64,000 nucleotides of DNA from the IMG/VR virus record IMGVR_UViG_2228664000_000024, positions 12,205 to 76,204 of that record; one strand, given 5' to 3'. The position numbers and the translations under genes are program-made. The notes under the pieces were generated by a model. It had not been told where the DNA came from. It worked only from the letters and a program-made list of their open reading frames with translations, and made no database searches. This document shows, piece after piece, positions 1 through 64,000 of the stretch (positions are counted from its first letter, which is position 1; the number at the start of each line of letters is the position of its first letter). The DNA is from a virus. Its lineage: Duplodnaviria; Heunggongvirae; Uroviricota; Caudoviricetes; Schitoviridae.

Positions 1-3000
1 GCCAATTCAGCGTAGGTAGTACGCATACGAGTCTGGATCTTAGAACCATCAGTTTTACCAGAAGCCAGAGCTTTAACAGTAAAGTCCATCAGGTCTTTGG
101 CTTTTACCACACCGTCTTTGTGGCTCATCAGGAAGCGTTCTAACGCGTTTTTCTGTTGAGTTGACACAATGGCAGGTTCAGAGTCGCTTGCCGCTTCCTC
201 AACTGCCTGACGGCGTTGAGCAGCGTCCAGCTTCTCATTCGCACGAGCTTGCTTAGTAGTACCAGCAGTTAACTGGCTTGCCAGTGTAGTACCCAGGGTT
301 TCAGCTTCAGCTACAGCTGAATCACGCTGAGAACGCAGCTTCTCAATCTTCTTGTCGAGAGCCTTACGGTCGGCAGCAGTAACCTGATATTCACCACCTT
401 CGTAACCATACTGGTTTACGTACTCGATCCCTTTCAGGGTTTCGAGTTTGGCGATTTCACGGTTATACGCATCACCGACTACTCGGCCCAATACGACACT
501 CGGATTAACAGGATCTTTGAAGTTACGATTGATACCAACTTTGAAAGCCAGTTGACGCAGTGAAGCAGCTACGTTCGTCCAGTCGGACGGCGTTAAGTTC
601 TGTTCAGTAGCATTCTCGCTAATGCCACGGAAAGAACGGATCATTGCTTCAGTGTTTGCCAACTGTGAGTCATAACCGGTAACCGTATCCCACATTGCCT
701 TGTTCTGCGAGCGAGCACCTTCCACCATGTCTTTAATACCGAACAGGTTAGCATCATGGAAGTTCTGTGCAGGACGCTCCGAGATAACACGAGTAGAGAT
801 AGCAGCATCAGTACCCTGAACAATCAACGCAGACGTAGATACACCCGGAGCAGCTTTGTCTTTGACTTGAGCACCGGAGGTATATGACGTAAACGTGTTG
901 TTCTTCGTCTGGCTTAAGCCAGTGTTTGCAGGATTAGCAGCGTCAGCAAAGAAGCCTTTTACTTCGGTAGCCGGGTTATTGGCATCGAAGGAGGTATTTG
1001 CTTTAGCAGCTACGTAGCCAGATTCCAGTTTATTACTGGAGATGGATCCTGTAGCACTGGTGACAATAGCACTGGAGTTACGCAGTTGTTCGTTAAGTTT
1101 AGCTTTCACGTTAGAGGACAAGCCTTCAACAGCTACGCCATTAACGGAACCCACTTGACCATCACGAACAGCCTGTACCAGAGCATTGGCTTCCACACGA
1201 TCAGTCAGCACTTTGTTTACTTCATACGCAGCGTTGGTGATCGCAGTATTGGTATCACGAGTTTCAATGTACTGAGCAGCTACCTGCTCAATTGCAGCCT
1301 CGGATGCCTCACCACGAGTAGCCATTTCCACTTGCATGATTGCAGCAGTTACATCACGCGGCAGTTCATACGACAGAAGGCTTTCTGTTTTGCCAATGCC
1401 TTTAAATGCGGGAGTTTTAATCCCTAGCGATTGGCCTTGGCGCAGTACGATCTGAATAGCTTTATCCAGACGGTTACGCAGCATATCCCCAGTTTCTTTG
1501 TCTTGACTGTAGGCTTTCGCAACATCAGCGATATGCGAGTAAATGCCATCAATGGCGTCACGAGCACTTGCTCGCTTGAGCGAGTCTAAGCCAGAGCCAT
1601 AGTTAAATGGGGTTGCCAGTACCTTGGCTTTCTTACGAGAGCCGAAGCCAGGAGATAAGTAATCAATCGCACGACGGAAGGCTTCATTCTGAGTGGTCGC
1701 CTTACCAGCAGGACGTGGGTACATCTGGTTCCAGAATGTATTCTGTGCTGCACCCAATAACTGGTAATAGTCCTGACCGCCTTTCTCACGGTACTGTGGC
1801 ACGTTGGTTACACCAGCGTCAGCAGTGTAGAGGCCACCACGAGCGAGGAGGTCATAGTCGGCTGTACCATAGAGAACGTTAGTAAGGATCGGGCCGTTGG
1901 TCACACCATCTGATTCACCGCCAATGGCTACTCGTACATTATCAGCACCTGCTTCACGAGCCATGTATTCCAGTGCCAGTGCATGTAATGACTGGAAGGA
2001 TTGTGGCCCCATGCCGAACTCTGCAACCATATCTTTTACGGTAGCAATGTCTTTGGCGTTTGCATCTTCGTTGATTAAACGAGACATAGCCTGAACTGCT
2101 TCACGGACGCGTGGAGTATTCAGGTAGTCTTGCATACCTTGAAGATACGTAGCTCCGGTAACTTTATCCACGGTAGGCATATCGCCACCATTTGGAGTCT
2201 TGATCGGGGCTTCTTCCATACCCTGTGCAACAGTAAGCAGGTATTGACCATATTCAGTGATATTCCCGGAGGCATCCATAGGAGCCTGGTTTAAAGGAAT
2301 ATCAGTCTGGTGGGCTTCCATACCTACCATGATACGGTGGATCTTATTACCTTGTGGGTTGAGCATATTGCTTGCTACACCAACACGGTTGTTTGACCAC
2401 ACTGCCAATGGCATGTAGATAGCCTGAGTCTGCCCCAGTTCATCACGGCCTAAGCCAGAGATGAATTCATTGGCATTCTCAAGAGCACGCAGTACGTCAG
2501 CATTCTTCGCTTCCTGACCGATACGGTCACGGTCGTGCATGAACGGAGTTTCAGCCTGAGTACGTACACCCATCATGTGGTGAAGTGCAGCCTCATCCAT
2601 ACCGGCAATTTTAGTCATGGTGTTAACCACAGACTCATTGATACGGTATGGCTGTTGCTGTGCTTTAGTCAGACGTTCAGCCAGTTCAGAAGGAACCTGC
2701 TGACCGAAATCACCAACAGTATTCTGAATGAACTTACCTGGCTTAGAAGTCAGTGGGGCAACCTTAGCAGCGTCAAAGCTAAATAGCTTAGACATAATGC
2801 CTTTAGTGCCTTTGTTGGCTTCTGTAATACGACCGATCACATCAGCAGGTACAAGCTTACCGTTAACTTCTTTACGTGGTACACGCACGAAGTTGAAGGT
2901 CACACGGGACTTATTAACAGGCTGTCCACCCAGGAAGTCACGGGAGAACTCAGCCAGTTTAGTCTGTGCTGCATCAGGCTCTAAACCAGATACCAGAATG

Positions 3001-6000
3001 TCGGCGTACTCACGGGCAGACATGGTGGTCTGTTCCAGATAGCCACGCTTCATCATGGTATGGAGAGCGTACATACCCAGAGCCTGCTGCATACGACCAG
3101 CACGGTTTGGATCCACATCTGGCAGGACTTTGAAGCCCAGCATCTGATATGCACGTTGACCCAGTGACTGTACTACAGCACGCTGGCTTGAACCGATTTC
3201 AGAGTAACGGTTAACCAGTTCGGTAGACACTTCGGATGAGTCAATATGGAACAGTGATGCCAGATCGTCACGAGTAGCGATCAGGTTATTACCATTCTCT
3301 GCAAGCCAGGAGAACATAGAGGCAGTCATTGCCGTCTTAGTGTTTTCGTCCAGTTGACCGTTTTCATTAACCAGATACTGAACAAAATCCTGATAACGGA
3401 AGTTAGCCAGGTCATTACCAGTTTTAGTTTTACCTTGTTTAACTTTGATAGCTGCATCAATATCACCAGCTACTTTGTTATGGAACTGGGTAAACATACC
3501 GATAAAGTTTTTCTGGGCAGCATCCATAGGAGTTGCCAGATAGCGGTTTACTTCAGTGAAGCGACCAGACCAATCAGCTTTTGAGATAACCCCGGACATA
3601 AAGTCAGGCACTGTAACCAGTGGGTTAACAAAGCCCTCCCGTACTTTCTGGATGAAACCAGTGAGTACAAGGTTTTGCTGTTCAAAAGGTTTGGCGAGTT
3701 CTTCAGTTCGTGCAGTCTCAAGGGATTTACCTTCAGGACGAAGCACAGAAACAGAGCCTTCAGCTTTGGTGTTTTCATCAGATTTAACCGCAGTAGTTTG
3801 ATCGGATACAACGTTAGCATCAGTCTCAGTAGTGCTTACCGGAGCAGGATCGACTTCATTGGTAGTAGCCAGATTTGGCTGTTCCTGTTGAGTCTGGGTT
3901 TCTGCGGGTGCAATACGTTCCTGCTGCTTAGCAGTACGGGTTTTCAGATCGTCAGAAGTACGACGGTTAGGACGGTCGATATTCTTCTGTTTCTGTTCAG
4001 TCGCTCCTGACTCCACTGCTGCCGGTTCCGGCTGCGCCTGCACCGTTGCAGTTGCATCAGTCGCTGGTGTAGTGGTTGGGGCAGGGGAGGACGGCTGCGT
4101 AGCGTTAGCGGTAGCAGTCGGACGAGCCTGACTCATTGCATCGAGTGCGCGAGAGGTTGCCTGAATAGCTTCTGCTTCCTGTTGGATACGGGAAACCAGG
4201 CCACCAGACTTAGCGTGGATATCCAGAGCACCATTCAGAGTTTTGGCTTTACCTTTCAGCTTCGCACCTGGGTTAATTACCCATTGGTTACCCTGACGGA
4301 TGATCTGACCATACTGTTGGTTATCCATCATCTGCTGAGCCAATGCAGCTTTCTGAGTATGAGACTGTTCAAAGCGAGCCAGTGAATCATGCAGGTTTGC
4401 TGCCAGGGTAGTGTTACCACTACGGATAGCATCAGCATACTGAGAGGTATAGTCACCCAGAGAACGGTAACCCTTACCACCCTGCATAATATCCTGGTTT
4501 ACAGTGAGATCAGATTTGAGGTTGTTTTGAGCAACTCGTGCATCAGCCAGAGCGCGTATAGCATCCCGTTGAGTCTCACTAAAACGGTTAGTTGTGTCAT
4601 CAGCCAGAGTTCTCAGTTGTTCCGGGGTGTACTGCATCGGATGAGTTACAACGTGATCAGCAGCAGTGTCTACCTGTTCCTGAGTAGCATCAGGATTAGT
4701 AGCAGTCTCTACTTGCTTTTCTACTTCGGATGGTGAGACTTTCTCACGAATACCAGCAGCAGTTTCAAACTGGCTGTAAGCATTACGGATACGCTCAGCA
4801 TTCTGAGTAGCAGCCTGATAACGTTCAACCAGAGAGTTCTGTTGTTCCTCGTTATAAGCACGAGAATCAATATCAGCGATACGCTGAGTGAACTGATCCA
4901 CAATAGCCTGTTTCTGTGGGCTATCTGGATACTGATCCAGTTCTGCAAGTTTCTCAGTCAATGCAGCACGCATTGCGTTGTCTTGCTGGATCTGCCCAAT
5001 TTCTTCACGTACTGAAGCCAGTTCAGCTTCTGCGTTATCACGTACTGTCTGAGCACGGTTAACAGCTTCGGCTTTAACTTCAGGCGTAGCATTGGCATCA
5101 GCCACTACATTGAGTTGCTGACGGATAGCGGCCTGTGGGTTGTAATCCACATGCTCAGGGTTAGTCAGATCCTCAAATGGCTTAGCAGCATCTTCAGCAG
5201 CTTTACGAGCTTCCGCAGCTTGTGGGTTAGCAGCTTCTGCACGTTCACGAGTAGCAGTACGAGCAGCATCAACACTACGTGCTACACCAGCACCGATGGT
5301 AGATGGGCCAGTCATTACGCCAGCAGACAGAGCACCAAGCACACCAGCATTGATATTACCCTCGGTATCCCAACGGTTATCACCGAGAAGGTTACGAGTT
5401 TCAATCTGGTTTTGAGCAGCTTCTGTCAGGCCATTGATAGCCATAGTGGTAGCAAGCTCACGTACAGGCTCTGCACCAAGAATGGACTTTGCTGCATTAG
5501 CAAGGCGAGATACGCCAGACCCAGCGATAGCCCTGGAAGCCGCTTGTCCGATGGCAGAGTCAGCCAGTGCTTCACCACCACGACGAAGTGGAGCAGTGAT
5601 AGCAAGGTTAGAAAGACCAGAAAGAGCGCGAGCATTGACGACGTTCTCCACAAAGTTCAAGCCAGAGTGCAAAGCATTCCACTGGCTAACATCGGCAATC
5701 TGTTCGTCAGTAGGTAACTGACCATCAGCTTGACCACGGATACCATCAATCTGGTTTTGTACTGCCTGACCTGCTGTACCCGCACCGATACCAATCGGGC
5801 CAAGTGCATAAGGCAGAGATTCAGCAGCAGACTGAACGACGAGAGAAGGATTCTGTAAGTATTCACCTACAGTGTTGAGGATCGCACCTGGGATAGAGAG
5901 GTTTTTATTTTCTTCTTCCAGTTGCTGAGCCAGACGCTGTGACTGTTCACGGTTAACCCAAGCATCGGTTCCCCATTCATTATCAACACCCTGGTTTGGA

Positions 6001-6779
6001 TTACCCAGTGATTTGCTGGCAGTGTCCAGAGCAGACTGCGCACGTTGCAGACGCTGGCGAACATTCTCACCACCACGTTGCTGAACAGGCATACCAGGGT
6101 ACTGAGGGATATAAATCTCAGTGTTAGAGAATTCATCAGCAGGACGATCCAGAAGCTGAGCATCGCCAGGGTATGCAGTCTGCTGACGTGCTACCTGGTC
6201 TACAGCCTGGATACGTTCGGCATTAGCACCCGGAGTACCGTTAAGAATATCCTGAGCCACCAGAGCATTACGTGCCACAGTGCTACGCTGTTCTGCCTGG
6301 TTCTGGACTTGCTCACGGTTGAAAGCCAGACGTTCAGCATCAGTAGTTCCATACAGTGCAGAGTTGGCATTGTCCAGATTGCCTTTGTTGGCAAGCTGTA
6401 AAGCAATACGAGCCAGAGAACTACCAAAACCACCGATAGCATTACTAACCTGAGCACCAGCTTTAACCAAAGCAGAGCCAGATTCTAAATCAGTAGTTGG
6501 GGTAAATTTCTGGAGGTCTTCAGCCATAGCTGATTGAACTTGTTCACGTCCTTTCGCCATATTGTCGAAACGTGCAATTTCGCCCGCTAAAGTAGGGAAC
6601 TGACCTTTCGCAGCGAAATCAGAAGTGATTCGCTGTGTAGCGTCGGCAACCTGGAGATCTTTAGTAGAAACAGGCTGCACAGGAGCAGCCTGGGGGACAG
6701 AAATAGCCGGGGTAGGATTAGTGAACTCGCCGTTGCTTAAAGCATTTAAAGCCTGGGTCAACAGAGAGTCGCGGGCCAT
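1..6779 (-). CDS. Giant virion-encapsidated RNA polymerase (N4 vRNAP-like), partial; C-terminus lies beyond the window start
   Basis: ATG at 6779 (reverse strand). By my manual translation the frame stays open to nt 1. T7-family motif B R-x3-K-x7-YG (GSRKKAKVLATPFNYGSGLD, about nt 1570-1640), a putative motif A (AIGGESDGVTNGPI) and a T/DxxGR-like SGLGRDE lie upstream of it. Position at the downstream end of the structural operon as in N4 gene 50. Confidence 0.75.
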   Translation of the reverse strand, partial: MARDSLLTQALNALSNGEFTNPTPAISVPQAAPVQPVSTKDLQVADATQRITSDFAAKGQFPTLAGEIARFDNMAKGREQVQSAMAEDLQKFTPTTDLESGSALVKAGAQVSNAIGGFGSSLARIALQLANKGNLDNANSALYGTTDAERLAFNREQVQNQAEQRSTVARNALVAQDILNGTPGANAERIQAVDQVARQQTAYPGDAQLLDRPADEFSNTEIYIPQYPGMPVQQRGGENVRQRLQRAQSALDTASKSLGNPNQGVDNEWGTDAWVNREQSQRLAQQLEEENKNLSIPGAILNTVGEYLQNPSLVVQSAAESLPYALGPIGIGAGTAGQAVQNQIDGIRGQADGQLPTDEQIADVSQWNALHSGLNFVENVVNARALSGLSNLAITAPLRRGGEALADSAIGQAASRAIAGSGVSRLANAAKSILGAEPVRELATTMAINGLTEAAQNQIETRNLLGDNRWDTEGNINAGVLGALSAGVMTGPSTIGAGVARSVDAARTATRERAEAANPQAAEARKAAEDAAKPFEDLTNPEHVDYNPQAAIRQQLNVVADANATPEVKAEAVNRAQTVRDNAEAELASVREEIGQIQQDNAMRAALTEKLAELDQYPDSPQKQAIVDQFTQRIADIDSRAYNEEQQNSLVERYQAATQNAERIRNAYSQFETAAGIREKVSPSEVEKQVETATNPDATQEQVDTAADHVVTHPMQYTPEQLRTLADDTTNRFSETQRDAIRALADARVAQNNLKSDLTVNQDIMQGGKGYRSLGDYTSQYADAIRSGNTTLAANLHDSLARFEQSHTQKAALAQQMMDNQQYGQIIRQGNQWVINPGAKLKGKAKTLNGALDIHAKSGGLVSRIQQEAEAIQATSRALDAMSQARPTATANATQPSSPAPTTTPATDATATVQAQPEPAAVESGATEQKQKNIDRPNRRTSDDLKTRTAKQQERIAPAETQTQQEQPNLATTNEVDPAPVSTTETDANVVSDQTTAVKSDENTKAEGSVSVLRPEGKSLETARTEELAKPFEQQNLVLTGFIQKVREGFVNPLVTVPDFMSGVISKADWSGRFTEVNRYLATPMDAAQKNFIGMFTQFHNKVAGDIDAAIKVKQGKTKTGNDLANFRYQDFVQYLVNENGQLDENTKTAMTASMFSWLAENGNNLIATRDDLASLFHIDSSEVSTELVNRYSEIGSSQRAVVQSLGQRAYQMLGFKVLPDVDPNRAGRMQQALGMYALHTMMKRGYLEQTTMSAREYADILVSGLEPDAAQTKLAEFSRDFLGGQPVNKSRVTFNFVRVPRKEVNGKLVPADVIGRITEANKGTKGIMSKLFSFDAAKVAPLTSKPGKFIQNTVGDFGQQVPSELAERLTKAQQQPYRINESVVNTMTKIAGMDEAALHHMMGVRTQAETPFMHDRDRIGQEAKNADVLRALENANEFISGLGRDELGQTQAIYMPLAVWSNNRVGVASNMLNPQGNKIHRIMVGMEAHQTDIPLNQAPMDASGNITEYGQYLLTVAQGMEEAPIKTPNGGDMPTVDKVTGATYLQGMQDYLNTPRVREAVQAMSRLINEDANAKDIATVKDMVAEFGMGPQSFQSLHALALEYMAREAGADNVRVAIGGESDGVTNGPILTNVLYGTADYDLLARGGLYTADAGVTNVPQYREKGGQDYYQLLGAAQNTFWNQMYPRPAGKATTQNEAFRRAIDYLSPGFGSRKKAKVLATPFNYGSGLDSLKRASARDAIDGIYSHIADVAKAYSQDKETGDMLRNRLDKAIQIVLRQGQSLGIKTPAFKGIGKTESLLSYELPRDVTAAIMQVEMATRGEASEAAIEQVAAQYIETRDTNTAITNAAYEVNKVLTDRVEANALVQAVRDGQVGSVNGVAVEGLSSNVKAKLNEQLRNSSAIVTSATGSISSNKLESGYVAAKANTSFDANNPATEVKGFFADAANPANTGLSQTKNNTFTSYTSGAQVKDKAAPGVSTSALIVQGTDAAISTRVISERPAQNFHDANLFGIKDMVEGARSQNKAMWDTVTGYDSQLANTEAMIRSFRGISENATEQNLTPSDWTNVAASLRQLAFKVGINRNFKDPVNPSVVLGRVVGDAYNREIAKLETLKGIEYVNQYGYEGGEYQVTAADRKALDKKIEKLRSQRDSAVAEAETLGTTLASQLTAGTTKQARANEKLDAAQRRQAVEEAASDSEPAIVSTQQKNALERFLMSHKDGVVKAKDLMDFTVKALASGKTDGSKIQTRMRTTYAEL

Positions 6780-6781
6780 TT

Positions 6782-7915
6782 TTATTCCTCGTCATCAAGA
6801 TTAAGTAACTGTAAGGCCAGTGGGTTCACAGAACCATTGCCTCCCAATGCACTTAATAATACTTGCTGACGAGCGAGTTGAGTAGCTCTTTTGTTAGAGA
6901 TACGAGCCTGAGTATTTTGCAACTGTGACTGTTGGGCTTTCTGAAGCTGGTCAATAGCTTGTTTACCCCAATCCAGTGCAGCCTTATCAGGTGAGCCATC
7001 GGCACTGTCAAATGCCCGGTTCATACCTTCCAACAGGTTAACTTGCTGTGCTGGAGTCAGTGTACCTTCAGGGTCAAGCTGACCTACCAGTTTTTGTAGC
7101 TTCGTACCACGTTCCGGGTTAAACCAGTACCAAGGATTATTTTCCTCATTGATACGAGCAACAGTAGCATCTGGGTTAGCCTTCGGGTTGTTGAGAGGAT
7201 TACTCTTCTCAGCCTCAGCAGCACGCTTGTTACGTTCCTCTACGGCAGCAGCTACAGAGTCCTGTTCTGCTGTAGCATTGATACCAGTGATGGTTTTAAG
7301 CAGGTTCTGCATCTGCTTATTACCATTGGTTACTGCCGCAGCACGATCCCTTGCAGCTTGTTGACGTAAGGCCAAACCAGCCTGTTGAATACCCAGTTGC
7401 TTTTGCTGAATGCCACGATTGAACTGTTCATCAGCACGATTAGCACCAAACATCACTGCTTTGGACGCATCACCTTGCACCTGGCTTAACAGGTTGTTAG
7501 CCCCGGCTGTGTCACCTGAAGCATACAGACTCATAGCCTGATTAATCAGGGGTTGGTCATGTTGCTGTTGGGTAAACTCAGTCAGGGCATTCTGGCCTCG
7601 TTGACGGTTAATGAGGGTGTCAGGCATCGTCAGTTGTGCTCGTTGCACCGCCTCATTGTTAATGTCACCACCAGCAGCCTGTAACAGTGCATTGGCAGTT
7701 TGCTGACGTTGGGCCAGGTCATTTAAGTCCGTAGCCCCCGTCAGAGTATTAACAACATTGGCAGTGTTACGATCCACAACTGCATTACGGTAGCCCGTAA
7801 AGGCATCAGTCAAACCGCCAGCACCTTGCAGAATCATCTGCTGGGCTGCACGTAGCAACTGGTTAGAGTCGCCAAAATTAACTGGTGCTAACTGCTGTGG
7901 ACGAATAGTAGCCAT
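6782..7915 (-). CDS. Virion structural protein, Q/N/A-rich (N4 gp51-like position)
   Basis: 377-aa ORF; translationally coupled to neighbours in the late operon. Confidence 0.4.
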   Translation of the reverse strand: MATIRPQQLAPVNFGDSNQLLRAAQQMILQGAGGLTDAFTGYRNAVVDRNTANVVNTLTGATDLNDLAQRQQTANALLQAAGGDINNEAVQRAQLTMPDTLINRQRGQNALTEFTQQQHDQPLINQAMSLYASGDTAGANNLLSQVQGDASKAVMFGANRADEQFNRGIQQKQLGIQQAGLALRQQAARDRAAAVTNGNKQMQNLLKTITGINATAEQDSVAAAVEERNKRAAEAEKSNPLNNPKANPDATVARINEENNPWYWFNPERGTKLQKLVGQLDPEGTLTPAQQVNLLEGMNRAFDSADGSPDKAALDWGKQAIDQLQKAQQSQLQNTQARISNKRATQLARQQVLLSALGGNGSVNPLALQLLNLDDEE

Positions 7916-8337
7916 TAGCTGATCCCGTATTTCTTCATGTAAGAGTCAACAGACTCGTAAGCATTAGGGTTAGAAGCCACACGAGCTTTCTGGCGATCTT
8001 CCAGAGCAGCGTTAGTAGACTTCACGTTTGCACCCCACTGTTTATCCCAGTTCTTCTGCGCCTGACGAGCCTGGTCTTTAGCCAGCCCCAGGTTCTGGAA
8101 ACCGAGATAACCGGACAGCAGGCCATTAGCCGCACCCAAACCCAGTTGACCAAGCTGAAGCCCGGAAATACCGCCCAGGGAATCAGCCAGACTACCCGTG
8201 TTAAAGGTATTAGCAGGTGCTCCGGTGAGGATACTGGAGCCTGTCATACCCGGCGTTGGCGGTACAATGCCAGTAGTCTGAGTAGCATCATTGCTGCTAA
8301 ACAGATTACTAAGCCAGGAAGTTAAGTTGTCACCCAT
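7915..8337 (-). CDS. Small Gly/Ser-rich virion protein
   Basis: 140-aa ORF; stop/start overlap with the downstream gene. Confidence 0.35.
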   Translation of the reverse strand: MGDNLTSWLSNLFSSNDATQTTGIVPPTPGMTGSSILTGAPANTFNTGSLADSLGGISGLQLGQLGLGAANGLLSGYLGFQNLGLAKDQARQAQKNWDKQWGANVKSTNAALEDRQKARVASNPNAYESVDSYMKKYGIS

Positions 8338-8346
8338 TGTGACCTC

Positions 8347-11073
8347 CTATAAGTTGTCATCGAGTATGTTGTTAAGCTCGAATGGTTTCTCAATATTCTG
8401 CTGGATCTGGTTCAAAATTGATACATTAGAAGGCAATGCAAATGACTGAGTGAAGTACATCTCAGGCAAATTCAATGCTTCAATGCCAATGTTGGTATTC
8501 AGTGTCCGGGCATAATATTCCTCTGGGGTTTCCCCTAAGTACGAGTAACCCTGGACTGCTTTAAAGAATACGCCATCTTCAATGGTGTTAGGTGGATTTT
8601 CCAGTTCCTTCTGAGCACGTTCCAGTTCCTCCTGCTTCTGAGCAATCTCATCTTCGAGGTTCGCAATTTTACGTAGCTCCTTCTCGATCATACCTTGTTG
8701 GGCAGATTGTGCAGCTTTAAATGCAACATTGCTTACCTGCATCATTTGCTGTGCCGTGATACTGAATGGCCCGGTAGTACCAGAGAAGTACAGGTAACCA
8801 GTGTAGATAGCAACAGCCACAGCAACAATGGCAGCAACGATAGCGAACACACCACCCAATTTACTGAATACGTGCTTACTCAATAGTGAGAATGCCACGT
8901 ATGCACCGATAGCTGTAGCAGCAGCTGTGATAGCTCCAATCAATGTCAGCGATGCACCACCAGTCCACCAGGACAGAGCAACCGAAATTACAACAACTAC
9001 AGCTTTAAAGATCCCGGTCTGATACCACTTAGTCTTAACAGTGTACTCAGTACCAATAAGGATGTGAGTAGCCCGTGCAAACAGAGTTTCTCGGTCATGC
9101 GCAGAGAACATCTTGCGGAAAGCATAATCCAGAGGAACCATTAAGTTCTCATTATCCCCACCTTTACTGATGTTCTTACCACCTACCTTGAAACGCCCAT
9201 TGAGGTTGTATGCACGGACTTCCTCATACTGGGTTGACGAAGTTTGAATACGGTAGAAATGGTAACTAACATTCTGGTTTACGTAGGTTGTAGAGGTAGA
9301 TCCATCACTGTTAGTTACAGTAGTTCCCACTTTACGTTGGCCTGTGCCACGACCTGATGCGGTGAACCCCACCGGGCCAATGACACCTGTAATTTTACGG
9401 TAGCCTATAGCATCCAGAGAGTTTCCAATTTCACTGGCTACATCAGCAGTTGTCATAGTACAACCCTGGTGTGCAGCCCACGTCGTGTACTCATCAGATG
9501 GTTGAGCAGGGTCAAATACAATAGGACTACGCATCCCATATAGGATGCGGAAATACTGGAAGAGGTATTCCTGTTCCAGGGTATTTGTCGTATTGGCAGG
9601 AACACACTGAACCATCAATACAGAACGAATTTTGCTGAGTGAACTCAAGCTGTTATAAATCTGATCTGTAATTTCAAGCCAGGGTAAATCAAGTTTATTA
9701 CCCAGCTTAATGGAATCCTTATATGGCTTCTTCCCAACAAAATTACCCGTGTCCAAACGGTCACCGTTAAGACGGAAATACATTCGAGGATACCCCTTAC
9801 CAAAATCAGCTACCGGGGTACTGGTAATACCATCCAGAGATGGATAAGAACCAGAGCCATATTGGTAAGTGAAGTAGTTAATGGCTAGACCACCACTTGA
9901 AGTAGGATAGGTAAAGCAAACCTGGAAATAGTCTTCATCTGAACCCACTGATTCACCAGAAGGATCCAATGGTGCATTAGGGTCAACGTTACCCATATCG
10001 TCATCATCCAGTACGGTATCAGTATCGACATTCTGATCTGGAATGAAGTCATATTGACCAAAGCTCATTTGGATTCTGGCAATGATATCAACGGTCACAG
10101 TACGGGTAGTAATAGCCCGGCTAACCGTAGTGGTTACCTCAGTGATAACACCAGTGGTTGGATCCGTTGTAGAGGTTGTAGTTGGTGGGTCACTTTCATT
10201 AGTGGTGTTAGTACCTGTTTGAGTTTCAGTCTGGCTGATAACCCCAGTAGTAGGTAAAGTCTGCCCGTTCCAGTCAGTTGTATTACTGGTTTGGTCGGAT
10301 GAGGTTGTAGTGGTTGTCTCATCATAGCCACCTGAACCATTAGGCGTCTTAACCTTAGTATCTACCTTAGTGGTGGTCACTGTGGTAATACGCTTTACCC
10401 CCAGGAAACGGGTAGCATACTGAACGTCTACATAGTTGGAATCAGTAGTGCTTGTACCATCAAGAGTATCTGCACGGGTATAGTCAGCATTACGCGTAGG
10501 CGTAGCTCCACCTGTAGGTGGGTAGCCCCAGTGCTGTAAAACATAAGGATCTGCATCAGTCACTGTCTTAGTAGTGAGCATATTCTTGGCATCATGCAGA
10601 TAAGCATCAGCACCCAATGTTGCTCTTAAACCAGTGAGTTTATTATCAGTGGCTGTATACCCATAGTTAGAGATGAGCAATTGCCACATGGCATGGCGCA
10701 TATTGATTGGCCCGAACTTACTGTATATGTAAGACAAGTCATTACGCCCGGTAAGTGAAACCAGAACATCGTTAAGGGAACCAGAATCAGTAAAATCTGT
10801 CTGTGCTACCACAGTGGACTTACCCACACCGTAGTAATACTTATCTGGCTTCGATGCCCAGCGGTAAGCTGCATTCCACTTAACAGCGTTACTCTTCCAG
10901 CCATACTGGATCATGAGGTCAGCCAGTGGGGTAGTATTCTCTTCGTCAAGGACGTAAGTAGTAATAGCCTGTCCAATTACGTCTGGCAGATATTCATCTT
11001 CTATAAGACGTGAATACGAGAAGTCTCGGTACGTCTTCTTCTTGCTGCCAAATAAACCCATAGGATTCTCCAA
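8347..11073 (-). CDS. Large internal virion protein with a transmembrane helix bundle and C-terminal coiled coil
   Basis: 908-aa ORF. Central about 90-aa hydrophobic stretch (GIFKAVVVVISVALSWW...IVAAIVAVAVAIYTGYLYF). Thr-rich low-complexity region. Coiled-coil C-terminus. Confidence 0.5.
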   Translation of the reverse strand: MENPMGLFGSKKKTYRDFSYSRLIEDEYLPDVIGQAITTYVLDEENTTPLADLMIQYGWKSNAVKWNAAYRWASKPDKYYYGVGKSTVVAQTDFTDSGSLNDVLVSLTGRNDLSYIYSKFGPINMRHAMWQLLISNYGYTATDNKLTGLRATLGADAYLHDAKNMLTTKTVTDADPYVLQHWGYPPTGGATPTRNADYTRADTLDGTSTTDSNYVDVQYATRFLGVKRITTVTTTKVDTKVKTPNGSGGYDETTTTTSSDQTSNTTDWNGQTLPTTGVISQTETQTGTNTTNESDPPTTTSTTDPTTGVITEVTTTVSRAITTRTVTVDIIARIQMSFGQYDFIPDQNVDTDTVLDDDDMGNVDPNAPLDPSGESVGSDEDYFQVCFTYPTSSGGLAINYFTYQYGSGSYPSLDGITSTPVADFGKGYPRMYFRLNGDRLDTGNFVGKKPYKDSIKLGNKLDLPWLEITDQIYNSLSSLSKIRSVLMVQCVPANTTNTLEQEYLFQYFRILYGMRSPIVFDPAQPSDEYTTWAAHQGCTMTTADVASEIGNSLDAIGYRKITGVIGPVGFTASGRGTGQRKVGTTVTNSDGSTSTTYVNQNVSYHFYRIQTSSTQYEEVRAYNLNGRFKVGGKNISKGGDNENLMVPLDYAFRKMFSAHDRETLFARATHILIGTEYTVKTKWYQTGIFKAVVVVISVALSWWTGGASLTLIGAITAAATAIGAYVAFSLLSKHVFSKLGGVFAIVAAIVAVAVAIYTGYLYFSGTTGPFSITAQQMMQVSNVAFKAAQSAQQGMIEKELRKIANLEDEIAQKQEELERAQKELENPPNTIEDGVFFKAVQGYSYLGETPEEYYARTLNTNIGIEALNLPEMYFTQSFALPSNVSILNQIQQNIEKPFELNNILDDNL

Positions 11074-11074
11074 A

Positions 11075-11096
11075 TAAAAAGGGAGCCGAAGCTCCC
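11075..11096 (-). terminator. Intrinsic terminator (GGGAGC-cgaa-GCTCCC plus U-tract on minus strand)
   Basis: Hairpin 11081-11096 with A-run 11075-11080 on plus strand. Confidence 0.65.
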
Positions 11097-11115
11097 TTTA
11101 TGATACTCAACTTTC

Positions 11116-11913
11116 TTAGGTCGGGGTAACGTTAACGTTAATCCCTGCCAGCAATTTCTGCATGGTCTTACCGAGAGTGGCATCATCCAGCAAGTTAGTG
11201 CTGTTGGCCTGGGTATCTTCGTCAGTCTGACGGCGAACGTTCCAGGTGTTAGCGATAATTTGAGCCGCCTGCTGTTCAGCATTACGGTCATAACCATCAG
11301 CCTGTTTGTTCATCAGTGCAACCTGAGTACCAATAACAGAACCAGAAGCAGCAACACCTGCCTGGGTCTGAGCCTTTTCAGTAATAGTACGCTGTTTGTA
11401 GTAATCAGTCTGGGCTTGGGCTTGCTTAAGCTGTTCAGCCATAAGTTCAAGCTGTTTAAGCTGAACCTGGATTTGAGCATCTTTAAGCTCCAGATCCTTT
11501 TCTGCCAATTCAATGTTCTTATCGGCAAGCTCAGTCTGCTTGATGATAAGGTTTGTCTGTGCAGTGATCTGATCCATCTCCAGAGGAATCTTTTGCATCT
11601 CTGCACGGATCTGGTCTTCTTGAGCCTGAACCAGAGATGCCTGACCTTCAAGGAGTTTAAGCTCTAAGCCCTGCTTCTGTTTAGCAAGCAGGAACTCAAT
11701 AGCAGCTTGTAGCGTAGCCTGAAAAGCACCCAGATAGACAGTGGCATACTCCGGCCCACGGATACGTTCTTTCTCAAACTGGTCACCCAAATGCACACGC
11801 ATGGTTTCCAGCATTTTGTCCAGAACACCCGTACCTACTAATTTCGTTTCCGTCAGATCAGTAACATCTAACGGAGTAGTTGAAACCATCGGTGGAATAA
11901 TAATCTCTGCCAT
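11116..11913 (-). CDS. Coiled-coil structural protein
   Basis: 265-aa ORF; heptad-rich (LELKLLEGQASLVQAQEDQIRAEMQK...). Confidence 0.4.
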   Translation of the reverse strand: MAEIIIPPMVSTTPLDVTDLTETKLVGTGVLDKMLETMRVHLGDQFEKERIRGPEYATVYLGAFQATLQAAIEFLLAKQKQGLELKLLEGQASLVQAQEDQIRAEMQKIPLEMDQITAQTNLIIKQTELADKNIELAEKDLELKDAQIQVQLKQLELMAEQLKQAQAQTDYYKQRTITEKAQTQAGVAASGSVIGTQVALMNKQADGYDRNAEQQAAQIIANTWNVRRQTDEDTQANSTNLLDDATLGKTMQKLLAGINVNVTPT

Positions 11914-11924
11914 CTGGGTTTACC

Positions 11925-12485
11925 TTATGCGTTGTCGTCGGTAGCTCGACGTGCCAACTGCTGTGCTGCCAGCGCCTTCAGTTCTTCTTCAGTCAGCGGA
12001 GGCAGAACTTCGATGGTATACGCAGCAATTGACTTGGATTCACGAATTGGAATGCCGTGCTTACCTTTTTTAGTGGTGAACACCTGTACGCGTTTTTCAC
12101 GCAAAGCGTTAACCATAATCTGCGGTAAGTGCCACGGTTCATCCAGGTTATACGGGATGTACTTACGATAAGTACCGACGAAGGAGTTACCTACCGTTAT
12201 GTACTCACCAGGCCATTCTTTCTTGGCCGGGTCGTTACAGTGGATACGCACACGCACCAGTTTTGATGCTTCGGCTTTCTTACGACTACGACGAGCAGCA
12301 TCGTCTTCATCGGCAGCCGGACGGACTGTACCTGTGGACTGGTTTGCCAGCGTATTGTTTACACGCTCACGCAGGGTATCTACAGAGATAGAAGGATGGT
12401 ATTTAATTCCCAGAATATCAGCACGAGCTTTCAGGGATTCCAGTTCATCTACTTGGGGCAGATCATCATTATCGACTTGTGACAT
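11925..12485 (-). CDS. Structural/head protein, unknown function
   Basis: 186-aa ORF immediately downstream of the capsid gene on the minus strand. Confidence 0.4.
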   Translation of the reverse strand: MSQVDNDDLPQVDELESLKARADILGIKYHPSISVDTLRERVNNTLANQSTGTVRPAADEDDAARRSRKKAEASKLVRVRIHCNDPAKKEWPGEYITVGNSFVGTYRKYIPYNLDEPWHLPQIMVNALREKRVQVFTTKKGKHGIPIRESKSIAAYTIEVLPPLTEEELKALAAQQLARRATDDNA

Positions 12486-12511
12486 AAAGAAAAATCCTCA
12501 TTGGTTTAAAT

Positions 12512-12537
12512 AAAAAAGCCGGGGAATTATCCCCGGC
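12512..12537 (-). terminator. Strong intrinsic terminator after the capsid gene (GCCGGGGA-atta-TCCCCGGC plus U-tract)
   Basis: 8-bp GC stem; A-run 12512-12517 on plus strand gives a U-tract for the minus-strand transcript. Confidence 0.7.
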
Positions 12538-12572
12538 CTTAGCTTAGCTCACTTTAATAACCGAAGCCAGAA

Positions 12573-13745
12573 TTACATCTTAGCCGCAGTCATAACCAGA
12601 GCGATACGTTCTGGACGCAGAGCCATGAAGCCGTAGAACCAGCGAATGGAGATGAAGCCAGTTTCGCCATATGGATCCAGACGGTCAAGGTTCTCACCAG
12701 GACGTTTGTGGTTGATTTCGAACTTAACGGTATTGCCCGAAGTCTGGAAGGAGATGGTCGCAAAGGACTCGTCACCAACTACCAGCATTGGGAATACATC
12801 ATAGTTCGTACCGTTGTTGTAGTACACGGCATCGTCGCCAGAAGCCAGCGTAGCACCTGCACCTTCCCACTTGAACATGTTCGGGTTAACGATGATACGG
12901 AACTGGTCAATCTGACCGACTTCGCCAGCAGCCAGGGTAGTACCCGCAGCATAGTGCTCAGCAGAGATGAACGCAGCGTTGTCGTGCATATCTTTCATTG
13001 CACGCAGCGTAGGGATCAGCTCAGAGCCGATGTACATATAACGCGCAGCCGGAACAACACGGGTATCGATATTACGAGTACCGTTCAGGATAGTGGTGTG
13101 TTTCGGAGTACGGTTGTTGTCCAGATCAATGGACAGGCGCATCAGATCACCATAGGTAACGATATCGCCCTGGCCGATTTCGGCACGAGAAGTTGCATCG
13201 CCAGCGTAACGGATTGTACCTGCGTTGTTAATCAGGTCGATCTGAAGGGCGTCTTCAGTGATCTGGTTAGCAGCAGTCAGCAGTTCGCGGTTGATGTGTT
13301 GCAGCAGGTCTGCGTCAGAATCGAAGTTCAGAGAGTCTTTGGTGTATTCAGTGAAGAAACCAAATTTCTCGAAAGTGCCTTCGAGTTCCAGACGAGTAAC
13401 GCCGACACGGTTAACACGACCGCCGTTCTCACCCAGTACAGGCAGTTTACCCGGCACAGAGCCAATATCTTTGCTGGAACCGTACAGGTTACCATTGGAG
13501 ATCTTCGCACCAGTTGCATCGATACCCTGGTCGTTGACGTTACGGTCATCCAGGATCGGCATGTAGTGGAAGCGCTTAATGGTTTTACCATAGTTCGCTG
13601 GGATGGCTGTTGCAGTAGCCAACTGAGTGAAGAACTGTTCTTTACGCAGTTCAGTCAGAGCCTGGCGCTGGTAATACGCAGTTACGATCTGCGGGCCAAT
13701 GCTGGACTCTTTCCCATTAATGGGGTCTTTATATTGCATAACCAT
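12573..13745 (-). CDS. Major capsid protein (candidate)
   Basis: 390-aa ORF. Strong RBS AAGAGG. Followed by a strong terminator. Preceded by an acidic scaffold-like gene and the portal, as in the N4 gp59-gp57-gp56 order. Confidence 0.6.
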   Translation of the reverse strand: MVMQYKDPINGKESSIGPQIVTAYYQRQALTELRKEQFFTQLATATAIPANYGKTIKRFHYMPILDDRNVNDQGIDATGAKISNGNLYGSSKDIGSVPGKLPVLGENGGRVNRVGVTRLELEGTFEKFGFFTEYTKDSLNFDSDADLLQHINRELLTAANQITEDALQIDLINNAGTIRYAGDATSRAEIGQGDIVTYGDLMRLSIDLDNNRTPKHTTILNGTRNIDTRVVPAARYMYIGSELIPTLRAMKDMHDNAAFISAEHYAAGTTLAAGEVGQIDQFRIIVNPNMFKWEGAGATLASGDDAVYYNNGTNYDVFPMLVVGDESFATISFQTSGNTVKFEINHKRPGENLDRLDPYGETGFISIRWFYGFMALRPERIALVMTAAKM

Positions 13746-13759
13746 AAATAGTCAGCCTC

Positions 13760-14935
13760 TTACCGGAATTGAGTTGGGTCAATCTTAGCAAACTCTTCGT
13801 CAGAAAGGGAAAATAAGTTTTCACCTTTAACTGCTGGTTTGCTTTGGACGGTTTGTTTTGGTGCAGCCGCGGCTTTCTTAGCATTCACCGTTTCTTTCTT
13901 CGGTGCAGCTTTAGCTGGTGGCACTACTTCTTTGGCAGGGGCTGGTTGTACGCCCGGAACTTTAAGTAAGCCCTGAGCTTGCAACTGCTGTTCTACTGCC
14001 GCGTGAGCTTGCAGAGAGTTCATGCCATTCAATTGGCCTAAGACCTTCTGGCGCTGAACTTCATTTGCAATGAGGTCAAAATTGCCCAAAGACTTTTGAG
14101 CATCCAGTACACGGAGTAGCCCAGGGTTGTTGGCAATAAAGTCCTGGCTTGCTGAATCCCATGCAGAAGTAACATGAGTCAGCACTTCTTTGAAACCAGG
14201 GTTGTTCTGTAACTCTTGAACTGTGTCAGCAAGTTCAATCTGGCTTTCTGGCGGAGCCTGGTGTTGAGACTGATAGCCTGCACCTTGCTCTACGTCGAAG
14301 TCCATAAGGTCGATGCCGCTGTCCTGAACCAGCTTAGCGATAGCCTTCGGATCTTTCTTGTGCAGATCGATTAAGAAACCGAGTTCCTGCTCGTTCAGAA
14401 GGTTTTCGTTTTCCAGCATCTTCATAATGCGACGGGTGGGCTTCAGAGCAGCCATCTTCTCATGGTAGTTCGCACCCATCTGCATAAGCTTGATCACTTC
14501 TTCAGGTGACTGAACAGTGATATCACGCCCATTGGCTTTGAAGGGTTTACCAACGATGGACTCATAAAACGCTTTGTGATCCGGTACATTCTGAGATTCA
14601 GGATCAGTCTTCGCTTTAGAGGTTTCTTTGGCAGGGGCTTTATCCTTCGCCTTACCTTCTTCGCTCTGCTGCGCAGGCTCATCGGTAGGCTCAGGGTTCT
14701 CAGGATCTACTTCAGGTTCTTGTTCCGGTTCTGGATCCGTTTCAACTACTTCTTCTTCCGGCTCCACTCCAGTGGTTGGCTGGTTTTCAGTAGTCTGTTC
14801 CGGTTGTCCATCTTCAGGGTTTTCTGAACTTTGATTCAGATACTGAGAGATATCTAACCGGCTTAATTCATCTTCAGACATGTTCAGTACATCTGGAACA
14901 TTCTGTTGATCTAGTTGCTCGGTATTAGCACTCAT
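13760..14935 (-). CDS. Scaffolding protein (candidate), acidic low-complexity N-terminus
   Basis: 391 aa; E/P/T-rich acidic N-terminal half; location between portal and capsid. Confidence 0.5.
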   Translation of the reverse strand: MSANTEQLDQQNVPDVLNMSEDELSRLDISQYLNQSSENPEDGQPEQTTENQPTTGVEPEEEVVETDPEPEQEPEVDPENPEPTDEPAQQSEEGKAKDKAPAKETSKAKTDPESQNVPDHKAFYESIVGKPFKANGRDITVQSPEEVIKLMQMGANYHEKMAALKPTRRIMKMLENENLLNEQELGFLIDLHKKDPKAIAKLVQDSGIDLMDFDVEQGAGYQSQHQAPPESQIELADTVQELQNNPGFKEVLTHVTSAWDSASQDFIANNPGLLRVLDAQKSLGNFDLIANEVQRQKVLGQLNGMNSLQAHAAVEQQLQAQGLLKVPGVQPAPAKEVVPPAKAAPKKETVNAKKAAAAPKQTVQSKPAVKGENLFSLSDEEFAKIDPTQFR

Positions 14936-14937
14936 GC

Positions 14938-15300
14938 TTATTCCTCATTACGCGATTGATATAGTGTTTCGCCATTTTCAGCGATTGCCTTATCTGCAAT
15001 TTCAGCTTCATCAAGAACGCTGTCGAGATAGGCTTTGAACTGAGCTACGGCGTCTATCTTGCGTGACGTTGCATCGTCAGCTTCGGTAGAGTTGGCACGG
15101 TCATAAACAAGTTTAAGCGCGTGTTCTCTGAGGAAGCCAGAGAGAATAACATTCTTGAAATCTGTACTGTTCAGTAAGCGTTTTAACGCTTTGCCCCGTT
15201 CAGATATCTTCTTGTCTTTCTCAATTAACGATTCAAGTTCGTCTTCGAAGTTAGCCATACGTACCTCAGATATAAAATAGGCAGGTGGACAATAACGCAA
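14938..15300 (-). CDS. Hypothetical head-module protein
   Basis: 120-aa ORF between portal and scaffold. Confidence 0.4.
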   Translation of the reverse strand: MRYCPPAYFISEVRMANFEDELESLIEKDKKISERGKALKRLLNSTDFKNVILSGFLREHALKLVYDRANSTEADDATSRKIDAVAQFKAYLDSVLDEAEIADKAIAENGETLYQSRNEE

Positions 15301-15332
15301 ACTGCCTCACCTGCCTAATATTTTTAAACAAA

Positions 15333-17567
15333 TTACTGGTTATTGCCAGCGTTGTTTCGTTGTGCTCTTAACTGATTACGCAAATCCAGGCTTGATTTAG
15401 CATGTTGCTGTAACAGATTCAGGTTATGAGAGAGACTCATCTTCTCTTGTTCACCCTGCTGATTCATAGCAAGCACAGCTAATTGATCGTCACCTTTCTG
15501 CTTAGCCAATTCCAGTTGCTGCTGGTGTTTAACCCCATTCTGCGTTTGCAGGAAGTCGAGGTTATTCTTATCAGCAGTAGACTGAATCTGTGCAGCACGA
15601 GCCTGTTCGACACCAACTTTAGTAGCATTGAGATCGCCTTTAGTACCCGCTTCACCAGCTTGAGAGAGCGTAAGCTGAATCTGTGCTTGGAGCAGTTGGA
15701 TCTGAAGCATCTGCATTTGCTGTTGCATTGGGTCAGGTTGAGGCTGGAAGTCCATAATCTGCTTACGCAGGTCAGGCATTTTACGCAGTCGTGCAATCTC
15801 ACCGAGGATAAGTTGCTTAAACCCAAAGTCGATATCGCCCATAGTCTGAAGCATAAATGCCAGGTCTTGTGCCTGTTGCTCATCTGCCTCAGCAGTGGAG
15901 ATAGTAACTTTAAGGTCAAACTCACCTTTCAGATCATCACGGCGTACTGGTACGAACTGGTCTTCAGTAACACGTACAACTTCTTCTTCATCAAGCCAGA
16001 CAGCATTCATGGCAATGACTTTACGGGCTACTTTAACCAAACCAGTAGAAAGACGGCGCAGAATACCCATCTCACGTTTGGACGCTGCATCCAATGCACC
16101 ACGTACAGCAGTAGCTGTATCACCCAGAGATGAACCGTCAATACCGGTAGTAGCAAACGCTTTAACACCAGTAAGGGATTCAGCATCTGAGTTCATCATA
16201 GCTACCATGAACTGAGCAGAGTTTGGGATCTCAGGGTATTGGTGAGTATAGATACCCGCCTGTGGGTTCATGCCTGGGTTGTATTCATAGTCTTCACCCT
16301 GCTGGAATCGTTTCTTGTTCGCAGCATCCAGCATATTCTTAGCGAACGCTGTCTGGGAGTTAGCAGACTTACCGAGCAGATCAATCATCCCACGGGTAAC
16401 AGCACCGACAATATCCTGGTTATCTTTCAGGAGTTCGGCATCAGGTTCACCGTATACAGATTTACGAACCGGCAGGTATTGAACCAGGACAAAAGGAAGC
16501 TCACGATCCGGGAATGGGTTCTCTTCCATTCGGATACAAACATCCCCTACCCATGTTGCTACAATCGGAGTAAGAGTACCACTACCGTCAATATCCCAAT
16601 ATCCCCAATACTCGTAAGCAACAATTCTTTTGCGTGATTCACCCGCTGGTTGAAAGTCCGGGGCAGTGTTGGGCTGAAAGTCTGGTGCTGATAAAGGCGA
16701 TTGATTAGAGACATTGATTTTCTCCAGATTTTTATAACGACCTTCAGCTTTAAGTTCAGCAAGTGAAGTCTCGAAGCTGTAGATAATAAAGTTAGCTTTA
16801 TTAAGGTCGCCGTTACATGACGGATCGATATACAGGTTAGCCAGACGGCACACTTCTACAGTCGGCTGGTTTTTAACAACCTTAACCTGCTCTACCATTT
16901 CAACGCCTGTCACTACAAAGCGGATAGGCTGTTGAGTCTGTTTAAATTGAGTATAACCGTCCTGTAACTCTTGAGGATAATTTAGGAGTTGTACTGGGTC
17001 TGACTGTTCGATCTGAGCCATCTGCTGATAGATCTGCACGACGCTATAGTCATAGACATAGGTGTAGACAGGCTGAGGTACAGTCTCAATGACTTCCTCA
17101 TAATCCCAACCAGTACGAAGAACAACCGTACCATCATCGACAGCAGCACGAACGTACTCATCGATTAAAGCTACACGGTCGATCTTATTAGTGAACTGCA
17201 TGTTCAGAATGAGTTCATTCTGTAACGCACCCTTCTTGTCTTCCCAGGTTACCGGGGTAACCTTGAATAGATCAGGGGTAGACAGGAATGGTTCAGACAG
17301 GGCGGAGTAGCGCCACTCAGCCTGTTTACGGACGAGTTTAGGCTGAACCTTTGATTGCCCTTTTTGCGCCTTTGGTGCTGCTTTGCCAGTACCGTTCTTG
17401 TAGTCAGCCCATTCAGTAACTTTCGTCATCTGTGTATCATGGGAAGACTTACAACTGTCCAGGTCTTGTTTAAGCAAAGCCAAACGTGGCTCCTGAACCC
17501 AGTCGGTAAGACGTGGCACCTCGACCCCCGGCAATACTTGAACATCATCTGGGGCAGAATTGTCCAT
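15333..17567 (-). CDS. Portal protein (candidate)
   Basis: 744-aa ORF; size and position upstream of scaffold/capsid; Q-rich C-terminus. Confidence 0.6.
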   Translation of the reverse strand: MDNSAPDDVQVLPGVEVPRLTDWVQEPRLALLKQDLDSCKSSHDTQMTKVTEWADYKNGTGKAAPKAQKGQSKVQPKLVRKQAEWRYSALSEPFLSTPDLFKVTPVTWEDKKGALQNELILNMQFTNKIDRVALIDEYVRAAVDDGTVVLRTGWDYEEVIETVPQPVYTYVYDYSVVQIYQQMAQIEQSDPVQLLNYPQELQDGYTQFKQTQQPIRFVVTGVEMVEQVKVVKNQPTVEVCRLANLYIDPSCNGDLNKANFIIYSFETSLAELKAEGRYKNLEKINVSNQSPLSAPDFQPNTAPDFQPAGESRKRIVAYEYWGYWDIDGSGTLTPIVATWVGDVCIRMEENPFPDRELPFVLVQYLPVRKSVYGEPDAELLKDNQDIVGAVTRGMIDLLGKSANSQTAFAKNMLDAANKKRFQQGEDYEYNPGMNPQAGIYTHQYPEIPNSAQFMVAMMNSDAESLTGVKAFATTGIDGSSLGDTATAVRGALDAASKREMGILRRLSTGLVKVARKVIAMNAVWLDEEEVVRVTEDQFVPVRRDDLKGEFDLKVTISTAEADEQQAQDLAFMLQTMGDIDFGFKQLILGEIARLRKMPDLRKQIMDFQPQPDPMQQQMQMLQIQLLQAQIQLTLSQAGEAGTKGDLNATKVGVEQARAAQIQSTADKNNLDFLQTQNGVKHQQQLELAKQKGDDQLAVLAMNQQGEQEKMSLSHNLNLLQQHAKSSLDLRNQLRAQRNNAGNNQ

Positions 17568-17637
17568 CGTGTCCTCTACTTATGGTGAAAATAACTTCAC
17601 CCATTATTGTCAAATAAACCAGAAAGGAAACCTTTCA

Positions 17638-18177
17638 ATGCAAACTACCTTTGAAAAAGTTGCTGCACTTAATCTCGCTTTCGGAAATGAAAAGGGCGAC
17701 TTAGCTAATCCTAACGTAAAAGCCTTAAGAAAGCAGGCAATGCTTTGCCTGGAAGAGGCTATTGAATTAGTTGAAGCAGCACACCCAGGCATGAAAGTTG
17801 TTTGGGATCTCAACGGTGATGCCGATGAAACCAGTGTTGATATGGTGGGCATCATGGATGCCCAGGGCGATCTCACTACTGTGAATGACGGTATAGCTCA
17901 TGTTGCTGGTTTCGACGGCAATGCCTGCTATGACCTGGTACATGAGTCTAACATGTCTAAGTTCATTGCTAGTGAAGAAGACAAAATTAAAGCTCTGGCT
18001 TACTACTACGAAATCGGCTTCCAACCAGATGACCTTTATCTACACGGTAATTACCCTACCATGTGCATAAAAGTTCGCCGGGATATCAAGCTGAACGGTA
18101 AGTTCTACCCTGAAGGAAAGTTCTTGAAAAACATGGTCACTTTTAAAGAACCAGATTTTTCTAATCTTTTACCGTAA
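17638..18177 (+). CDS. MazG-like all-alpha nucleoside triphosphate pyrophosphohydrolase (candidate)
   Basis: 180 aa from ATG 17638 (RBS GAAAGGAAA). EExxE-type motif LCLEEAIELVEAAH followed by conserved Asp residues. Confidence 0.45.
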   Translation: MQTTFEKVAALNLAFGNEKGDLANPNVKALRKQAMLCLEEAIELVEAAHPGMKVVWDLNGDADETSVDMVGIMDAQGDLTTVNDGIAHVAGFDGNACYDLVHESNMSKFIASEEDKIKALAYYYEIGFQPDDLYLHGNYPTMCIKVRRDIKLNGKFYPEGKFLKNMVTFKEPDFSNLLP

Positions 18178-18285
18178 AGCGGTTGCATGTCCGTAAGGTG
18201 TAAGGTATTAATTATTACAGCTACTGACATGGCGACCTTACAGGAGGTGATCTCATCTCCGAACCCAGCTACGGTTACTGGGAAA

Positions 18286-18310
18286 GCTCCCCTTCGGGGG
18301 AGCACCTTTT
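18286..18310 (+). terminator. Intrinsic terminator GCTCCCC-ttcg-GGGGAGC plus U-tract
   Basis: UUCG tetraloop hairpin followed by ACCTTTT. Confidence 0.75.
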
Positions 18311-18503
18311 ATAAACCTGAATACATTGAAACCAGTGTATTGATGCTTATAGCGGGTGCTGCGTGCTTAGCGATAAGACTGCCATTTTCCATTTTGGAAC
18401 GAGATACGTAACCAGGGCAGTGACCCTGAACTGCATGAAGGCTTAAAAACTGGAGTGCTCTGGAACCAGAACCAGATTACCGAACTCGGAGTTGCCCCCG
18501 GCT

Positions 18504-18530
18504 TTACAGGGGGCTTATTAATTAGGGCAC
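18504..18530 (+). terminator. Weak hairpin/terminator GCCCCC-(9 nt)-GGGGGC
   Basis: Stem-loop followed by TTATTAATT. Confidence 0.3.
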
Positions 18531-18620
18531 TCAGCATTGAACAGGTTCATACCCTAATCTCAATGTGTAGAAACAACCTCGGCAAAGGTTGCCCCAACTA
18601 CAGAGTGTCTTAATTAATAA

Positions 18621-18695
18621 GATGGGATAGCTAAACGGTGAAGCGGTAGACTGTTAATCTATGATAGCTGGGTTCGAGTCCCAGTCCCATCGCCA
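18621..18695 (+). tRNA. tRNA-Asn (anticodon GTT), CCA encoded
   Basis: Acceptor GATGGGA/TCCCATC. Anticodon loop CTGTTAA. T-arm CTGGGTTCGAGTCCCAG. Resembles E. coli tRNA-Asn. Confidence 0.85.
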
Positions 18696-18700
18696 AATTT

Positions 18701-18775
18701 GGTACTATAGTTCATCGGTTAGAATACTCCCCTGTCACGGGAGCGAGCCGGGTTCGATTCCCGGTAGTACCGCCA
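18701..18775 (+). tRNA. tRNA-Asp (anticodon GTC), CCA encoded
   Basis: Acceptor GGTACTA/TAGTACC. D-arm AGTTCATCGGTTAGAATAC. Anticodon loop CTGTCAC. T-loop TTCGATT. Confidence 0.85.
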
Positions 18776-18780
18776 AATAT

Positions 18781-18864
18781 GTGAGTGTGGCTGAACGGTT
18801 GAAAGCACCTGACTGTAAATCAGGCTCGAAAGACGTGGTGGTTCGAATCCATCCACTCACACCA
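18781..18864 (+). tRNA. tRNA-Tyr (anticodon GTA) with long variable arm, CCA encoded
   Basis: Acceptor GTGAGTG/CACTCAC. Anticodon loop CTGTAAA. Long variable arm. T-loop TTCGAAT. Confidence 0.8.
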
Positions 18865-18986
18865 AATTCTGAAGAGTGCCCATGTCTATTGGGGGATCAA
18901 CGGTGAGAAGCCGTGGTGTTCCTGCTGCAAGCCTTAAGTGGACAGAACAGCCAGCCTGGTGACGCAGGCAACTCTTCACCCTCTAT

Positions 18987-19061
18987 TGGGGTATAGCCAA
19001 GCGGTAAGGCAGGAGGCTTTGATCCTTCGATTCTCTGGTTCGAATCCAGATACCCCATCCA
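18987..19061 (+). tRNA. tRNA-Gln (anticodon TTG), U1-A72 pair as in E. coli tRNA-Gln, CCA encoded
   Basis: Starts TGGGGTAT as E. coli tRNA-Gln does. Anticodon loop CTTTGAT. T-arm TCTGGTTCGAATCCAGA. Confidence 0.8.
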
Positions 19062-19063
19062 AA

Positions 19064-19142
19064 TTACCCGATAGGCTTAATGGTTAAGACGCCCCCAGAA
19101 CTTAAGACTGGGATACAGGTTCGAATCCTGTCCGGGTAACCA
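19064..19142 (+). tRNA. tRNA-like gene with aberrant anticodon arm (possible anticodon UUA or 9-nt loop); identity unresolved
   Basis: Good acceptor stem (TTACCCG/CGGGTAA). U8 and G18G19 present. Canonical T-arm ACAGGTTCGAATCCTGT. The only clean anticodon helix is CCCAG/CTGGG, closing a 9-nt loop AACTTAAGA and leaving a 2-nt variable region. D-arm irregular. Confidence 0.45.
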
Positions 19143-19168
19143 ATCCCTTTCAAACCAGAGTAACAATC

Positions 19169-19414
19169 ATGTTCCCCGATCCTATTGATGAATTCCTTGA
19201 TGCCGTGGATACGGTAGACCTCTGTATTGCTATGGCAAAAAAGTATAACGAACCCGTTGACGATAAACTCAAATGTTGTAGTCTGGCTGTAGCAAAACGA
19301 ATACATACCCCTCAGATACGTGACATGTTTATCAATCTCGGTTACGAGAAGATACCAGCCGTATTCTGGGTGATGATGAAAAACCAGTTAGAAGTTATCA
19401 AAGCTGGTTTATAA
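19169..19414 (+). CDS. Hypothetical protein (81 aa)
   Basis: ORF directly after the tRNA cluster. Confidence 0.4.
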   Translation: MFPDPIDEFLDAVDTVDLCIAMAKKYNEPVDDKLKCCSLAVAKRIHTPQIRDMFINLGYEKIPAVFWVMMKNQLEVIKAGL

Positions 19415-19599
19415 GTTCCCGTCGTTACGCCTCGTGCGTGATGGTTGGAAACACCCGACAAGGTGCATTAACCGCGAGGACTCACGAAGTACAACACTGC
19501 GGTATACAAATAGGTGAGTCTGCCTGAGTAAAGGGTACGGAGCTATCAACTCCAGTCTGCAAAGTAATCTTGTGTACCCGGAACTGCAAAGCCTGGAAT

Positions 19600-19622
19600 A
19601 GCCCCACTTCGGTGGGGCTTTT
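19600..19622 (+). terminator. Intrinsic terminator GCCCCAC-ttcg-GTGGGGC plus TTTTT
   Basis: UUCG tetraloop, 7-bp stem, U-tract. Confidence 0.8.
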
Positions 19623-19637
19623 TCCATTAAGGAGCTA

Positions 19638-19769
19638 TGATGCCTTACGCATATGAAGTCACTGATCGCCGGGGTAAGAAATACCTGGTGTTCGCTAACT
19701 CTGTCGAACATGACAATGCAGTAATGTTCGGCTATTCCATCAAACCTCTTTACGAGAAACCAGAATGAC
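19638..19769 (+). CDS. Small hypothetical protein (43 aa)
   Basis: RBS AAGGAG 8 nt upstream of ATG; stop overlaps next start (ATGA). Confidence 0.4.
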
Positions 19770-20133
19770 AACTGTTACCAAAGAGTCTATCGAAGCAAAA
19801 ATCAAATCGACGTATTATCTTAATGCCGGGGCAGCACTGGCAATGATGGATAAGATCGATGAAGCAGACAAAGCAAACCTTTCTCTGGTTACCATCTGCA
19901 TCATCATCCTGGAAAACGGCTTTAAAGTTGAAGGCGTATCAGCCTGCGTTGATCCGGCTAATTACAACGAAGCTATCGGCAAGCAGTGTGCGTATGAAAA
20001 CGCATTCAATAAAATCTGGGAACTGGAAGGCTACATGCTGCGTCAGTCTCTCCATGAGAAAGCCGAAAGCCAAGCAATGCTGGCATCGTTTGCTGAGAAC
20101 AATAAGTGCGAAGGGGGCGGTTGTACGATATGA
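19765..20133 (+). CDS. Hypothetical protein (122 aa)
   Basis: ORF with overlapping start. Confidence 0.45.
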   Translation: MTTVTKESIEAKIKSTYYLNAGAALAMMDKIDEADKANLSLVTICIIILENGFKVEGVSACVDPANYNEAIGKQCAYENAFNKIWELEGYMLRQSLHEKAESQAMLASFAENNKCEGGGCTI

Positions 20134-20336
20134 CCAAAGAACTATTACCACACCAGCAGCGTGTAGTAGATGAGCAAACAGAACTGGAGATTAAGCTAAA
20201 AGCTCTGCGTGATTTCATTAGTGGCAATCCAGTGTTTGATACTTTGCCTGCTGAGGACCGTACACTTATGAAGACACAGATGGATCTTATGTCTGCTTAC
20301 TCTAATGTGCTCAGTCTGCGTATTGCACGCTTCTAA
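20130..20336 (+). CDS. Hypothetical protein (68 aa)
   Basis: ATG overlapping the previous stop (ATGA); ends at a bidirectional terminator. Confidence 0.4.
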   Translation: MTKELLPHQQRVVDEQTELEIKLKALRDFISGNPVFDTLPAEDRTLMKTQMDLMSAYSNVLSLRIARF

Positions 20337-20342
20337 AAATTA

Positions 20343-20367
20343 AGCCCCTCATTGAGGGGCTTTTTTA
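20343..20367. terminator. Bidirectional intrinsic terminator AGCCCCTC-att-GAGGGGCT flanked by T/A runs
   Basis: 8-bp stem; TTTTTTATTA downstream and AAAAATT upstream. Confidence 0.75.
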
Positions 20368-21270
20368 TTATACGAATCCATTCTGTTCGAATTTACTTCC
20401 GTGGTTGCCAACCGGCTCTACCCCCGCACCCTGGTCTTGCAGTAACTGACAAGCTGACAGGTATTTGGTGTAGTAGTTGTTCCCTTCATGGAACCCTTGC
20501 TGAACGCCCTGCATGTTAGGGTTAAATTTCCGGGATGCAATGTAATACAGGATTGCCTGGAGATATTCCATAGGCACATCCAGGAAAATACGATCCGGGA
20601 AGTAAGTACCATCATCAGCAACTTTCTTCAGGCGTTTAGCAGTCGCACGATAAACAATACGTAGCGTCTGTGGTTCCAGATCATCAGGCACACGAATTGT
20701 GTTGTAAGCCTGTAGCTGAATAACACGTCCGTTGCGTGGCACAGCATTAGGCGTACCGTATGGGTGACGACGAGTGACGATAGTACCCGGTTCATCCAAT
20801 GTGTTCACATAACGCTTCTGCTTGCAGCATTCGCACATGTTATCAAACTGGTTTTGACTGATGATCTTGTTGCCGCAGCCACAGGTACGCCCCACTGCGT
20901 GAGGCTCCCCTGTGTCTACGCCGATAGGCATTTCCCTGCCTGCACAGTCATAGATCTCATAAATTTCCTGAAGATCATCCTCAAAGATATCCCCAGTGGA
21001 GGTAGTTAGGTAACTACCACCCTGAAGTTTACTTTGCTTACTTGCTACCGAGTTATCGATAACGTATACCGTCTGCCCTTTGCAGGTTCGGAGGAAGACC
21101 TCTTTACGCTTCACCCAGAAGCGAGAAGAGATATCAGCCATTGCTGCATTAAGTAGGACGATAATCTTGTTGACGGTGGCAATGGAAAACTCACCGTCTG
21201 CTGCCCAACCTGTCTGGGAGAATTCCCCGATCAGCAGGTTGTCGAGCACATCCTGTAATCTGAGTTTCAT
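20368..21270 (-). CDS. Hypothetical late protein with Cys-cluster (CGCGNK...CECC) zinc-ribbon-like motif
   Basis: 300-aa ORF immediately downstream of the terminase large subunit gene. Confidence 0.45.
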   Translation of the reverse strand: MKLRLQDVLDNLLIGEFSQTGWAADGEFSIATVNKIIVLLNAAMADISSRFWVKRKEVFLRTCKGQTVYVIDNSVASKQSKLQGGSYLTTSTGDIFEDDLQEIYEIYDCAGREMPIGVDTGEPHAVGRTCGCGNKIISQNQFDNMCECCKQKRYVNTLDEPGTIVTRRHPYGTPNAVPRNGRVIQLQAYNTIRVPDDLEPQTLRIVYRATAKRLKKVADDGTYFPDRIFLDVPMEYLQAILYYIASRKFNPNMQGVQQGFHEGNNYYTKYLSACQLLQDQGAGVEPVGNHGSKFEQNGFV

Positions 21271-21276
21271 AGTACC

Positions 21277-22887
21277 TCACACGAGATAGGAGTTGAGGCC
21301 ACTATTACCCCAACCATCGTCTTGTTGAATATCCCAAATATTACCACTATCACTGTAACTAAGGTTAGCTTCCTCTGAAGGTTTCCATGCCTTCATGTTG
21401 GCGAGCATAGACACAGTATCGATAGCATCATCATGTTTGGATTTGAAGCCAGCAAGAGATGCTTTGGTCAGTTCGTCCATCATCTCCATCAACGGTACGG
21501 AGTGTCTCATTTCTTGAGGGAAGTACATCTTACCCGCCTTGAAGAAAGGAACCACAACGTTGAAACGCTGCATCTTGTTGGTGTTCGGTCGGATCCCCGG
21601 CATGTCAGAGTTATCTTTGGAAGCCAGAGTAAAATAGTTATTACGTGTCATCATCTGTTCCTGAATCCACGGAATGAACCCGCCCTGCTGTCCGGTAACC
21701 TCAATACCTACTGACACTGGCTTGTACTTACTGTTAAGCATGAACAGATCATCCAGGTTTTTACCCATGTCCTGTCGCTTACAGATACCGTCTACCCAGA
21801 ACCAGTCACCGTTATTGTTATAAGCCCAGACCGATATAAACGAGAAGTCGGCTGCTTGCTTATCGCTGGTGGCAAAGTCAGTGGTGATGTAGAAGTTGAA
21901 CATATGCTTGTTGTTAAGCACAAGCTCACGGCGATACCAGCGAATATCACCATCGGCAATAAGACGATCTTCATCGGACATAATTCGAAGCATAAGCTCC
22001 TGGTTAAATGTCGCAATCTTCCCTGCCTTCAGTGCTTTGTCATACTGGTTTTTAACATACTTATAATCGAAACGGTCAGGCCAGCTACCCCGGAAGTCTT
22101 TCTCGTCACAAGGGAAACGCTCACATACTGGGTAGACGTTAACAGCCCATGCCCCGGACTCTACTGCCTTGTACAGAGGATCCCCTGCGTTAAACGGCGT
22201 ACCAGACCAGATCATCATGTTACGTTGAGGGTGCAGAGCGTACTCAACCGCCTTATACACCGTATCCTCAATCGCACTGATAACAGTAGGGGAACGAGCA
22301 TCCTCATCCGAAACCAGGTCATCGAGTACAGCAAGACGTGGACGTTTACCCATCTCTTTCGTACCACGCACCCCGGTCTTCGCACCGTAACCCTTAACGA
22401 CGAACTTGTTACCTTCGACGTTTTGGAACTCCCAACGGATATCAGTAAACTTGGCTACTGGAATATACTTACGCAGGAAGTCAGAGTTCTCGTAACGGAA
22501 CTCTAAGTTTTTACGCATGTTCTTCACGCCGTTATCCACGGAGTCCGATACGTACAAAGCAAGCTCTACAGATCCGAAGCCAGGAATCCCACCATAGGTT
22601 CCAATGTACAAGAACAGGTATTCACCCAGTACCGTCGTTTTAGCAGCACCACGGTGTACCATGTTTGCAATCCTGGTTTCCCCAGTACTTACCTGGTCGA
22701 GCATCTTATAGTGCAGCACTGGGGTTTTGTTCTCTTCACCCTGCCCACCGTTTACCATTTTGATAAACAGCACGAACTCTAACGCAAAGGGTGAAGGCAC
22801 ATAACCTGGATCGTCACTGTAGTCCACGTCAGACAGCCAGGCATCCACTGTCTTAGGGGTTATCATTTCAGCATTGGTGATGTTCAT
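21277..22887 (-). CDS. terL: Terminase large subunit
   Basis: 536 aa. Walker A-like HRGAAKTTVLGE. Acidic LAVLDDLVSDED (Walker B-like). Size and position as N4 gp68. Confidence 0.7.
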   Translation of the reverse strand: MNITNAEMITPKTVDAWLSDVDYSDDPGYVPSPFALEFVLFIKMVNGGQGEENKTPVLHYKMLDQVSTGETRIANMVHRGAAKTTVLGEYLFLYIGTYGGIPGFGSVELALYVSDSVDNGVKNMRKNLEFRYENSDFLRKYIPVAKFTDIRWEFQNVEGNKFVVKGYGAKTGVRGTKEMGKRPRLAVLDDLVSDEDARSPTVISAIEDTVYKAVEYALHPQRNMMIWSGTPFNAGDPLYKAVESGAWAVNVYPVCERFPCDEKDFRGSWPDRFDYKYVKNQYDKALKAGKIATFNQELMLRIMSDEDRLIADGDIRWYRRELVLNNKHMFNFYITTDFATSDKQAADFSFISVWAYNNNGDWFWVDGICKRQDMGKNLDDLFMLNSKYKPVSVGIEVTGQQGGFIPWIQEQMMTRNNYFTLASKDNSDMPGIRPNTNKMQRFNVVVPFFKAGKMYFPQEMRHSVPLMEMMDELTKASLAGFKSKHDDAIDTVSMLANMKAWKPSEEANLSYSDSGNIWDIQQDDGWGNSGLNSYLV

Positions 22888-23606
22888 GCTTTCTCACCCT
22901 CAATCAGGCGTCCACCAGCAATCTGCCCGGCTGTCTGAGCACCAGAGCGTATAGTTTCCTGCTGTGCCTGTACCAGATTACCCACAGCCGCACGCAGAGC
23001 ATCCAACGTACCATCGTCCTTGTGGTTGATATCCAATTCAACCTTCTTGGTTTCTGGTGGCTTAAGGTGACTCATCAGACTGTTGGCTGCATCACTACGT
23101 ACCTTTTCACTGGTAGCAGTCATCATGATCTCAGCCTGTGTCTGCACAGCCTTCCAGAAGAAATCACGCCCCAGGATATGAACAGGAATCATAGCCTGTT
23201 CCATAATCAAGCCTACCAGCTTGTTATTGTGGTAAGCATGAACGTAACTGGAGATGGCCTTAGCAGTCGTACCTTTCTGCATGAAGTAGTTATAACGCTC
23301 AGGGAACGTCTTAATGTAAGCATCCTGGTTGTTCAACCCCATCAGCTTATAGCTGACATAGCGTACTGCATCCAGATAGCTTTCCAGCTTGTACTTACCC
23401 TCACGCATAACATGAGCATACGTAAGCAGGTTCTCACGATACTGCCCATAGAATGCAGGGTCACTGATTGCTTTGTTAATATTCTGAAGGACTGTATCTG
23501 TCACTGACTTACGTACAGTATCTGGCAGTGCAGCCCTTAACTCATCTATCGTTAACTTTGACATAAGGTATAGGCTCCCTATAGGTTTTAGTGGAGTATA
23601 TGCCAA
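22884..23606 (-). CDS. Hypothetical protein upstream of terL (small terminase subunit candidate)
   Basis: 240-aa ORF; ATGA overlap with the terL start. Confidence 0.35.
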   Translation of the reverse strand: MAYTPLKPIGSLYLMSKLTIDELRAALPDTVRKSVTDTVLQNINKAISDPAFYGQYRENLLTYAHVMREGKYKLESYLDAVRYVSYKLMGLNNQDAYIKTFPERYNYFMQKGTTAKAISSYVHAYHNNKLVGLIMEQAMIPVHILGRDFFWKAVQTQAEIMMTATSEKVRSDAANSLMSHLKPPETKKVELDINHKDDGTLDALRAAVGNLVQAQQETIRSGAQTAGQIAGGRLIEGEKA

Positions 23607-23615
23607 GGAGCCTCT

Positions 23616-23864
23616 ATGTTTAAATATTTCATTGCTTTTGTCGTTAGCTTTGCTTTGGGATTCTTTATCAATACCCTGCTACAACCTGACACATCTAAAC
23701 CAGTAGAAAAGACAGTCACAGTAACGAAGGTAGTTACTAACCCTGGTGTACCGGAAACTATCCGGGTGTTCCATGATGATAGCCGGGGTGTAACTTGCTA
23801 TGAGGGTAAGCAGTCACCTTTACTGTCTTGTGTACCTGATACACAGCTTCGACCTAAGCTATAA
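23616..23864 (+). CDS. Small membrane/secreted protein (82 aa)
   Basis: RBS AAGGAG; N-terminal hydrophobic helix. Confidence 0.45.
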   Translation: MFKYFIAFVVSFALGFFINTLLQPDTSKPVEKTVTVTKVVTNPGVPETIRVFHDDSRGVTCYEGKQSPLLSCVPDTQLRPKL

Positions 23865-23865
23865 A

Positions 23866-23879
23866 TTTTTATAATTTTT
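23866..23879 (+). promoter_or_regulatory. TTTTTATAATTTTT box (copy 1) containing a perfect TATAAT
   Basis: Identical 14-mer repeated at 24075-24088. Confidence 0.35.
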
Positions 23880-23892
23880 ATGAGGAAATTTT

Positions 23893-24057
23893 ATGGGTAA
23901 ACGGATAGCGGTAGCTTGGCGTGTACAGTTCACTAACCCTGAATCATCAGGCAGTAACTTTACCAAGATATACGATAACGAAACAGAGAAAGATAAGTGG
24001 GTACACTTACACCAATTAGGAGGTTTTACCGTTAAGGTTACTCCCCTCTATGAATAA
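23893..24057 (+). CDS. Small hypothetical protein (54 aa)
   Basis: RBS GAGGAAA; ORF shorter than the track cutoff. Confidence 0.35.
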   Translation: MGKRIAVAWRVQFTNPESSGSNFTKIYDNETEKDKWVHLHQLGGFTVKVTPLYE

Positions 24058-24074
24058 AAAGTTTGAGGAAAAAC

Positions 24075-24088
24075 TTTTTATAATTTTT
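24075..24088 (+). promoter_or_regulatory. TTTTTATAATTTTT box (copy 2)
   Basis: Identical to 23866-23879. Confidence 0.35.
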
Positions 24089-24258
24089 CTCATTTAGGTA
24101 CGGATGCACTACTTACTACTCTGGCTGTTAGAAATCTGGGACTCCCCCCGGTGTCATCGCTGTAGAAAAAGAATTCTTACTCCTTACACAAATAAACTTA
24201 AGGCCATAGGCCATGCTGTGAGCAATGGTGCTCATCATACATGTATGGAGTAATACAA

Positions 24259-24531
24259 ATGTCTAACGTATCTAACGTAGCTAAGCCTTCTCTCTTCGCA
24301 GCAATCACTGGTGCTGTTGTCTCTACTGTGTCAGTGGTAACTACTACTGCTGAAGCCATGAACTCACTGGCTAATGCTGGTAACCAACTGGCTAAGGTAG
24401 CAGAGAACAAAGCTACTCGTTTCGGTGAACTCATCGAGATGAAAGACCAGATGACTTACAACGCAATGAAGCATGAGCTTGACCAGCAGGTTGCTGCTCT
24501 CGCTGCATCTCTCGATACCAAACGTAAGTAA
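24259..24531 (+). CDS. Hypothetical protein (90 aa), Ala/Thr/Val-rich N-terminus
   Basis: RBS GGAGTAA upstream of ATG 24259. Confidence 0.45.
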   Translation: MSNVSNVAKPSLFAAITGAVVSTVSVVTTTAEAMNSLANAGNQLAKVAENKATRFGELIEMKDQMTYNAMKHELDQQVAALAASLDTKRK

Positions 24532-24625
24532 GGGCTAAGCCAACATGAACTACATCATCAAGTTTGAAATTGCTGTACGAGTGTTGGCTTATCGCATTCG
24601 TCACTGGTACTGGAAGTAATCCATA

Positions 24626-24655
24626 GCTCACCTTCGGGTGAGCTTATTCTTTTTA
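24626..24655 (+). terminator. Intrinsic terminator AGCTCACC-ttcg-GGTGAGCT plus U-tract
   Basis: UUCG tetraloop, 8-bp stem, TATTCTTTTT. Confidence 0.8.
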
Positions 24656-25139
24656 CACAAGTACACAACTACACAATCAACCTATGACAGTAAGGTGCGC
24701 TAAGCAGGTTCAAAACTTATGGCAATTTACTCGCGCTAGGTATGCCACCTGGAATTCATATACAGATATTCACTTATCGATTTTACTCATAACACTTATC
24801 GAAAAAATGAGTTAGTCAAAAGGGTTGACAGCAAGGTACAGTAAATACATAGACACTTATTACTTAACTTACTACTTCAATCTAACTTAGCTTTGTTTAC
24901 CTCTATCTTATCAACTACTATCTCTATACCTATACTTACCCTATACACTATCTCTATGTATACCTTACATATACCTATAACCTTATAAACACTATGTATA
25001 TAAGTATGGGTATCCTATCTATAACTAGTGAGTACATCGTAGGTACGTAGTACCGTAGATGTACGAACGGTAGATAGTTATATCTATGTCCATAGGACAT
25101 TAAGTGGAGTAATACACTTAACCAATCGGAGATATAACT
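24656..25139. repeat. About 480-bp non-coding AT-rich region with short direct repeats (ACTATCTCTAT x2; CGTAG iterons x3-4)
   Basis: No ORF of 60 aa or more. Pyrimidine-rich plus strand. Repeated ctat/atac/tacc units. CGTAG repeated at 8-14 bp spacing around 25036-25075. Confidence 0.5.
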
Positions 25140-25358
25140 ATGCAAACTAACACTACTCTGTTCTACGTTGATAGCCGTCCTCAATACGGTGAGTTCATTC
25201 AGGCTCAGTATTCACACTGGGAACTATGGTTCTCAGAAGACCCTAACAAGCCAGTCATGCCTTTGGTCATTGACCATGAGTTTCCTGTTAAGCCTACTAA
25301 GCGTCAGGTGCGTAAGCTACGTCGTGCATTCCGTAAAGAAGCCAAACAATACCTGTAA
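25140..25358 (+). CDS. Small basic-tailed protein (72 aa), paralog of 25735-25995
   Basis: RBS GGAGA; C-terminus KPTKRQVRKLRRAFRKE. Confidence 0.5.
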   Translation: MQTNTTLFYVDSRPQYGEFIQAQYSHWELWFSEDPNKPVMPLVIDHEFPVKPTKRQVRKLRRAFRKEAKQYL

Positions 25359-25403
25359 TCACATAGGCCACTGTTGTGGCCTTTAACTTATGTGGAGTAA
25401 GCC

Positions 25404-25721
25404 ATGTCTAACTTATCTGAATGCTCACCTGCTTGTAATTGCATGTATTGCAGACTGTCACAGACTCCCTCAGAAGCTCTGAGAGCTGTTGATGCCAAAC
25501 TTCAAGCCATAGACACCCTCATAGCTAATTATGACAACCTGGAGCGATTCAGTGACCTTCCTGACGGTGCTATCTTCTACCTGGCACAAACCTATGCCTA
25601 TGGTGGGCGTCAGGCACTCATCAAGACACTGGAAGACGGTGGTGACCATAACGCATGTTATGCGGTATATGGGGGTATTGGTATCCACATTAACAATGAC
25701 CGACTGGTCATTCGTAAGTAA
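25404..25721 (+). CDS. Hypothetical Cys-rich N-terminus protein (105 aa)
   Basis: RBS GGAGTAAG. Confidence 0.5.
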   Translation: MSNLSECSPACNCMYCRLSQTPSEALRAVDAKLQAIDTLIANYDNLERFSDLPDGAIFYLAQTYAYGGRQALIKTLEDGGDHNACYAVYGGIGIHINNDRLVIRK

Positions 25722-25734
25722 ACCAGGAGTTAAT

Positions 25735-25995
25735 ATGTTGACTAAATGCAGTGTGTCTATTTCAACGGATGTAGTTTATGTCTCTGCATCCAAGTTCAGT
25801 ATCGGTAATGGCATCATTGAAGATGTGCCTGCTGTATGGCAGGTGTACTTCAGCCGTCAGACTGAACGAGAACATAACTATGGTCTGCCCTATGAACGCT
25901 GCTATGAGTTCGTGACTAAACCTACTCGTAAGCAGATTCGTAAAGCTCGTCGTGACTTCAAAGTGAAGTACGACATGTACGAAAACTACAACTGA
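25735..25995 (+). CDS. Small basic-tailed protein (86 aa), paralog of 25140-25358
   Basis: RBS AGGAG; C-terminus KPTRKQIRKARRDFKVK. Confidence 0.5.
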   Translation: MLTKCSVSISTDVVYVSASKFSIGNGIIEDVPAVWQVYFSRQTEREHNYGLPYERCYEFVTKPTRKQIRKARRDFKVKYDMYENYN

Positions 25996-26315
25996 TGCAC
26001 TACTACGAATCAGGTGCATGGTCATGGTCTATTGACGACTATGACCTTAACGATATCAAGATGAAGAACCTGCTCATACCGGGTTATAAATGCCCGGTTG
26101 ATATCTATATTAGGTCACCAAACCCAGGTATATGGGAATACCCAGACCGTATACCAATAGGACTTAAAGACATACCATTCTCTAAATGGAGATGGTGGGG
26201 TATGCGGTTCAATGGACTAATCATTGACCTACAACCGACAGCAATTTACTGCTGTCTCATAACCAGAAGAACAGTAATGGAATGCCTCGCTACTGTGCAT
26301 CGCAGAGCACAGTGA
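25995..26315 (+). CDS. Hypothetical protein (106 aa), Trp-rich
   Basis: ATGA overlap with the upstream gene. Confidence 0.45.
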   Translation: MHYYESGAWSWSIDDYDLNDIKMKNLLIPGYKCPVDIYIRSPNPGIWEYPDRIPIGLKDIPFSKWRWWGMRFNGLIIDLQPTAIYCCLITRRTVMECLATVHRRAQ

Positions 26316-26326
26316 GCAAAGCGAAC

Positions 26327-26339
26327 TGTGCATAGCACA
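26327..26339 (+). promoter_or_regulatory. Conserved hairpin, class ATA (TGTGC-ata-GCACA)
   Basis: 5-bp stem, 3-nt loop; flanks match copies at 29787 and 30152. Confidence 0.4.
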
Positions 26340-26374
26340 CGTATCGGAAACAACAATAACTAAGGTGCATAACT

Positions 26375-26464
26375 ATGCTTAATGACTTACCTCTTATTGC
26401 CCTCAGTGCAATCGTCTTCTTCGCAGCAATTTGCTACATCGACAACAAATATCCGAGGAAATAA
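26375..26464 (+). CDS. Tiny membrane peptide (29 aa)
   Basis: RBS AAGGTG; single hydrophobic helix. Confidence 0.3.
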   Translation: MLNDLPLIALSAIVFFAAICYIDNKYPRK

Positions 26465-26472
26465 ACCAGTGA

Positions 26473-26618
26473 ATGAACTACAGAAAATGTGGGTGAAAGC
26501 CTACGAAGAATACCTGGCACAAGCTAAAGCTGAAGGCCGGGTTGGCACTACATGGGTAAATGGTGCTCGTGTTCATGCTGATAATGTTATGGCATCCCTT
26601 AAACGTCTGGAGAACTAA
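26473..26618 (+). CDS. Small hypothetical protein (48 aa)
   Basis: RBS GAGGAAA. Confidence 0.35.
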
Positions 26619-26619
26619 T

Positions 26620-26709
26620 TATGACCATTCGTAAATCAACTATCCGTCGTATCGCTAAATGTACAGTGGCTATGGCTGCTGTTGCTCTCACTCTGTACGT
26701 GGGGGCATG
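26620..26709 (+). CDS. Tiny membrane peptide (29 aa)
   Basis: ATG follows the previous stop by 1 nt; hydrophobic segment. Confidence 0.3.
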
Positions 26710-26895
26710 ATGCGTAACGACTCTATGCGTAAAGAACTTAAGTTCAAACACGAGGGTGAAGACTACGTAGTAGTAGTTCAGTTAACCCGTAGAACTTTAG
26801 AAGCAGCAAAGAATAAAGCGAAGAGTAACAACGGTACTGTGCTATACAGCGCCAAACTATTCGCTATGTCTACCTGGAGGAATATATTCAAATGA
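26707..26895 (+). CDS. Small basic protein (62 aa)
   Basis: ATGA overlap. Confidence 0.4.
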   Translation: MMRNDSMRKELKFKHEGEDYVVVVQLTRRTLEAAKNKAKSNNGTVLYSAKLFAMSTWRNIFK

Positions 26896-27206
26896 ACGTA
26901 CATGATGCAATCGTTAAAGCCAGACAAGAAGGATGGGAGATGAGACTCGAAAGAGATCATCTGCGTGAGTTCGCTGAACCTCAAATCCGTAAACGTCTGG
27001 TAGAAACTCGTCTGGGCTATAGATATTACGTTATGCGTATCGAAATCCAGATTGGTGAAGACCTGTATTACCATATGGCTACCGAGTGCAAAGTGGATGA
27101 CACTACCAAGCTTCCAATACTTGAAGAGGTTGCTGGTAAAGTATTTAGACGCTACCACAGTGGTGGTCAAATTAACCTGTTACATTGGCAGAAGGTGGAG
27201 TTCTAA
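26892..27206 (+). CDS. Hypothetical protein (104 aa)
   Basis: RBS GGAGG; ATGA overlap. Confidence 0.5.
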   Translation: MNVHDAIVKARQEGWEMRLERDHLREFAEPQIRKRLVETRLGYRYYVMRIEIQIGEDLYYHMATECKVDDTTKLPILEEVAGKVFRRYHSGGQINLLHWQKVEF

Positions 27207-27385
27207 TGAAATTCAAAGATATCCCTGAACAAGCACACTTCAGCTTAACTGAAGATGAGCGTATTGGGCTGGATATAACTTACATTAAATCCTACCAGAA
27301 TGCTGGTAGGTATAACGCAGTTAAACTAGGTAAGTTAACTGTACCAGTCCTACTCCAGCCTGATTTCGAAGTTACTCTAAAATAA
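27206..27385 (+). CDS. Small hypothetical protein (59 aa)
   Basis: Overlapping start; ends at a terminator. Confidence 0.4.
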   Translation: MKFKDIPEQAHFSLTEDERIGLDITYIKSYQNAGRYNAVKLGKLTVPVLLQPDFEVTLK

Positions 27386-27408
27386 GCCCTTCGGGGCTTA
27401 TCTTTTTT
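27385..27408 (+). terminator. Intrinsic terminator AGCCC-ttcg-GGGCT plus TTTTTT
   Basis: UUCG tetraloop plus U-tract. Confidence 0.75.
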
Positions 27409-27425
27409 AATGCACTCCGTGCATT
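27409..27425 (+). promoter_or_regulatory. Conserved hairpin, class GGA (AATGCAC-tcc-GTGCATT; GGA loop on the template strand); candidate vRNAP-type hairpin promoter
   Basis: 7-bp stem, 3-nt loop. Shares GCACTCCGTGCRTTG(N2-3)TGAGTT with the copy at 34016. Lies between a terminator and the next gene. Confidence 0.45.
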
Positions 27426-27454
27426 GTAATGAGTTAGTAACTTAGGAGTAACCA

Positions 27455-27742
27455 ATGAAAGAAATAACCTATTGGGTAATTAGACACATACCCACTAAAC
27501 GTATCCTTGCTACTGCTGACAGCGTAGGCAAGGGCAGAGGTAATACTCGTGTTGATATTCAAGACACAGGTTTACCTCGACTGTTTGAAACAGAGAGGCG
27601 AGCTAAATATTGTCTCGCTCGCTGGCTTGAAGGTAAATTCCATATGACCTGGGAAGATGGAATTGAAGTTAGCACTCCAGCTATTCCTCGTATAAAGGAG
27701 GATATGGAAATCATACCTGTTCAACTTAAGGTGATGGTATGA
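27455..27742 (+). CDS. Hypothetical protein (95 aa)
   Basis: RBS AGGAGT. Confidence 0.5.
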   Translation: MKEITYWVIRHIPTKRILATADSVGKGRGNTRVDIQDTGLPRLFETERRAKYCLARWLEGKFHMTWEDGIEVSTPAIPRIKEDMEIIPVQLKVMV

Positions 27743-28041
27743 AGACTATTAACTTATGTTATCAAACAGGTAAATACACTTTTATTCTCACACTTGATGA
27801 GGGTGCTATACATAACTTAAAAACCAGAAGATTAATGGGTATGCACAAGCATACAGGTAAGTGGCCTATGTTAATTATGGAGACTGACCGCATAGCGTTA
27901 TACCCGAATGATCTTCATCGTATGTATACCATCCCAGAAACTGGTATGCGTATTCACCTCAATGTACCTATTGCACCTGATGCAATGTGTTGGGTATGCC
28001 CTACAACTGATGAGCTTAATGCTCTTATCTATTTCGAGTAA
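27739..28041 (+). CDS. Hypothetical protein (100 aa)
   Basis: ATGA overlap. Confidence 0.5.
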   Translation: MKTINLCYQTGKYTFILTLDEGAIHNLKTRRLMGMHKHTGKWPMLIMETDRIALYPNDLHRMYTIPETGMRIHLNVPIAPDAMCWVCPTTDELNALIYFE

Positions 28042-28047
28042 ACAACT

Positions 28048-28227
28048 ATGGTTGATATCGAATATAAACTCATTAGAAATGAGAATAAGTCTTCCAAATA
28101 CCCGTGGGTAGTTATTAAGAGCTATCCAGGATTCTTTCACTATTTCTACTGTTCTGATAAACAAAAGAAAGATTTCCCTAACTTAGCTGACTTATATAAA
28201 GAGGCCCGTAAAAATGGCAAAGCGTAG
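28048..28227 (+). CDS. Small hypothetical protein (59 aa)
   Basis: ORF just below the track cutoff; tight packing. Confidence 0.35.
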   Translation: MVDIEYKLIRNENKSSKYPWVVIKSYPGFFHYFYCSDKQKKDFPNLADLYKEARKNGKA

Positions 28228-28498
28228 ACTGCGTGCATTCAATGCTACAGCATTGTATATCCACATGACCCCAGAGTTACTGAAGAATCTGAAGATTAAA
28301 CTTCAGGTGCTTAAGGCCCCTTATGTGGAAATGAAATTGCCTACATTCAGAAACCAGCATAAGAAATCAACCAAGCAAATAAAGGTTGGTGATGGCCTAT
28401 GGATCGAAGCTCAGCTTATGTATCCTGACCTCTGTAAGGCTGGTACATATCTGGAAGCTTATTGGCGCTTTAATCTGACCCGGAGGATACCCTTCTAA
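28214..28498 (+). CDS. Hypothetical basic protein (94 aa)
   Basis: ORF overlaps the upstream end by 14 nt. Confidence 0.4.
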   Translation: MAKRRLRAFNATALYIHMTPELLKNLKIKLQVLKAPYVEMKLPTFRNQHKKSTKQIKVGDGLWIEAQLMYPDLCKAGTYLEAYWRFNLTRRIPF

Positions 28499-28608
28499 AA
28501 CTACGGTTTGGGGCAAATCCTACCTTGATGAGCTTGTGTCATTTACTGAGGCAGTTACTCAAACTGAACTTAGTAGAAGCCAGAAACAATTAATGGGAGT
28601 TTTAACTC

Positions 28609-28920
28609 ATGGTAATAATCCGTGATGTGATTCGATATCATCCATCAGGTACTAAGTTAATAGCTGAAGCTAAAGTAACTGAAGAAGAGTTCAATAAGAT
28701 CAGAACTCTATTCCTGATTGGTAATAAAGAACCAGTGGAACTGGTGACCAGTATCTATTGGTATGACGGTGGTTATCCACCTAAGCCAGTGTATATGGTA
28801 TGTCCTCAAGATTGGCGTGGTCAGCTAATAGGGGATGACTATGTAGTCAATAACAAAGAACCGCGTAAGTGGTTATTTGAATATAAACCAGTAAAGGATA
28901 CTGGCGGGGCTGCTATATGA
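28609..28920 (+). CDS. Hypothetical protein (103 aa)
   Basis: RBS GGGAG. Confidence 0.5.
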   Translation: MVIIRDVIRYHPSGTKLIAEAKVTEEEFNKIRTLFLIGNKEPVELVTSIYWYDGGYPPKPVYMVCPQDWRGQLIGDDYVVNNKEPRKWLFEYKPVKDTGGAAI

Positions 28921-29210
28921 GAGTTGGTAACGCATCAATGGCAACGCCATCTAAGTTTTACACTAAATTAACTGAAGACGAGTTAATGAAACTTAAGACT
29001 AAAGCTTTACTTACTGGTGATTCATTTACCAATGATGACTACCAAAGTTTCCTTGTTACATTACCAACATGGACAAGCAAAGGTAAACCTGAAAAGTCTA
29101 ACTGCTTAAAGTTTCAGACTCGTTCTGTTCATCTCATTTATGTGGATGACAATTCATACTCAACCAAACCAGGAGTAATGGAAAAGTGGATAATCAGAAT
29201 ATACCATTAG
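28917..29210 (+). CDS. Hypothetical protein (97 aa)
   Basis: ATGA overlap. Confidence 0.45.
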   Translation: MRVGNASMATPSKFYTKLTEDELMKLKTKALLTGDSFTNDDYQSFLVTLPTWTSKGKPEKSNCLKFQTRSVHLIYVDDNSYSTKPGVMEKWIIRIYH

Positions 29211-29527
29211 ACGTTGTAGAGATATTACGTTGGGAAGCCACCACAAGGCAATTTGACCGTATAGGTTATGTGCTTCCAGATGTAATGGAAAACCTCAAAA
29301 CTCGTGTAATGCTTACACCCAATTTTACATGGACAGGTGATATCATTATTGATATTCGCATGTTCGAATTGGGGCCGGGTAGACTAGTCGGAGAACTCAT
29401 GTTCAAAGTAGATATACCGGGCATTAAATGTAAAACCATACTGCTCAGTGTCCGTTTAACCAAGCAAATGCTTCAGGGTAAGGAACCCTATGTTAAAACG
29501 GAGGCAACAATTAAAGGATTCGGTTAA
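29186..29527 (+). CDS. Hypothetical protein (113 aa; start uncertain, GTG at 29186 or a later ATG)
   Basis: ORF from the track; overlaps the upstream gene. Confidence 0.4.
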   Translation: MDNQNIPLDVVEILRWEATTRQFDRIGYVLPDVMENLKTRVMLTPNFTWTGDIIIDIRMFELGPGRLVGELMFKVDIPGIKCKTILLSVRLTKQMLQGKEPYVKTEATIKGFG

Positions 29528-29787
29528 TGGCTACAATAAAAAGAAAAGGCACTAATGTGTTTACTGCTACGTTTGATAGCTCACTATTAACCAATAACGG
29601 TGGATCTTTACTAATTGATTTGGAAATTAGTAAATGGGGTTCTAAAGCATTTAGTGATGGTTTTCTATTTAGTCGTTATCACTTTAAGTTCAACCTTGAG
29701 CAAGAGTTAACTTTGCAAGTAAAAACCAAACTTTTGTTAGGTGCAACAGTACGTATAACTGTACCTGCAACATACGAAGATTGGTAA
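29527..29787 (+). CDS. Hypothetical protein (86 aa)
   Basis: RBS AAGGA; TAATG overlap. Confidence 0.45.
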   Translation: MATIKRKGTNVFTATFDSSLLTNNGGSLLIDLEISKWGSKAFSDGFLFSRYHFKFNLEQELTLQVKTKLLLGATVRITVPATYEDW

Positions 29788-29803
29788 ACGTGCATAGCAC
29801 GTT
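29787..29803 (+). promoter_or_regulatory. Conserved hairpin, class ATA (AACGTGC-ata-GCACGTT)
   Basis: 7-bp stem, 3-nt loop. Abuts the upstream stop codon. Ends 2 nt before ATG 29806, which has no RBS. Confidence 0.45.
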
Positions 29804-29805
29804 AA

Positions 29806-30150
29806 ATGACTAATAATACTCTGGTTTCAGGGCTGCTGAAGCCAGGGTTCAACTCTAAGGATTGTTGTATGCCAACTATGAATATTGATCATGCTCAGAC
29901 TAATCTGCGCTGGTGTAAGCGTGCGTGGATGGACGGAGAAATGCGTGATCTGGCATTGTTCCTGTTCCACAAAGGTATGTCTCAATTAATTATGTCCGAC
30001 CTGGCTTTAGAGACTCAGGTTGAAGTCGCTGCCTCTATTCTGGGGCGTGAAGCATTCGAAGACCTCTCTGCGTTTAGTGAAGAGGTCAACGGCTGTCCTC
30101 TGCAATATGCTGCATGGCGTGACCGTGTTAGCTGCTTAATCATCTGTTAG
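29806..30150 (+). CDS. Hypothetical protein (114 aa), no recognizable SD
   Basis: ORF from the track; start 2 nt after the hairpin. Confidence 0.4.
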   Translation: MTNNTLVSGLLKPGFNSKDCCMPTMNIDHAQTNLRWCKRAWMDGEMRDLALFLFHKGMSQLIMSDLALETQVEVAASILGREAFEDLSAFSEEVNGCPLQYAAWRDRVSCLIIC

Positions 30151-30151
30151 A

Positions 30152-30168
30152 AACGCGCATAGCGCGTT
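30152..30168 (+). promoter_or_regulatory. Conserved hairpin, class ATA (AACGCGC-ata-GCGCGTT)
   Basis: 7-bp stem, 3-nt loop; begins 1 nt after stop 30150; flank GTTATGTGCAA. Confidence 0.45.
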
Positions 30169-30240
30169 ATGTGCAATTAAGGGCATGTTAAGCCCACATT
30201 CTGTTATTAATCATCTACTCATCTTTAAGAGGTATATATC

Positions 30241-30525
30241 ATGGCTTTCACTCGTACTCCTTCTGCAAACAACGCTCCTGCTGACAACGCTGCTAAGAAC
30301 AAAGTTGGCGGCTATCTGAACATCAACATTCTGACCCGTGACGGTTCCCGTAAACGTCTGGGCGGCTCTGGTATTGCTCTGCGTGAAAACCACCCGGTTG
30401 AAGGCGCGATTCTGGCTCTGATTCGTTCAAATCCAGAGAAGCTGCAAGACCTGGTTGGCCGTATTGAGCTGACCTTTGGCGAAGCTCACAAAGAAGGCGA
30501 ATTCGTCGATCTGGGCATCGAATAA
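30241..30525 (+). CDS. Small abundantly expressed protein (94 aa), monocistronic unit; candidate early DNA-binding/activator protein
   Basis: Strong RBS TAAGAGGT. Bracketed by the hairpin at 30152 and a terminator at 30535. Gly/Arg-rich. Confidence 0.5.
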   Translation: MAFTRTPSANNAPADNAAKNKVGGYLNINILTRDGSRKRLGGSGIALRENHPVEGAILALIRSNPEKLQDLVGRIELTFGEAHKEGEFVDLGIE

Positions 30526-30534
30526 TCCAACCAA

Positions 30535-30558
30535 GCCAACCTTCGGGTTGGCTTTTTT
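30535..30558 (+). terminator. Intrinsic terminator GCCAACC-ttcg-GGTTGGC plus TTTTTT
   Basis: UUCG tetraloop plus U-tract. Confidence 0.8.
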
Positions 30559-30570
30559 ATTGAGGTATGT

Positions 30571-30735
30571 ATGGAAAAGATCTCTGTAACACCAACCAAA
30601 TGGGCAGTAGTCGTAGGTTACGTTGAGTATCACGCTGGGCGTCAGTTCCCGTGGTTAGGGCGTCATGGCTGTGCCATCAGCTTCTTCGTTACCGAGGATG
30701 AAGCTACTCAGTTCGCTATCACAGGTAATCTGTAA
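30571..30735 (+). CDS. Small hypothetical protein (54 aa)
   Basis: RBS GAGGT. Confidence 0.35.
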   Translation: MEKISVTPTKWAVVVGYVEYHAGRQFPWLGRHGCAISFFVTEDEATQFAITGNL

Positions 30736-31022
30736 TGGGTGACGAATACAACAGTGAGTATCCACAGATACCACCTACGCATTTACGCTGCAAAGTAGAT
30801 AAATGTGTAGCCCTCAAACTCGATCCACGATTCGACAAAATCGTTCGTACCAAGATGCTGTTAGGCATCACTAAAAGTATCAAATTACGGGGCCATATCC
30901 CGTATAGAACTGCATCAATCAAACCAGAACGTATTACATCAGAGCTTGAATTCTCTGGCTTCAAGGCCAGTGCAGAATACAGAGGCTCTGGTACATGGGT
31001 GATTAACGTAAGGAGAAAGTAA
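30735..31022 (+). CDS. Hypothetical protein (95 aa)
   Basis: TAATG overlap on both sides. Confidence 0.45.
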   Translation: MGDEYNSEYPQIPPTHLRCKVDKCVALKLDPRFDKIVRTKMLLGITKSIKLRGHIPYRTASIKPERITSELEFSGFKASAEYRGSGTWVINVRRK

Positions 31023-32002
31023 TGCACCATTGGCTCGCTAAGGAAGAATTGCAACTCATCAATGAACGTCAGTTCAACCGTAAGCATATCGATGGCTATA
31101 TCCGTGCAGAACTCTTCGAAGGCCAGGAGAACCTCTGGCCTGAAGTAGCACAGGGCGTAGAGCTATTGAATCAATGGATGGATCAGCAGTTCTATGACAG
31201 CAAAGCTGTTCGTATCAGTCACTTAAGACAACTGGACTTAGAGAAGCTCGTTGTCGAGATATTCGTAGGTGTGTGCTACGTACAGGAGGAAACACCACTG
31301 GTCAACGTCATTGGTCAACTGGCTTCACGTATCGGCTTTGACGATAAGCGTGACAGCATTCAGACCATTGCCGAAGTGCTGGCTGTGCTGTGTGAAACTG
31401 ATGTTTATGACATCAGCAAACCACACCCTAAAGCCAGTCTGTATATCAAATCGAACATCACCTTTGATGAGAGATTAAGCAATTTCATTGCATACTCATG
31501 CTATTTACCGCCGCTGGTTTGTGAACCTCGTGAACTGGTAAATAACCGTTCAACCGCTTATTACACGCACGAATCAGATAGCCTGATTCTGGGTGGAGGA
31601 TTTAACCATCATGACGGAAACATCTGCCTTGATGTACTTAATTCACGCAATCGTGTTCCTCTTTCCCTGGACGTGCAATTCCTTTGCACAGTGGAAGAAG
31701 AACCAACTCACGATCTCGATGTTATTGACTCTGACGAGGATCTCAGTGACTGGCAAATAGCCGATATGGTACGCAAACAGAAGCAAAACTGGGCGCGTTA
31801 CAAAGAGCAGTCGTACTACTTCTACAGCCTGATGGTGAACCAGGGTAATAGGTTCTACATCAGCAACAAGGTAGACAAACGCGGGCGCATGTACGCCTGT
31901 GGCTACCACATCACCCCACAGGGAACCAGCTTCAAGAAAGCGATGATTAACTTTGCCGATCAAGAGCAAGTAACAGGTGTCCCTGCACAATTCAGAAAAT
32001 GA
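31022..32002 (+). CDS. Phage RNA polymerase II, N-terminal-type subunit (T7-like RNAP promoter-binding/DxxGR region)
   Basis: DKRGRMYACGYHITPQGT matches T7 RNAP DWRGRVYA...NPQGN. Followed by the palm-domain subunit. Confidence 0.7.
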   Translation: MHHWLAKEELQLINERQFNRKHIDGYIRAELFEGQENLWPEVAQGVELLNQWMDQQFYDSKAVRISHLRQLDLEKLVVEIFVGVCYVQEETPLVNVIGQLASRIGFDDKRDSIQTIAEVLAVLCETDVYDISKPHPKASLYIKSNITFDERLSNFIAYSCYLPPLVCEPRELVNNRSTAYYTHESDSLILGGGFNHHDGNICLDVLNSRNRVPLSLDVQFLCTVEEEPTHDLDVIDSDEDLSDWQIADMVRKQKQNWARYKEQSYYFYSLMVNQGNRFYISNKVDKRGRMYACGYHITPQGTSFKKAMINFADQEQVTGVPAQFRK

Positions 32003-32014
32003 GAGGAATAACTT

Positions 32015-33289
32015 ATGCAACATACTATCAATTTCGGTACTGGCTTCCAGAGATTCTCCGGCTGGGAATATCTCTGCATCGACGTAGCCAACCATTATGG
32101 GCTGGATAAAGAACTATTCAATACCCGCATTCAGTGGGTGTATGACCACATCGATAACCTGGAAACATTGGCAGATGATGCCGATGAACCAGTGCTGTTC
32201 AAGAAAGCTGTTATGACCCTTCGCCGTGCTCAGCACGGTGAGGCTGTAGGCCATGTAGTTCACTTCGATGCCTGCTGCTCTGGTATCCAGATTATGTCTG
32301 CACTTACTGGCTGTGAAGCTGGTGCATACAACACTGGTATGGTTGACCCGGATCAGCGTATGGATGCGTACAGCAACACCACTGGCGAGATGAACAAGAT
32401 TCTGCAAACCAAAGGGTTAGCAAGTATCACTGTTCCTCGTGGTGATGTTAAACAAGCCGTAATGACTTCAGGCTATGGCTCCAAAGCTGTACCTAAGAAG
32501 GTATTCGGTGAAGGTGAGATGCTGGACGTGTTCTACGATGCAGCTATGACCATCGCTCCGGGCGCATTTAAGCTCATGGATGAACTTCTGGAATCATGGC
32601 GTCCATTTGCCTTAGAACACCGTCTGGTGGCTCCTGATGGCTTCACAGCCGTCATTAAGGTAATGGAAACCAAGGAAACCAGAATTGAAGTGGATGAACT
32701 CGACCATGCAACGTTTACGCTGCAATACCGTGTGAACGAAGGTACAGAGCGTGGACGTGCTAACGTAGCGAATACCATTCACTTCTGTGATGCGTATCTC
32801 CTGCGTGGCATTGAGCGTCGTTGCAACTACGATCCAGTGGTTGTAAGCAATGCTCAGGAAGTCCTGCGTATGGCTGCTCTGGGCTATTCCTGCGGTAATA
32901 CGCAGATGGCTTGCACTGACGAACTCAGTGAACTACTGCCACTGTGCATTCGCTCTCACATCGCTGATGTGGCGCTTCTGCCATTGCTGCGTTGGGATAA
33001 CGTCATGTGTCTGCCTAAGTGGATGGTGCATAAGCTGCTGTCTATCGTTAACGATATGCTGTCTTACAAGCCATTCCCTATTCTGACTGTCCATGATGCC
33101 TTCGGTGCTCATGCCAATAACTGTGACCTCACTCGTTACTGGTACAAAGAGATCATGGCCGATATGGCTGATTCCAACCTGCTGGAAATGCTGATGTGCC
33201 AGCTTTACCAAATCACTGACGGTAAGTATGAAAAGCTCAGCCCAAATCTGGGAGATAAAATCAGGAACTCAAACTATGCGCTTTCTTAA
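32015..33289 (+). CDS. Phage RNA polymerase II, catalytic (palm) subunit, T7-like
   Basis: Motif A HFDACCSGIQIMSAL (T7 DGSCSGIQHFSAM). Motif B KQAVMTSGYGS. Motif C HDAFGAH (T7 HDSFGTH). Confidence 0.75.
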   Translation: MQHTINFGTGFQRFSGWEYLCIDVANHYGLDKELFNTRIQWVYDHIDNLETLADDADEPVLFKKAVMTLRRAQHGEAVGHVVHFDACCSGIQIMSALTGCEAGAYNTGMVDPDQRMDAYSNTTGEMNKILQTKGLASITVPRGDVKQAVMTSGYGSKAVPKKVFGEGEMLDVFYDAAMTIAPGAFKLMDELLESWRPFALEHRLVAPDGFTAVIKVMETKETRIEVDELDHATFTLQYRVNEGTERGRANVANTIHFCDAYLLRGIERRCNYDPVVVSNAQEVLRMAALGYSCGNTQMACTDELSELLPLCIRSHIADVALLPLLRWDNVMCLPKWMVHKLLSIVNDMLSYKPFPILTVHDAFGAHANNCDLTRYWYKEIMADMADSNLLEMLMCQLYQITDGKYEKLSPNLGDKIRNSNYALS

Positions 33290-33473
33290 GATCTGGTGGC
33301 ACAAACGTCAAGCCAGAAAAGCACGTATAGCATTCTACAACCTTACCTATATGTACCAGTGCGGGATAGATGTAATCAACACTGTGACAGGGGGTGAATA
33401 CAACCGTCTGGTTAATGTCTACAACAAGCACATTCTCTGGCTTAAAGAGCATGACCCAAAGTATCCGAAATAA
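33276..33473 (+). CDS. Small hypothetical protein (65 aa)
   Basis: RBS AGGAA; overlaps the RNAP gene end. Confidence 0.35.
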   Translation: MRFLKIWWHKRQARKARIAFYNLTYMYQCGIDVINTVTGGEYNRLVNVYNKHILWLKEHDPKYPK

Positions 33474-33479
33474 CCACCA

Positions 33480-33502
33480 GCCACCCTTCGGGGTGGCTTT
33501 TT
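33480..33502 (+). terminator. Intrinsic terminator GCCACCC-ttcg-GGGTGGC plus TTTTT
   Basis: UUCG tetraloop plus U-tract. Confidence 0.8.
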
Positions 33503-33516
33503 CATTTGGAGATCCT

Positions 33517-33771
33517 ATGAAACTACTGCACTCGCTGCCTTACACAAAGGACGGAGTAGTCCATCCAGTAGGCAGAATGACTGTACCTAAATCACTGGTT
33601 TCAACTATGAAAGCCAGTCTGTTATGTGGTATGCCAGAGGTTGAACTCAGACTTACGCCTGACATTATTAAATCTCAAGGTATGCCAGTTCACTTACCTA
33701 CGTTGGGCGTAGTTGGTGTAGCTGTATACGCTGATGGTGACGACCGGGTAGTGAAACTCTACCAGGAGTAA
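33517..33771 (+). CDS. Hypothetical protein (84 aa)
   Basis: RBS GGAGA. Confidence 0.45.
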   Translation: MKLLHSLPYTKDGVVHPVGRMTVPKSLVSTMKASLLCGMPEVELRLTPDIIKSQGMPVHLPTLGVVGVAVYADGDDRVVKLYQE

Positions 33772-33773
33772 CT

Positions 33774-34016
33774 ATGGCTGCATTCGAAGGCTACCAGGTC
33801 TTCCGAGATAAGATGACCGCTGTTTACACAACAAAAGAGATGTACGATCAGTTCATGACTAAGAAGCTCTTAGGCGTGAAAGTGATAAATCTTAGAGGAA
33901 CCTTAATGGAAGATGCTACGCATGTAATCGACTTCAAAGAACATGGAGTGATTGAAGCCAAAGCATCTTACTTTGACTTTGACAGAACCCAACGTATTAC
34001 GCTTAAACTTAAATGA
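33774..34016 (+). CDS. Hypothetical protein (80 aa)
   Basis: RBS AGGAGT. Confidence 0.45.
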   Translation: MAAFEGYQVFRDKMTAVYTTKEMYDQFMTKKLLGVKVINLRGTLMEDATHVIDFKEHGVIEAKASYFDFDRTQRITLKLK

Positions 34017-34030
34017 CGCACTCCGTGCGT
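34016..34030 (+). promoter_or_regulatory. Conserved hairpin, class GGA (ACGCAC-tcc-GTGCGT)
   Basis: 6-bp stem, 3-nt loop. Same flanking consensus as 27409. Followed by a second hairpin GACGC-tttc-GCGTC (34041-34054) and a terminator. Confidence 0.45.
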
Positions 34031-34083
34031 TGAGTGAGTTGACGCTTTCGCGTCTGTATAACTTAATTTTCTCATTTCTGAAG

Positions 34084-34116
34084 GGCTATCCTATTTATTG
34101 GGATAGCCTATTTTTT
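34084..34116 (+). terminator. Intrinsic terminator GGCTATCC-(9 nt)-GGATAGCC plus TTTTTT
   Basis: 8-bp stem plus U-tract; likely end of the early transcription unit. Confidence 0.7.
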
Positions 34117-34260
34117 ATACTTCAGAGACTTCTAAGACAGTCATGTACATAGTTCTAGAACTTCTATAGAAGTTTTATACCTATATGCTAGACAGTCAAA
34201 AATCGACACTTTTGACTTTACCCTACCTAAACCCTAAATCCACTTATCTATAGGCTAAAA

Positions 34261-34497
34261 ATGAACGCAATAACCTTCATTGCTATGGTCGGTGCTGTCT
34301 GGTTCGGACTCGGCTGGACACTCGGATCTGGCGCTAAAAAACGACTGATGCACCGTCTTGAAAATACACCTGACGCACTTGTAGCTTTAAGTCTAGCCTT
34401 ACAAGTAAACCAGATTAACCAAGCACGAAAGGTATATCTCCTTAAGTGCATAGTCTGTTTAATCGTAGGTGTATTGGCACATCTGGTCGTGAGGTAG
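34261..34497 (+). CDS. Small membrane protein (78 aa, 2 TM)
   Basis: Two hydrophobic helices. Confidence 0.45.
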   Translation: MNAITFIAMVGAVWFGLGWTLGSGAKKRLMHRLENTPDALVALSLALQVNQINQARKVYLLKCIVCLIVGVLAHLVVR

Positions 34498-34499
34498 TT

Positions 34500-34727
34500 A
34501 TGGACTACAAACTGTTTACTTACGTGTTAGCTGTAATGGCTTTTCTCTGCTTCCTAAATGCAGCGGATTACTGGGAAGATTATCGCCGTTATTACTGGCA
34601 ATTCACTTCCCAGGCTCAAGCCAGGTATGGGAGACACATCCGTCGCAATGCAGTGCTCTGTGTACTGTGGGGTGTCTTTTGGGCAGCTATTGCAGCTATT
34701 TGTTGGTTTATTCCACAAGGAACTTAA
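34500..34727 (+). CDS. Small membrane protein (75 aa, 2 TM)
   Basis: RBS GAGGT; hydrophobic helices. Confidence 0.45.
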   Translation: MDYKLFTYVLAVMAFLCFLNAADYWEDYRRYYWQFTSQAQARYGRHIRRNAVLCVLWGVFWAAIAAICWFIPQGT

Positions 34728-34728
34728 C

Positions 34729-35346
34729 ATGCAACTTACTAAAGATATGGAACTGAAAGTTCGCCGTGCATTAATGCAATACAGTGAATATCAGGTAGCC
34801 AATATGTATGGCCTTCGTGTAGGCACGGTACGTGCTATCAAGGTGCAGATGGAAGAAGAACGTCAAGTTCCGATTAACTTCTCTGCCGGTAGATCTCAAC
34901 TGGATCTGTACCGTGAACTAACGGCTACTGGCCGTAAGCAGGAAACTCCCCTGGAAATGGGATTACGTCTTCATGAGGATCTGTTTAAGTCCCATAACCT
35001 TGCGTTAGACAAGGTGCATAAAGCAGCCTCTGATGCGGATTACGCTGGTTTAGAAGGCCGTGTAATGGCTGGCTTCTTCACGCCTAACGGCTTGCCTACG
35101 CCAGCCTTCTGGGGCTTTATAAGCCAGTATGTGAAGAAGTCCGGGCATACCATGCTGGACATTCTGCACGACAATGAAATCTACGCTCCAGAGCAATTAG
35201 AACGTGCTCTGGATATCGACTCACAAATTCAAGACATGACACAGGCTCAGCGTATTGCTTTGCTACGTCGTCTTTCTGCTGCGGTATATTCAGATGAATT
35301 CAAAGATCCAACCGATCCCGGTTCCGATGTTCAGGACAGCGAATAA
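34729..35346 (+). CDS. Hypothetical protein with helix-turn-helix-like segment (205 aa)
   Basis: RBS AAGGAA; EYQVANMYGLRVGTVRAIK is HTH-like. Confidence 0.4.
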   Translation: MQLTKDMELKVRRALMQYSEYQVANMYGLRVGTVRAIKVQMEEERQVPINFSAGRSQLDLYRELTATGRKQETPLEMGLRLHEDLFKSHNLALDKVHKAASDADYAGLEGRVMAGFFTPNGLPTPAFWGFISQYVKKSGHTMLDILHDNEIYAPEQLERALDIDSQIQDMTQAQRIALLRRLSAAVYSDEFKDPTDPGSDVQDSE

Positions 35347-35353
35347 CCTCAAT

Positions 35354-35632
35354 GAGGCTATGTCCGAAATCAAGCAGCATACGTATCCGTATGATCCCAA
35401 TACTATTCACTCACTGGTGATGATGTACCACAACACACTACTGAGCGAACTCAAAAAAGAAGGCCGTCTGGTTAACATTTATATCGTTAAACCAGGTGAT
35501 AGCCTTTACTCGATTGCAGAAACCTACACAGGTATCGGAGAGAACTGGAAGATCCTGGCTGAAATGAATGATGTGGATCCACCAGATCTCATCTATCCAA
35601 ACCAGGTATTGAAGATTCCTGCTGATTGGTAG
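35354..35632 (+). CDS. LysM domain protein (about 92 aa; alternative start at 35321)
   Basis: C-terminal YIVKPGDSLYSIAETYTG...NQVLKIP matches the LysM pattern. Confidence 0.6.
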   Translation, partial: EAMSEIKQHTYPYDPNTIHSLVMMYHNTLLSELKKEGRLVNIYIVKPGDSLYSIAETYTGIGENWKILAEMNDVDPPDLIYPNQVLKIPADW

Positions 35633-35646
35633 TGGCCTCCGGCCAC
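35632..35646 (+). promoter_or_regulatory. Hairpin GTGGCC-tcc-GGCCAC (class GGA-like loop, divergent flanks)
   Basis: 6-bp GC stem, TCC loop, directly after the stop codon. Confidence 0.3.
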
Positions 35647-35693
35647 CATGTGGCTTGCTGATCTCACCACTTCGTGAGTAAGCGGAGAAAACT

Positions 35694-35930
35694 ATGGAAC
35701 ATGTAATTGAACATCCTCATCACAATGCGACTAAGACAGTCACGATTGAGCCTGTAAAGCTCAAACCTGGCTTAGCTTACCGTATTCGAATCACCTCTCA
35801 GAATTATTCTGGAAGAACCTCTATGTACTCTGAACAGAACATTGAGTTGATTCTATTTGAGGAAGAACTGGACGGGCTTATTACTGCCCTCAATAAAGCC
35901 AAAATGGCTAAGTTATTAGGGGTTAAGTAA
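35694..35930 (+). CDS. Hypothetical protein (78 aa)
   Basis: RBS GGAGAAA. Confidence 0.45.
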   Translation: MEHVIEHPHHNATKTVTIEPVKLKPGLAYRIRITSQNYSGRTSMYSEQNIELILFEEELDGLITALNKAKMAKLLGVK

Positions 35931-36292
35931 TGCCACCCAGTAAGAATCATCCCCATCCTGATCGTCGTCAGGAGATCTGCAATCGCATTATGCAACGTGT
36001 AGATATCCGTGACTGCGGTTATCGAGTTAATGGTGTTGTATCCCCTTGTCACGTATGGACTGGCCCCACTTCGGGCGAAGGACGAGGCGGAGGCTATGGG
36101 CGTATTAGCATCAACAGTCAGACGTGCGCTACCCACATCGTTATGGCTACCCACTATTTCGGTTATATCCCCGGCAATAAGCAGGTAGACCATAAGTGTC
36201 GTAATCGCTTGTGTTGTAATCCTGAGCATCTCGAACTGGTAAGCCAGAAAGAGAATTGCCGTCGTCGTGACAAAGCCCTAAAGGAGAAGTAA
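35930..36292 (+). CDS. HNH endonuclease (free-standing, homing-type)
   Basis: CHVWTG...GYGRI...HKCRNRLCCNPEHLELVSQKEN: His-Asn-His with a Cys4 zinc site. Confidence 0.75.
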   Translation: MPPSKNHPHPDRRQEICNRIMQRVDIRDCGYRVNGVVSPCHVWTGPTSGEGRGGGYGRISINSQTCATHIVMATHYFGYIPGNKQVDHKCRNRLCCNPEHLELVSQKENCRRRDKALKEK

Positions 36293-36495
36293 TGAATAAG
36301 TATTTCAAACTCTACCTGTACGCAGTAATCATATTGCTCGTATCGGGTGTGTTATACGGTGGCTTGCTGCCGTCAATGGTATCGGCTAACGATACTATCC
36401 TCGTGTTCATCGGCATTGCTGGTGCTCTGGTGTGGCCTGCTCTGGTGGTCACTTTTGTCTATCGTCAATTTAAGAAGAAATTTAAAAATGCGTAA
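36292..36495 (+). CDS. Small membrane protein (67 aa, 2 TM)
   Basis: RBS AAGGAGAAG; hydrophobic helices. Confidence 0.45.
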   Translation: MNKYFKLYLYAVIILLVSGVLYGGLLPSMVSANDTILVFIGIAGALVWPALVVTFVYRQFKKKFKNA

Positions 36496-37324
36496 ACTCA
36501 TCATGGGCTGCATCCTGGCAGTCGTTGCAATGACCTCGTTGACCGGCTGCTATGATCGTGTCGAACCAGGTAACGTAGGTATCATCGTCAACCGTCTGGG
36601 CGACGATAAAGGCGTTGACCAACAGGTCAAAGGCGTTGGCCGTTACTGGATCGGCTGGAACGAAGATCTGTATACGTTCCCGACGTTCAAACAAATGAAG
36701 ACCTACGACGAGAAGTTTTACTTCCAACTGTCGGACGGTACTCAAATCGGTCATCAACTGGCTATCAGCTATAAGGTCAATCCGACCAAAGTAGCGACTA
36801 TCTTCCAGACCTACCGTAAAGGTGTCGATGAAATCACTGACCAGGATCTGCGTCAGCGTATTGCCGATATCCTGAACCGTCAGGGCAACCTGATTAACAC
36901 CGACAAGTTTATTGACGGTGGTAAGTCTCGTCTGCTGGATAGCGTAGCTGATGCAGTCAAAAAAGAGATGGAACCAGTCGGTATCGACATTATGGCTATC
37001 TCCTGGGTAGGTGCGCCGGAATACCCGGACAACGTTAAGCGTGCAATCAACGCTAAAGTGGAAGCTACCCAGAAAACTCTGCAACGTGAGCAGGAAGTGC
37101 AACAGCGTATTGCTGAAGCAAACATGGCTCGTGAGCAAGCCAAAGGTGAAGCTGACGCCGTGGTACTGAAAGCAAAAGCGGAAGCTGATGCTATCAAACT
37201 GCGTGGGGATGCACTCCGTGAAAACCCTGGTGTAATGGAACTGGAAGCGATCAACAAGTGGAATGGCGTACTGCCTACCACGATGATTCCGGGTGCCTCT
37301 ACACCGTTTGTACCGGTTAAGTAA
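36492..37324 (+). CDS. Lipoprotein with SPFH/band-7 (HflK/C-stomatin-like) domain
   Basis: Signal peptide plus lipobox LTGC. N-terminal VEPGNVGIIVNRLG SPFH start. C-terminal Glu/Ala-rich coiled coil (QREQEVQQRIAEANMAREQAKGEADAVVLKAKAEADAIKLRGDA). Confidence 0.65.
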
Positions 37325-37391
37325 GTCCCTAAGCCAGATTAGAAATAGTCTGGCTTGTGAATCTTATTTTTCCACAACTCAGGAATAGGCC

Positions 37392-37790
37392 ATGAAAAAA
37401 CTTATTGTTGTTGCTGTCGCTGTTCTTTCTCTGTCTGGGTGCGTCGTCAACACGCCTGCACCTGCTCCGCAGGTTACGGCTGTTGCCTCCGCCCCGGCTA
37501 AGTCGGGTGAAGTGTGGTGCTTTGCTGATGCCAAGTTTGGCAAAGAGGCTGAGCAGCATTTAGGGCTGGTTTTCCTCACTGACAACGGTAACAGCTTCTC
37601 CGTGCGTAACCGAGAAGGTAAGACGGTGGTAGTCAGTCCGGTGCTGAATATCCCGGCGTCCAATTCCATGACAGCAACCGACTCTAAAGGTCTGCTGTAC
37701 TCCAAAGGTACTCAGCGTTTCGCTGGTTTCTATGGGGTATTCCGTAATTACACAGGTGGTCAAGACTATCTGACTTTCAATTGCCGTTAA
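37392..37790 (+). CDS. Lipoprotein (132 aa), lipobox LSGC
   Basis: Signal peptide MKKLIVVAVAVLSLSGC; RBS AGGAA. Confidence 0.55.
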   Translation: MKKLIVVAVAVLSLSGCVVNTPAPAPQVTAVASAPAKSGEVWCFADAKFGKEAEQHLGLVFLTDNGNSFSVRNREGKTVVVSPVLNIPASNSMTATDSKGLLYSKGTQRFAGFYGVFRNYTGGQDYLTFNCR

Positions 37791-37799
37791 GAGGTATTT

Positions 37800-38555
37800 A
37801 TGATCCTCCCAGAACAAGAAGAAGTTGCTGGCGTATTAGGCCGTGTCTTCGATGCGTATACTCGTTCCCGTGGTGTAATCCGACCTCACTTCATTCTTTC
37901 TGGTGAATCAGGATCGGGTAAGTCACACCTCATTAAAACGTTAGCCAAAGAGCGTGATATCGAGGTACTCGAAGTCAATGCTGCTGGCTTAACCAAAGAA
38001 GGTGTATCCGGTAACTCATTATCGAAAGCCTTAACTCCCCTGCGTAACATGAATGCTACTGGTGGCATCGTTATCTTCGTGGATGAGTTCGACAAGCTGT
38101 TTACCAACGGCGTAGGCGGTGATACCCATGAAGCCCTTGCTGGTGTTCAGAATGAATTTCTGACCATGCTGGAGAGCGATACAGCCAGCGTATTTGGCGA
38201 CTACGGTAAGTATGAAAAAGTTAACGTCGGTCAGACGCTTTTCGTGTTCGCCGGGGCTTTTAATGGTGAAGCCAACCTCACCCATGAACGTATGCGTGAA
38301 ATGGGTGTACGCACAGAATTCCTGGGGCGTGTAGCATTGCACTTCAGCACTACCCGTCCATCGCTTCAATCACTCCTGGATCTCGTCCCACAGAACATTC
38401 TTCTGATGGAATATCTGAAAGCTTTCAGTAAGCAAAACCAGAAGAAGAAGATCATCAATGAAATTCAGGCTCAAATTAAGATGGCCTACAAGAAGAATGC
38501 CATTGGCGTTCGTATCGTAAGTCAACTCGTCCATCAATACTTTTTACAGGTGTAA
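37800..38555 (+). CDS. AAA-type ATPase (251 aa)
   Basis: Walker A GESGSGKSH; Walker B VIFVDEFD. Confidence 0.65.
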   Translation: MILPEQEEVAGVLGRVFDAYTRSRGVIRPHFILSGESGSGKSHLIKTLAKERDIEVLEVNAAGLTKEGVSGNSLSKALTPLRNMNATGGIVIFVDEFDKLFTNGVGGDTHEALAGVQNEFLTMLESDTASVFGDYGKYEKVNVGQTLFVFAGAFNGEANLTHERMREMGVRTEFLGRVALHFSTTRPSLQSLLDLVPQNILLMEYLKAFSKQNQKKKIINEIQAQIKMAYKKNAIGVRIVSQLVHQYFLQV

Positions 38556-38560
38556 ATAAA

Positions 38561-39595
38561 ATGGCTGTCGAAACCCTTATCGCTGATGTAATCCCATTCG
38601 TTAAACGTGTTATCACCAAGCGCCTGGTTCCAATGATCCACGGTAGCCCGGCTATTGGTAAATCCGATATCGTCAAACAGATTGCGGCTGAAGCAAAACT
38701 GTTCGTTATCGATATCCGTCTGTCTATGTATGACCCGGCTGACCTTAATGGTCTGCCATTCCGTACAGAAAAGAACGGGCGTCAATTGGCAGAGTATCTG
38801 CCTTTCGGTGTCTTCCCTACCGAAGACACACCGATCCCAGAAGGTTATAAAGGCTGGCTCATCTTCATGGATGAACTGCCGTCAGCAGTCCCTGCTGTTC
38901 AGGCGGCTGCTTTTAAACTGATCCTGGATCGTGAAGTAGGTCAGCACAAGCTGCACCCAATGGCCTTCATGGTTGCCGCAGGTAACACTGAAGACGATGG
39001 TGCAATTGTTAACCCACTGCCGACTCCGTTGCAGTCACGTATGATCAACTTCAAGGTTAAACCAGAACTGAAATCGTTCCTGGCTTATGCCCTGAAGCAC
39101 GGTCTGGACTACCGCATCGCTGCGTTCCTCGAATTTAAACCAGAGTATCTGTATAAGTTCGACCCGAACCACGATGACCTGACTTACTCCTCACCTCGTA
39201 CTTTGATGTTCCTGTCAAAGTTAATCAACGGTGAAACGGTCACTCGTGACGATCTGGCGCTGGTTGCCGGTACTATCGGACAGGCTGCTGCGAATGAGTT
39301 TATCAGCTTTGTTAAGCTGTATGACGAAATCGCTAAGATCTCCGATATCGTCGCCAACCCAATGACGGCGAAGTGTCCAACCAACAACCCATCCCTGTGC
39401 TTTGCAATGGCTGGTTCATTGTCTCAGCACGCAACCAAAAAGAATCTGCCTGCCTTCATTCAGTACGCTGAACGAATGGATATGGAATACCAGATCATTA
39501 CCCTGCGCCAAATTCTCGGTCGTCATCCTGACCTCATGGACGAAGAGTGCATGGAAGAGTGGATCAACAAATATTCTTCCGAAATCTGGAACTAA
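38561..39595 (+). CDS. AAA+ ATPase, MoxR-like (344 aa)
   Basis: Walker A GSPAIGKSD; Walker B LIFMDELPS. Confidence 0.65.
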   Translation: MAVETLIADVIPFVKRVITKRLVPMIHGSPAIGKSDIVKQIAAEAKLFVIDIRLSMYDPADLNGLPFRTEKNGRQLAEYLPFGVFPTEDTPIPEGYKGWLIFMDELPSAVPAVQAAAFKLILDREVGQHKLHPMAFMVAAGNTEDDGAIVNPLPTPLQSRMINFKVKPELKSFLAYALKHGLDYRIAAFLEFKPEYLYKFDPNHDDLTYSSPRTLMFLSKLINGETVTRDDLALVAGTIGQAAANEFISFVKLYDEIAKISDIVANPMTAKCPTNNPSLCFAMAGSLSQHATKKNLPAFIQYAERMDMEYQIITLRQILGRHPDLMDEECMEEWINKYSSEIWN

Positions 39596-39600
39596 ACCCT

Positions 39601-39620
39601 GGGGCTTCGGCCCCACTTTT
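39601..39620 (+). terminator. Hairpin GGGGC-ttcg-GCCCC plus ACTTTT (weak terminator)
   Basis: UUCG tetraloop, short U-tract. Confidence 0.45.
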
Positions 39621-39633
39621 AACTGGAGTATTC

Positions 39634-40146
39634 ATGCAATACAGCAAATTATCACCTGAACTGAAAGATCTGGTACGTCACATGATGATTGTCCAGATGA
39701 AGACCAATGATGGTCTGATCTCCGCTGGAGATGTACGTAATATCCTGGACGCTGTAAGCGTACTGGTTAACCCAGAGGCTGGCTCTGTAGGGGAAATGAA
39801 AGTTGACCCGGCTAAGCCAGAAAGCGAAGAGACTGCTTTCCAGTATCAACGTGACCCAGAAATATCAGACGATGCTATCGATGCACTGTTATTCGCCCTG
39901 TTCGGCGCTGGTCTGACTCAGGCTGCTGAGTCCGTGGTTGATAAAGTGGAAACGTCCAAACCACGTTGGAAAGTAACTGCCACCTCTGGTGACATTACCC
40001 TGTGGGTAAATGTTGATCAGCCACAAAAATACATTGCCGTAGGGCGTGGTAAGAAGCTCGGCTTCGAACTGCCTGAAGGCGGTAATCTGCCACCAGCAGA
40101 ACTGGTAGCCCACATGCTGGACATGTTTGGCGAAGATGTAGCGTAA
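39634..40146 (+). CDS. Hypothetical protein (170 aa)
   Basis: RBS GGAGT. Confidence 0.45.
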   Translation: MQYSKLSPELKDLVRHMMIVQMKTNDGLISAGDVRNILDAVSVLVNPEAGSVGEMKVDPAKPESEETAFQYQRDPEISDDAIDALLFALFGAGLTQAAESVVDKVETSKPRWKVTATSGDITLWVNVDQPQKYIAVGRGKKLGFELPEGGNLPPAELVAHMLDMFGEDVA

Positions 40147-40160
40147 ATAAGGAAACCAGT

Positions 40161-40742
40161 ATGTTTACTAAACAGCCGTGGCTTAACCCTCAAGGGCTTA
40201 TACCCACCGAACAGAAGTATAAGGATATGTACGAGCAATCGTGGCTATCCCAGTTTGAAAAGGCAGAAACAGTTCACATACTGGTTCCTTTAGCATTCTA
40301 TGAGGATGCAAAGGTGATTGCCGACAAACTGACAGAACCTAACGAATTTCGTAGTGATGTTCGTGTAGGCGATGACCTCTGTTTCCTGACTCGCAGTATA
40401 AAACCTTCCCGTCCTAACGTGTCTACAGAGCTATGCAAAGGGTTAATTCCTCACGGAACAGCCCTGTATAAAAACCAGAAAATGAAACGTGATCTAATCA
40501 CTGTTACCTGGTTTTACTGGGATTGGCAGTCTGCGTTAAAAAACCTCTTAACATCTTACGTAGAGATAGGATTACCAGAATCCATGTTACCTGAGTACAT
40601 GGCAACAGCCTCCGGTATTAGCTGGAAGGATCAGGTAGCCTATATCCATAAAATTAAAACCATTCAGTTATTAAAAGGTAACTCTGATGGACTTCCAAAA
40701 ACTACTGTCGAAAGCCCGAATTGGACTCCTGGCAAAGGATGA
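40161..40742 (+). CDS. Hypothetical protein (193 aa)
   Basis: RBS AAGGAAA. Confidence 0.45.
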   Translation: MFTKQPWLNPQGLIPTEQKYKDMYEQSWLSQFEKAETVHILVPLAFYEDAKVIADKLTEPNEFRSDVRVGDDLCFLTRSIKPSRPNVSTELCKGLIPHGTALYKNQKMKRDLITVTWFYWDWQSALKNLLTSYVEIGLPESMLPEYMATASGISWKDQVAYIHKIKTIQLLKGNSDGLPKTTVESPNWTPGKG

Positions 40743-41844
40743 GTTTGTATTCTACAGCTCAATCATTCTGGGCGTTAAACACTCCATCGATATCAAAGCA
40801 GAAACTGCTTATACCGATGGGTTGAACTGCTATTACAACCCAGAGTTCTTCGAGAAGCTTACCAAAGACGAACGTGAGTTTTTGGTAGCCCATGAAGGGC
40901 TTCACATTGCTTTAGAGCACTGTACCTCACGCTCTGCTGGTATGGATCCAGAACGCTGGAACGATGCCTGTGATTATGTAATTAACGACATTCTTATCCG
41001 TGCTGGCTTGAAAATGCCTGCCGGGGGCTTACATGATATCCAGTATCGGAACATGTCTACCCTACAGGTTTATCGTCTACTCGAAGAGAAGGATAAACAG
41101 AACGGCGGTGGTGGATCTGGTGGTAACCAGTTAGGTGGTAAGCAACTGCGTGACCTTAAAGAGCCATCAGCTAACGACCAGAAAAAGCGTGAAGAGATCA
41201 AGCAACAAGCCGAAGATCTCGTTATGCGTGGCAAAACTCTCGCTGAAATGTCTGGTGAAATGCCAGGTGAAATTGGCCCGGATCTGCAACGTATCATTGA
41301 TCGTCTGACTAAGCCTGTCATCCCGTGGCAACGTATATTACAAAGGTTCTTTAATGCTATGCAAAAAAATGATTTCACCTGGGCGCGTCCAAATCGTCGA
41401 TACATAAGCCAGGATATTTATCTACCTTCTATGCTATCACCTGCCCTGGGGCCGATTGACTTCGCCTGGGATACCTCTGGTTCAATCACCGACAAGATCT
41501 TTAACTATTTTGTTAGTGAAACCTACCATGTACTCAAACGCTTTAAACCAGAGTATGTAAACGTCATGCAATTCGATCATGTCATGCGTAGTCGTGACAA
41601 GGTTCGTAATATGCGTGATCTGTTAAAACTGGAAATGAAGGGTGGTGGTGGAACTCGTGTAGATGAAGCCATTGAGGCATTTGCTAAATCCAACTCTCAA
41701 GCACTCATTGTGCTGACGGATGGTTATGTGAATACTCACCACATCCCAGATCCAGGTAAGCCTGTAATCTGGTGCATTTACCATAACAAAGCATTCCAGC
41801 CACCTTGGGGGCAGGTAGTGCATTTCGAAATGCCGGAGGAGTGA
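40687..41844 (+). CDS. von Willebrand factor A domain protein with N-terminal HExxH metallopeptidase-like motif
   Basis: HEGLHIALEH (HExxH). MIDAS DxSGS (FAWDTSGSI). Gly-rich linker. Confidence 0.65.
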   Translation: MDFQKLLSKARIGLLAKDEFVFYSSIILGVKHSIDIKAETAYTDGLNCYYNPEFFEKLTKDEREFLVAHEGLHIALEHCTSRSAGMDPERWNDACDYVINDILIRAGLKMPAGGLHDIQYRNMSTLQVYRLLEEKDKQNGGGGSGGNQLGGKQLRDLKEPSANDQKKREEIKQQAEDLVMRGKTLAEMSGEMPGEIGPDLQRIIDRLTKPVIPWQRILQRFFNAMQKNDFTWARPNRRYISQDIYLPSMLSPALGPIDFAWDTSGSITDKIFNYFVSETYHVLKRFKPEYVNVMQFDHVMRSRDKVRNMRDLLKLEMKGGGGTRVDEAIEAFAKSNSQALIVLTDGYVNTHHIPDPGKPVIWCIYHNKAFQPPWGQVVHFEMPEE

Positions 41845-41861
41845 TCCTCTGCGGAGGAATC

Positions 41862-43190
41862 ATGTCTGATGAAATTGTATTAAACGAGGGGCAGTTAGCT
41901 TGCATTAAGCAAGTACACGGCTTCCTCAGTAGCTCAGCAGAAACCTTTATGGTTATTGATGGTGCTGGTGGTACGGGTAAAACTACGGTTGCAAAGCATA
42001 TCGTAAAGACCCTCCATGAGTATCACAAAACCAGAGCACTACTGGGCTTCAAAGATAAAACCGAACTTAAGGTGGCATTCACTGCCACCACAAACAAAGC
42101 CTGTGAAGCTCTACGCTTCGCTTTAGGCGGGCCGGGCGAAGTTGTCCAGGATGTACCAACCATCCACAGCTATCTGCGACTGATCATGGCAGAGAATCCT
42201 GATACTCTGAGGGATGAACTGACCGACTCAGATCCAAAACTACGACTCGGTAAAGTGCTGTTATTCATTGATGAGGCCAGCTATATCGATGAAGAACTGA
42301 TGGCTTACATTGAAGCCAAAGTTACTCCGGGCGAAACCAAAGTTATCTTTATGGGTGATCCTGCCCAGCTTAAAAGTGCTGGCTCCAAACGGATGCCTGT
42401 ATTTGATAACGGTACGTATCGCCGGGCTGTGCTCACCAAAGTAGAACGCTTCGACGAATCAACCCCAATTCATGAACTGGCTGTTAAGCTACGTGAACTG
42501 ATTCTGGCTGGTGACTATCGTATCCCGAAGTGTCCTATCGATGGTAAGCATATCATCTGGCTTCCACGTCCTCAGTTTGACCGCCTGATGTTAACTGACA
42601 TGAGTTCAAACGACTGGTCTTACAGCACCAGCAAATTCCTGGCTTACCGTAATAAGCGTGTTCAACAGTACAACAAAGGACTGTATGAACACATCCAGGG
42701 ATCTCGTAACTTCCGGGCAGGTGACTACGCAGTCAATAACCATTTCGTATCTGGCACTAAAGCCAGTGGCAGTATTGGTACTGATCGGATGGTCTTCATT
42801 GACGCAATGGAACCAACTGTAGAACTGGATGTGCCAGGACATTGGGTATATCTGGACGGGCAGGATAAACGTAAATTTTTCTTGCCCGATGATCACAATG
42901 CCATAGTGCGTAAGCAACATCGATACTTCCGTTTAATGGAACGCGCTGATAATGAGCACGATGCGCATGTAGCCAGAGAACACTTCAAAAAGGTAAAGAA
43001 TACCTGGATTGACCTTCGACCTATCTATAGCCAGACGGTCTATAAAGCACAGGGATCCACCTTCAGACGCGTTTTCATTGACCTGGCTGACCTTGGGTAC
43101 TGCCCAGACCCAGAACAGCGTATACGTATGTTATACGTCGCCTGTAGCCGTGCTCGTAAGCAGCTATTCCTCACTGGAGACTTCTACTGA
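41862..43190 (+). CDS. SF1 DNA helicase (Dda/RecD-like)
   Basis: Walker A GAGGTGKTT; Walker B LLFIDEAS; RBS GGAGGAA. Confidence 0.7.
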   Translation: MSDEIVLNEGQLACIKQVHGFLSSSAETFMVIDGAGGTGKTTVAKHIVKTLHEYHKTRALLGFKDKTELKVAFTATTNKACEALRFALGGPGEVVQDVPTIHSYLRLIMAENPDTLRDELTDSDPKLRLGKVLLFIDEASYIDEELMAYIEAKVTPGETKVIFMGDPAQLKSAGSKRMPVFDNGTYRRAVLTKVERFDESTPIHELAVKLRELILAGDYRIPKCPIDGKHIIWLPRPQFDRLMLTDMSSNDWSYSTSKFLAYRNKRVQQYNKGLYEHIQGSRNFRAGDYAVNNHFVSGTKASGSIGTDRMVFIDAMEPTVELDVPGHWVYLDGQDKRKFFLPDDHNAIVRKQHRYFRLMERADNEHDAHVAREHFKKVKNTWIDLRPIYSQTVYKAQGSTFRRVFIDLADLGYCPDPEQRIRMLYVACSRARKQLFLTGDFY

Positions 43191-43714
43191 TGATCAAGGA
43201 CTACTCCGCAAGGGATGTTCAGCGAATCGTCACTTACTGTCTCAACTGGCTTTACACTAAATCTGTTACTCATTTCAATGAGGAGATATTTAATATCGCT
43301 GTACAGAATCGTGAAGCCAGACAGTCCACAGTGCTGACATTCCGTTTTGGGAACGAGACTTTCAAGTATGAAAATGCTGAAATTCGTTTCCCACAAACAC
43401 TGGTTAAAGAACTCTATCCAGCCATGCACGCTACTATGGCACGCAGACGTAAGATCCTTACTGAGGAACAAGCGTATGCAAATGCAGCCATAGTAGCTGC
43501 CTGTTCTCGCTGTGAGACTGCAAGCCAGTTGTATCAGTTACTCCCGGTAAAGCTGCATGAAGCACTGCATAACATGCAGATCAGTCGGGATATCGAACCG
43601 CCCTTTGAACCGTTATCGGAAAAAGTGGTAAGTGAATTTCAAGAGAAACACGCAGTCAATCTGGACAAGATTGCACAGCGTATAACTCGTAACCTGTTGG
43701 GAATTATCCAATGA
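43190..43714 (+). CDS. Hypothetical protein (174 aa)
   Basis: ATGA overlap. Confidence 0.45.
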   Translation: MIKDYSARDVQRIVTYCLNWLYTKSVTHFNEEIFNIAVQNREARQSTVLTFRFGNETFKYENAEIRFPQTLVKELYPAMHATMARRRKILTEEQAYANAAIVAACSRCETASQLYQLLPVKLHEALHNMQISRDIEPPFEPLSEKVVSEFQEKHAVNLDKIAQRITRNLLGIIQ

Positions 43715-44076
43715 CCGAACAAACTGTAGTTAACGTAAGTTACAACAAAGACAAAACCTGGACGGTGCTGATTAAGCAACCTGATGGTACTGAGGTGAAA
43801 CAGTCACTAAAGCTGGAAGGTATGGCTCAGGTAGCTATGCTGGCTATGCTGACTCGCCTTACTGAGTTTGAAGAGAAAGCTCGTCTGTGGACTCAACCAA
43901 CCCCTGAAATGGTTCAGGCTGGTTTAGCCGAAGTGCAGCGTATGCTCGACGAGTGGGCAGAAACCGGTGTGCTCTCATACTCTGATGTTGAAGAGGTGAG
44001 TGACGACATGGCATCTGATATGGCCGTATTCATGCTACAGGCTATGGCAGGTAAACTGCCGAAGGCAGGTGAATGA
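43711..44076 (+). CDS. Hypothetical protein (121 aa)
   Basis: ATGA overlap. Confidence 0.45.
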   Translation: MTEQTVVNVSYNKDKTWTVLIKQPDGTEVKQSLKLEGMAQVAMLAMLTRLTEFEEKARLWTQPTPEMVQAGLAEVQRMLDEWAETGVLSYSDVEEVSDDMASDMAVFMLQAMAGKLPKAGE

Positions 44077-44255
44077 TGGGTGACGCTTTCGTTGATAAAC
44101 TCTGTCGATATCGTATCGCTCTCATACCTCAGTATGAAGGCGGCTGGCAAGCAGATATGTACGGTGAACATGAATATGTTATTCATGCAGCTACCGGCCA
44201 ATCCCCACAGGAAGCTGTAGATAAAGTCATTGAACTTTATAAGGCAGGTGAATAA
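44073..44255 (+). CDS. Small hypothetical protein (60 aa)
   Basis: RBS AGGTG; ATGA overlap. Confidence 0.4.
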   Translation: MMGDAFVDKLCRYRIALIPQYEGGWQADMYGEHEYVIHAATGQSPQEAVDKVIELYKAGE

Positions 44256-44443
44256 TGCCAAAAGCCGACTGCCAGCACATGACCCACTTCGTCCTGACTC
44301 TTGAGCTTTCGCCTAATGAGTTAGATCGTTTGCGGAGCATGATGCAGAATCCGTTAAACGGGAATACCCCGGATACGGAACCATCAGACGAGCGAGCCAT
44401 TCGCCGTGCCATCTTCGATGCGTGTGCCAAGCACCGCACCTAA
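44255..44443 (+). CDS. Small hypothetical protein (62 aa)
   Basis: RBS AGGTG. Confidence 0.4.
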   Translation: MPKADCQHMTHFVLTLELSPNELDRLRSMMQNPLNGNTPDTEPSDERAIRRAIFDACAKHRT

Positions 44444-44450
44444 TAAAATA

Positions 44451-44478
44451 AGCCAGATTTATTCTGGCTTTTTCTTTT
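44451..44478 (+). terminator. Intrinsic terminator AGCCAGA-tttat-TCTGGCT plus TTTTTCTTTT
   Basis: 7-bp stem plus U-tract. Confidence 0.7.
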
Positions 44479-44512
44479 AAAAGTCTTTGTAAATCTTACT
44501 TGAGGAATTCAA

Positions 44513-46978
44513 ATGCAAGTCGCAACTCTCGATCATGGCTCGTCTGCAACCCTGGGTGCTGTAGCTGCACCACAAGCTGTATCCATTACTGGTGATATGT
44601 CACTCATTATGATGCTGACCACCAACCTGTATTCAAACCAGATGTTAGCAGCTATCCGTGAACCTCTGTGTAACGCGTGGGATGCCAACATCGAAGCTAG
44701 TACTACTGATCAGCCCCTGGTGATTAAAATCACCAAAGACGGTAACCTGATGATTCAGGATAGTGGTCTGGGTATCCCGGCGCACAAAATGAAAGACGTA
44801 TACGGTGTATACGGTCAGTCTACGAAGAAAGACAATGACGCCGTTACTGGTGGCTTTGGTCTGGGTAGTAAAGCTCCATGGGCTTTGGCTGACAGCTTCC
44901 GTGTTATATCTGAGTGTGATGGTATCAAGACCATCTACAACATGCCTAAGTCATGTGTAGAAAATGATGGTCTGCCCGGTATTCTGCCTGTGGCTACTAT
45001 GCCAACTGAACGTTCTGGCTTAACCCTGCTGATCCCAATCCCTGAAGACAAAATGGCTGAAGCAGTTGACTACGTTAAAGCCATTGTCTGTCACGGTGCA
45101 ATGAATGCGACCTTCGAGAACGAGATCATCGGTGAAGGCCCGTATCCAATGCCTGTGTTAGAAATGTCTGATGAGCCGGGTTCATATAACGTGGACTCTG
45201 TAAGCTGGTGGCGTGGTTACATGGGTGACCATACGATCTTTGTTCGTTATGGTGCTGTCATCTATCCGATGCTGCGTAACCCTAAAACTGACAAAGTGGC
45301 TGATGTACTCGAAGAATTCATGAGTATGGTAGGCTTCCGTCGTATGGTCGTTCAGGCCGCACCAGGTAGCCTGGCATTAACCCCAAGCCGTGAAGCCTTA
45401 TCATCGCATAAGATGACAGAGGATGGTCTTGTAGACCTTCTGACGGCATTGGTTAAACGTATCGAAGAAGACCTGATTGAACAGGTTCCGGGTAGCATTA
45501 AAGATGCGATCCGAAGACTGGAAACGGGTAACTACGATAACTTCGGTGAATCCACTTTAACTTCACGTCACAATGGTGAGTGTGCTATCCAGCCTCATGC
45601 TGTGCGTAAATATCTCCGTTCCAAACTCGGTAATGGTTTCCTTGCTAAGTATCAGCGTTTCCTGTATCACGCAGAAAACCGGGGATTCAAACTTAAGTAT
45701 CAGTTTGAAAACCAGACAGCAAGTAAACGCTATCATAAGCTACGCTCTATGTTCACTCAGAACTACAAACGTAAAGCTGGTCGCCGGGAAACCCTCCTGC
45801 AATTCTTCAATCACTTTGTGATGCGTCCGCTGGGTAAAGTGTTCACTGATAACCCAGATATGCACCCTAGTAACCTTCGCCTCAGTTTCCAGAATTACTG
45901 GAATGACCGTAAGGTAACCAAAGACGATTTCTACCATTCCACTGGTAGTGCTGAAGACTTTAAACGTCTTCAGCAGATGGTTGATAAAAAGGTTTATGTA
46001 TTTATCACCACACGTCTGGCCGGGGTAGCTAAAAGCATCAGCGATTGCCCTAACATTGGTCATACCGACCTGGCCTGGGTATATCGTGTAGATCCGAGGA
46101 AACGTAAAGAGATCTCCAACTATGTGAAGGCATTCGAAGATGCCGGATATACTGTAGTGGATCTAAGCCAGAACCATTCATGGGATTCAGTCGCACAGGA
46201 AGCTTTGCTTGCTGCCCGCACTAAACCCAAGAAGGCGAAGGAAGATAAACCACAGATTAAAAACATGTTGGCTACTCTGGTGAACTTCTACACTCCACGC
46301 CGTAAACGTAAGATGGAAATCGGTGAAATTGCTGTAGCCGAGAACCTAGCTTACGTAACGGATTCACCACTGTTCTATGTAGAACTGGATGAATTCCGTG
46401 AAGGTACTCTGGGGCGTTTTGTTCACGCACTGGATCTCACCGATGAAGAAATGCAATTCGGTGTGGTAGTGCGTAACGGTATTGAACGCCGTATGGCTGA
46501 AAACCGTGGTGCTGTCTCTGTGGATACTTACTTTGCTCCTAAGCTTATCGCTAAGCTGAAGACCAAAGCGTATGCCCGGTACGTTACCAAACAACGCCAG
46601 CCATCCATCAGTGAAGAGTTTGACGTTACTTCCAATGACCTTAAGCTATTCCGTACACTGGGTATTACCTTACCTGGTTTGGATAAACTTAAGTTCATCC
46701 CTGAACTGGAACGAGCACGGGAACGTGCAAGATCCTATCCAGGATCTCTGATGGCAACTATCGACGATCCCGTAGAACAAGACGCTGTTCAGGCTATTCT
46801 GGGCTTACGTTTCGAAGCTCCGGCATTCGTCAAGAAATTGGCAATCCTGAAAGACGACCCGATGTTGCGTCAGTTGAATATGCGTAACAACAGTCTGCTT
46901 GACTGGGTCGACCAATACCCAGAGCGTATTCCTGCTCTGAAATCCCTCGTTTTAAGCGCGCTCAAAAAACGGAACTAA
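44513..46978 (+). CDS. rIIA: rIIA-like protein with N-terminal GHKL (Bergerat-fold) ATPase-like domain
   Basis: N-box EPLCNAWDAN; G1 DSGLGIP; G2 GGFGLGSKAP; 821 aa; adjacent to an rIIB-like gene upstream of the DNA polymerase, as in N4. Confidence 0.5.
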   Translation: MQVATLDHGSSATLGAVAAPQAVSITGDMSLIMMLTTNLYSNQMLAAIREPLCNAWDANIEASTTDQPLVIKITKDGNLMIQDSGLGIPAHKMKDVYGVYGQSTKKDNDAVTGGFGLGSKAPWALADSFRVISECDGIKTIYNMPKSCVENDGLPGILPVATMPTERSGLTLLIPIPEDKMAEAVDYVKAIVCHGAMNATFENEIIGEGPYPMPVLEMSDEPGSYNVDSVSWWRGYMGDHTIFVRYGAVIYPMLRNPKTDKVADVLEEFMSMVGFRRMVVQAAPGSLALTPSREALSSHKMTEDGLVDLLTALVKRIEEDLIEQVPGSIKDAIRRLETGNYDNFGESTLTSRHNGECAIQPHAVRKYLRSKLGNGFLAKYQRFLYHAENRGFKLKYQFENQTASKRYHKLRSMFTQNYKRKAGRRETLLQFFNHFVMRPLGKVFTDNPDMHPSNLRLSFQNYWNDRKVTKDDFYHSTGSAEDFKRLQQMVDKKVYVFITTRLAGVAKSISDCPNIGHTDLAWVYRVDPRKRKEISNYVKAFEDAGYTVVDLSQNHSWDSVAQEALLAARTKPKKAKEDKPQIKNMLATLVNFYTPRRKRKMEIGEIAVAENLAYVTDSPLFYVELDEFREGTLGRFVHALDLTDEEMQFGVVVRNGIERRMAENRGAVSVDTYFAPKLIAKLKTKAYARYVTKQRQPSISEEFDVTSNDLKLFRTLGITLPGLDKLKFIPELERARERARSYPGSLMATIDDPVEQDAVQAILGLRFEAPAFVKKLAILKDDPMLRQLNMRNNSLLDWVDQYPERIPALKSLVLSALKKRN

Positions 46979-46981
46979 ACC

Positions 46982-49129
46982 ATGAAACAACAACTGATTA
47001 CTATCATTGCTTTGTCAGTAGATAGCAAGGTAGCTGTTCTCTATAAAGAGGACGGTTCTACCGTCACTATCCCACAAGGGGATGCTCGACTCCCTGTAAT
47101 CGTAGAGAAGGCCCGTGGGCCTCTCTCGTTAAATCCACCTCTTCCCGTTGAGGTTGATATCACCCCTATCTTTGCTCGTCGTGCAGAATTCGAAGACGCA
47201 GAAAAAGGTACTGGCGGTGTTATCAAATTCTTCCGCGTAGCGAAGAAATTCCTCACCGACCTGATCAACACTGAATCACCCGATAAGGTTGATGAAAGTG
47301 CTGCTCACATCAGCCCGCTGGAAATCGGTAAATTACCGTGGAAAGCTCCAGTTGATGTAGCACCAGCAGTTGATGTTAATGCTGCCATTGAAGAAATGGG
47401 GAATGATGGCTGGGAAGCCAGTGATGAACCAGAGATTCCCCTGGACACACCGGCTAAACCGCCTCAATCAGTGTTCATCGAAAAGCTGCCAAAAGACTAC
47501 AACAAAGTTGCAGTCATTAAAGCAGTGCGTGAAATCACTGGCCTGGGCTTACGTGAAGCCAAAGATCTGGTTGAGTCACCTCAACCGATTTTGGTACTCA
47601 CCAATGCCGATGAAGAGTCTGCCAGCGTAGCTGGTATGCTTCTGGATCGTGCGGGAGTACACGTAAAAATGAAACCAAGTGTGCCGGGCGAGAAGCTGTT
47701 TGCTCTTAGCAATGACCAGAAAGTTGAAGCTGCGCAAGAACGTATGCAGCAACTAATGGGCAATGCCAAAGACACCAGCGATCCTGAGTTTCACGCTCCG
47801 ATGAAGGAAGACGAAACCATTGTTGCAGTTCACACTGAAACAGGTGCAATCATCCCGGATGCTCACAAACTCGGCCACCAGCTTAAGGCTGCGTCGAAGC
47901 TTCAGAACTACACTGGTTTCACGAACTTTGTGGAACGTCTGTCGGCTATTATCGACCAGCGTGGTCACTCGGTTGAAGACCTGATGAAGTTCATCGAACA
48001 TGGCGATCTGCCAATTGCAGATGATGGTTGTATCATCATTTACAAACGTCTGAATCGCCAGGGTAAAGGTCTGTTTACCGATGTTCACTCCGGTAAAATC
48101 AAACAGAAAGTCGGCTCTTATGTATTCATGAAGCCAGGTCTGGTTGACCCTAGCCGTCGTCAGGACTGCTCCAACGGTCTGCACGTAGCTTCCCTATCGT
48201 ACCTGCGCCAATTCAGTGGTGATGCCACTGTAGTGGCTAAAGTTCGCCCGGAAGATGTGTTTGCTGTACCACAGTACAACACCAATAAAATGCGTGTTTG
48301 TGGTTATCACATTCTGGCTGAACTGGGTACGGAAGAACGTAACATCGTTAATGACGGTGGTTCTCTGTCCAGCACTGAAGTAGGCAAAGCGTTACTGAAC
48401 GACATTATCGCTGGACGCCATGTGCCAATCTCTCAGCTTGTTGAAGTGGGTGGGCATAATGGCAGCAACGTCACTTATACTGACGTTAAACCAGAAGATC
48501 TTGTGCAACCAGAAGTGTCTCAGCAAAGTGCTGTACACGAAACGCTGGATACCAAAGCTTCACTGGAACCCACTGTACCAGTAGCTGATGCTATTGAAGC
48601 TGACAAACTGAAACCGGTTAGCCCGGCTGAACCTGAAGCGAAAGCTGAAGCAGAGCCAGCCAAACCTGAAGAGGTTACTGAAGTGAAACGTGAAACCAAA
48701 GCACAGACTGCACAGCGCTTGTGGGCAGAGTATCGTACTCAGCCTTCTGCTGGTCGTCTGGAAGCCCTGGTGACCTTTAAAAAGGCATCCAAAAAGGGCT
48801 GGTCTGCACTGGGTATCGACGATGCTGCTGTTAAGCTGATCGAAGAAGAAACGGCCAAAGCTGCTGAGACTACCGTTAAGGTAAACAAAGTCTCTGGCTT
48901 TGAAGACGTTAAACCAGTAGCGAAAAAACAGCCTAAAGCACAGTCGTTCACCTCTCCGGTGAAAGGTACTGGGCCAAAGGCTAAAATGGCTGAATGCCTT
49001 AAAAATGGTGTTGATTCAATCAGCACTGCTCAGTTAGCCCTGCTTATTAAGAAGTCGGCTAAGAAATCCTGGGCTGCGTTAGGCGTTAGCGAAGATCTGG
49101 TTAAACAGATTGAAGACGCAACAAAGTAA
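46982..49129 (+). CDS. rIIB-like protein (715 aa) carrying an embedded ribosomal bL12 (L7/L12) C-terminal domain
   Basis: Residues about 160-230 (nt 47462-47670), [67 protein letters not shown], align with E. coli bL12 CTD ([36 protein letters not shown]...AGAEVEVK). rIIB call from position only. Confidence 0.5.
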
Positions 49130-49150
49130 GCTGTAAACTGCTGTACCCCA

Positions 49151-49173
49151 GGCCACCTTCGGGTGGCCTTTTC
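49151..49173 (+). terminator. Intrinsic terminator GGCCACC-ttcg-GGTGGCC plus TTTTC
   Basis: UUCG tetraloop. Confidence 0.7.
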
Positions 49174-49206
49174 AATGTTTATCCACGAGAGAGGTCGGAT
49201 TTACAT

Positions 49207-51817
49207 GAGGCATATCATCTATGCTACGCGGGAAACCTATGAGACAGCGATCCTTATTAAAGAGGCGGCATTACTGCCATCTTCGATAGAACGCTTCTAT
49301 GTGGATCCCATGCACATGACTGGATACAACAAGGAAAATATTGTTGTATTCACTCTGGATTATCAACTCAACAACAAAGCTCCAGTAGGTCACTGCAAAG
49401 ACTATCTACTGAAATCCCTGTTACCTGCCCTTAAGAAGCTCAAGACGAAGTACGTTTACTGTGCTGACTCGAACTACTTTAAGGTACTCACCAAAAACAC
49501 CAAAGCAGATGCCCAACTGGGCTATGTGTTGCCTTGTGCTTTACCGGGTTATGAAGATTTACAAGTGATCCTGGGTATCAACTACCAGGCACTGACTTAT
49601 AACCCAAACCAGGAAGACAAGTTAAACCTGTCTATTCAGACGCTCACCAGCACGCTTGCAGGCTCTTATAAAGCTTTGGGTGAGGGTATCATCAAGTGGG
49701 CAGATTATCCTGTCACAGACCGGGAAATTGACGCTGCATTCGCACGTATCATGACCTGGCCTGAAGTGGCGATAGATACTGAAACTTTCAGTCTTCACCC
49801 GTTTAAAGCTGGCTTAGGCACTATCTCATTCTCCCCGGATACAACGGGTGGTATTGGGATGCGCTGTGACATGATCCAGCAGGATGGTGAAAACGTCAGG
49901 ATCTTCAACCCGTACTTCCGTCATAAGCTCCGTAAGTTCTTCGAAGCGTATAAAGGCAAAGTGGTGTATCACCACGGTGCTTACGATATCAAGGTGCTCA
50001 TCTACAACCTGTTTATGGCTGACCCGTTGGATAACGCTGGTCTGCTGGAAGGGTTAGAGGTGCTTACCCGGAATATCGACGATACAAAGCTGATTGCTTA
50101 TCTGGCTTTAAACAGCACCGCAGGTAACGAGTTAGGGCTGAAATCACTTGCTCACGAGTTTGCCGGTAACTGGGCGAAAGACGATATCAACAACATCATG
50201 GCTATCCCATTGATGGAACTTCTGCAATACAACGTAGTGGATACTATGTCCACCATGTATGTAAAACAGAAGTATTATCCGGTCATGGTGCGTGACGGTC
50301 AGAAGAAGATTTATCAGGAACAGTTCCTGCCAAGTCTGAAGACGATCATCCAGATTGAGTTGTCTGGTATGCCGCTTATACCTGAGAAGGTTAAAGCTGT
50401 CAGGAAGCAACTGGAAGCAGGTCTGGACGCAGCTATCCAGCTTATGCGTGGAACGAAAGCTGTGAAGGCAGCCGAACGTATCATCCAACAAAATGCGATG
50501 ATAGCGGCTAATGCCAAACTGAAGACCAAGCAGCATCCTATTGAGCATTTTGCTCATATGCAGCTTAACCCAGGCTCAAACCAGCAAGTAGCAATACTGC
50601 TGTATGAGGTGATGAAGCTTCCGGTCATTGAACGAACAAAGACAAAGCAACCTGCTACAGGTGCTGACGTTATTGAGAAACTGGCTAACCATGCGAAAAC
50701 AGAAGAAGCGAAAGCTCTGATGAAAGCACTGGTGGACTATAACAAAGTAGCCAAAATCCTCAGTTCGTTTATCCCGGCGTTCGAAGCCGCATTTGATAAG
50801 GGTAATGGTCGTGCGTATCTCCACGGTAGTTTCAACCTCGGTGGAACGTTATCCGGGCGATTAAGCTCATCAGATCCAAACCTGCAAAACCTGCCATCTG
50901 GTTCTCGCTTCGGTAAACTGGTCAAACAGTGCTTCTCTGCACCTGACGGATGGATATTCGCCGGGGCTGACTTTAACGCACTGGAAGACCGTATTAATGC
51001 CTTGCTCACCCAGGATCCGAATAAGATTAAAGTCTTTACGGATGGTTATGATCCTCACTCAATGCGTACCTACGCATACTGGCCGGAGAAGTTCGCACAC
51101 CTGCCAAACACAGTTGAGGGAATTAACCGAATCCAGGAAGAGTTCAAGGCTGAACGTGGTCAGTCCAAACCAGTATCGTTTGCTCTGCAATATCTGGGAA
51201 CCTGGCTTACTCTGGTGAAGAACTGTGGTTTCGAACCGGATGAAGCAAAGCGTATCGAAGCTAACTTCCACAAGCTGTACGAAGTATCAGGTAAGTGGGT
51301 TAAAGGTAAAATCGAACAGGCCACAAAAGATGGTTATGGTACAGGAGCCTTTGGCTTACGTATCCGTACACCTCTGTTGGCTAAATCGGTACTGGGTTCA
51401 AGTCGTACCATGCGAGAGGCAGAGGCCGAAGGCCGTAGCCTCGGCAATGCTGTCAGTGGTCAGTCTTATGGATTGCTCACCAACCGGGCTGTAAACGAGT
51501 TTATGGAACGTGTATGGGCATCGCCTTATCGTAACGACATAATCCCTGTAGCGTTGATTCATGACGCTATTTACGTGCTTATCCGTAACAACCCTGCTGC
51601 CGTTAAGTTTGCCAATGACAATCTTATTGAGTGTATGGCCTGGAAAGGTTTACCGGAGATCGCAGATCCCCGTGTACCGTTACCAGCCAACCTTGATTTG
51701 TATTGGCCTAACTGGGCTACTCCAATCACTCTGGATAACAACCTCAGCGAGGATGAGATCCGTCAGGCTGTGGCGAAAGAGCTTCAAGCCAGAAAGGAAA
51801 AAGCTAAGGCCGCATAA
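49207..51817 (+). CDS. DNA polymerase I (family A) with 3'-5' exonuclease domain
   Basis: Exo I AIDTETF; motif A DFNALEDRI; motif B RGQSKPVSFALQYLG; motif C HDAIYV; RBS GAGAGAGG. Confidence 0.85.
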
Positions 51818-51820
51818 CCG

Positions 51821-51838
51821 ATGCCCCTTCGGGGGCAT
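51821..51838 (+). other. UUCG-tetraloop hairpin ATGCCCC-ttcg-GGGGCAT without U-tract
   Basis: 7-bp stem; possible processing site or weak terminator. Confidence 0.35.
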
Positions 51839-51849
51839 AACGAGGAACT

Positions 51850-52239
51850 ATGAAAAAGTTTTTACTTATCGGTTTACCACTGCAAGCATTTGTTTGCCTA
51901 CTAATCATTACCTGCTGGTTTAAGTGGCCTATGGCTCATGCAGCAGAAAATATTCTGAATTTTTGGGGTATCCTCTGCTTAGTAGTAAGTGCTTTAGCAT
52001 TATTCACACAAGGCCATAAGTACCAGGAAAAAGCTAATGATCCTGAGTATAAAGTTACCCCAAATTACCGCTATTACTTTGTTAACCTAATCAACTTCTT
52101 GCAAATAGTTGTATTAGTAGCAATGGGCTGGTATTGGGTTGCTGGTGGTATAGCACTCAGTCGCGTCGTGTTTAACATCGAACGTGACACAATAATTAAA
52201 CTACGGAAAGAGCGAGCATCCAATGAGCAAACCAGTTGA
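51850..52239 (+). CDS. Membrane protein (129 aa, 4 TM)
   Basis: RBS GAGGAA; multiple hydrophobic helices. Confidence 0.45.
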   Translation: MKKFLLIGLPLQAFVCLLIITCWFKWPMAHAAENILNFWGILCLVVSALALFTQGHKYQEKANDPEYKVTPNYRYYFVNLINFLQIVVLVAMGWYWVAGGIALSRVVFNIERDTIIKLRKERASNEQTS

Positions 52240-52380
52240 TAAAGTACATGAAGATGTACTCCGTTCATATGATATTCGTATTGCCAATGCAGAGGCCAAA
52301 CTGACCGAACTGTACGAAGGCAAACGCGAATACATCAACCGTCACAACCTCAACGAAAAACTGCCAGCGAGAAAACGATG
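52223..52380 (+). CDS. Small hypothetical protein (52 aa)
   Basis: Overlapping ORF below the track cutoff. Confidence 0.3.
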
Positions 52381-52722
52381 ACCGTTAGAGTAGTCATTCC
52401 AGCAAGTAAGTTCGTTACAAAGCCTTTGTACTTCGAACACCTGAAGAAAGATCAGGTCATGCTGTCACCACCAACCTATAACAAAGAGTTGGTAGCTGAA
52501 GGGTATGACTACATCCTGACAGGTAAGCTCGATGTACGTGAGCAGGATTTGGTATTCCGGCAGGATAACGAAGGTGACCCGATCTACCTCGAAGAGTTAA
52601 AAGTTGAAATGAAAAGCTTTAAAGCTTCATTCATCGATCTGGAGTTTAAGTCTCACGACGATAAACGGATACAGAAAGCTCTCATAGCTGCTCTTGCCCA
52701 GAAACGCAAGGCGGGTAATTAG
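52378..52722 (+). CDS. Hypothetical protein (114 aa)
   Basis: ATGA overlap. Confidence 0.45.
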   Translation: MTVRVVIPASKFVTKPLYFEHLKKDQVMLSPPTYNKELVAEGYDYILTGKLDVREQDLVFRQDNEGDPIYLEELKVEMKSFKASFIDLEFKSHDDKRIQKALIAALAQKRKAGN

Positions 52723-52782
52723 TAGGCATCGGATTATTCTGCATGTACAATCCCAGGTAATCAGTAACCCCCTGGAGTGATC

Positions 52783-53109
52783 ATGCCACCGGATAACCAA
52801 CCAAATCAGTATTATTGGGATTTGTTTGGCATTCTTCTCATCTCTTTGATGAGTGGCTTTATCTCAGTAGGTCGTAGGCTGTTGCGGAAAACCAACCCAT
52901 CTATTATGTGGGTACTTACGGAGTTTTGTGCCGCTGTACTGGCAGGCTATCTGGCTTCGGGCGCTTATCCAGACTTGAAGGATAGCTTACCCAAAGGTAT
53001 GACGATGCCTGTATTCGTAGCCGTATGTGCTCACTTCGGTGGAAGGTTCTTTCAACTCTCTGAGTCTATTATTGAGTCAAAGCTACAAAAGCCAGACAAT
53101 ACCAGGTAA
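52783..53109 (+). CDS. Membrane protein (108 aa)
   Basis: RBS GGAGTGA; hydrophobic helices. Confidence 0.45.
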   Translation: MPPDNQPNQYYWDLFGILLISLMSGFISVGRRLLRKTNPSIMWVLTEFCAAVLAGYLASGAYPDLKDSLPKGMTMPVFVAVCAHFGGRFFQLSESIIESKLQKPDNTR

Positions 53110-53116
53110 CTTAACC

Positions 53117-53138
53117 GCCCTCTTCGGAGGGCTTTTTT
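53117..53138 (+). terminator. Intrinsic terminator GCCCTC-ttcg-GAGGGC plus TTTTTT
   Basis: UUCG tetraloop plus U-tract. Confidence 0.8.
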
Positions 53139-53259
53139 ATGAGGATTTTATGAATATCTCTCGTAAGGTATGGACGATTCTGATCGTCATTTGTATTGCG
53201 TTCTGGTGGTTAGCCTGGAACGTATTCGAACTCATCATGCACATTATCCGGGGGATCGT

Positions 53260-54066
53260 ATGAAGCCTTTCCTGAAATGGGCTGGTGGTAAGCACAGCCA
53301 GATAAACCAGATTGTTCATCACTTACCAAAGGGTGAACGTCTGATTGAGCCATTCGTAGGCGCAGGTTCAGTATTCATGAACTCTGGCTTTCAGGACGTT
53401 GTGCTTAATGATGTCAACCCTGACCTGATTAATCTGTACAGCATCCTGAAGCATCAGGGGCAGCGTTTACTTGATGAAGCAGAGCGCCTCTGTAAATGGG
53501 TGAATAGTGAAGAACGCTACTATGCAGTTCTGGATCGCTTTAACACCCGTGAGTATACCCATTACTCAATGGCTGCATTCTTCCTGATACTCAACCGTAC
53601 CTGCTTTAATGGCCTGTGCCGTTACAACCAGCAGCGTCAGTTCAATGTACCGTGGGGCAAGAAGGAACAGTGTTACTTCCCACGAGCAGAACTGGAAGAG
53701 TATCTCGCATCTGGCTTCAATCCCCAACTATTCTGCACTGACTTTGCTACCATCTTCGGCTTATGCCGTAGTGGTGACGTTATATTCTGTGATCCTCCCT
53801 ACCATCCAATGCCGGGCAAAGATGGCTTTACCACTTATTCTGGTAAGAAGTTTGATCTTAATGACCAGAAGCGATTAGTGGATATGGCTATCATGGCTAA
53901 AGGCCGGGGAGTACCAACAGTAATCACCAACAGTGCAGCCCCGATCATTATTGAAATGTATACAAAGGCTGGCTTTACCATTCATGAACTCACTGCCCGC
54001 CGTAGCATCTCTGCTGGTGGCGATCAACGTGGTGAAGTGAAGGATATCATTGCCGTCTTAAAGTGA
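53260..54066 (+). CDS. dam: DNA adenine methyltransferase (Dam family, N6-adenine)
   Basis: N-terminal FLKWAGGKH; catalytic DPPY (FCDPPYHP); RBS GGGGGA. Confidence 0.85.
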   Translation: MKPFLKWAGGKHSQINQIVHHLPKGERLIEPFVGAGSVFMNSGFQDVVLNDVNPDLINLYSILKHQGQRLLDEAERLCKWVNSEERYYAVLDRFNTREYTHYSMAAFFLILNRTCFNGLCRYNQQRQFNVPWGKKEQCYFPRAELEEYLASGFNPQLFCTDFATIFGLCRSGDVIFCDPPYHPMPGKDGFTTYSGKKFDLNDQKRLVDMAIMAKGRGVPTVITNSAAPIIIEMYTKAGFTIHELTARRSISAGGDQRGEVKDIIAVLK

Positions 54067-54072
54067 GGTCTT

Positions 54073-54300
54073 ATGTACTCTGTCTGTGAAGTGTGTGGCA
54101 AATACCGAAACCAGGGTAAGCATGTTAAGTGCTCCCGTATACGTCGTAAGATGTATGCCCCGGATACCGAGAAGGGTAAGCTCCAGCGTGCTGACCGTGA
54201 AGGCCGCAAAGCAGCCAGAGTCGTATTACCTGCACGACGTGTAGATATCGTCAATGGTAAATCTGGTTTGTTCTCTCGCTTCCGTAAGGAGGACTTGTGA
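54073..54300 (+). CDS. Small basic zinc-ribbon protein (75 aa)
   Basis: CEVCGKYRNQGKHVKC; RBS GTGAGGT. Confidence 0.45.
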   Translation: MYSVCEVCGKYRNQGKHVKCSRIRRKMYAPDTEKGKLQRADREGRKAARVVLPARRVDIVNGKSGLFSRFRKEDL

Positions 54301-54545
54301 GTCAATTTGGTTCCCATGATCCTATTCAGGTATCTGAGTTTAAGGATCGTAAAATCCGTACTGCTTGTATTATCCAGTGCGGTATGAATGAGTATTACAT
54401 TGCTCTATTTATCTTCCGTGATCGTAAACGTTATGTGGTGTATAACACCGCAGAATTCAAACCCCGGACATTCATGTCCATTGACACGGCTGCACGCTTC
54501 TTGCGTCAGAACTATGTGAGAAAAATTGAAGTCATCATGGAATAA
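54297..54545 (+). CDS. Hypothetical protein (82 aa), GTG start
   Basis: Perfect SD TAAGGAGG before GTG. Confidence 0.45.
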   Translation: MSQFGSHDPIQVSEFKDRKIRTACIIQCGMNEYYIALFIFRDRKRYVVYNTAEFKPRTFMSIDTAARFLRQNYVRKIEVIME

Positions 54546-54574
54546 AAAAGCCCCCGTATGGGGGCTTAGTTTTA
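54544..54574. terminator. Bidirectional terminator GCCCCC-gtat-GGGGGC flanked by A-run and T-run
   Basis: Sits between convergent plus and minus transcription units. Confidence 0.75.
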
Positions 54575-55303
54575 TGCAGCATTAACCGTAACAGTAGAGT
54601 TAGAACTCTGAACTGTCTTGTTATTCGCGTCTTTCATAATCAGGTAATAGACGCCAGCATCCCCTGTTGCTGCTGAGGCTTTAGTGTAAGTCGCAGCAGT
54701 AGCACCAGAAATAGCTGAACCATCCTTATACCATTGATAAGTACGTGGAGCTTTACTGGTCGTTGCTGGAGTGGAAGCAATAGATAATTGCTGACCCGCA
54801 GTAACGGTAACAGTAGCCGGTGGTTGAGTTGTGAAGCTCGGCAGACGATAAGCCGTCACTGGCATAACACTAGAGGTAATTTTAGTACCCTCAGCATCAG
54901 TGACTTCACATGACCAGTTGAATGCACCATTCGACGGGAACACAGAATCAACAGTACTTGGCCCAAAGGTATTGGAGTTAGATCCAACGTTGGCTGAACC
55001 ACGTTTCCACTGATACGTATAAGGTTCAACACCACCCTGTACTGCTACAGTTAGCGGGCCAAACTGCTCGCTGTTACCCAGATAAACATCTGGTGCAGTG
55101 GTGGGAAGATCCGTGGTGAAAGCCAGTGGATATACATGCCCTGGTGGGTAATACTGTTCATCGCCTTTAATGGTCAAATCTTGCTCAACCGTAGGATCCT
55201 GCACTTTCAACATGCCAGCCATCTTCAAGCCTATAAAATCGTAACCTTGTTTGATGACCTCATCGGTGGTAACGACACCGTTACCAATAAGCATTTTGCT
55301 CAT
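54572..55303 (-). CDS. Ig-like (two I-set-like domains) virion decoration/adhesin protein
   Basis: YQWKRG / YQWYKDG...AGVYY Ig signatures. N-terminal about 60 aa conserved with the 55370-55822 product. Confidence 0.55.
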   Translation of the reverse strand: MSKMLIGNGVVTTDEVIKQGYDFIGLKMAGMLKVQDPTVEQDLTIKGDEQYYPPGHVYPLAFTTDLPTTAPDVYLGNSEQFGPLTVAVQGGVEPYTYQWKRGSANVGSNSNTFGPSTVDSVFPSNGAFNWSCEVTDAEGTKITSSVMPVTAYRLPSFTTQPPATVTVTAGQQLSIASTPATTSKAPRTYQWYKDGSAISGATAATYTKASAATGDAGVYYLIMKDANNKTVQSSNSTVTVNAA

Positions 55304-55312
55304 AGAAACCCC

Positions 55313-55338
55313 ATATAAAAAAGCCCTCTTTCGAGGGC
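55313..55338 (-). terminator. Intrinsic terminator AGCCCTC-tttc-GAGGGCT plus U-tract (minus strand)
   Basis: A-run 55313-55320 on plus strand. Confidence 0.7.
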
Positions 55339-55369
55339 TAGTTTACATAGCTTAGAGTAGCGTAGCTAC

Positions 55370-55822
55370 TTAAGCAGTTACGGTCACAGTACACTGTTTG
55401 GACTGAGCCTTGTCACCATTTTTATCGGTAACTTCACAGTAGTACACACCAGCATCGCCAGCTTCCGCAGCAGACTTGCTGAAGGACGCACTGGTACGAC
55501 CGGACAGCGGAGCACCATCTTTATACCACTGGTAGGTGTAATCACCGAAACCGTCTTTAGCAGCAACGGTCAGAGTGAGTGCAGCACCAGTAGCTACAGA
55601 TTTGGTAGCAGTCAGATCGGTGGAGAAGCCCAGAGGCTTAGGCGCTTCATAGGCAGTATCACCTTTAATGGTGAGATCACCATCAACGGTTGCTTCCTGA
55701 ACCTTCAGCATACCGCCCATTTTAAGGGGCAGAAAATCGTAGCCCTGAGCGATAACATCGTCAGTGGTGACAACAGCCGAGCCGATTGGGGCTGGCTTTA
55801 CATATACACCATTAGTAGCCAT
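55370..55822 (-). CDS. Ig-like (one domain) decoration protein, paralog of 54572-55303
   Basis: YQWYKDGAPLSG...AGVYYCEVTD; shared N-terminal module VVTTDDVIAQGYDFLPLKMGGMLKVQ. Confidence 0.55.
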   Translation of the reverse strand: MATNGVYVKPAPIGSAVVTTDDVIAQGYDFLPLKMGGMLKVQEATVDGDLTIKGDTAYEAPKPLGFSTDLTATKSVATGAALTLTVAAKDGFGDYTYQWYKDGAPLSGRTSASFSKSAAEAGDAGVYYCEVTDKNGDKAQSKQCTVTVTA

Positions 55823-55880
55823 AAATAATTCCTCTCATGAAAGATTACTAACTGTACTGTATTTTACTGGTTTATAGCAA

Positions 55881-56210
55881 TTATACCAGCAAGGTATCAG
55901 TATCATTTTGCCACAGCATTGTAACTGGCTTCACAGGTAGCAGCGGCATTCCAGGACTCATCTGCGAAAGCTGCCAACTGTCGATTTCGTTCGACAGATT
56001 TTTGGAGCACGTTGGCAAGCAGAACGATGGTTTCGTTGGGGCTTTTGCCTTGCTGTCGAGTGCCGGTAACTTCGGTGCTGGTGTTGGCAAGTATCTTGTT
56101 GAGTTTTGCGTACAGCCGGTCAACAGCGGCGTTAGCAGAAGCAGCATCAGCAGCAGACTCAGCAACTCTGGCGTCAGCTTCCCCCTGAACCTTTTTAAGG
56201 TTTGTTGCAT
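55881..56210 (-). CDS. o-spanin (Rz1-like) lipoprotein embedded in +1 frame of the Rz gene
   Basis: Signal MQQTLKRFRGKLTPELLSLLLMLLLLTPLLTGC (lipobox LTGC); Pro-rich mature part; embedded architecture. Confidence 0.4.
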   Translation of the reverse strand: MQQTLKRFRGKLTPELLSLLLMLLLLTPLLTGCTQNSTRYLPTPAPKLPALDSKAKAPTKPSFCLPTCSKNLSNEIDSWQLSQMSPGMPLLPVKPVTMLWQNDTDTLLV

Positions 56211-56406
56211 ATTCTTGTTCCTTGTCTCTCGCAGCCTGCTGTGCCTTTGCTGACGCGTCGGCATACGCAGTCTGCTGGGAGTCATATTTGGACTGCCATT
56301 GGCTGTCCGTTACAAGCCAGGTTAAGTAACAAGCCCCGGCAATAATGCTCAGGGCGAGGACTAACTCGATATAAAGTTTATACTTCTGTATCAGGCTTTT
56401 GATCAT
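55903..56406 (-). CDS. i-spanin (Rz-like): N-terminal TM helix plus periplasmic coiled coil
   Basis: TM helix LYIELVLALSIIAGACYLTWLV; Ala/Gln-rich coiled coil; last gene of the lysis cassette. Confidence 0.5.
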   Translation of the reverse strand: MIKSLIQKYKLYIELVLALSIIAGACYLTWLVTDSQWQSKYDSQQTAYADASAKAQQAARDKEQEYATNLKKVQGEADARVAESAADAASANAAVDRLYAKLNKILANTSTEVTGTRQQGKSPNETIVLLANVLQKSVERNRQLAAFADESWNAAATCEASYNAVAK

Positions 56407-56617
56407 CAGGCGGAACCTTCTTCTGCTGGCTTACCACACGGGCATACAGAGCCAGTACACCAACCACACCACAGAGCCACTTAAGGGTATCTGGTGGCAG
56501 TGACTGCTTCCATTCCATAGGTAGCCAAGTCCACACTTCAGGAAGTGCTGCTAGCACGATGATCAGATGAACAGAAAACCACTTGTGGGCTTGTCTCCAG
56601 TTCTCAACCAGCTTCAT
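56378..56617 (-). CDS. Holin-like small membrane protein (79 aa, 2 TM)
   Basis: Two TM helices and a charged C-terminus; between the endolysin and spanin genes. Confidence 0.45.
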   Translation of the reverse strand: MKLVENWRQAHKWFSVHLIIVLAALPEVWTWLPMEWKQSLPPDTLKWLCGVVGVLALYARVVSQQKKVPPDDQKPDTEV

Positions 56618-57090
56618 GCTACAGTACCCCCGGCTTTTTTATACGCCAAAACCAGTGTATCCATCTTGTGCTCAAACTGTCCGTAGCCTGCACCAGGCAG
56701 AGATGCCCAACGGGATCGGCATTTAGTAATGGCAGACTCGATACGACCAGCATTGATATCGTCACTAGCTCTACATTCCTTGATCAGTTGCATTGCAATT
56801 GCATCCTGATCTTCCGGGTAAAATCCTTTAAGGCCAAGCTGCTTTTTATAAGCAACCCAGTATTTATAGAGGATCTGATATGCCCCGGCAGCGGTAGACT
56901 TAAGACCTTTATTGTTTACAGCGACCAGTACATTAGGATGCTTGCTGTAGTCAGTAAAGATCTTCGGTTCACCACCAATGCCATTAACAATTACATCGTA
57001 ACCGTTATTTTTGGTGTACTTGCTGGTACTGGTCCCTTCGGAAACAGTCAGCATTTTCAGAAAAGCTTTCTCATTATTAGTGAGTTGCAT
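56614..57090 (-). CDS. Endolysin, GH24 (T4 lysozyme-like) muramidase
   Basis: Catalytic region LTVSEGTSTSKY...NGYDV and AAGAYQILYKYW motifs. Confidence 0.7.
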   Translation of the reverse strand: MQLTNNEKAFLKMLTVSEGTSTSKYTKNNGYDVIVNGIGGEPKIFTDYSKHPNVLVAVNNKGLKSTAAGAYQILYKYWVAYKKQLGLKGFYPEDQDAIAMQLIKECRASDDINAGRIESAITKCRSRWASLPGAGYGQFEHKMDTLVLAYKKAGGTVA

Positions 57091-57102
57091 AAAACCTCCA
57101 AT

Positions 57103-57125
57103 TAAAAGGGAGCCGTTAGGCTCCC
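57103..57125 (-). terminator. Intrinsic terminator GGGAGCC-gtta-GGCTCCC plus U-tract (minus strand)
   Basis: A-run 57104-57107 on plus strand. Confidence 0.65.
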
Positions 57126-57131
57126 AGTATA

Positions 57132-59537
57132 TTACGTTGTTGGCAGAGTTGGGCGAGTAGTTAATGGAACAGTCGCCTTAATACGTGTGCCAGCAGGAAC
57201 AGCGGTCTGGATAGCGTCAGCAATGTCCATAGTGATAAGCGCACCAGGATCAGACGGTGGAGTCTGATACGGAGGCTTAACCACTCTGGTTTTCAGGTCA
57301 GTACCATTCGGCCCAGCACCAGGAATCGTAATACGAGCGCCTGGTTCAAACTGAGTGATGTAAAGCCACGGAGAACCAGAAGACTCACCATTTGGCACTT
57401 TCTGCTGAACGATGGTCTTCGTACCCACGGCTGCTGCACGGATAGCAAAGTTATCATTATCCGGTGCATACATCCCAGATGAGGTAACGATGTAAGTGGT
57501 AGTCACACCATTCTTCGTAACCAGTACCACATCTGACGTGTTGAACTCTTTCCCGGATGGGAAGTAAGAACCATCAGTACCATGTGGCCCGGTAGCCTGG
57601 TAGTACACCTGACCGACTGGAACCATCAACGGGCCAAGTTGACCAGTGAAGTTTACCCACGGCTCAGCATAGACGTTACCACCGGATCGGGTGATCTTAG
57701 AATAACGACAACGGCTGAAGAACTGACCACCCTGACCGTATTCATCGGTAGCGGTTACGTTAACCATCGTCAGCATGGTTTTATCGCTGCGTACAAAGTT
57801 ATTCGGGAATGCACCATCACCAGATTCAGGATGGCCTACGCAGTCAAACCAGCGACAGTCAATATTATTCAGGTTCAGGTGAGTAGCCACACCGAATACA
57901 CGGAAAGTGTTACAACGGATGTTTTCGAACGATGCGTTGTTATCCGTATTCGGCCCGGCAGACACACCAGCCCATACAGTACCGGTACGAGTGAAGACGT
58001 TACGCACTGCATAGTTGAAACAGGCATTAGACTTCTCACCTTGCCCGGTAGGGTTACCTTCTGGATCCAGAACAGGGTTAGTACCCCACTGGAGCATAAT
58101 CAGGCGAACCACATTAGGATTAGTGCCAGATGGTACTTTAGGCTCACCATAAACACCGTCAATGACGAAGTTCTTCGAGCCATAGCAAACGACAGTACCA
58201 GTCGCTAAACCAGAGCCAGTAGACACAGTGTTATCTGGGTCTGCGTGGATATTCTCAATGGTAAAATCACGGCCTACTTCGACGTGGACTACCTGACGAA
58301 CACCTTCGGCATAGACATTACGAATAACGAAATTCTTACAATATTGGCTATCATCGATCTCATAGCCATACGGCCCCTGCCCTGCAATACCAATACCGAT
58401 ACCCCAGTTGGACTGGAAGGTTGGAGTGTTAACGCCAGCTTTATCAGCATCGATGTTGAAGATAGCAATGTTCTCAATCACACAACCGTTGTCGTAGTGT
58501 TTCTGTACAACGTTCAGTTCGATAGCATCACCCATCAGATCGTAGAACGACAGGTTACGTGCAATGAAAGAGTTAACTTTCTCACCCGTACCCTGAGCCA
58601 GAATACCGTAGTACATACCACGGAACGTACAGCCGTCGATCTCAAACGTACCTTCAGTCTCATTACCTTGGAAGGAGATGGTAGCAACTTGACCTTTACG
58701 AGGTGGCCCATCGAAGTGGCAGTTGTGAATATACACATCACCACCCCAGTAACGCAGACGGCAGTTGTAGAACTGCACACCTTCAAGCTCAGTACCGGTT
58801 ATCTTATAATCACGGTCACCACGGAACACGCCACCAACAACTTTAATCTCACCGAGTACGAAGTTTAGAGTATTACCAAAAGTCACATCTACCCCAGTAG
58901 CATCAACGATCTTACTGGTAGTAGTTAGTGCTGCATCAAATGCAGACTGAACCGCAGCTTCAGTGGTGGCAAAACCAGCATTGATAAAATCACGCAGGTG
59001 GAGCACGTCATTCCATGCAGACAGGGAAGCTCCGGCTTTACCCAGTGTGAATTCAGCATTGGTTTCAATCCAGGCTGTAGACGATACACCGCCCGTTCCC
59101 GCAATGGTAGAACCAGCAGGTACATTAACAGGTAATGTACCGCCCCAACGATATCGCTTAGCACCAAGGCCAATAGTTTCATTCTTACGTTGCAACGTAG
59201 CGCCAGATGTAAACGTCTGGTTTAGATCGAAGTATTCACCCCGGTCTACTGCTAAAGCACCCAGGTCTACAGTGCCACCAGAATGCGTCAGAACACCCGC
59301 AGTGGAAAAGGACGTAACAGTACCAGTTAAGCCAGTAGGAAGCATATAAGCTCGCTGACTGGCTTTATCGTAGATAGCTTTATAGCCTGACAGAGGTTGC
59401 CCAGCTTTCGCATAGCAAACCTCGTTGTCACCAATACCAAAGTTACGAGCAATACTCTGCTTGTTTACCTCAGTATTGATAACCTGTTTGGGCTGTCGGA
59501 ATTGAGATTCCATAATAACTCCTGTTGTTATTCTCAA
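57132..59537 (-). CDS. Tailspike protein with right-handed beta-helix (pectate-lyase-like) fold, candidate polysaccharide depolymerase
   Basis: 801 aa; repetitive beta-helix rungs (NxxxGxxxxG-type, many Asn/Gly/Val ladders); position next to the second tailspike. Confidence 0.55.
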   Translation of the reverse strand: MRITTGVIMESQFRQPKQVINTEVNKQSIARNFGIGDNEVCYAKAGQPLSGYKAIYDKASQRAYMLPTGLTGTVTSFSTAGVLTHSGGTVDLGALAVDRGEYFDLNQTFTSGATLQRKNETIGLGAKRYRWGGTLPVNVPAGSTIAGTGGVSSTAWIETNAEFTLGKAGASLSAWNDVLHLRDFINAGFATTEAAVQSAFDAALTTTSKIVDATGVDVTFGNTLNFVLGEIKVVGGVFRGDRDYKITGTELEGVQFYNCRLRYWGGDVYIHNCHFDGPPRKGQVATISFQGNETEGTFEIDGCTFRGMYYGILAQGTGEKVNSFIARNLSFYDLMGDAIELNVVQKHYDNGCVIENIAIFNIDADKAGVNTPTFQSNWGIGIGIAGQGPYGYEIDDSQYCKNFVIRNVYAEGVRQVVHVEVGRDFTIENIHADPDNTVSTGSGLATGTVVCYGSKNFVIDGVYGEPKVPSGTNPNVVRLIMLQWGTNPVLDPEGNPTGQGEKSNACFNYAVRNVFTRTGTVWAGVSAGPNTDNNASFENIRCNTFRVFGVATHLNLNNIDCRWFDCVGHPESGDGAFPNNFVRSDKTMLTMVNVTATDEYGQGGQFFSRCRYSKITRSGGNVYAEPWVNFTGQLGPLMVPVGQVYYQATGPHGTDGSYFPSGKEFNTSDVVLVTKNGVTTTYIVTSSGMYAPDNDNFAIRAAAVGTKTIVQQKVPNGESSGSPWLYITQFEPGARITIPGAGPNGTDLKTRVVKPPYQTPPSDPGALITMDIADAIQTAVPAGTRIKATVPLTTRPTLPTT

Positions 59538-59539
59538 TG

Positions 59540-59559
59540 GAAAAGCCCCCGAAGGGGCT
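59540..59559 (-). terminator. Intrinsic terminator AGCCCC-ttcg-GGGGCT plus U-tract (minus strand)
   Basis: A-run on plus strand 59541-59544. Confidence 0.6.
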
Positions 59560-59563
59560 TGTC

Positions 59564-62332
59564 TTACTTACGCAACCACGTTAACCCAGATAAGCCAATG
59601 AAGTTAGTTGCCGTAGTTGCACCGTAAAGGAAGATCTCCCCTAACGGTGTAACTTGCACGTTTACCCCTTGAGTATCTGCGTACACCATAAACTGCTCTG
59701 TATAGATAGGCGCGAGATTACGAGGAATAGTTGCAATCAGTGTACCGTTTGCAACACTACCCGTACTTTTAAAAATAATACCGCCTAACGACACCATACC
59801 ATTGTTGCTTAAGCTAACACGGGCAGGGCGATCCCCAGTGTTAATCAACCAGTTATTTTGTGCGTTTACCACAAGCATGCCAGGGCTACGCTCAGTACGG
59901 GTAGAAGCCAGAGTACCCATGATAGCTCTGGCTACAGCACGAGCGATAACACAGTTAGCTGTAGTAGTAGGGTGAATGTTATCGTGCAGGAAACTATCCC
60001 CTGCCCCCACCATATTAACGTACAGATTCGGGTTAATGTAGTAGGCTGCAATCGGGCCTTCAATAGCCGTAAGGTCTACCAGTTTAGCTCCGGTTTCCGC
60101 AGCAACACGAGCAACAGTATTACGATAACGGAATGCCTTTTCAGCATTAGCTGATGGCTGACCACGAACAGATCCGGCCTCGGTCTGGGTGTACCAAATA
60201 CCAAACTTACACAGAATCACAGTAACACCAGCAGCATTACAGATATTAATCATGCTTGTAAGGTTATTTTTGTACGCCGTTAAATCGGTCTGCCCTTGAC
60301 CATCATTAGTGCCTACAGCGATAACAACAATATTGGCATCTGACACGCCTTCAGACTGCATGATAGCAAGCTGCCCGGCAGTATTATCACCCGGAATAGC
60401 TTTGTTGATGATACGCCAATTACGTAACCCTTCAGAGAACTCAAGTTCATCTTTAAGGAAGTTAGGCCAGCAATCAACACGGGGTGCTGAGATGGAATCC
60501 CCGAACACTTTAACCGTTACAAAACCATTTCGAGTGTAGCGGTTGTTAACGGTCAATACAGGTTGGTAAACGTTAACTAAAGGATTACTTAAACCAGTAT
60601 TGAAGTATGCACCGAAACCAGCATCTTTGATGTAACCAGGTGCATTGATAGTCGTTAAATGGAAACCATTTAACAGAATATCGTAATTATTCATACTGTT
60701 AATACGGATTTTCCACTCACAGTTAACCGGTGAATACGCCGGATGGTCATGCAGCATTGGGAAATCCAGAGTTGTGGTAAGGGCAGTCTTACCGATCTCT
60801 TTATAGATTTGCGTAATGCTAGCACCTGTCTGGGTTGGCTGAGCAAATACCCCAGAGAAACCACCGGAAGAACGCACAATAGCCGCTAACTGAGGGGTAC
60901 TGTTGATCAAGATACAGGAGGAGATCTCGTATCCAACAGTTACATCCATAAAGGCCATATGGAATGCGTCATCGCCAGCGGAAGCAGATATAGAAGCAGA
61001 CAGCGTATTTACACTGCTGAAAGTATCTGCAAGCCAGGTATCCTGATTAGGCCATGCAATCTTCTGAGCAAACATATCCGTAGATGGGATGATAGCCTTA
61101 GTAGTTGCTCGGTCAAAAGAAGCCTCCTCAAGGAAGGTACGTTTAGCCGCCTTAGTATGGTTATTATATGGAGAGGCCAGATACTCAGTCTTAAGGTTAC
61201 GGAACACAAAACGGGTATCCGTAGTGAAACCGATGTACTGAGCAGAAGCTTTACCGGCCAACCAATCAGTAGGTACTGAGAGTTTAACGTTAGGATCTAC
61301 GTCCAGGATTTTGTTCTGCACAGTATCAGGATCAAAAGCCGAGAAATAGTACACATTGGCTGTCCCAGGGATATATGGGAAGCGAATTACCGAACAGTTA
61401 GTTGCAATCAGATTCAGCAATGAAGGCGTACAATCAGTTACCCCATCCGGTTCTGCACCCGTAGTTGAACCATCTTGAATGGTTACAATGTGGCGCATCT
61501 TTTCGTGTACAGTAGTGGGGTTAGAGTTACTGAACGGCTGTTTAACCCGTACCAGTTCATCACCCTTACCGGATGCAGAACTAATTAAATCGCTACGGAC
61601 AGTACGATCTAAACCAGCCAAATCAGTATTGATATCATTCAATACTTCCTGAACCGTATCCCCAGAGGTAGTACCAACTAAACTAGCCCCATTATTGGAA
61701 GCCAGTGTATGAGGGAAATCCGTAGGGTTATCTGAGTACATACCCAGAATAATAGAGATTTCCATCCCCATAGGGATGCCTTCAGCCAGGGTAATAGTCT
61801 TCGTAGTCTTATCGAATACGAAGCCACGACCAGGCTCCTGTCGAGCACCTTCGATATAGATACACTGTACATCCAGTGCATTTTTATCATCTGGTACAGG
61901 AATGGTTGTCTGACCTTCGGATACAGCAGTGTAGTACCATGTAACCACAGCGATCCCTGCAATAGCAGTTGCCAGTTCATCAGCAATCTCTTGCAGTTTT
62001 TTAGCTGTCTCTTCAAGTGATACTGCTACATCGGTAATAGTTTTTAGTGCATCGGTTGCAGTAGTTGCTGCAAGTTCCGCTGCATCACGATAGTCCTTCG
62101 CTTCGGCTGCGCTGGCTGCTGACGCAGCCGCTGCATCCTCGCTGGCTTTGGCAGCGTCTTCTGCTCGTTTAACCAGGGCTTCAAGCTGCTCTTGCAAAGT
62201 AGCAAGAGCATCACGGATAGCCTGTTCGATGCAGTTCACTGGAGCACATTCGTTGCAATCACAAGTGCAATCGGAGTTACCACCGCAGCCGCAAGAGCAA
62301 GGTTCATAAGTTTTGTCATCATTGCAAGACAT
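59564..62332 (-). CDS. Tailspike with C-terminal SGNH/GDSL hydrolase (esterase) domain and Cys-rich N-terminus
   Basis: Block I VFGDSIS; block III GTNDG; block V DNIHPT (DxxH). N-terminal CSCGCGGNSDCTCDCNEC. Resembles the esterase tailspike architecture of G7C-like phages. Confidence 0.65.
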   Translation of the reverse strand: MSCNDDKTYEPCSCGCGGNSDCTCDCNECAPVNCIEQAIRDALATLQEQLEALVKRAEDAAKASEDAAAASAASAAEAKDYRDAAELAATTATDALKTITDVAVSLEETAKKLQEIADELATAIAGIAVVTWYYTAVSEGQTTIPVPDDKNALDVQCIYIEGARQEPGRGFVFDKTTKTITLAEGIPMGMEISIILGMYSDNPTDFPHTLASNNGASLVGTTSGDTVQEVLNDINTDLAGLDRTVRSDLISSASGKGDELVRVKQPFSNSNPTTVHEKMRHIVTIQDGSTTGAEPDGVTDCTPSLLNLIATNCSVIRFPYIPGTANVYYFSAFDPDTVQNKILDVDPNVKLSVPTDWLAGKASAQYIGFTTDTRFVFRNLKTEYLASPYNNHTKAAKRTFLEEASFDRATTKAIIPSTDMFAQKIAWPNQDTWLADTFSSVNTLSASISASAGDDAFHMAFMDVTVGYEISSCILINSTPQLAAIVRSSGGFSGVFAQPTQTGASITQIYKEIGKTALTTTLDFPMLHDHPAYSPVNCEWKIRINSMNNYDILLNGFHLTTINAPGYIKDAGFGAYFNTGLSNPLVNVYQPVLTVNNRYTRNGFVTVKVFGDSISAPRVDCWPNFLKDELEFSEGLRNWRIINKAIPGDNTAGQLAIMQSEGVSDANIVVIAVGTNDGQGQTDLTAYKNNLTSMINICNAAGVTVILCKFGIWYTQTEAGSVRGQPSANAEKAFRYRNTVARVAAETGAKLVDLTAIEGPIAAYYINPNLYVNMVGAGDSFLHDNIHPTTTANCVIARAVARAIMGTLASTRTERSPGMLVVNAQNNWLINTGDRPARVSLSNNGMVSLGGIIFKSTGSVANGTLIATIPRNLAPIYTEQFMVYADTQGVNVQVTPLGEIFLYGATTATNFIGLSGLTWLRK

Positions 62333-62341
62333 GGTATCTCC

Positions 62342-63064
62342 TTAGTTTGTTTGTGTACCAACAACAGTGCCATCAGTGTCACTGGTAGGCTCACCAAATT
62401 TAATACGTAACTTTCCAAAGGAATCTACCCAAAGAACATAACCACCCAAAAGCAATTTGTTCTGAAGGTTAATACCCTGGATCTTAACTACAGCTTCCAT
62501 GATGGAGTTAAGTACAGCTTGTAATGCAGCCTGAGTTAAGGCTACCTGCTGTCGGTCTTCACTGGTTTGCTGTGCATTTCCTGAAGCCTGATCAGCCGAG
62601 TTCTTAGCAGAGTTAGCATAAGACTCTGTATCAGCTTCCAGCACTTTGGCTTCATCAACAAGTGCTGACACTTCAGCTTTTGCTGCAACGATCTGAGCCA
62701 GGATATACTCACCATACTTATCCTGTTCGTTAGCTTGAGTAACGATAAGATCCTGAAAGTCTACCGGGGTAGAAATCTCAGGCACATAAAACAGGAAGTG
62801 ACCTGGTACAGCATCGTCGTCGTAAGAGTAGGTAAGGATGTAGGGATACGGCAGAGGCCACAGGTGCATCTGTACGTAACCTTTGTCATCCGTGCAATAG
62901 AGTTCCTCTTTATCCTCTACAACGCCGGTTAAACCATCCCAGTAGCTTGCACGTACTGGTTTGATAACGAAGCGAGTATTAGTAAGAGGCCACCCATTTG
63001 GGTTCTTCAGGTATACGTCAATCAACGTTGTACCCGCAGGAATGATAGCGGTATCGCTCATCAT
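62342..63064 (-). CDS. Tail fiber/tailspike adaptor protein (240 aa)
   Basis: First gene of the minus-strand tail operon; coiled-coil middle segment. Confidence 0.4.
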   Translation of the reverse strand: MMSDTAIIPAGTTLIDVYLKNPNGWPLTNTRFVIKPVRASYWDGLTGVVEDKEELYCTDDKGYVQMHLWPLPYPYILTYSYDDDAVPGHFLFYVPEISTPVDFQDLIVTQANEQDKYGEYILAQIVAAKAEVSALVDEAKVLEADTESYANSAKNSADQASGNAQQTSEDRQQVALTQAALQAVLNSIMEAVVKIQGINLQNKLLLGGYVLWVDSFGKLRIKFGEPTSDTDGTVVGTQTN

Positions 63065-63162
63065 GGAGTCTCCTATATTCGAATGCCTAAATCATAAACT
63101 GTTTTCTTACCAAAGGGCAGTTCCCTGCCCGCTTTATGATGTTAAATCTGGAGATTATCTAA

Positions 63163-63939
63163 ATGTCGCAACAAGTTGCTGAATATGTAGACCACATGGG
63201 TACTGATAAATCCGTGGTCAACGCAGCCCGTCTATCTTTCGGTGTAGGCCATGAAACCAGTGGTGAATTAACCAAGAAAGATATTGGCCTTATTCACTTT
63301 CTGGCTTTCGGTCTGCGTAGTGATGAACGTCAGTCTATCCTCGCGGAAATCCGTGACGGGGTGAAAAACGTTTACAGTGAAGAATTCGACGGGCAATCGG
63401 ATGAATACGCACTGGAACTTTATAACCAGATCCGCCATCAGGCCGTTCACTGGACGCCATTTGCACATACTGCAATTAGTATTCGCATGAAAGCCCCGAT
63501 CCCAATCCGTACCCAATGCTTCAAGCACAAGCAGGGTCTGGTTGAAAACGAGGAGTCTCGCCGTTACATCAGCGATACCCCGGAGATCTTTATCCCTGAA
63601 TTCCGATCCAAACCAGAAGGTTCAATTAAGCAGGGTAGTGGTGGCTTACATCCAGATAATGAATACTGGAAAGATGTATATACCGTTCAAACTATGTCTG
63701 CTGTACACACTTATAACGGTATGCTTAAAGCCGGTATTGCCCCGGAACAAGCACGTATGGTACTGCCACAGGGTGCAATGGTTAACTGGCTTTGGACAGG
63801 TAACCTCATGGCATTTGCCAACTTTTATAACAAGCGTAGCGATCCCCACGCGCAGGGTGAGATTCAGGATCTTGCTGAACTGGTGAAGCAAGTTGTTGAA
63901 TCCCTGTACCCAGTAAGCTGGGCAGCACTGACACGGTAA
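63163..63939 (+). CDS. thyX: ThyX-like flavin-dependent thymidylate synthase family protein (signature RHR replaced by KHK)
   Basis: FAHTAISIRMKAPIPIRTQCFKHKQGLVENEESRRY follows the Thy1 family pattern H..S..F.....S......RHR.......ESxRY; RBS GGAGA. Confidence 0.55.
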   Translation: MSQQVAEYVDHMGTDKSVVNAARLSFGVGHETSGELTKKDIGLIHFLAFGLRSDERQSILAEIRDGVKNVYSEEFDGQSDEYALELYNQIRHQAVHWTPFAHTAISIRMKAPIPIRTQCFKHKQGLVENEESRRYISDTPEIFIPEFRSKPEGSIKQGSGGLHPDNEYWKDVYTVQTMSAVHTYNGMLKAGIAPEQARMVLPQGAMVNWLWTGNLMAFANFYNKRSDPHAQGEIQDLAELVKQVVESLYPVSWAALTR

Positions 63940-64000
63940 CTCTATGGGTAAACAGTACAGTCAATTATCCCCAGCAGAACAAAGCTATGTCTTTAATAAT

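What the first reader, a model, noticed from the sequence alone, without database searches (positions are those of the whole stretch)
36292..37790. Envelope-targeted cluster: small TM protein, SPFH/band-7 lipoprotein and a second lipoprotein
Three consecutive genes encode a 2-TM peptide (36292-36495), a 277-aa lipoprotein (lipobox LTGC) whose mature part is an SPFH/HflK-C-like domain with a Glu/Ala coiled-coil tail (36492-37324), and a 132-aa lipoprotein (LSGC, 37392-37790). SPFH scaffolds organise membrane microdomains and regulate membrane proteases such as FtsH. A phage-encoded, periplasm-anchored version in the middle gene block suggests superinfection exclusion, injection-channel blocking or manipulation of host envelope proteases. 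The cluster sits next to an HNH endonuclease and a LysM protein and may be a mobile accessory module.
Basis: partly seen in the sequence, partly recalled or inferred. Interest (0 to 1): 0.65.

Follow-up and report, generated by a model that had tools for sequence, protein, structure and literature searches.

The report
Phage SPFH lipoprotein with membrane-hairpin partner
The three genes are real, but only the first two belong together: they match phage N4 genes gp19 and gp20, a small membrane hairpin plus a lipid-anchored SPFH scaffold protein found in many phages, whose function is still untested, while the third lipoprotein gene is a separate add-on.

Summary
The window is an N4-like (Schitoviridae) phage.

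- **Gene 1 (36292-36495)** is a 67-aa two-TM hairpin, homologous to N4 gp19.
- **Gene 2 (36488-37324)** is a 278-aa lipoprotein (lipobox LTGC) with a Band_7/SPFH domain (Pfam E 1.7e-22). It is 81% identical to N4 gp20. Its model has an SPFH domain followed by a 65-residue helix. The best fold matches are prohibitin, HflK/C, erlin, stomatin and flotillin, all of which form cages.
- **Gene 3 (37392-37790)** is a 132-aa lipoprotein from a family of only 16 relatives. It is a clean indel relative to the closest phage, and in two other phages it occurs at the same position with no SPFH pair beside it. It is an independent cassette.

The hairpin and SPFH genes form a conserved module. They are adjacent in 76 of 80 viral contigs and adjacent or near-adjacent in 10 of 13 diverse phage loci. 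They usually overlap, and in at least 16 of 150 family representatives they are fused into one reading frame. SPFH homologues occur in 682 phage records and in about 10% of complete E. coli genomes. SPFH dN/dS is at most 0.045.

No function is published. My best inference is a prohibitin/HflKC-like cage on the periplasmic face of the inner membrane. FtsH or client sequestration, or superinfection exclusion, are the candidate roles.

The parts
36292..36495 (+). Gene for a 67-aa inner-membrane hairpin protein, the N4 gp19 homologue (phrog_1130). Its start overlaps the stop of the HNH gene by 1 nt, and its own stop overlaps the SPFH start by 8 nt.
   Evidence: ORF. phrog_1130 E 6.2e-19. 45% identity to N4 gp19. 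Two hydrophobic segments. dN/dS 0.08-0.10.
36364..36393 (+). Conserved turn between TM1 and TM2 (LLPSMVSAND). It is the only part of the hairpin predicted to face the periplasm. Family motif: P-x-[LM]-[VI]-S-[AS]-x-[DS].
   Evidence: P27 is invariant and S31 nearly invariant in an alignment of 10 partners from Entero-, Aeromonas, Alcaligenes, Burkholderia and Phaeobacter phages. The motif is visible in all 33 distinct partners from IMG/VR and in the fused proteins. The orientation is inferred from the Lys-rich N and C termini (positive-inside rule).
36488..37324 (+). Gene for a 278-aa SPFH/Band_7 lipoprotein, the N4 gp20 orthologue (phrog_200).
   Evidence: Pfam Band_7 E 1.7e-22. phrog_200 E 2.1e-96. 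81% identity to N4 gp20. Moo19 gp31 is annotated 'SPFH protein, similar to N4 gp20'. dN/dS 0-0.045.
36488..36550 (+). Signal peptide and lipobox L-T-G-C (Cys21). The mature N terminus is C-Y-D-R-V-E-P-G.
   Evidence: Sequence. Cys21 is invariant in 43 homologues. Of 117 close homologues with a lipobox, the residue after Cys is Y in 60 (followed by E, D or Q) and D in 50.
36557..37105 (+). SPFH/Band_7 domain (residues 24-206).
   Evidence: Pfam envelope. AlphaFold2 model: strands 21-97, helices 99-161, strand 166-178. Foldseek hits to prohibitin, HflK/C, erlin and stomatin.
37028..37276 (+). Long Glu/Ala-rich helix (residues 181-245), a short helix, and the conserved C-terminal motif NKWNGxLP (residues 256-263). 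This is the part that builds the wall and cap in the SPFH cages with solved structures.
   Evidence: AF2 secondary structure. Residues 198-262 align to the prohibitin-2 coiled coil, E 3.6e-5. K257, W258, G260 and P263 are invariant or nearly invariant in close and distant homologues.
37330..37357 (+). 12-bp stem-loop just after the SPFH stop codon. It is conserved in the closest relative through compensatory base changes. It is probably a terminator, attenuator or processing site.
   Evidence: RNA fold -21.9 kcal/mol, z -2.7. The SABI sequence differs but keeps a perfect hairpin. It was not called by the terminator scan, which has a loop-length limit.
37392..37790 (+). Gene for a 132-aa lipoprotein (phrog_26640). 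It has lipobox L-S-G-C (Cys17), a Pro/Ala-rich tether (residues 18-39) and an all-beta domain (residues 40-132) with a conserved Cys43/Cys131 pair. It is an independent cassette.
   Evidence: ORF. phrog_26640 E 8e-44. Only 16 homologues among 5.8 billion proteins. Alignment. AF2 pLDDT above 93 for residues 40-132. Indel relative to SABI. Present with no adjacent SPFH pair in Kc283 and EK8.

Best explanation
**What it is.** Genes 1 and 2 are this phage's copy of the N4 gp19/gp20 module. It is a translationally coupled pair encoding a two-TM inner-membrane hairpin and a lipid-anchored SPFH protein exported to the periplasm.

**How it most likely works.** The SPFH lipoprotein stays at the periplasmic face of the inner membrane. 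There it oligomerises through its long C-terminal helix into a closed prohibitin/HflKC-like cage. The hairpin, one per subunit, supplies the transmembrane fence beneath the cage. The module is made before replication: from middle genes here and in N4, and from the early operons of lambdoid and P2-like prophages.

**What it most likely does.** It isolates a patch of inner membrane and the host machinery in it. I consider the likeliest client to be the FtsH protease, which the two same-topology relatives HflK/C and prohibitin control. Capturing FtsH would re-tune membrane proteostasis during the long infection.

**Gene 3** is a separate cassette. It encodes a lipoprotein with no inner-membrane retention signal, so it is probably outer-membrane anchored. 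It has a flexible tether and a small, probably disulfide-closed, beta domain. It most plausibly binds an envelope component, in the manner of an exclusion lipoprotein.

**Shown versus inferred.** Shown: the gene structures, domain identity, fold class, pair conservation and fusion, purifying selection, early-operon position, and the independence of gene 3. Inferred: inner-membrane retention, cage formation, contact between the hairpin and SPFH, and every functional statement.
For: - **Identity.** Band_7 E 1.7e-22. PHROG families. N4 gp19/gp20 orthology.
- **Architecture.** The AF2 model has an SPFH domain plus a 65-residue helix. Full-length Foldseek matches at E 1e-11 to 1e-14 go to prohibitin 8rrh, HflK/C 7vhq/7wi3, erlin, stomatin, flotillin and QmcA. 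All of these are deposited as large complexes.
- **Pairing.** A two-TM partner is adjacent in 76 of 80 IMG/VR loci, with gaps of -20, -8, -4 or +3 nt. It is adjacent or near-adjacent in 10 of 13 diverse GenBank phage loci, with a shared loop motif. At least 16 of the 150 best 50%-identity representatives are in-frame hairpin-SPFH fusions. Most of these keep the lipobox. P0067 is a further fusion.
- **Inner-membrane, periplasm-facing location.** The partner is by nature an inner-membrane protein. In the fusions the order TM1-TM2-TM3-SPFH puts the SPFH domain outside. Homologues without a lipobox carry an N-terminal TM anchor (Phaeobacter MD18, Staphylococcus MbpS). 50 of 117 close homologues have Asp at +2, the classical Lol-avoidance signal. 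The N4-like clade has Tyr followed by an acidic or amide residue.
- **Function is under selection.** dN/dS is 0-0.045. The protein is 96-100% identical across relatives whose synonymous sites have diverged 12-35%.
- **Timing.** The pair lies downstream of the RNAPII genes in N4 and Moo19. It lies on the cI-to-int strand of an Stx2a prophage. It lies between cox and the replication gene of a P2-like prophage in UTI89.
- **Breadth.** 682 phage records hold a homologue, as do 536 of 5,426 complete E. coli genomes. This favours a generic, conserved target.
- **Gene 3 independence.**
Against: - No experiment exists for any family member.
- No multimer prediction could be run, so cage formation and hairpin contact rest on analogy and on gene fusion.
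- This protein has Tyr, not Asp, at +2. Across the wider family +2 is most often Ser. Outer-membrane sorting of the lipoprotein forms is therefore not excluded.
- The protein is not an HflK or HflC orthologue (24.7 and 15.9 bits against cut-offs of 134 and 159), and it shares only 15-19% identity with any solved SPFH protein. Nothing in the sequence points specifically to FtsH.
- Some lineages have a different partner or none: Ounavirinae, Bruynoghevirus, and the single-TM MbpV of Kayvirus.
- In Kayvirus the pair sits beside the holin and endolysin genes, which hints at a lysis-related role instead.
Confidence: 0.45

Rival explanations
1. Superinfection exclusion at the inner membrane. The periplasmic SPFH assembly plus hairpin would seal or occupy the inner-membrane surface, so that DNA or ejection proteins of later-arriving phages cannot cross. 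In N4-type phages the trapped superinfection might also feed lysis inhibition.
For: - The module is made early, which is when exclusion is needed.
- In N4 and Moo19 it sits directly after a gene annotated as similar to the P22 gp17 exclusion gene.
- The N4 exclusion system has not been identified, and superinfection appears to trigger its lysis inhibition (PMC12642591).
- Known exclusion proteins such as T4 Imm and P22 SieA are small inner-membrane proteins (established knowledge).
- In an Stx2a prophage the pair occupies the accessory stretch between the immunity region and xis/int.
Against: - Exclusion proteins usually evolve fast and are specific to a type of phage. This protein has dN/dS of at most 0.045.
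- Versions in podo-, sipho- and myoviruses with unrelated injection machineries are about 63-65% identical.
- There is no match to any PADLOC defence model.
- No experiment has been done.
Confidence: 0.25
2. Membrane stabilisation or control of lysis timing. The SPFH scaffold would stiffen or organise the inner membrane so that it survives a long, high-yield infection. Alternatively it would corral holin or SAR-endolysin molecules to prevent premature lysis.
For: - In Staphylococcus Kayvirus the homologous pair mbpV-mbpS lies directly after holA-lysK (PMC7150955).
- N4 has delayed lysis, very large bursts, and a SAR endolysin tethered to the periplasmic face of the inner membrane (PMC12642591).
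- SPFH proteins generally organise membrane microdomains (established knowledge).
Against: - In N4-like phages, lambdoid prophages and P2-like prophages the pair is far from the lysis cassette and is made early.
- A selection of more than 60 N4 rapid-lysis mutants reported lysis-cassette, vRNAP, terminal-repeat and miscellaneous classes. None was reported in gp19 or gp20.
Confidence: 0.15
3. The three genes are one co-functioning, envelope-targeted cassette that moves as a unit with the neighbouring HNH homing endonuclease.
For: - The genes are contiguous and on the same strand, and the HNH stop overlaps the hairpin start.
- The content of this slot varies among relatives.
- The SPFH gene is far more similar to N4 (81%) than the flanking core genes are (30-39%). 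Against Moo19 the megablast match covers only the SPFH ORF.
Against: - Gene 3 is missing from vB_Ecl_SABI as a precise indel between a shared ribosome-binding site and the ATPase start codon.
- Gene 3 occurs with no adjacent SPFH pair in Kc283 and EK8.
- Gene 3 is separated from the pair by a conserved stem-loop.
- The position of the HNH gene relative to the pair differs: upstream here, downstream in N4.
- Prophage copies of the pair have no HNH neighbour.
Confidence: 0.05

Closest known systems
Phage N4 gp19 (membrane protein) and gp20 (lipoprotein); PHROG families phrog_1130 and phrog_200
   Same: - Same gene order, sizes (67-68 aa and 278 aa) and 8-nt overlap.
- Same position downstream of the RNAPII genes.
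- 45% and 81% protein identity.
   Different: - The neighbours differ. N4 has a P22 gp17-like gene upstream and the HNH gene downstream. Here the HNH gene is upstream and an extra lipoprotein gene is downstream.
- Neither N4 protein has a published function.
E. coli HflK/HflC, the SPFH cage around the FtsH protease (PDB 7vhq, 7wi3)
   Same: - Same overall fold and length: an SPFH domain, one long helix and a C-terminal tail.
- Same predicted topology: anchored at the N terminus with the body on the periplasmic side of the inner membrane.
   Different: - Only 15-18% identical, and it fails both equivalog models.
- Anchored by a lipid rather than a TM helix.
- One SPFH gene rather than two paralogues.
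- It has a dedicated two-TM partner that HflK/C lacks.
- Binding to FtsH has not been tested.
Eukaryotic prohibitin PHB1/PHB2 complex (PDB 8rrh, 9o9z)
   Same: - Best structural match (E 7e-14).
- The only solved protein detected by sequence alone, through the coiled-coil region (E 3.6e-5).
- Same N-anchored topology, facing the compartment equivalent to the periplasm.
   Different: - 17-19% identity.
- Mitochondrial and hetero-oligomeric.
- No lipobox and no hairpin partner.
Bacterial SPFH-NfeD operons (QmcA-YbbJ, PDB 8z5g; YqiK-YqiJ)
   Same: An SPFH gene coupled to a small membrane-protein gene in one operon. QmcA is also a structural match (E 1e-7).
   Different: - The partner here has 67 residues, with no soluble OB-fold domain and no NfeD match.
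- QmcA and YqiK face the cytoplasm (established knowledge), whereas this protein is exported.
Staphylococcus Kayvirus MbpV/MbpS
   Same: A small membrane-protein gene abutting an SPFH gene in a virulent phage. MbpS is a detectable homologue (about 28% identity by tblastn, E 2e-12; 23% in the multiple alignment; gene layout).
   Different: - MbpS is anchored by a TM helix, not a lipid.
- MbpV has one TM plus a charged tail and lacks the loop motif.
- The pair lies beside the holin and endolysin genes.
Receptor-blocking exclusion lipoproteins Llp (T5) and Cor (phi80/N15), compared with gene 3 only
   Same: A small phage lipoprotein with no inner-membrane retention signal (+2 Val), a conserved Cys pair, and presence/absence variation among close relatives.
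   Different: - No homology. The phrog_1119 (Cor) hit disappears when the signal peptide is removed.

Membership tests
SPFH / Band_7 superfamily (PF01145) | Match to the Band_7 profile above Pfam's gathering score | tested here: met
   80.7 bits against a cut-off of 23.6, E 1.7e-22, residues 24-206 matching profile positions 2-171 of 176.
SPFH / Band_7 superfamily (PF01145) | SPFH alpha/beta domain followed by a long coiled-coil helix | tested here: met
   AF2 model (mean pLDDT 76) with strands 21-97, helices 99-161 and a helix over 181-245. Full-length Foldseek matches to prohibitin, HflK/C, erlin, stomatin and flotillin.
SPFH / Band_7 superfamily (PF01145) | Assembly into a large membrane-attached ring or cage | not testable with these tools
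   Only monomer prediction was available. This is inferred from the architecture and from the fact that all top structural matches are cage complexes.
HflK / HflC (FtsH modulators) | Score above the equivalog cut-offs TIGR01933 (hflK) and TIGR01932 (hflC) | tested here: not met
   hflC 24.7 bits against 134.4; hflK 15.9 bits against 159.4.
HflK / HflC (FtsH modulators) | Two paralogous subunits, each with an N-terminal TM anchor | tested here: not met
   There is a single SPFH gene here and in every locus examined. Its N terminus is a signal peptide plus lipobox, not a stable TM anchor.
HflK / HflC (FtsH modulators) | Physical association with FtsH | not testable with these tools
   Needs a pull-down or cryo-EM.
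SPFH-NfeD operon | Partner protein carrying an NfeD (OB-fold) domain | tested here: not met
   The 67-aa partner has no NfeD match in Pfam or NCBIfam. It gives only sub-threshold hits to IncD and SecE TM regions, and it is too short to hold a soluble domain.
Bacterial lipoproteins (both gene 2 and gene 3) | N-terminal signal peptide ending in a lipobox [LVI][ASTVI][GAS]C | tested here: met
   LTGC with Cys21 in gene 2, invariant in 43 homologues. LSGC with Cys17 in gene 3, invariant in 17 sequences. Pfam LPAM_1 scores 18.9 bits for gene 3, just below its cut-off of 20.
Bacterial lipoproteins (both gene 2 and gene 3) | Actual lipidation, LspA cleavage and membrane destination | not testable with these tools
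   No LipoP or SignalP was available. The destination is inferred from the +2/+3 residues: Y-D in gene 2 and V-V in gene 3.
N4 gp19/gp20 module (phrog_1130 + phrog_200) | Homology of both proteins, with adjacent, overlapping genes in the same order | tested here: met
   phrog_1130 E 6e-19 and phrog_200 E 2e-96. BLASTP to N4 gp19 gives 45% and to gp20 gives 81%. The 8-nt overlap is the same as in N4, Moo19, SABI and Tribble.
Cor / Llp superinfection-exclusion lipoproteins (gene 3) | Homology of the mature protein to the Cor family (phrog_1119) | tested here: not met
   The full-length protein hits phrog_1119 at E 1.1e-5 over residues 1-62 only. The mature protein (residues 18-132 and 40-132) gives no hit.
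Known anti-phage defence systems (PADLOC) | Match of any of the three proteins to a defence-system model | tested here: not met
   No hits at E of 0.01 or below.

The most novel reading that the evidence does not exclude
The hairpin plus SPFH lipoprotein is a virus-built nanocompartment on the periplasmic face of the inner membrane, and it is the missing N4-type superinfection-exclusion device. It would cap or occupy inner-membrane entry sites, so that later-arriving genomes are stopped in the periplasm. In N4-like phages this would supply the signal for lysis inhibition. The same device would be reused by hundreds of unrelated phages and prophages.
Probability: 0.15. Interest if true: 0.8.

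Novelty: new member of a known kind. Interest (0 to 1): 0.4.

Why it matters
Phage-encoded SPFH proteins are common. Homologues occur in 682 of about 50,700 phage records and in prophages or phage-plasmids of about 10% of complete E. coli genomes. They are under strong purifying selection and sit in early operons. Even so, I found no paper that assigns them a function.

The comparative work here adds one concrete, testable point. The SPFH protein has an obligate-looking two-TM partner that is often left unannotated and is repeatedly fused to it. The functional unit is therefore a membrane hairpin plus a periplasm-facing SPFH scaffold.

If this unit encloses FtsH or blocks DNA entry, it would be the first viral use of an SPFH cage. 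It could also identify the uncharacterised exclusion and lysis-inhibition input of N4.

For this particular window, though, the genes are an ordinary copy of an already annotated module plus a small lineage-specific lipoprotein.

Tried and rejected
1. **Cor-like identity for gene 3.** The PHROG hit was due to the signal peptide and vanished for the mature protein.
3. **NfeD identity for the hairpin.** No match.
4. **A defence-system match.** None in PADLOC.
5. **HflK/HflC orthology.** Far below the cut-offs.
6. **Literature on a function.** Searches combined SPFH with N4-like, phage-encoded, prophage and Schitoviridae; N4 gp19/gp20; N4 superinfection exclusion; and CRISPRi-ART. They found only annotation-level mentions or statements that the role is unclear.
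7. **The hairpin as a cleavable signal peptide.** The turn resembles a signal peptidase I site (V-S-A|N). However, homologues have Met or Gln at -1, or Pro at +1, so cleavage is unlikely to be the conserved feature.
8. **A uniform Asp+2 inner-membrane signal.** This holds for the enterobacterial prophage clade only. Across 50%-identity representatives, Ser is the commonest residue at +2.
9. **The terminator scan.** It did not call the stem-loop after the SPFH gene because of its loop-length limit. Folding and comparison were used instead.
Full report
**Context.** The window is an N4-like podovirus (Schitoviridae).
- The 4-kb stretch around the finding is 93.7% identical to Enterobacter phage vB_Ecl_SABI. 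It also matches Klebsiella, Shigella, Pectobacterium, Erwinia and Kosakonia N4-like phages.
- The finding lies in a block of + strand genes downstream of a T7-type RNA polymerase gene (32015-33289). This corresponds to the N4 middle region.

**The observation.** All three ORFs are present.
- Gene 1 (36292-36495) encodes 67 residues with two hydrophobic segments and Lys-rich ends.
- Gene 2 starts at ATG 36488, not 36492, which is out of frame. It ends at 37324 and overlaps the stop of gene 1 by 8 nt.
  - It begins MRKLIMGCILAVVAMTSLTGC, a signal peptide with lipobox LTGC.
  - It matches Pfam Band_7 at E 1.7e-22, with 80.7 bits against a cut-off of 23.6.
- Gene 3 (37392-37790) encodes 132 residues with lipobox LSGC.
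- The HNH endonuclease and LysM neighbours are confirmed.

**Genes 1 and 2 are N4 gp19/gp20.**
- They match phrog_1130 ('membrane protein', E 6e-19) and phrog_200 ('lipoprotein', E 2e-96).
- The Moo19 record annotates its orthologues as similar to N4 gp19 and gp20, the latter as an 'SPFH protein'.
- N4 has the same two genes with the same overlap. BLASTP gives 45% identity for the hairpin and 81% for SPFH.

**Structure of the SPFH protein.**
- With a 43-sequence alignment, AlphaFold2 (mean pLDDT 76) gives a signal helix, a beta-rich then alpha/beta SPFH domain (residues 21-178), one unbroken helix (181-245), a short helix and a flexible tail.
- Foldseek against the PDB aligns nearly the whole chain. 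The matches are human prohibitin (8rrh, E 7e-14), E. coli HflK/C (7vhq, 7wi3), erlin, stomatin, flotillin and QmcA. All are deposited as large membrane complexes.
- By sequence alone, only the prohibitin-2 coiled coil is detected (E 3.6e-5).
- The HflC and HflK equivalog models are missed by a wide margin. The protein is therefore an SPFH family member with a prohibitin/HflKC-like architecture, but not an HflK/C orthologue.

**The hairpin is a conserved partner.** I examined 13 GenBank phage loci holding an SPFH homologue.
- In nine, a 49-77-aa two-TM ORF abuts or overlaps the SPFH start. In a tenth (Klebsiella Seu621) it lies one small gene further upstream.
- These loci span N4-like, lambdoid, Aeromonas, Alcaligenes, Burkholderia, Phaeobacter and Vequintavirinae phages.
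- The partners share a turn motif, P-x-[LM]-[VI]-S-[AS]-x-[DS], between the two TM segments.
- In 80 IMG/VR loci retrieved with an alignment of diverse SPFH proteins, 76 have the adjacent two-TM ORF, at gaps of -20, -8, -4 or +3 nt.
- The partner is often unannotated, for example in an Stx2a prophage and on a 95-kb E. coli plasmid.
- An exhaustive HMMER search of 1.84 billion cluster representatives found 180 relatives at E of 1e-30 or below. Among the best 150, 19 carry an N-terminal extension of 55 residues or more. In 16 of these the extension is the hairpin, with its loop motif, fused in frame ahead of the signal-like segment. The lipobox is usually retained.
- Adjacency, translational coupling and recurrent fusion together argue that the two proteins act as one unit in the same membrane.

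**Where the unit sits (inference).**
- The hairpin's positive ends place both termini in the cytoplasm and the short conserved turn in the periplasm.
- In the fusions, the order TM1-TM2-TM3 places the SPFH domain outside the inner membrane.
- Homologues without a lipobox carry an N-terminal TM anchor (Phaeobacter MD18, Staphylococcus MbpS).
- Among 117 close homologues with a lipobox, 50 have Asp at +2, the classical E. coli Lol-avoidance signal (established knowledge). 60 have Tyr followed by Glu, Asp or Gln, as here (C-Y-D).
- From memory, aromatic +2 residues can also retain lipoproteins in the inner membrane (Seydel et al. 1999). I did not verify this.
- Across the wider family, +2 is most often Ser. 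Outer-membrane sorting of some members is therefore not excluded.

**Selection and distribution.**
- SPFH is identical in protein sequence to SABI although dS is 0.20. It is 96-97% identical to the Tribble and Moo19 proteins at dS 0.85 and 0.54. dN/dS is 0-0.045, as low as or lower than for the neighbouring AAA ATPases.
- It is 81% identical to N4 gp20, whereas the flanking conserved genes (N4 gp24 and gp25) are 38% and 30% identical. Against Moo19 the megablast match covers only the SPFH ORF. This means strong constraint, probably combined with gene-sized horizontal exchange.
- tblastn finds homologues in 682 phage records. These include Kayvirus, Pseudomonas, Burkholderia and Caulobacter phages, crAss-like phages and Lak megaphages.
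- The enterobacterial prophage version, with its hairpin, is found in 536 of 5,426 complete E. coli genomes, on chromosomes and on plasmids of about 95 kb.

**Timing.** In temperate elements the pair lies in early lytic operons.
- In an Stx2a prophage it is on the cI-to-int strand, before xis/int.
- In a P2-like prophage of UTI89 it lies between cox and the replication gene.

**Gene 3 is separate.**
- It has only 16 homologues in 5.8 billion proteins, all apparently from N4-like contigs.
- Compared with SABI it is a clean indel of about 410 bp. The stem-loop after SPFH and the AGGAAT ribosome-binding site are shared. In SABI that site serves the AAA ATPase gene.
- In Kc283 and EK8 it sits in the same slot with no SPFH pair beside it. 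In Pectobacterium phages the two occur together.
- The mature protein starts C-V-V-N, with no retention signal. It has a conserved Pro/Ala-rich tether, and invariant Cys43 and Cys131.
- AF2 predicts a nine-strand all-beta domain (residues 40-132, pLDDT above 93). The Cys residues lie in or next to the first and last strands, so a disulfide closing the domain is plausible. I could not inspect the coordinates.
- No informative structural relative was found. The Cor-family hit is a signal-peptide artefact.
- A role as a tethered outer-membrane lipoprotein that binds an envelope component is an analogy with Llp and Cor only.

**Function.** The papers I found mention phage SPFH genes only as annotations, or say the role is unclear.
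- A 2025 preprint states that the N4 superinfection-exclusion system is uncharacterised. Its rapid-lysis selection did not report gp19 or gp20 mutants.
- I commit to the structural mechanism as most likely: a lipid- and hairpin-anchored SPFH cage on the periplasmic face of the inner membrane, made early in infection.
- For the purpose, I rank capture or insulation of a conserved inner-membrane client first. FtsH is the candidate by analogy with HflK/C and prohibitin. The breadth of hosts and the extreme conservation fit a conserved target better than an arms race with other phages.
- Superinfection exclusion comes second, and membrane or lysis-timing control third. None has been tested.

**Verdict.** The finding is accurate, apart from a small error in one start coordinate, and its domain calls are right. 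However, the genes are a routine copy of an already annotated, widespread phage module plus an unrelated small lipoprotein cassette. The wider family remains an open and experimentally tractable question.

Noticed in passing
window 37330-37357: A 12-bp stem-loop sits immediately after the SPFH stop codon. In vB_Ecl_SABI the stem sequence differs but still pairs perfectly, through compensatory changes. It is probably a terminator, attenuator or RNA-processing site that separates the SPFH pair from the next gene.
   Followed up: partly
window 36488-37324 compared with 38561-39595 and 40687-41844: The SPFH protein is 81% identical to N4 gp20, while the flanking conserved middle genes (N4 gp24 and gp25 homologues) are only 38% and 30% identical. 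Against Moo19, only the SPFH ORF aligns by megablast (89.9% nucleotide identity). This suggests gene-sized horizontal exchange on top of strong constraint.
   Followed up: partly
L004 3816-4004; L096 3230-3448: The hairpin partner gene is not annotated in an Stx2a-converting prophage (LC567841) or on a 95-kb E. coli plasmid (NZ_CP074704), although a clear 62-72-aa two-TM ORF overlaps or abuts the SPFH start. This small gene is probably under-annotated in many records.
   Followed up: yes
proteins P0139-P0283 and P0067: In many lineages the hairpin and SPFH reading frames are fused into one protein of 320-390 aa that still contains the internal lipobox Cys. This raises the question of whether LspA cleaves it and releases the two parts.
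   Followed up: partly
window 37800-38555: A 251-aa AAA+ ATPase (PF00004 E 1.9e-14, AAA_2 E 2.6e-9, phrog_5534) follows gene 3. It is annotated 'ClpX' in SABI and 'ATP-dependent protease' in Kc283. It gave no BLASTP hit among the N4 gp18-gp32 proteins compared.
   Followed up: no
window 36364-36393: The hairpin's conserved turn (LLPSMVSA|ND) looks like a signal peptidase I site: Pro at -6, Val at -3 and Ala at -1. Homologues with Met or Gln at -1, or Pro at +1, argue against conserved cleavage, but this was not tested with a predictor.
   Followed up: partly
L096 (NZ_CP074704.1 67132-74873): On a 95-kb E. coli plasmid the SPFH pair sits among tRNA genes and next to a gene annotated as the Thoeris anti-defence protein Tad2. 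This places it in an accessory, counter-defence neighbourhood.
   Followed up: no
GenBank PQ898399.1 (Enterobacter phage SonariX, 248,734 bp), region 198290-202263: This 249-kb record gives the same megablast match to the window as the 76-kb N4-like phage vB_Ecl_SABI (same identity, coverage and bit score). It may be a chimeric or co-assembled record.
   Followed up: no
window 18621-19061: A cluster of four tRNA genes (Asn, Asp, Tyr, Gln) lies on the + strand.
   Followed up: no
window 33479-33498 and 34083-34109: Two strong terminator-like stem-loops with T tracts lie upstream of the gene block that holds the finding. They may delimit transcription units in the middle region.
   Followed up: no
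window 35930-36292: The stop of the HNH endonuclease gene overlaps the hairpin start by 1 nt (TAATG). The HNH gene's position relative to the SPFH pair differs among relatives: upstream here, in SABI and in Tribble, but downstream in N4 and Moo19. This is consistent with a mobile homing endonuclease.
   Followed up: partly

Follow-up and report, generated by a model that had tools for sequence, protein, structure and literature searches.

The rIIB protein of an N4-like (Schitoviridae) phage contains a genuine ribosomal-protein bL12 (L7/L12) C-terminal domain (CTD), held on a flexible linker between two conserved parts of the protein. This module is an old, vertically inherited part of rIIB in a large branch of N4-like phages infecting Enterobacterales, and purifying selection on it is focused on the face that recruits translational GTPases in bacterial bL12. 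On balance, the explanation we hold to be probable is that the module serves rIIB as a tethered GTPase binder, where both the binding and its benefit to the phage are what we infer. The original prediction for this stretch of DNA (a window of 64,000 nt) had read the domain as a recent theft from the host. The domain call itself is solid, and the value of the present analysis is that of a corrective, since the recent-theft reading is overturned, and of a pointer.

The architecture combining rIIB with bL12 is already known, having been published in 2019 and annotated in relatives. bL12 domains were described in large phage polypeptides, some homologs of which lack the domain, and phage bL12-like proteins were found mostly in N4-like phages (Mizuno et al., 2019; Nat Commun 10:752). 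In these phage domains the residues contacting EF-G, EF-Tu and uL11 are conserved, and purifying selection was reported as well (Mizuno et al., 2019). Among them, AHI60108 (724 aa) of Erwinia phage Ea9-2 is the same gene as the one analyzed here: it follows a rIIA-like gene, is 44% identical to the present protein end-to-end and holds the bL12 module in the same place. It was treated there as a hypothetical protein, unlinked to rIIB or to anti-Rex activity (Mizuno et al., 2019). Near-identical proteins already carry a bL12 domain annotation in GenBank and nr, and a full-text literature search found no paper joining rIIB with L7/L12.

The carrier protein and its gene context

The carrier is a protein of 715 aa, encoded on the plus strand at 46982..49129, and is the rIIB of an N4-like phage. 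It matches the PHROG family phrog_2886 ("RIIB lysis inhibitor") over its full length (E=6e-179), and RIIB of phage N4, gp34, is 35% identical to it end-to-end. The partner gene rIIA lies directly upstream (44513..46978, plus strand; 821 aa) and matches PHROG family phrog_2979 (RIIA) at E=1e-178. A gap of 3 nt separates the two genes, gp33 and gp34 of N4 stand in the same order and occupy a matching place in the replication module, and the gene order at the locus is helicase-rIIA-rIIB-polA. The N-terminus of rIIA is GHKL-type ATPase-like, with a sub-threshold HATPase_c match in Pfam and weak, sub-cutoff HSP90/sacsin/TopoVI-B-like matches over aa 28-140 in NCBIfam.

Outside the bL12 module, rIIB begins with the N-terminal module of N4-type rIIBs (aa 1-116; 46982..47329, plus strand). 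It is kept in all homologs, with or without the bL12 module, is modeled at pLDDT 77-88 and has a dN/dS of 0.057 in comparison with phage SABI. A Pfam search returned no match to it, and it is unrelated to the bL12 N-terminal domain. The universal rIIB core (aa 305-452; 47894..48337, plus strand), located by PHROG and tblastn searches, is common to T4-type rIIB: all five RIIB PHROG families match it, T4-like rIIB aligns to aa ~301-448 (tblastn, E~1e-11), and tblastn places it in 2,561 phage records, T4-like rIIB among them. Its dN/dS is 0.031. The likeness to T4 and N4 RIIB consists of this homologous core and the adjacency of rIIA, whereas T4 rIIB, of ~312 aa, has no such N-terminal extension. 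The C-terminus holds two three-helix repeats (aa 573-629 and 665-714; 48698..49123, plus strand), for which AlphaFold2 (AF2) places helices at H573-586/H590-603/H614-629 and H665-672/H680-693/H704-714. They share the motif KKxAKKxWxALG, are separated by a disordered spacer and cross-align with N4 gp34 in a second HSP; residues K600, K605, W607, L610 and G611 are nearly invariant.

A bL12 C-terminal domain on an acidic tether

The bL12 module occupies aa 162-232 (47465..47677, plus strand). Over aa 172-231 it matches PF00542 (Ribosomal_L12 CTD) at 53.2 bits (E=3.7e-14), against a gathering cut-off of 25.9 bits, and covers profile positions 9-67 of 67. A phmmer search of the PDB returned the E. 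coli bL12 CTD (1CTF, 2BCW) at E~1e-9. The full-length AF2 model folds the region as beta-alpha-alpha-beta-alpha-beta at pLDDT 76-90, in the order b1-a4-a5-b2-a6-b3 (E162-168, H175-186, H190-197, E203-209, H211-223, E227-232), and this part of the model superposes on 1CTF with a TM of 0.91 and an rmsd of 1.2 Å over 70 columns, at 44% identity. Profile and model therefore uphold the prediction of a near-complete bL12 CTD within an rIIB-like protein, including a formed helix 4/5 surface. The 69-residue translation first quoted for nt 47462-47670 is exact and the location of the domain was right; its structural end lies at nt 47677, not at 47670.

Agreement with E. coli bL12 is closest in the helix 4-loop-helix 5 block (aa 174-199; 47501..47578, plus strand), the equivalent of the bL12 GTPase face. 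Here 23 of 26 residues of N174-S199 are the same as in the E. coli segment N64-S89 (numbered on the mature protein), and the three identical blocks that had been singled out, EAKDLVES among them, are real. Over the whole CTD the identity is 52%, and in the C-terminal half ~25%. The alignment, proposed as running position by position, does not do so strictly: it shifts by one residue ahead of helix 4, and past helix 5 the phage module has one residue more (ESPQP vs ESA-P). E. coli K65, V66, I69, K70, R73, L80 and E82, which reportedly belong to the helix 4/5 surface, are all identical in the phage module. Helices 4 and 5 of bL12 are the common site for IF2, EF-Tu, EF-G and RF3 (PMC6753160), and the blocks were correctly recognized as this factor-recruiting surface.

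The module is preceded by an acidic, Pro/Ala/Glu-rich disordered tether (aa 117-161; 47330..47464, plus strand), with pLDDT below 50 over aa 106-156. Across the clade the tether measures 34-45 aa, carries a net charge of -6 to -9 (-3 in one member) and is hypervariable in sequence; 20 of 30 aligned residues differ between this phage and SABI. By analogy it corresponds to the hinge of bL12, and the module hangs from it much as the ribosomal CTD does from its hinge. The likeness to ribosomal bL12 (PF00542 + PF16320; TIGR00855) thus takes in the CTD fold, the helix 4/5 residues and a flexible acidic/Ala/Pro-rich tether. The phage module differs in its extra residue after helix 5, in its b2 and a6, both divergent and more hydrophobic, and in lacking both the rplJ-rplL operon context and the N-terminal domain (NTD), which in bL12 binds uL10 (PMC6753160). 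A Pfam search gave no match to the bL12 NTD (PF16320) in the 715-aa protein, and no dimerization/uL10-binding NTD was found in the protein or in the 64,000-nt window, the bacterial bL12 profile matching at positions 68-125 only. The TIGR00855 equivalog score is 41.4 bits, below the NCBIfam cut-off of 84.4. Because the NTD for uL10 binding is absent, the module is not a ribosomal stalk subunit. A weak bL12-profile match in ORF 17542-18174 (E 0.03-0.16) was inspected and set aside as noise.

Selection on the factor-binding face

The bL12 module has a dN/dS of 0.114 overall, and constraint is unevenly spread within it. Over b1-h4-h5 (aa 161-199), 0 of 39 amino acids have changed relative to SABI despite a dS of 0.35; the C-terminal half has a dN/dS of 0.228. 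Nineteen divergent rIIB-embedded copies show no variation at K70, R73, L80 and A83 and almost none at K65, V66, I69, E82 and D85. An independent 418-aa Salmonella-phage protein retains just b1-h4-h5. Purifying selection on the module is therefore focused on the helix 4/5 face while the rest drifts, although some conserved helix 4/5 residues also serve the fold, so that their conservation may be partly structural. The striking identity to E. coli reflects how strongly purifying selection acts on this universally conserved surface, not a recent theft from the host.

The same b1-helix4-helix5 core, with its GLGLxEAK motif, occurs in other phage bL12-like proteins, namely those of roseophage DSS3P2/DFL12phi1 (~106 aa), Ralstonia phage RSB3 (98 aa) and Salmonella phages FSL SP-058/076 (418 aa). 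These stand-alone or otherwise embedded proteins differ from the rIIB copy in gene and context. The 418-aa protein of FSL SP-058/076, for instance, is encoded next to a cluster of tRNA genes, and the 64,000-nt window contains no homolog of it.

Distribution of the module among rIIB homologs

The module's place is the hypervariable linker joining the N-terminal module of rIIB to its core; about 35 of 120 rIIB homologs carry it at this same position. In sister lineages a plain acidic or low-complexity spacer takes its place, and rIIA is still present. Residues ~121-154 of the ~616-aa Klebsiella-phage rIIBs were considered as remnants of the module and rejected: the matches are sub-threshold and vanish with a profile restricted to the domain, so these rIIBs are truly without it. 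A profile of phage domains that took in the conserved flanks matched domain-less homologs spuriously.

Phage N4 itself is a different case. Pfam detects no bL12 domain in N4 gp34, and the corresponding segment reaches a marginal 6 bits with a bL12 profile built from bacteria only (hhalign P=0.005). Judged by intermediate phage sequences and by its orthologous position, gp34 probably bears a cryptic, degenerate bL12 copy, apparently without K70, L80, E82, A83, K84 and D85.

Proposed role and alternative explanations

The RIIA and RIIB proteins of N4 counter lambda RexAB and are dispensable in its absence, as found by CRISPRi-ART (PMC11879866). This activity was shown for the N4 rII genes, and those of the present phage are likened to them by homology. 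The bL12 module appears to be an accessory to it: sister lineages have a spacer instead, and in N4, where rII still counters RexAB, the copy is probably degenerate. The module should therefore be dispensable at least against lambda Rex.

As a tethered GTPase binder, the module would give the RIIA/RIIB complex a hold on GTP-bound translational GTPases or, alternatively, on the GTPase-associated center of ribosomes. Such binding would couple the anti-abortive-infection machinery of rII to the translation apparatus, with the module acting as an accessory to the anti-Rex function. Titration of GTPases is implausible, because the isolated bL12 CTD is said to bind factors weakly and EF-Tu is extremely abundant in cells; any effect would need local recruitment or avidity.

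A bolder form of the proposal, which we regard as unlikely, is that the rIIB-borne bL12 CTDs make RIIA/RIIB a "pseudo-stalk" catching EF-Tu, EF-G, IF2 or RF3, or docking on the ribosomal GTPase center. If true, it would tie the 70-year-old rII system directly to the translation machinery. Such a complex could shield translational GTPases from a defense aimed at them, or sustain phage translation when a Rex-like system collapses the membrane potential, and loss or decay of the module (in N4 and Klebsiella P184-type phages) would mark hosts without that defense. A direct test of a link between rII and translation factors is feasible with N4 genetics, CRISPRi-ART, the natural domain-less alleles of sister lineages and the probable degenerate copy in N4.

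Several other explanations compete with a tethered GTPase binder. The helix 4/5 face may have been repurposed for a non-translational partner, such as the GHKL-type ATPase RIIA, a host defense GTPase or NTPase, or a target reached in a ClpS-like adaptor role. The module is carried by an anti-defense protein, rIIA with its GHKL ATPase-like N-terminus is always adjacent, and the N-degron adaptor ClpS shares the alpha/beta fold of the bL12 CTD (Foldseek TM 0.6-0.75). However, the exact bL12 residues are kept while the flanks are ~45% identical, which points to the ancestral class of partner. rIIA is equally present where rIIB lacks the module, which makes an obligatory role in activating rIIA unlikely. 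Identity as a ClpS-like adaptor was itself rejected: identity to ClpS is 11-19%, compared with 44% for bL12, there is no ClpS match in Pfam, and the sequence profile assigns the module to bL12 without ambiguity. Repurposing of the face is thus a rather improbable account.

In a second alternative, the protein would mimic the ribosomal stalk, entering or docking at the GTPase-associated center of the 50S subunit in place of host bL12 and so reprogramming translation. The bL12 CTD contacts the NTD of uL11 on the ribosome (PMC3505967), and the residues contacting uL11 and factors are conserved in the phage module. One peptide of the 418-aa bL12-domain protein of FSL SP-076 was detected in high-salt 70S ribosomes, but the strep-tagged protein brought down no ribosomes (Mizuno et al., 2019). 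Moreover, a single tethered CTD should compete poorly with the four resident CTDs of each ribosome, and sister lineages manage without the module. The absence of the uL10-binding NTD from protein and window alike (TIGR00855, 41 bits vs 84) makes a canonical form of stalk mimicry unlikely, and we consider this account as a whole quite improbable.

Alternatively, a domain captured once could persist as a functionless relic, now a folded spacer within the linker. The module does sit where the protein varies most, several losses or replacements by low-complexity spacers have occurred, and the N4 copy is probably degenerate. Yet its dN/dS of 0.114, the unchanged b1-h4-h5 segment next to a tether altered at two-thirds of its aligned positions (20/30), and the invariance of the surface residues K70 and R73 over 19 divergent copies make a relic very improbable.

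Origin of the module

The module is found at the same site in rIIBs that are 42-52% identical overall, and it has diverged together with them: the identity of the domain correlates with that of its flanks at r=0.92-0.93. A one-residue insertion after helix 5 is present in all phage copies, and bacterial bL12 is without it. On the core tree four state changes suffice, and the domain-bearing lineages are adjacent. A neighbor-joining tree of the domain itself (69 columns) does not settle phage monophyly (bootstrap 45%) and gives 0% for a grouping of this clade with bacteria apart from other phage copies; the argument for age is therefore built on the shared indel, the insertion site and co-divergence. 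The evidence favors one acquisition of the rIIB-embedded copies, followed by losses or degeneration.

The origin first proposed, in which the part of a host (Enterobacter/Escherichia) rplL gene that encodes the CTD was recently captured by horizontal transfer, is scarcely tenable and effectively refuted by the evidence from identity, codons, indel and co-divergence. In its favor are the 23 of 26 identical residues of the helix 4-5 block and a sole nucleotide match to E. coli rplL, of 77 nt at 77% (blastn), seen in 5,421 genomes. Against it, identity over the whole domain is 52% and in the C-terminal half ~25%, the best cellular matches are the bL12 proteins of Burkholderiales (56-59% identity), which stand above enterobacterial bL12 (52%), and the phage motif is the generic REITGLGL, where enterobacterial bL12 has RGATGLGL. 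Of 23 codons, 14 are identical; phage codon usage alone would give 10.9 +/- 2.3 (P=0.12). The codon-usage comparison likewise gives no capture signal, with a GC3 of 0.417 for the module vs 0.429 for the remaining gene and codon adaptation within 1 sd. GC3, codon adaptation, identical codons and blastn thus provide no compositional or synonymous-site sign of transfer.

A single, old acquisition within rIIB differs from the view favored for phages at large, that of multiple independent acquisitions (Mizuno et al., 2019). Within rIIB the copies have also departed from bL12 to different degrees, and that of the present clade (52% identity) is much nearer to bL12 than the copy of Ea9-2 (~32%).

The bL12 Domain and Its Setting in RIIB

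The open reading frame at 46982..49129 (+ strand) encodes a 715-aa protein in which the original prediction recognized an embedded ribosomal protein bL12 (L7/L12) C-terminal domain (CTD), quoting a peptide that is the exact translation of nt 47462-47670. Pfam assigns PF00542 (ribosomal L7/L12 C-terminal domain) to aa 172-231 (E=3.7e-14; 53.2 bits, the gathering score being 25.9; positions 9-67 of the 67-position profile), and a PDB sequence search matches the Escherichia coli bL12 CTD chains 1CTF, 2BCW, and 3J9Y at E~1e-9. Counted against E. coli rplL from a RefSeq genome, 23 of the 26 residues of phage N174-S199 are identical to N64-S89 of mature bL12, and identity across the whole CTD is 52%. 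In an AlphaFold2 model of the full-length protein (58 homologs as input, mean pLDDT 74), aa 162-232 fold as strand-helix-helix-strand-helix-strand with pLDDT 76-90. Foldseek places this module, the sole part of the protein resembling any solved structure, on 1CTF with a TM score of 0.91 and an rmsd of 1.2 Å, the helix 4/5 surface being formed. With a significant profile hit and this surface present in the model, the identification is therefore confirmed. The claimed position-by-position alignment holds only once the register is offset by one residue ahead of helix 4 and a single inserted residue is allowed behind helix 5, and the structural domain extends past nt 47670 to nt 47677.

Homolog comparison and the AlphaFold2 model divide the protein into five parts. 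A conserved N-terminal module spans aa 1-116 and is followed by an acidic tether that is disordered (aa 117-161, pLDDT <50) and by the bL12 module itself (aa 162-232). Next, a short linker leads through a conserved helical region into the RIIB core, and two three-helix repeats (aa 573-629 and 665-714; nt 48698-49123) lie at the C-terminus. The tether, which resembles the hinge presenting the CTD on the ribosomal stalk, comprises 34-45 Pro/Ala/Glu-rich residues of hypervariable sequence in this clade, with a net charge of -6 to -9 (-3 in one member). At aa 126-160 (nt 47357-47461), 20 of 30 aligned positions are changed relative to Enterobacter phage vB_Ecl_SABI (SABI) and synonymous sites are saturated, in contrast to the 88.7% identity of the gene overall. 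Two distinct tether "alleles" exist within the clade, one of them QSLQEMVDAEDEAG..., a pattern that suggests recombination, or very rapid evolution that keeps length and charge. The phage protein has no N-terminal, uL10-binding domain of bL12: Pfam detects none; a bacterial bL12 profile matches through positions 68-125 only, and in all six translated frames of the window the module is its single match; and the NCBI bL12 equivalog model scores 41 bits, below its cut-off of 84. At the C-terminus, a three-helix unit of ~50 aa is duplicated internally, with a disordered basic spacer between the copies; the duplication is also kept in gp34, the RIIB of coliphage N4. The motif KKxAKKxW(x)ALG is nearly invariant in these repeats, which match no Pfam family and could be a membrane-, nucleic acid- or RIIA-binding module.

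The carrier as a whole matches phrog_2886 ("RIIB lysis inhibitor"; E=6e-179), and the other RIIB PHROGs all hit the universal core (aa 305-452). RIIA (44513..46978; phrog_2979, E=1e-178) is encoded upstream, a family A DNA polymerase downstream, and a Dda-like helicase and an HNH endonuclease further upstream than rIIA. This arrangement is that of N4 gp33/gp34 (RIIA/RIIB); end-to-end identity to gp34 is 35%, and the nearest genomes are those of Enterobacter phages SABI and SonariX (88.7% nucleotide identity). The N-terminus of RIIA (aa ~28-140) gives consistent sub-threshold matches to GHKL-type ATPase folds, including HATPase_c, HSP90, sacsin, Topo VI-B, and the BbrUII restriction enzyme. In N4, CRISPRi-ART found RIIA/RIIB dispensable on Rex-free E. 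coli and needed on cells expressing lambda RexAB (PMC11879866).

Previously Described bL12-Bearing Phage Proteins

bL12 domains have been listed for seven cultured phages, of which six are N4-like (Mizuno et al., 2019; PMC6375957). The same study noted that the domain can be embedded in polypeptides of "up to 724 aa", that some homologs are without it, that EF-G, EF-Tu, and uL11 contact residues are conserved, and that purifying selection acts. The 724-aa example, AHI60108 of Erwinia phage Ea9-2, is an ortholog of the RIIB described here, lying after the rIIA-like gene and 44% identical end-to-end. In Pectobacterium phages phiA41/A38 the gene is named "ribosomal L7/L12 C-terminal domain protein" in GenBank and "RIIB lysis inhibitor" in RefSeq, and an nr protein 90% identical to ours bears the name "ribosomal protein L7/L12 C-terminal domain protein". 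Because of this study and these annotations, the presence of the domain in this gene is already known. What is added here is the explicit link of the carrier to rII, together with the case for one old acquisition in rIIB, the mapping of constraint to the factor-binding half, and the rejection of a recent capture. The protein tested by Mizuno et al. is a 418-aa bL12-domain protein of Salmonella phage FSL SP-058 (20064-21320 of that record, L006), encoded just downstream of a 10-tRNA cluster; like the RIIB copies it keeps beta1-helix4-helix5, and it retains only that part. It has no homolog in the 64-kb window. The FSL SP-058 and SP-076 accessions are apparently swapped in Table 1 of that study, as AGF88198 sits in the SP-058 record.

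Origin, Loss and Decay of the Module

The level of identity had been read as a relatively recent capture from a host rplL gene, which is not borne out. The closest cellular matches are Burkholderiales bL12 proteins (56-59%), with Enterobacterales at 52%, and the phage motif is the generic REITGLGL, the enterobacterial one being RGATGLGL. At the nucleotide level, the module resembles E. coli rplL only over 77 nt (~77%) within the helix 4-5 block, and the same codon is used at 14 of 23 identical residues, where phage codon usage alone predicts 10.9 +/- 2.3 (P=0.12). GC3 is 0.417 in the insert vs. 0.429 in the rest of the gene, with indistinguishable codon adaptation. Of the 120 closest RIIB homologs, about 35 have the module at this same place in the linker, some of them only 42-52% identical overall, and it is present in cultured N4-like phages of Erwinia, Pectobacterium, Klebsiella (KP8 group), Kosakonia, and Escherichia (EK8). 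The module has diverged in step with flanking RIIB (r=0.92-0.93), and the insertion after helix 5 (SPxP vs. bacterial SAP) is found in all phage copies and in none of the bacterial sequences. On cellular matches, codons, composition, site, co-divergence, and indel, a recent host capture is rejected. The domain is real and was correctly recognized, but it was wrongly dated and its novelty over-rated.

In a conserved-core tree the lineages with the domain are neighbors, and four state changes suffice under parsimony. The domain tree (69 columns) is unresolved, with 45% bootstrap for a phage/bacteria split and 0% for this clade joining bacteria apart from other phage copies. Identities are star-like (0.47 between this clade and bacteria, 0.35 between it and other phage clades, and 0.34 between those other clades and bacteria), pointing to this clade as the slowest-evolving descendant of an old acquisition. 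At the module site, nothing but an acidic spacer of low complexity is present in sister lineages P0026-P0029 (65-69% identical to the phage protein) and in many homologs associated with Klebsiella and Burkholderiales, and a domain-only profile finds no match in them. N4 gp34 (3986-6076 of L003, the N4 sequence) is alignable through the segment and appears to have at the orthologous position, aa 155-221, a cryptic, degenerate bL12-CTD-like stretch (HRIEVIHVIREISGRTSEYVNNLLAQPTPFKVF...). The domain-only phage profile aligns with it over its full length (E~7e-5, small search), and a profile restricted to distant clades gives E 2e-5; the match to a purely bacterial bL12 profile is marginal, Pfam does not detect the segment, and K70, L80, E82, A83, K84, and D85 are apparently missing. 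N4 RIIB probably carries a degenerate copy, and the comparisons favor one old acquisition in rIIB, followed by losses and decay. Since N4 rII with this probably degenerate copy still counters RexAB, that activity does not require an intact factor-binding face, and the module looks like an accessory function.

Selection and Possible Function

Compared with SABI (dS ~0.35-0.5), the domain has a dN/dS of 0.114; none of the 39 codons of beta1-helix4-helix5 (aa 161-199) shows an amino acid change, and dN/dS is 0.228 for the C-terminal half. Across 19 non-redundant RIIB-embedded copies (E. coli numbering), K70, R73, L80, and A83 are invariant, V66, I69, and D85 are each kept in 18, E82 is kept in 17, and position K65 is K or R in 18; the remainder of the domain drifts freely. 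We take individual factor-binding residues on helices 4/5 to be those assigned by Kothe 2004, Helgstrand 2007, and Diaconu 2005. The substitution patterns localize the constraint to the factor-binding half. Helices 4 and 5 of bL12 form a common positively charged site for IF2, EF-Tu, EF-G, and RF3 (PMC6753160).

An anti-defense protein of the phage thus contains a folded, flexibly tethered bL12 CTD, its ancestral GTPase-binding face under strong purifying selection and its ribosomal anchor absent. The module would most likely bind translational GTPases or, in the GTPase-associated center, the uL11 region, a known bL12 CTD contact (PMC3505967), and such binding would couple RIIA/RIIB to the translation apparatus. 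If demonstrated, rII contacting translation factors in this way would be of interest. Bulk titration of EF-Tu is implausible, because EF-Tu is abundant and isolated bL12 CTDs have weak affinity; local recruitment or avidity in a RIIA/RIIB oligomer is more plausible. The interface could also have been repurposed, the module binding the GHKL-type ATPase of RIIA or a host defense protein. Canonical stalk replacement was considered as well, against which stand the missing bL12 N-terminal domain and the failure of the tagged FSL SP-076 protein to co-purify ribosomes (PMC6375957). That the module is a functionless spacer is contradicted by the dN/dS comparison with SABI and the unchanged aa 161-199.

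Additional Genomic Observations

In the first ~5 kb (1-5100), neither strand has a listed complete ORF of at least 150 aa, which would be consistent with a very long N4-type virion RNA polymerase gene running off the window's left end. A cluster of four tRNAs (Asn-GTT, Asp-GTC, Tyr-GTA, and Gln-TTG) lies on the + strand at 18621-19061. The SonariX record PQ898399.1 (248,734 bp) contains at 207604-212207 a rIIA-rIIB region with match statistics identical to those of SABI, a 76-kb N4-like phage, and may be a concatenated or mixed assembly. The DNA polymerase ORF is listed at 49163-51817 with a GTG start 14 codons 5' of an ATG at nt 49205, which is probably the true start because the SABI ortholog is annotated at 870 aa (884-14).
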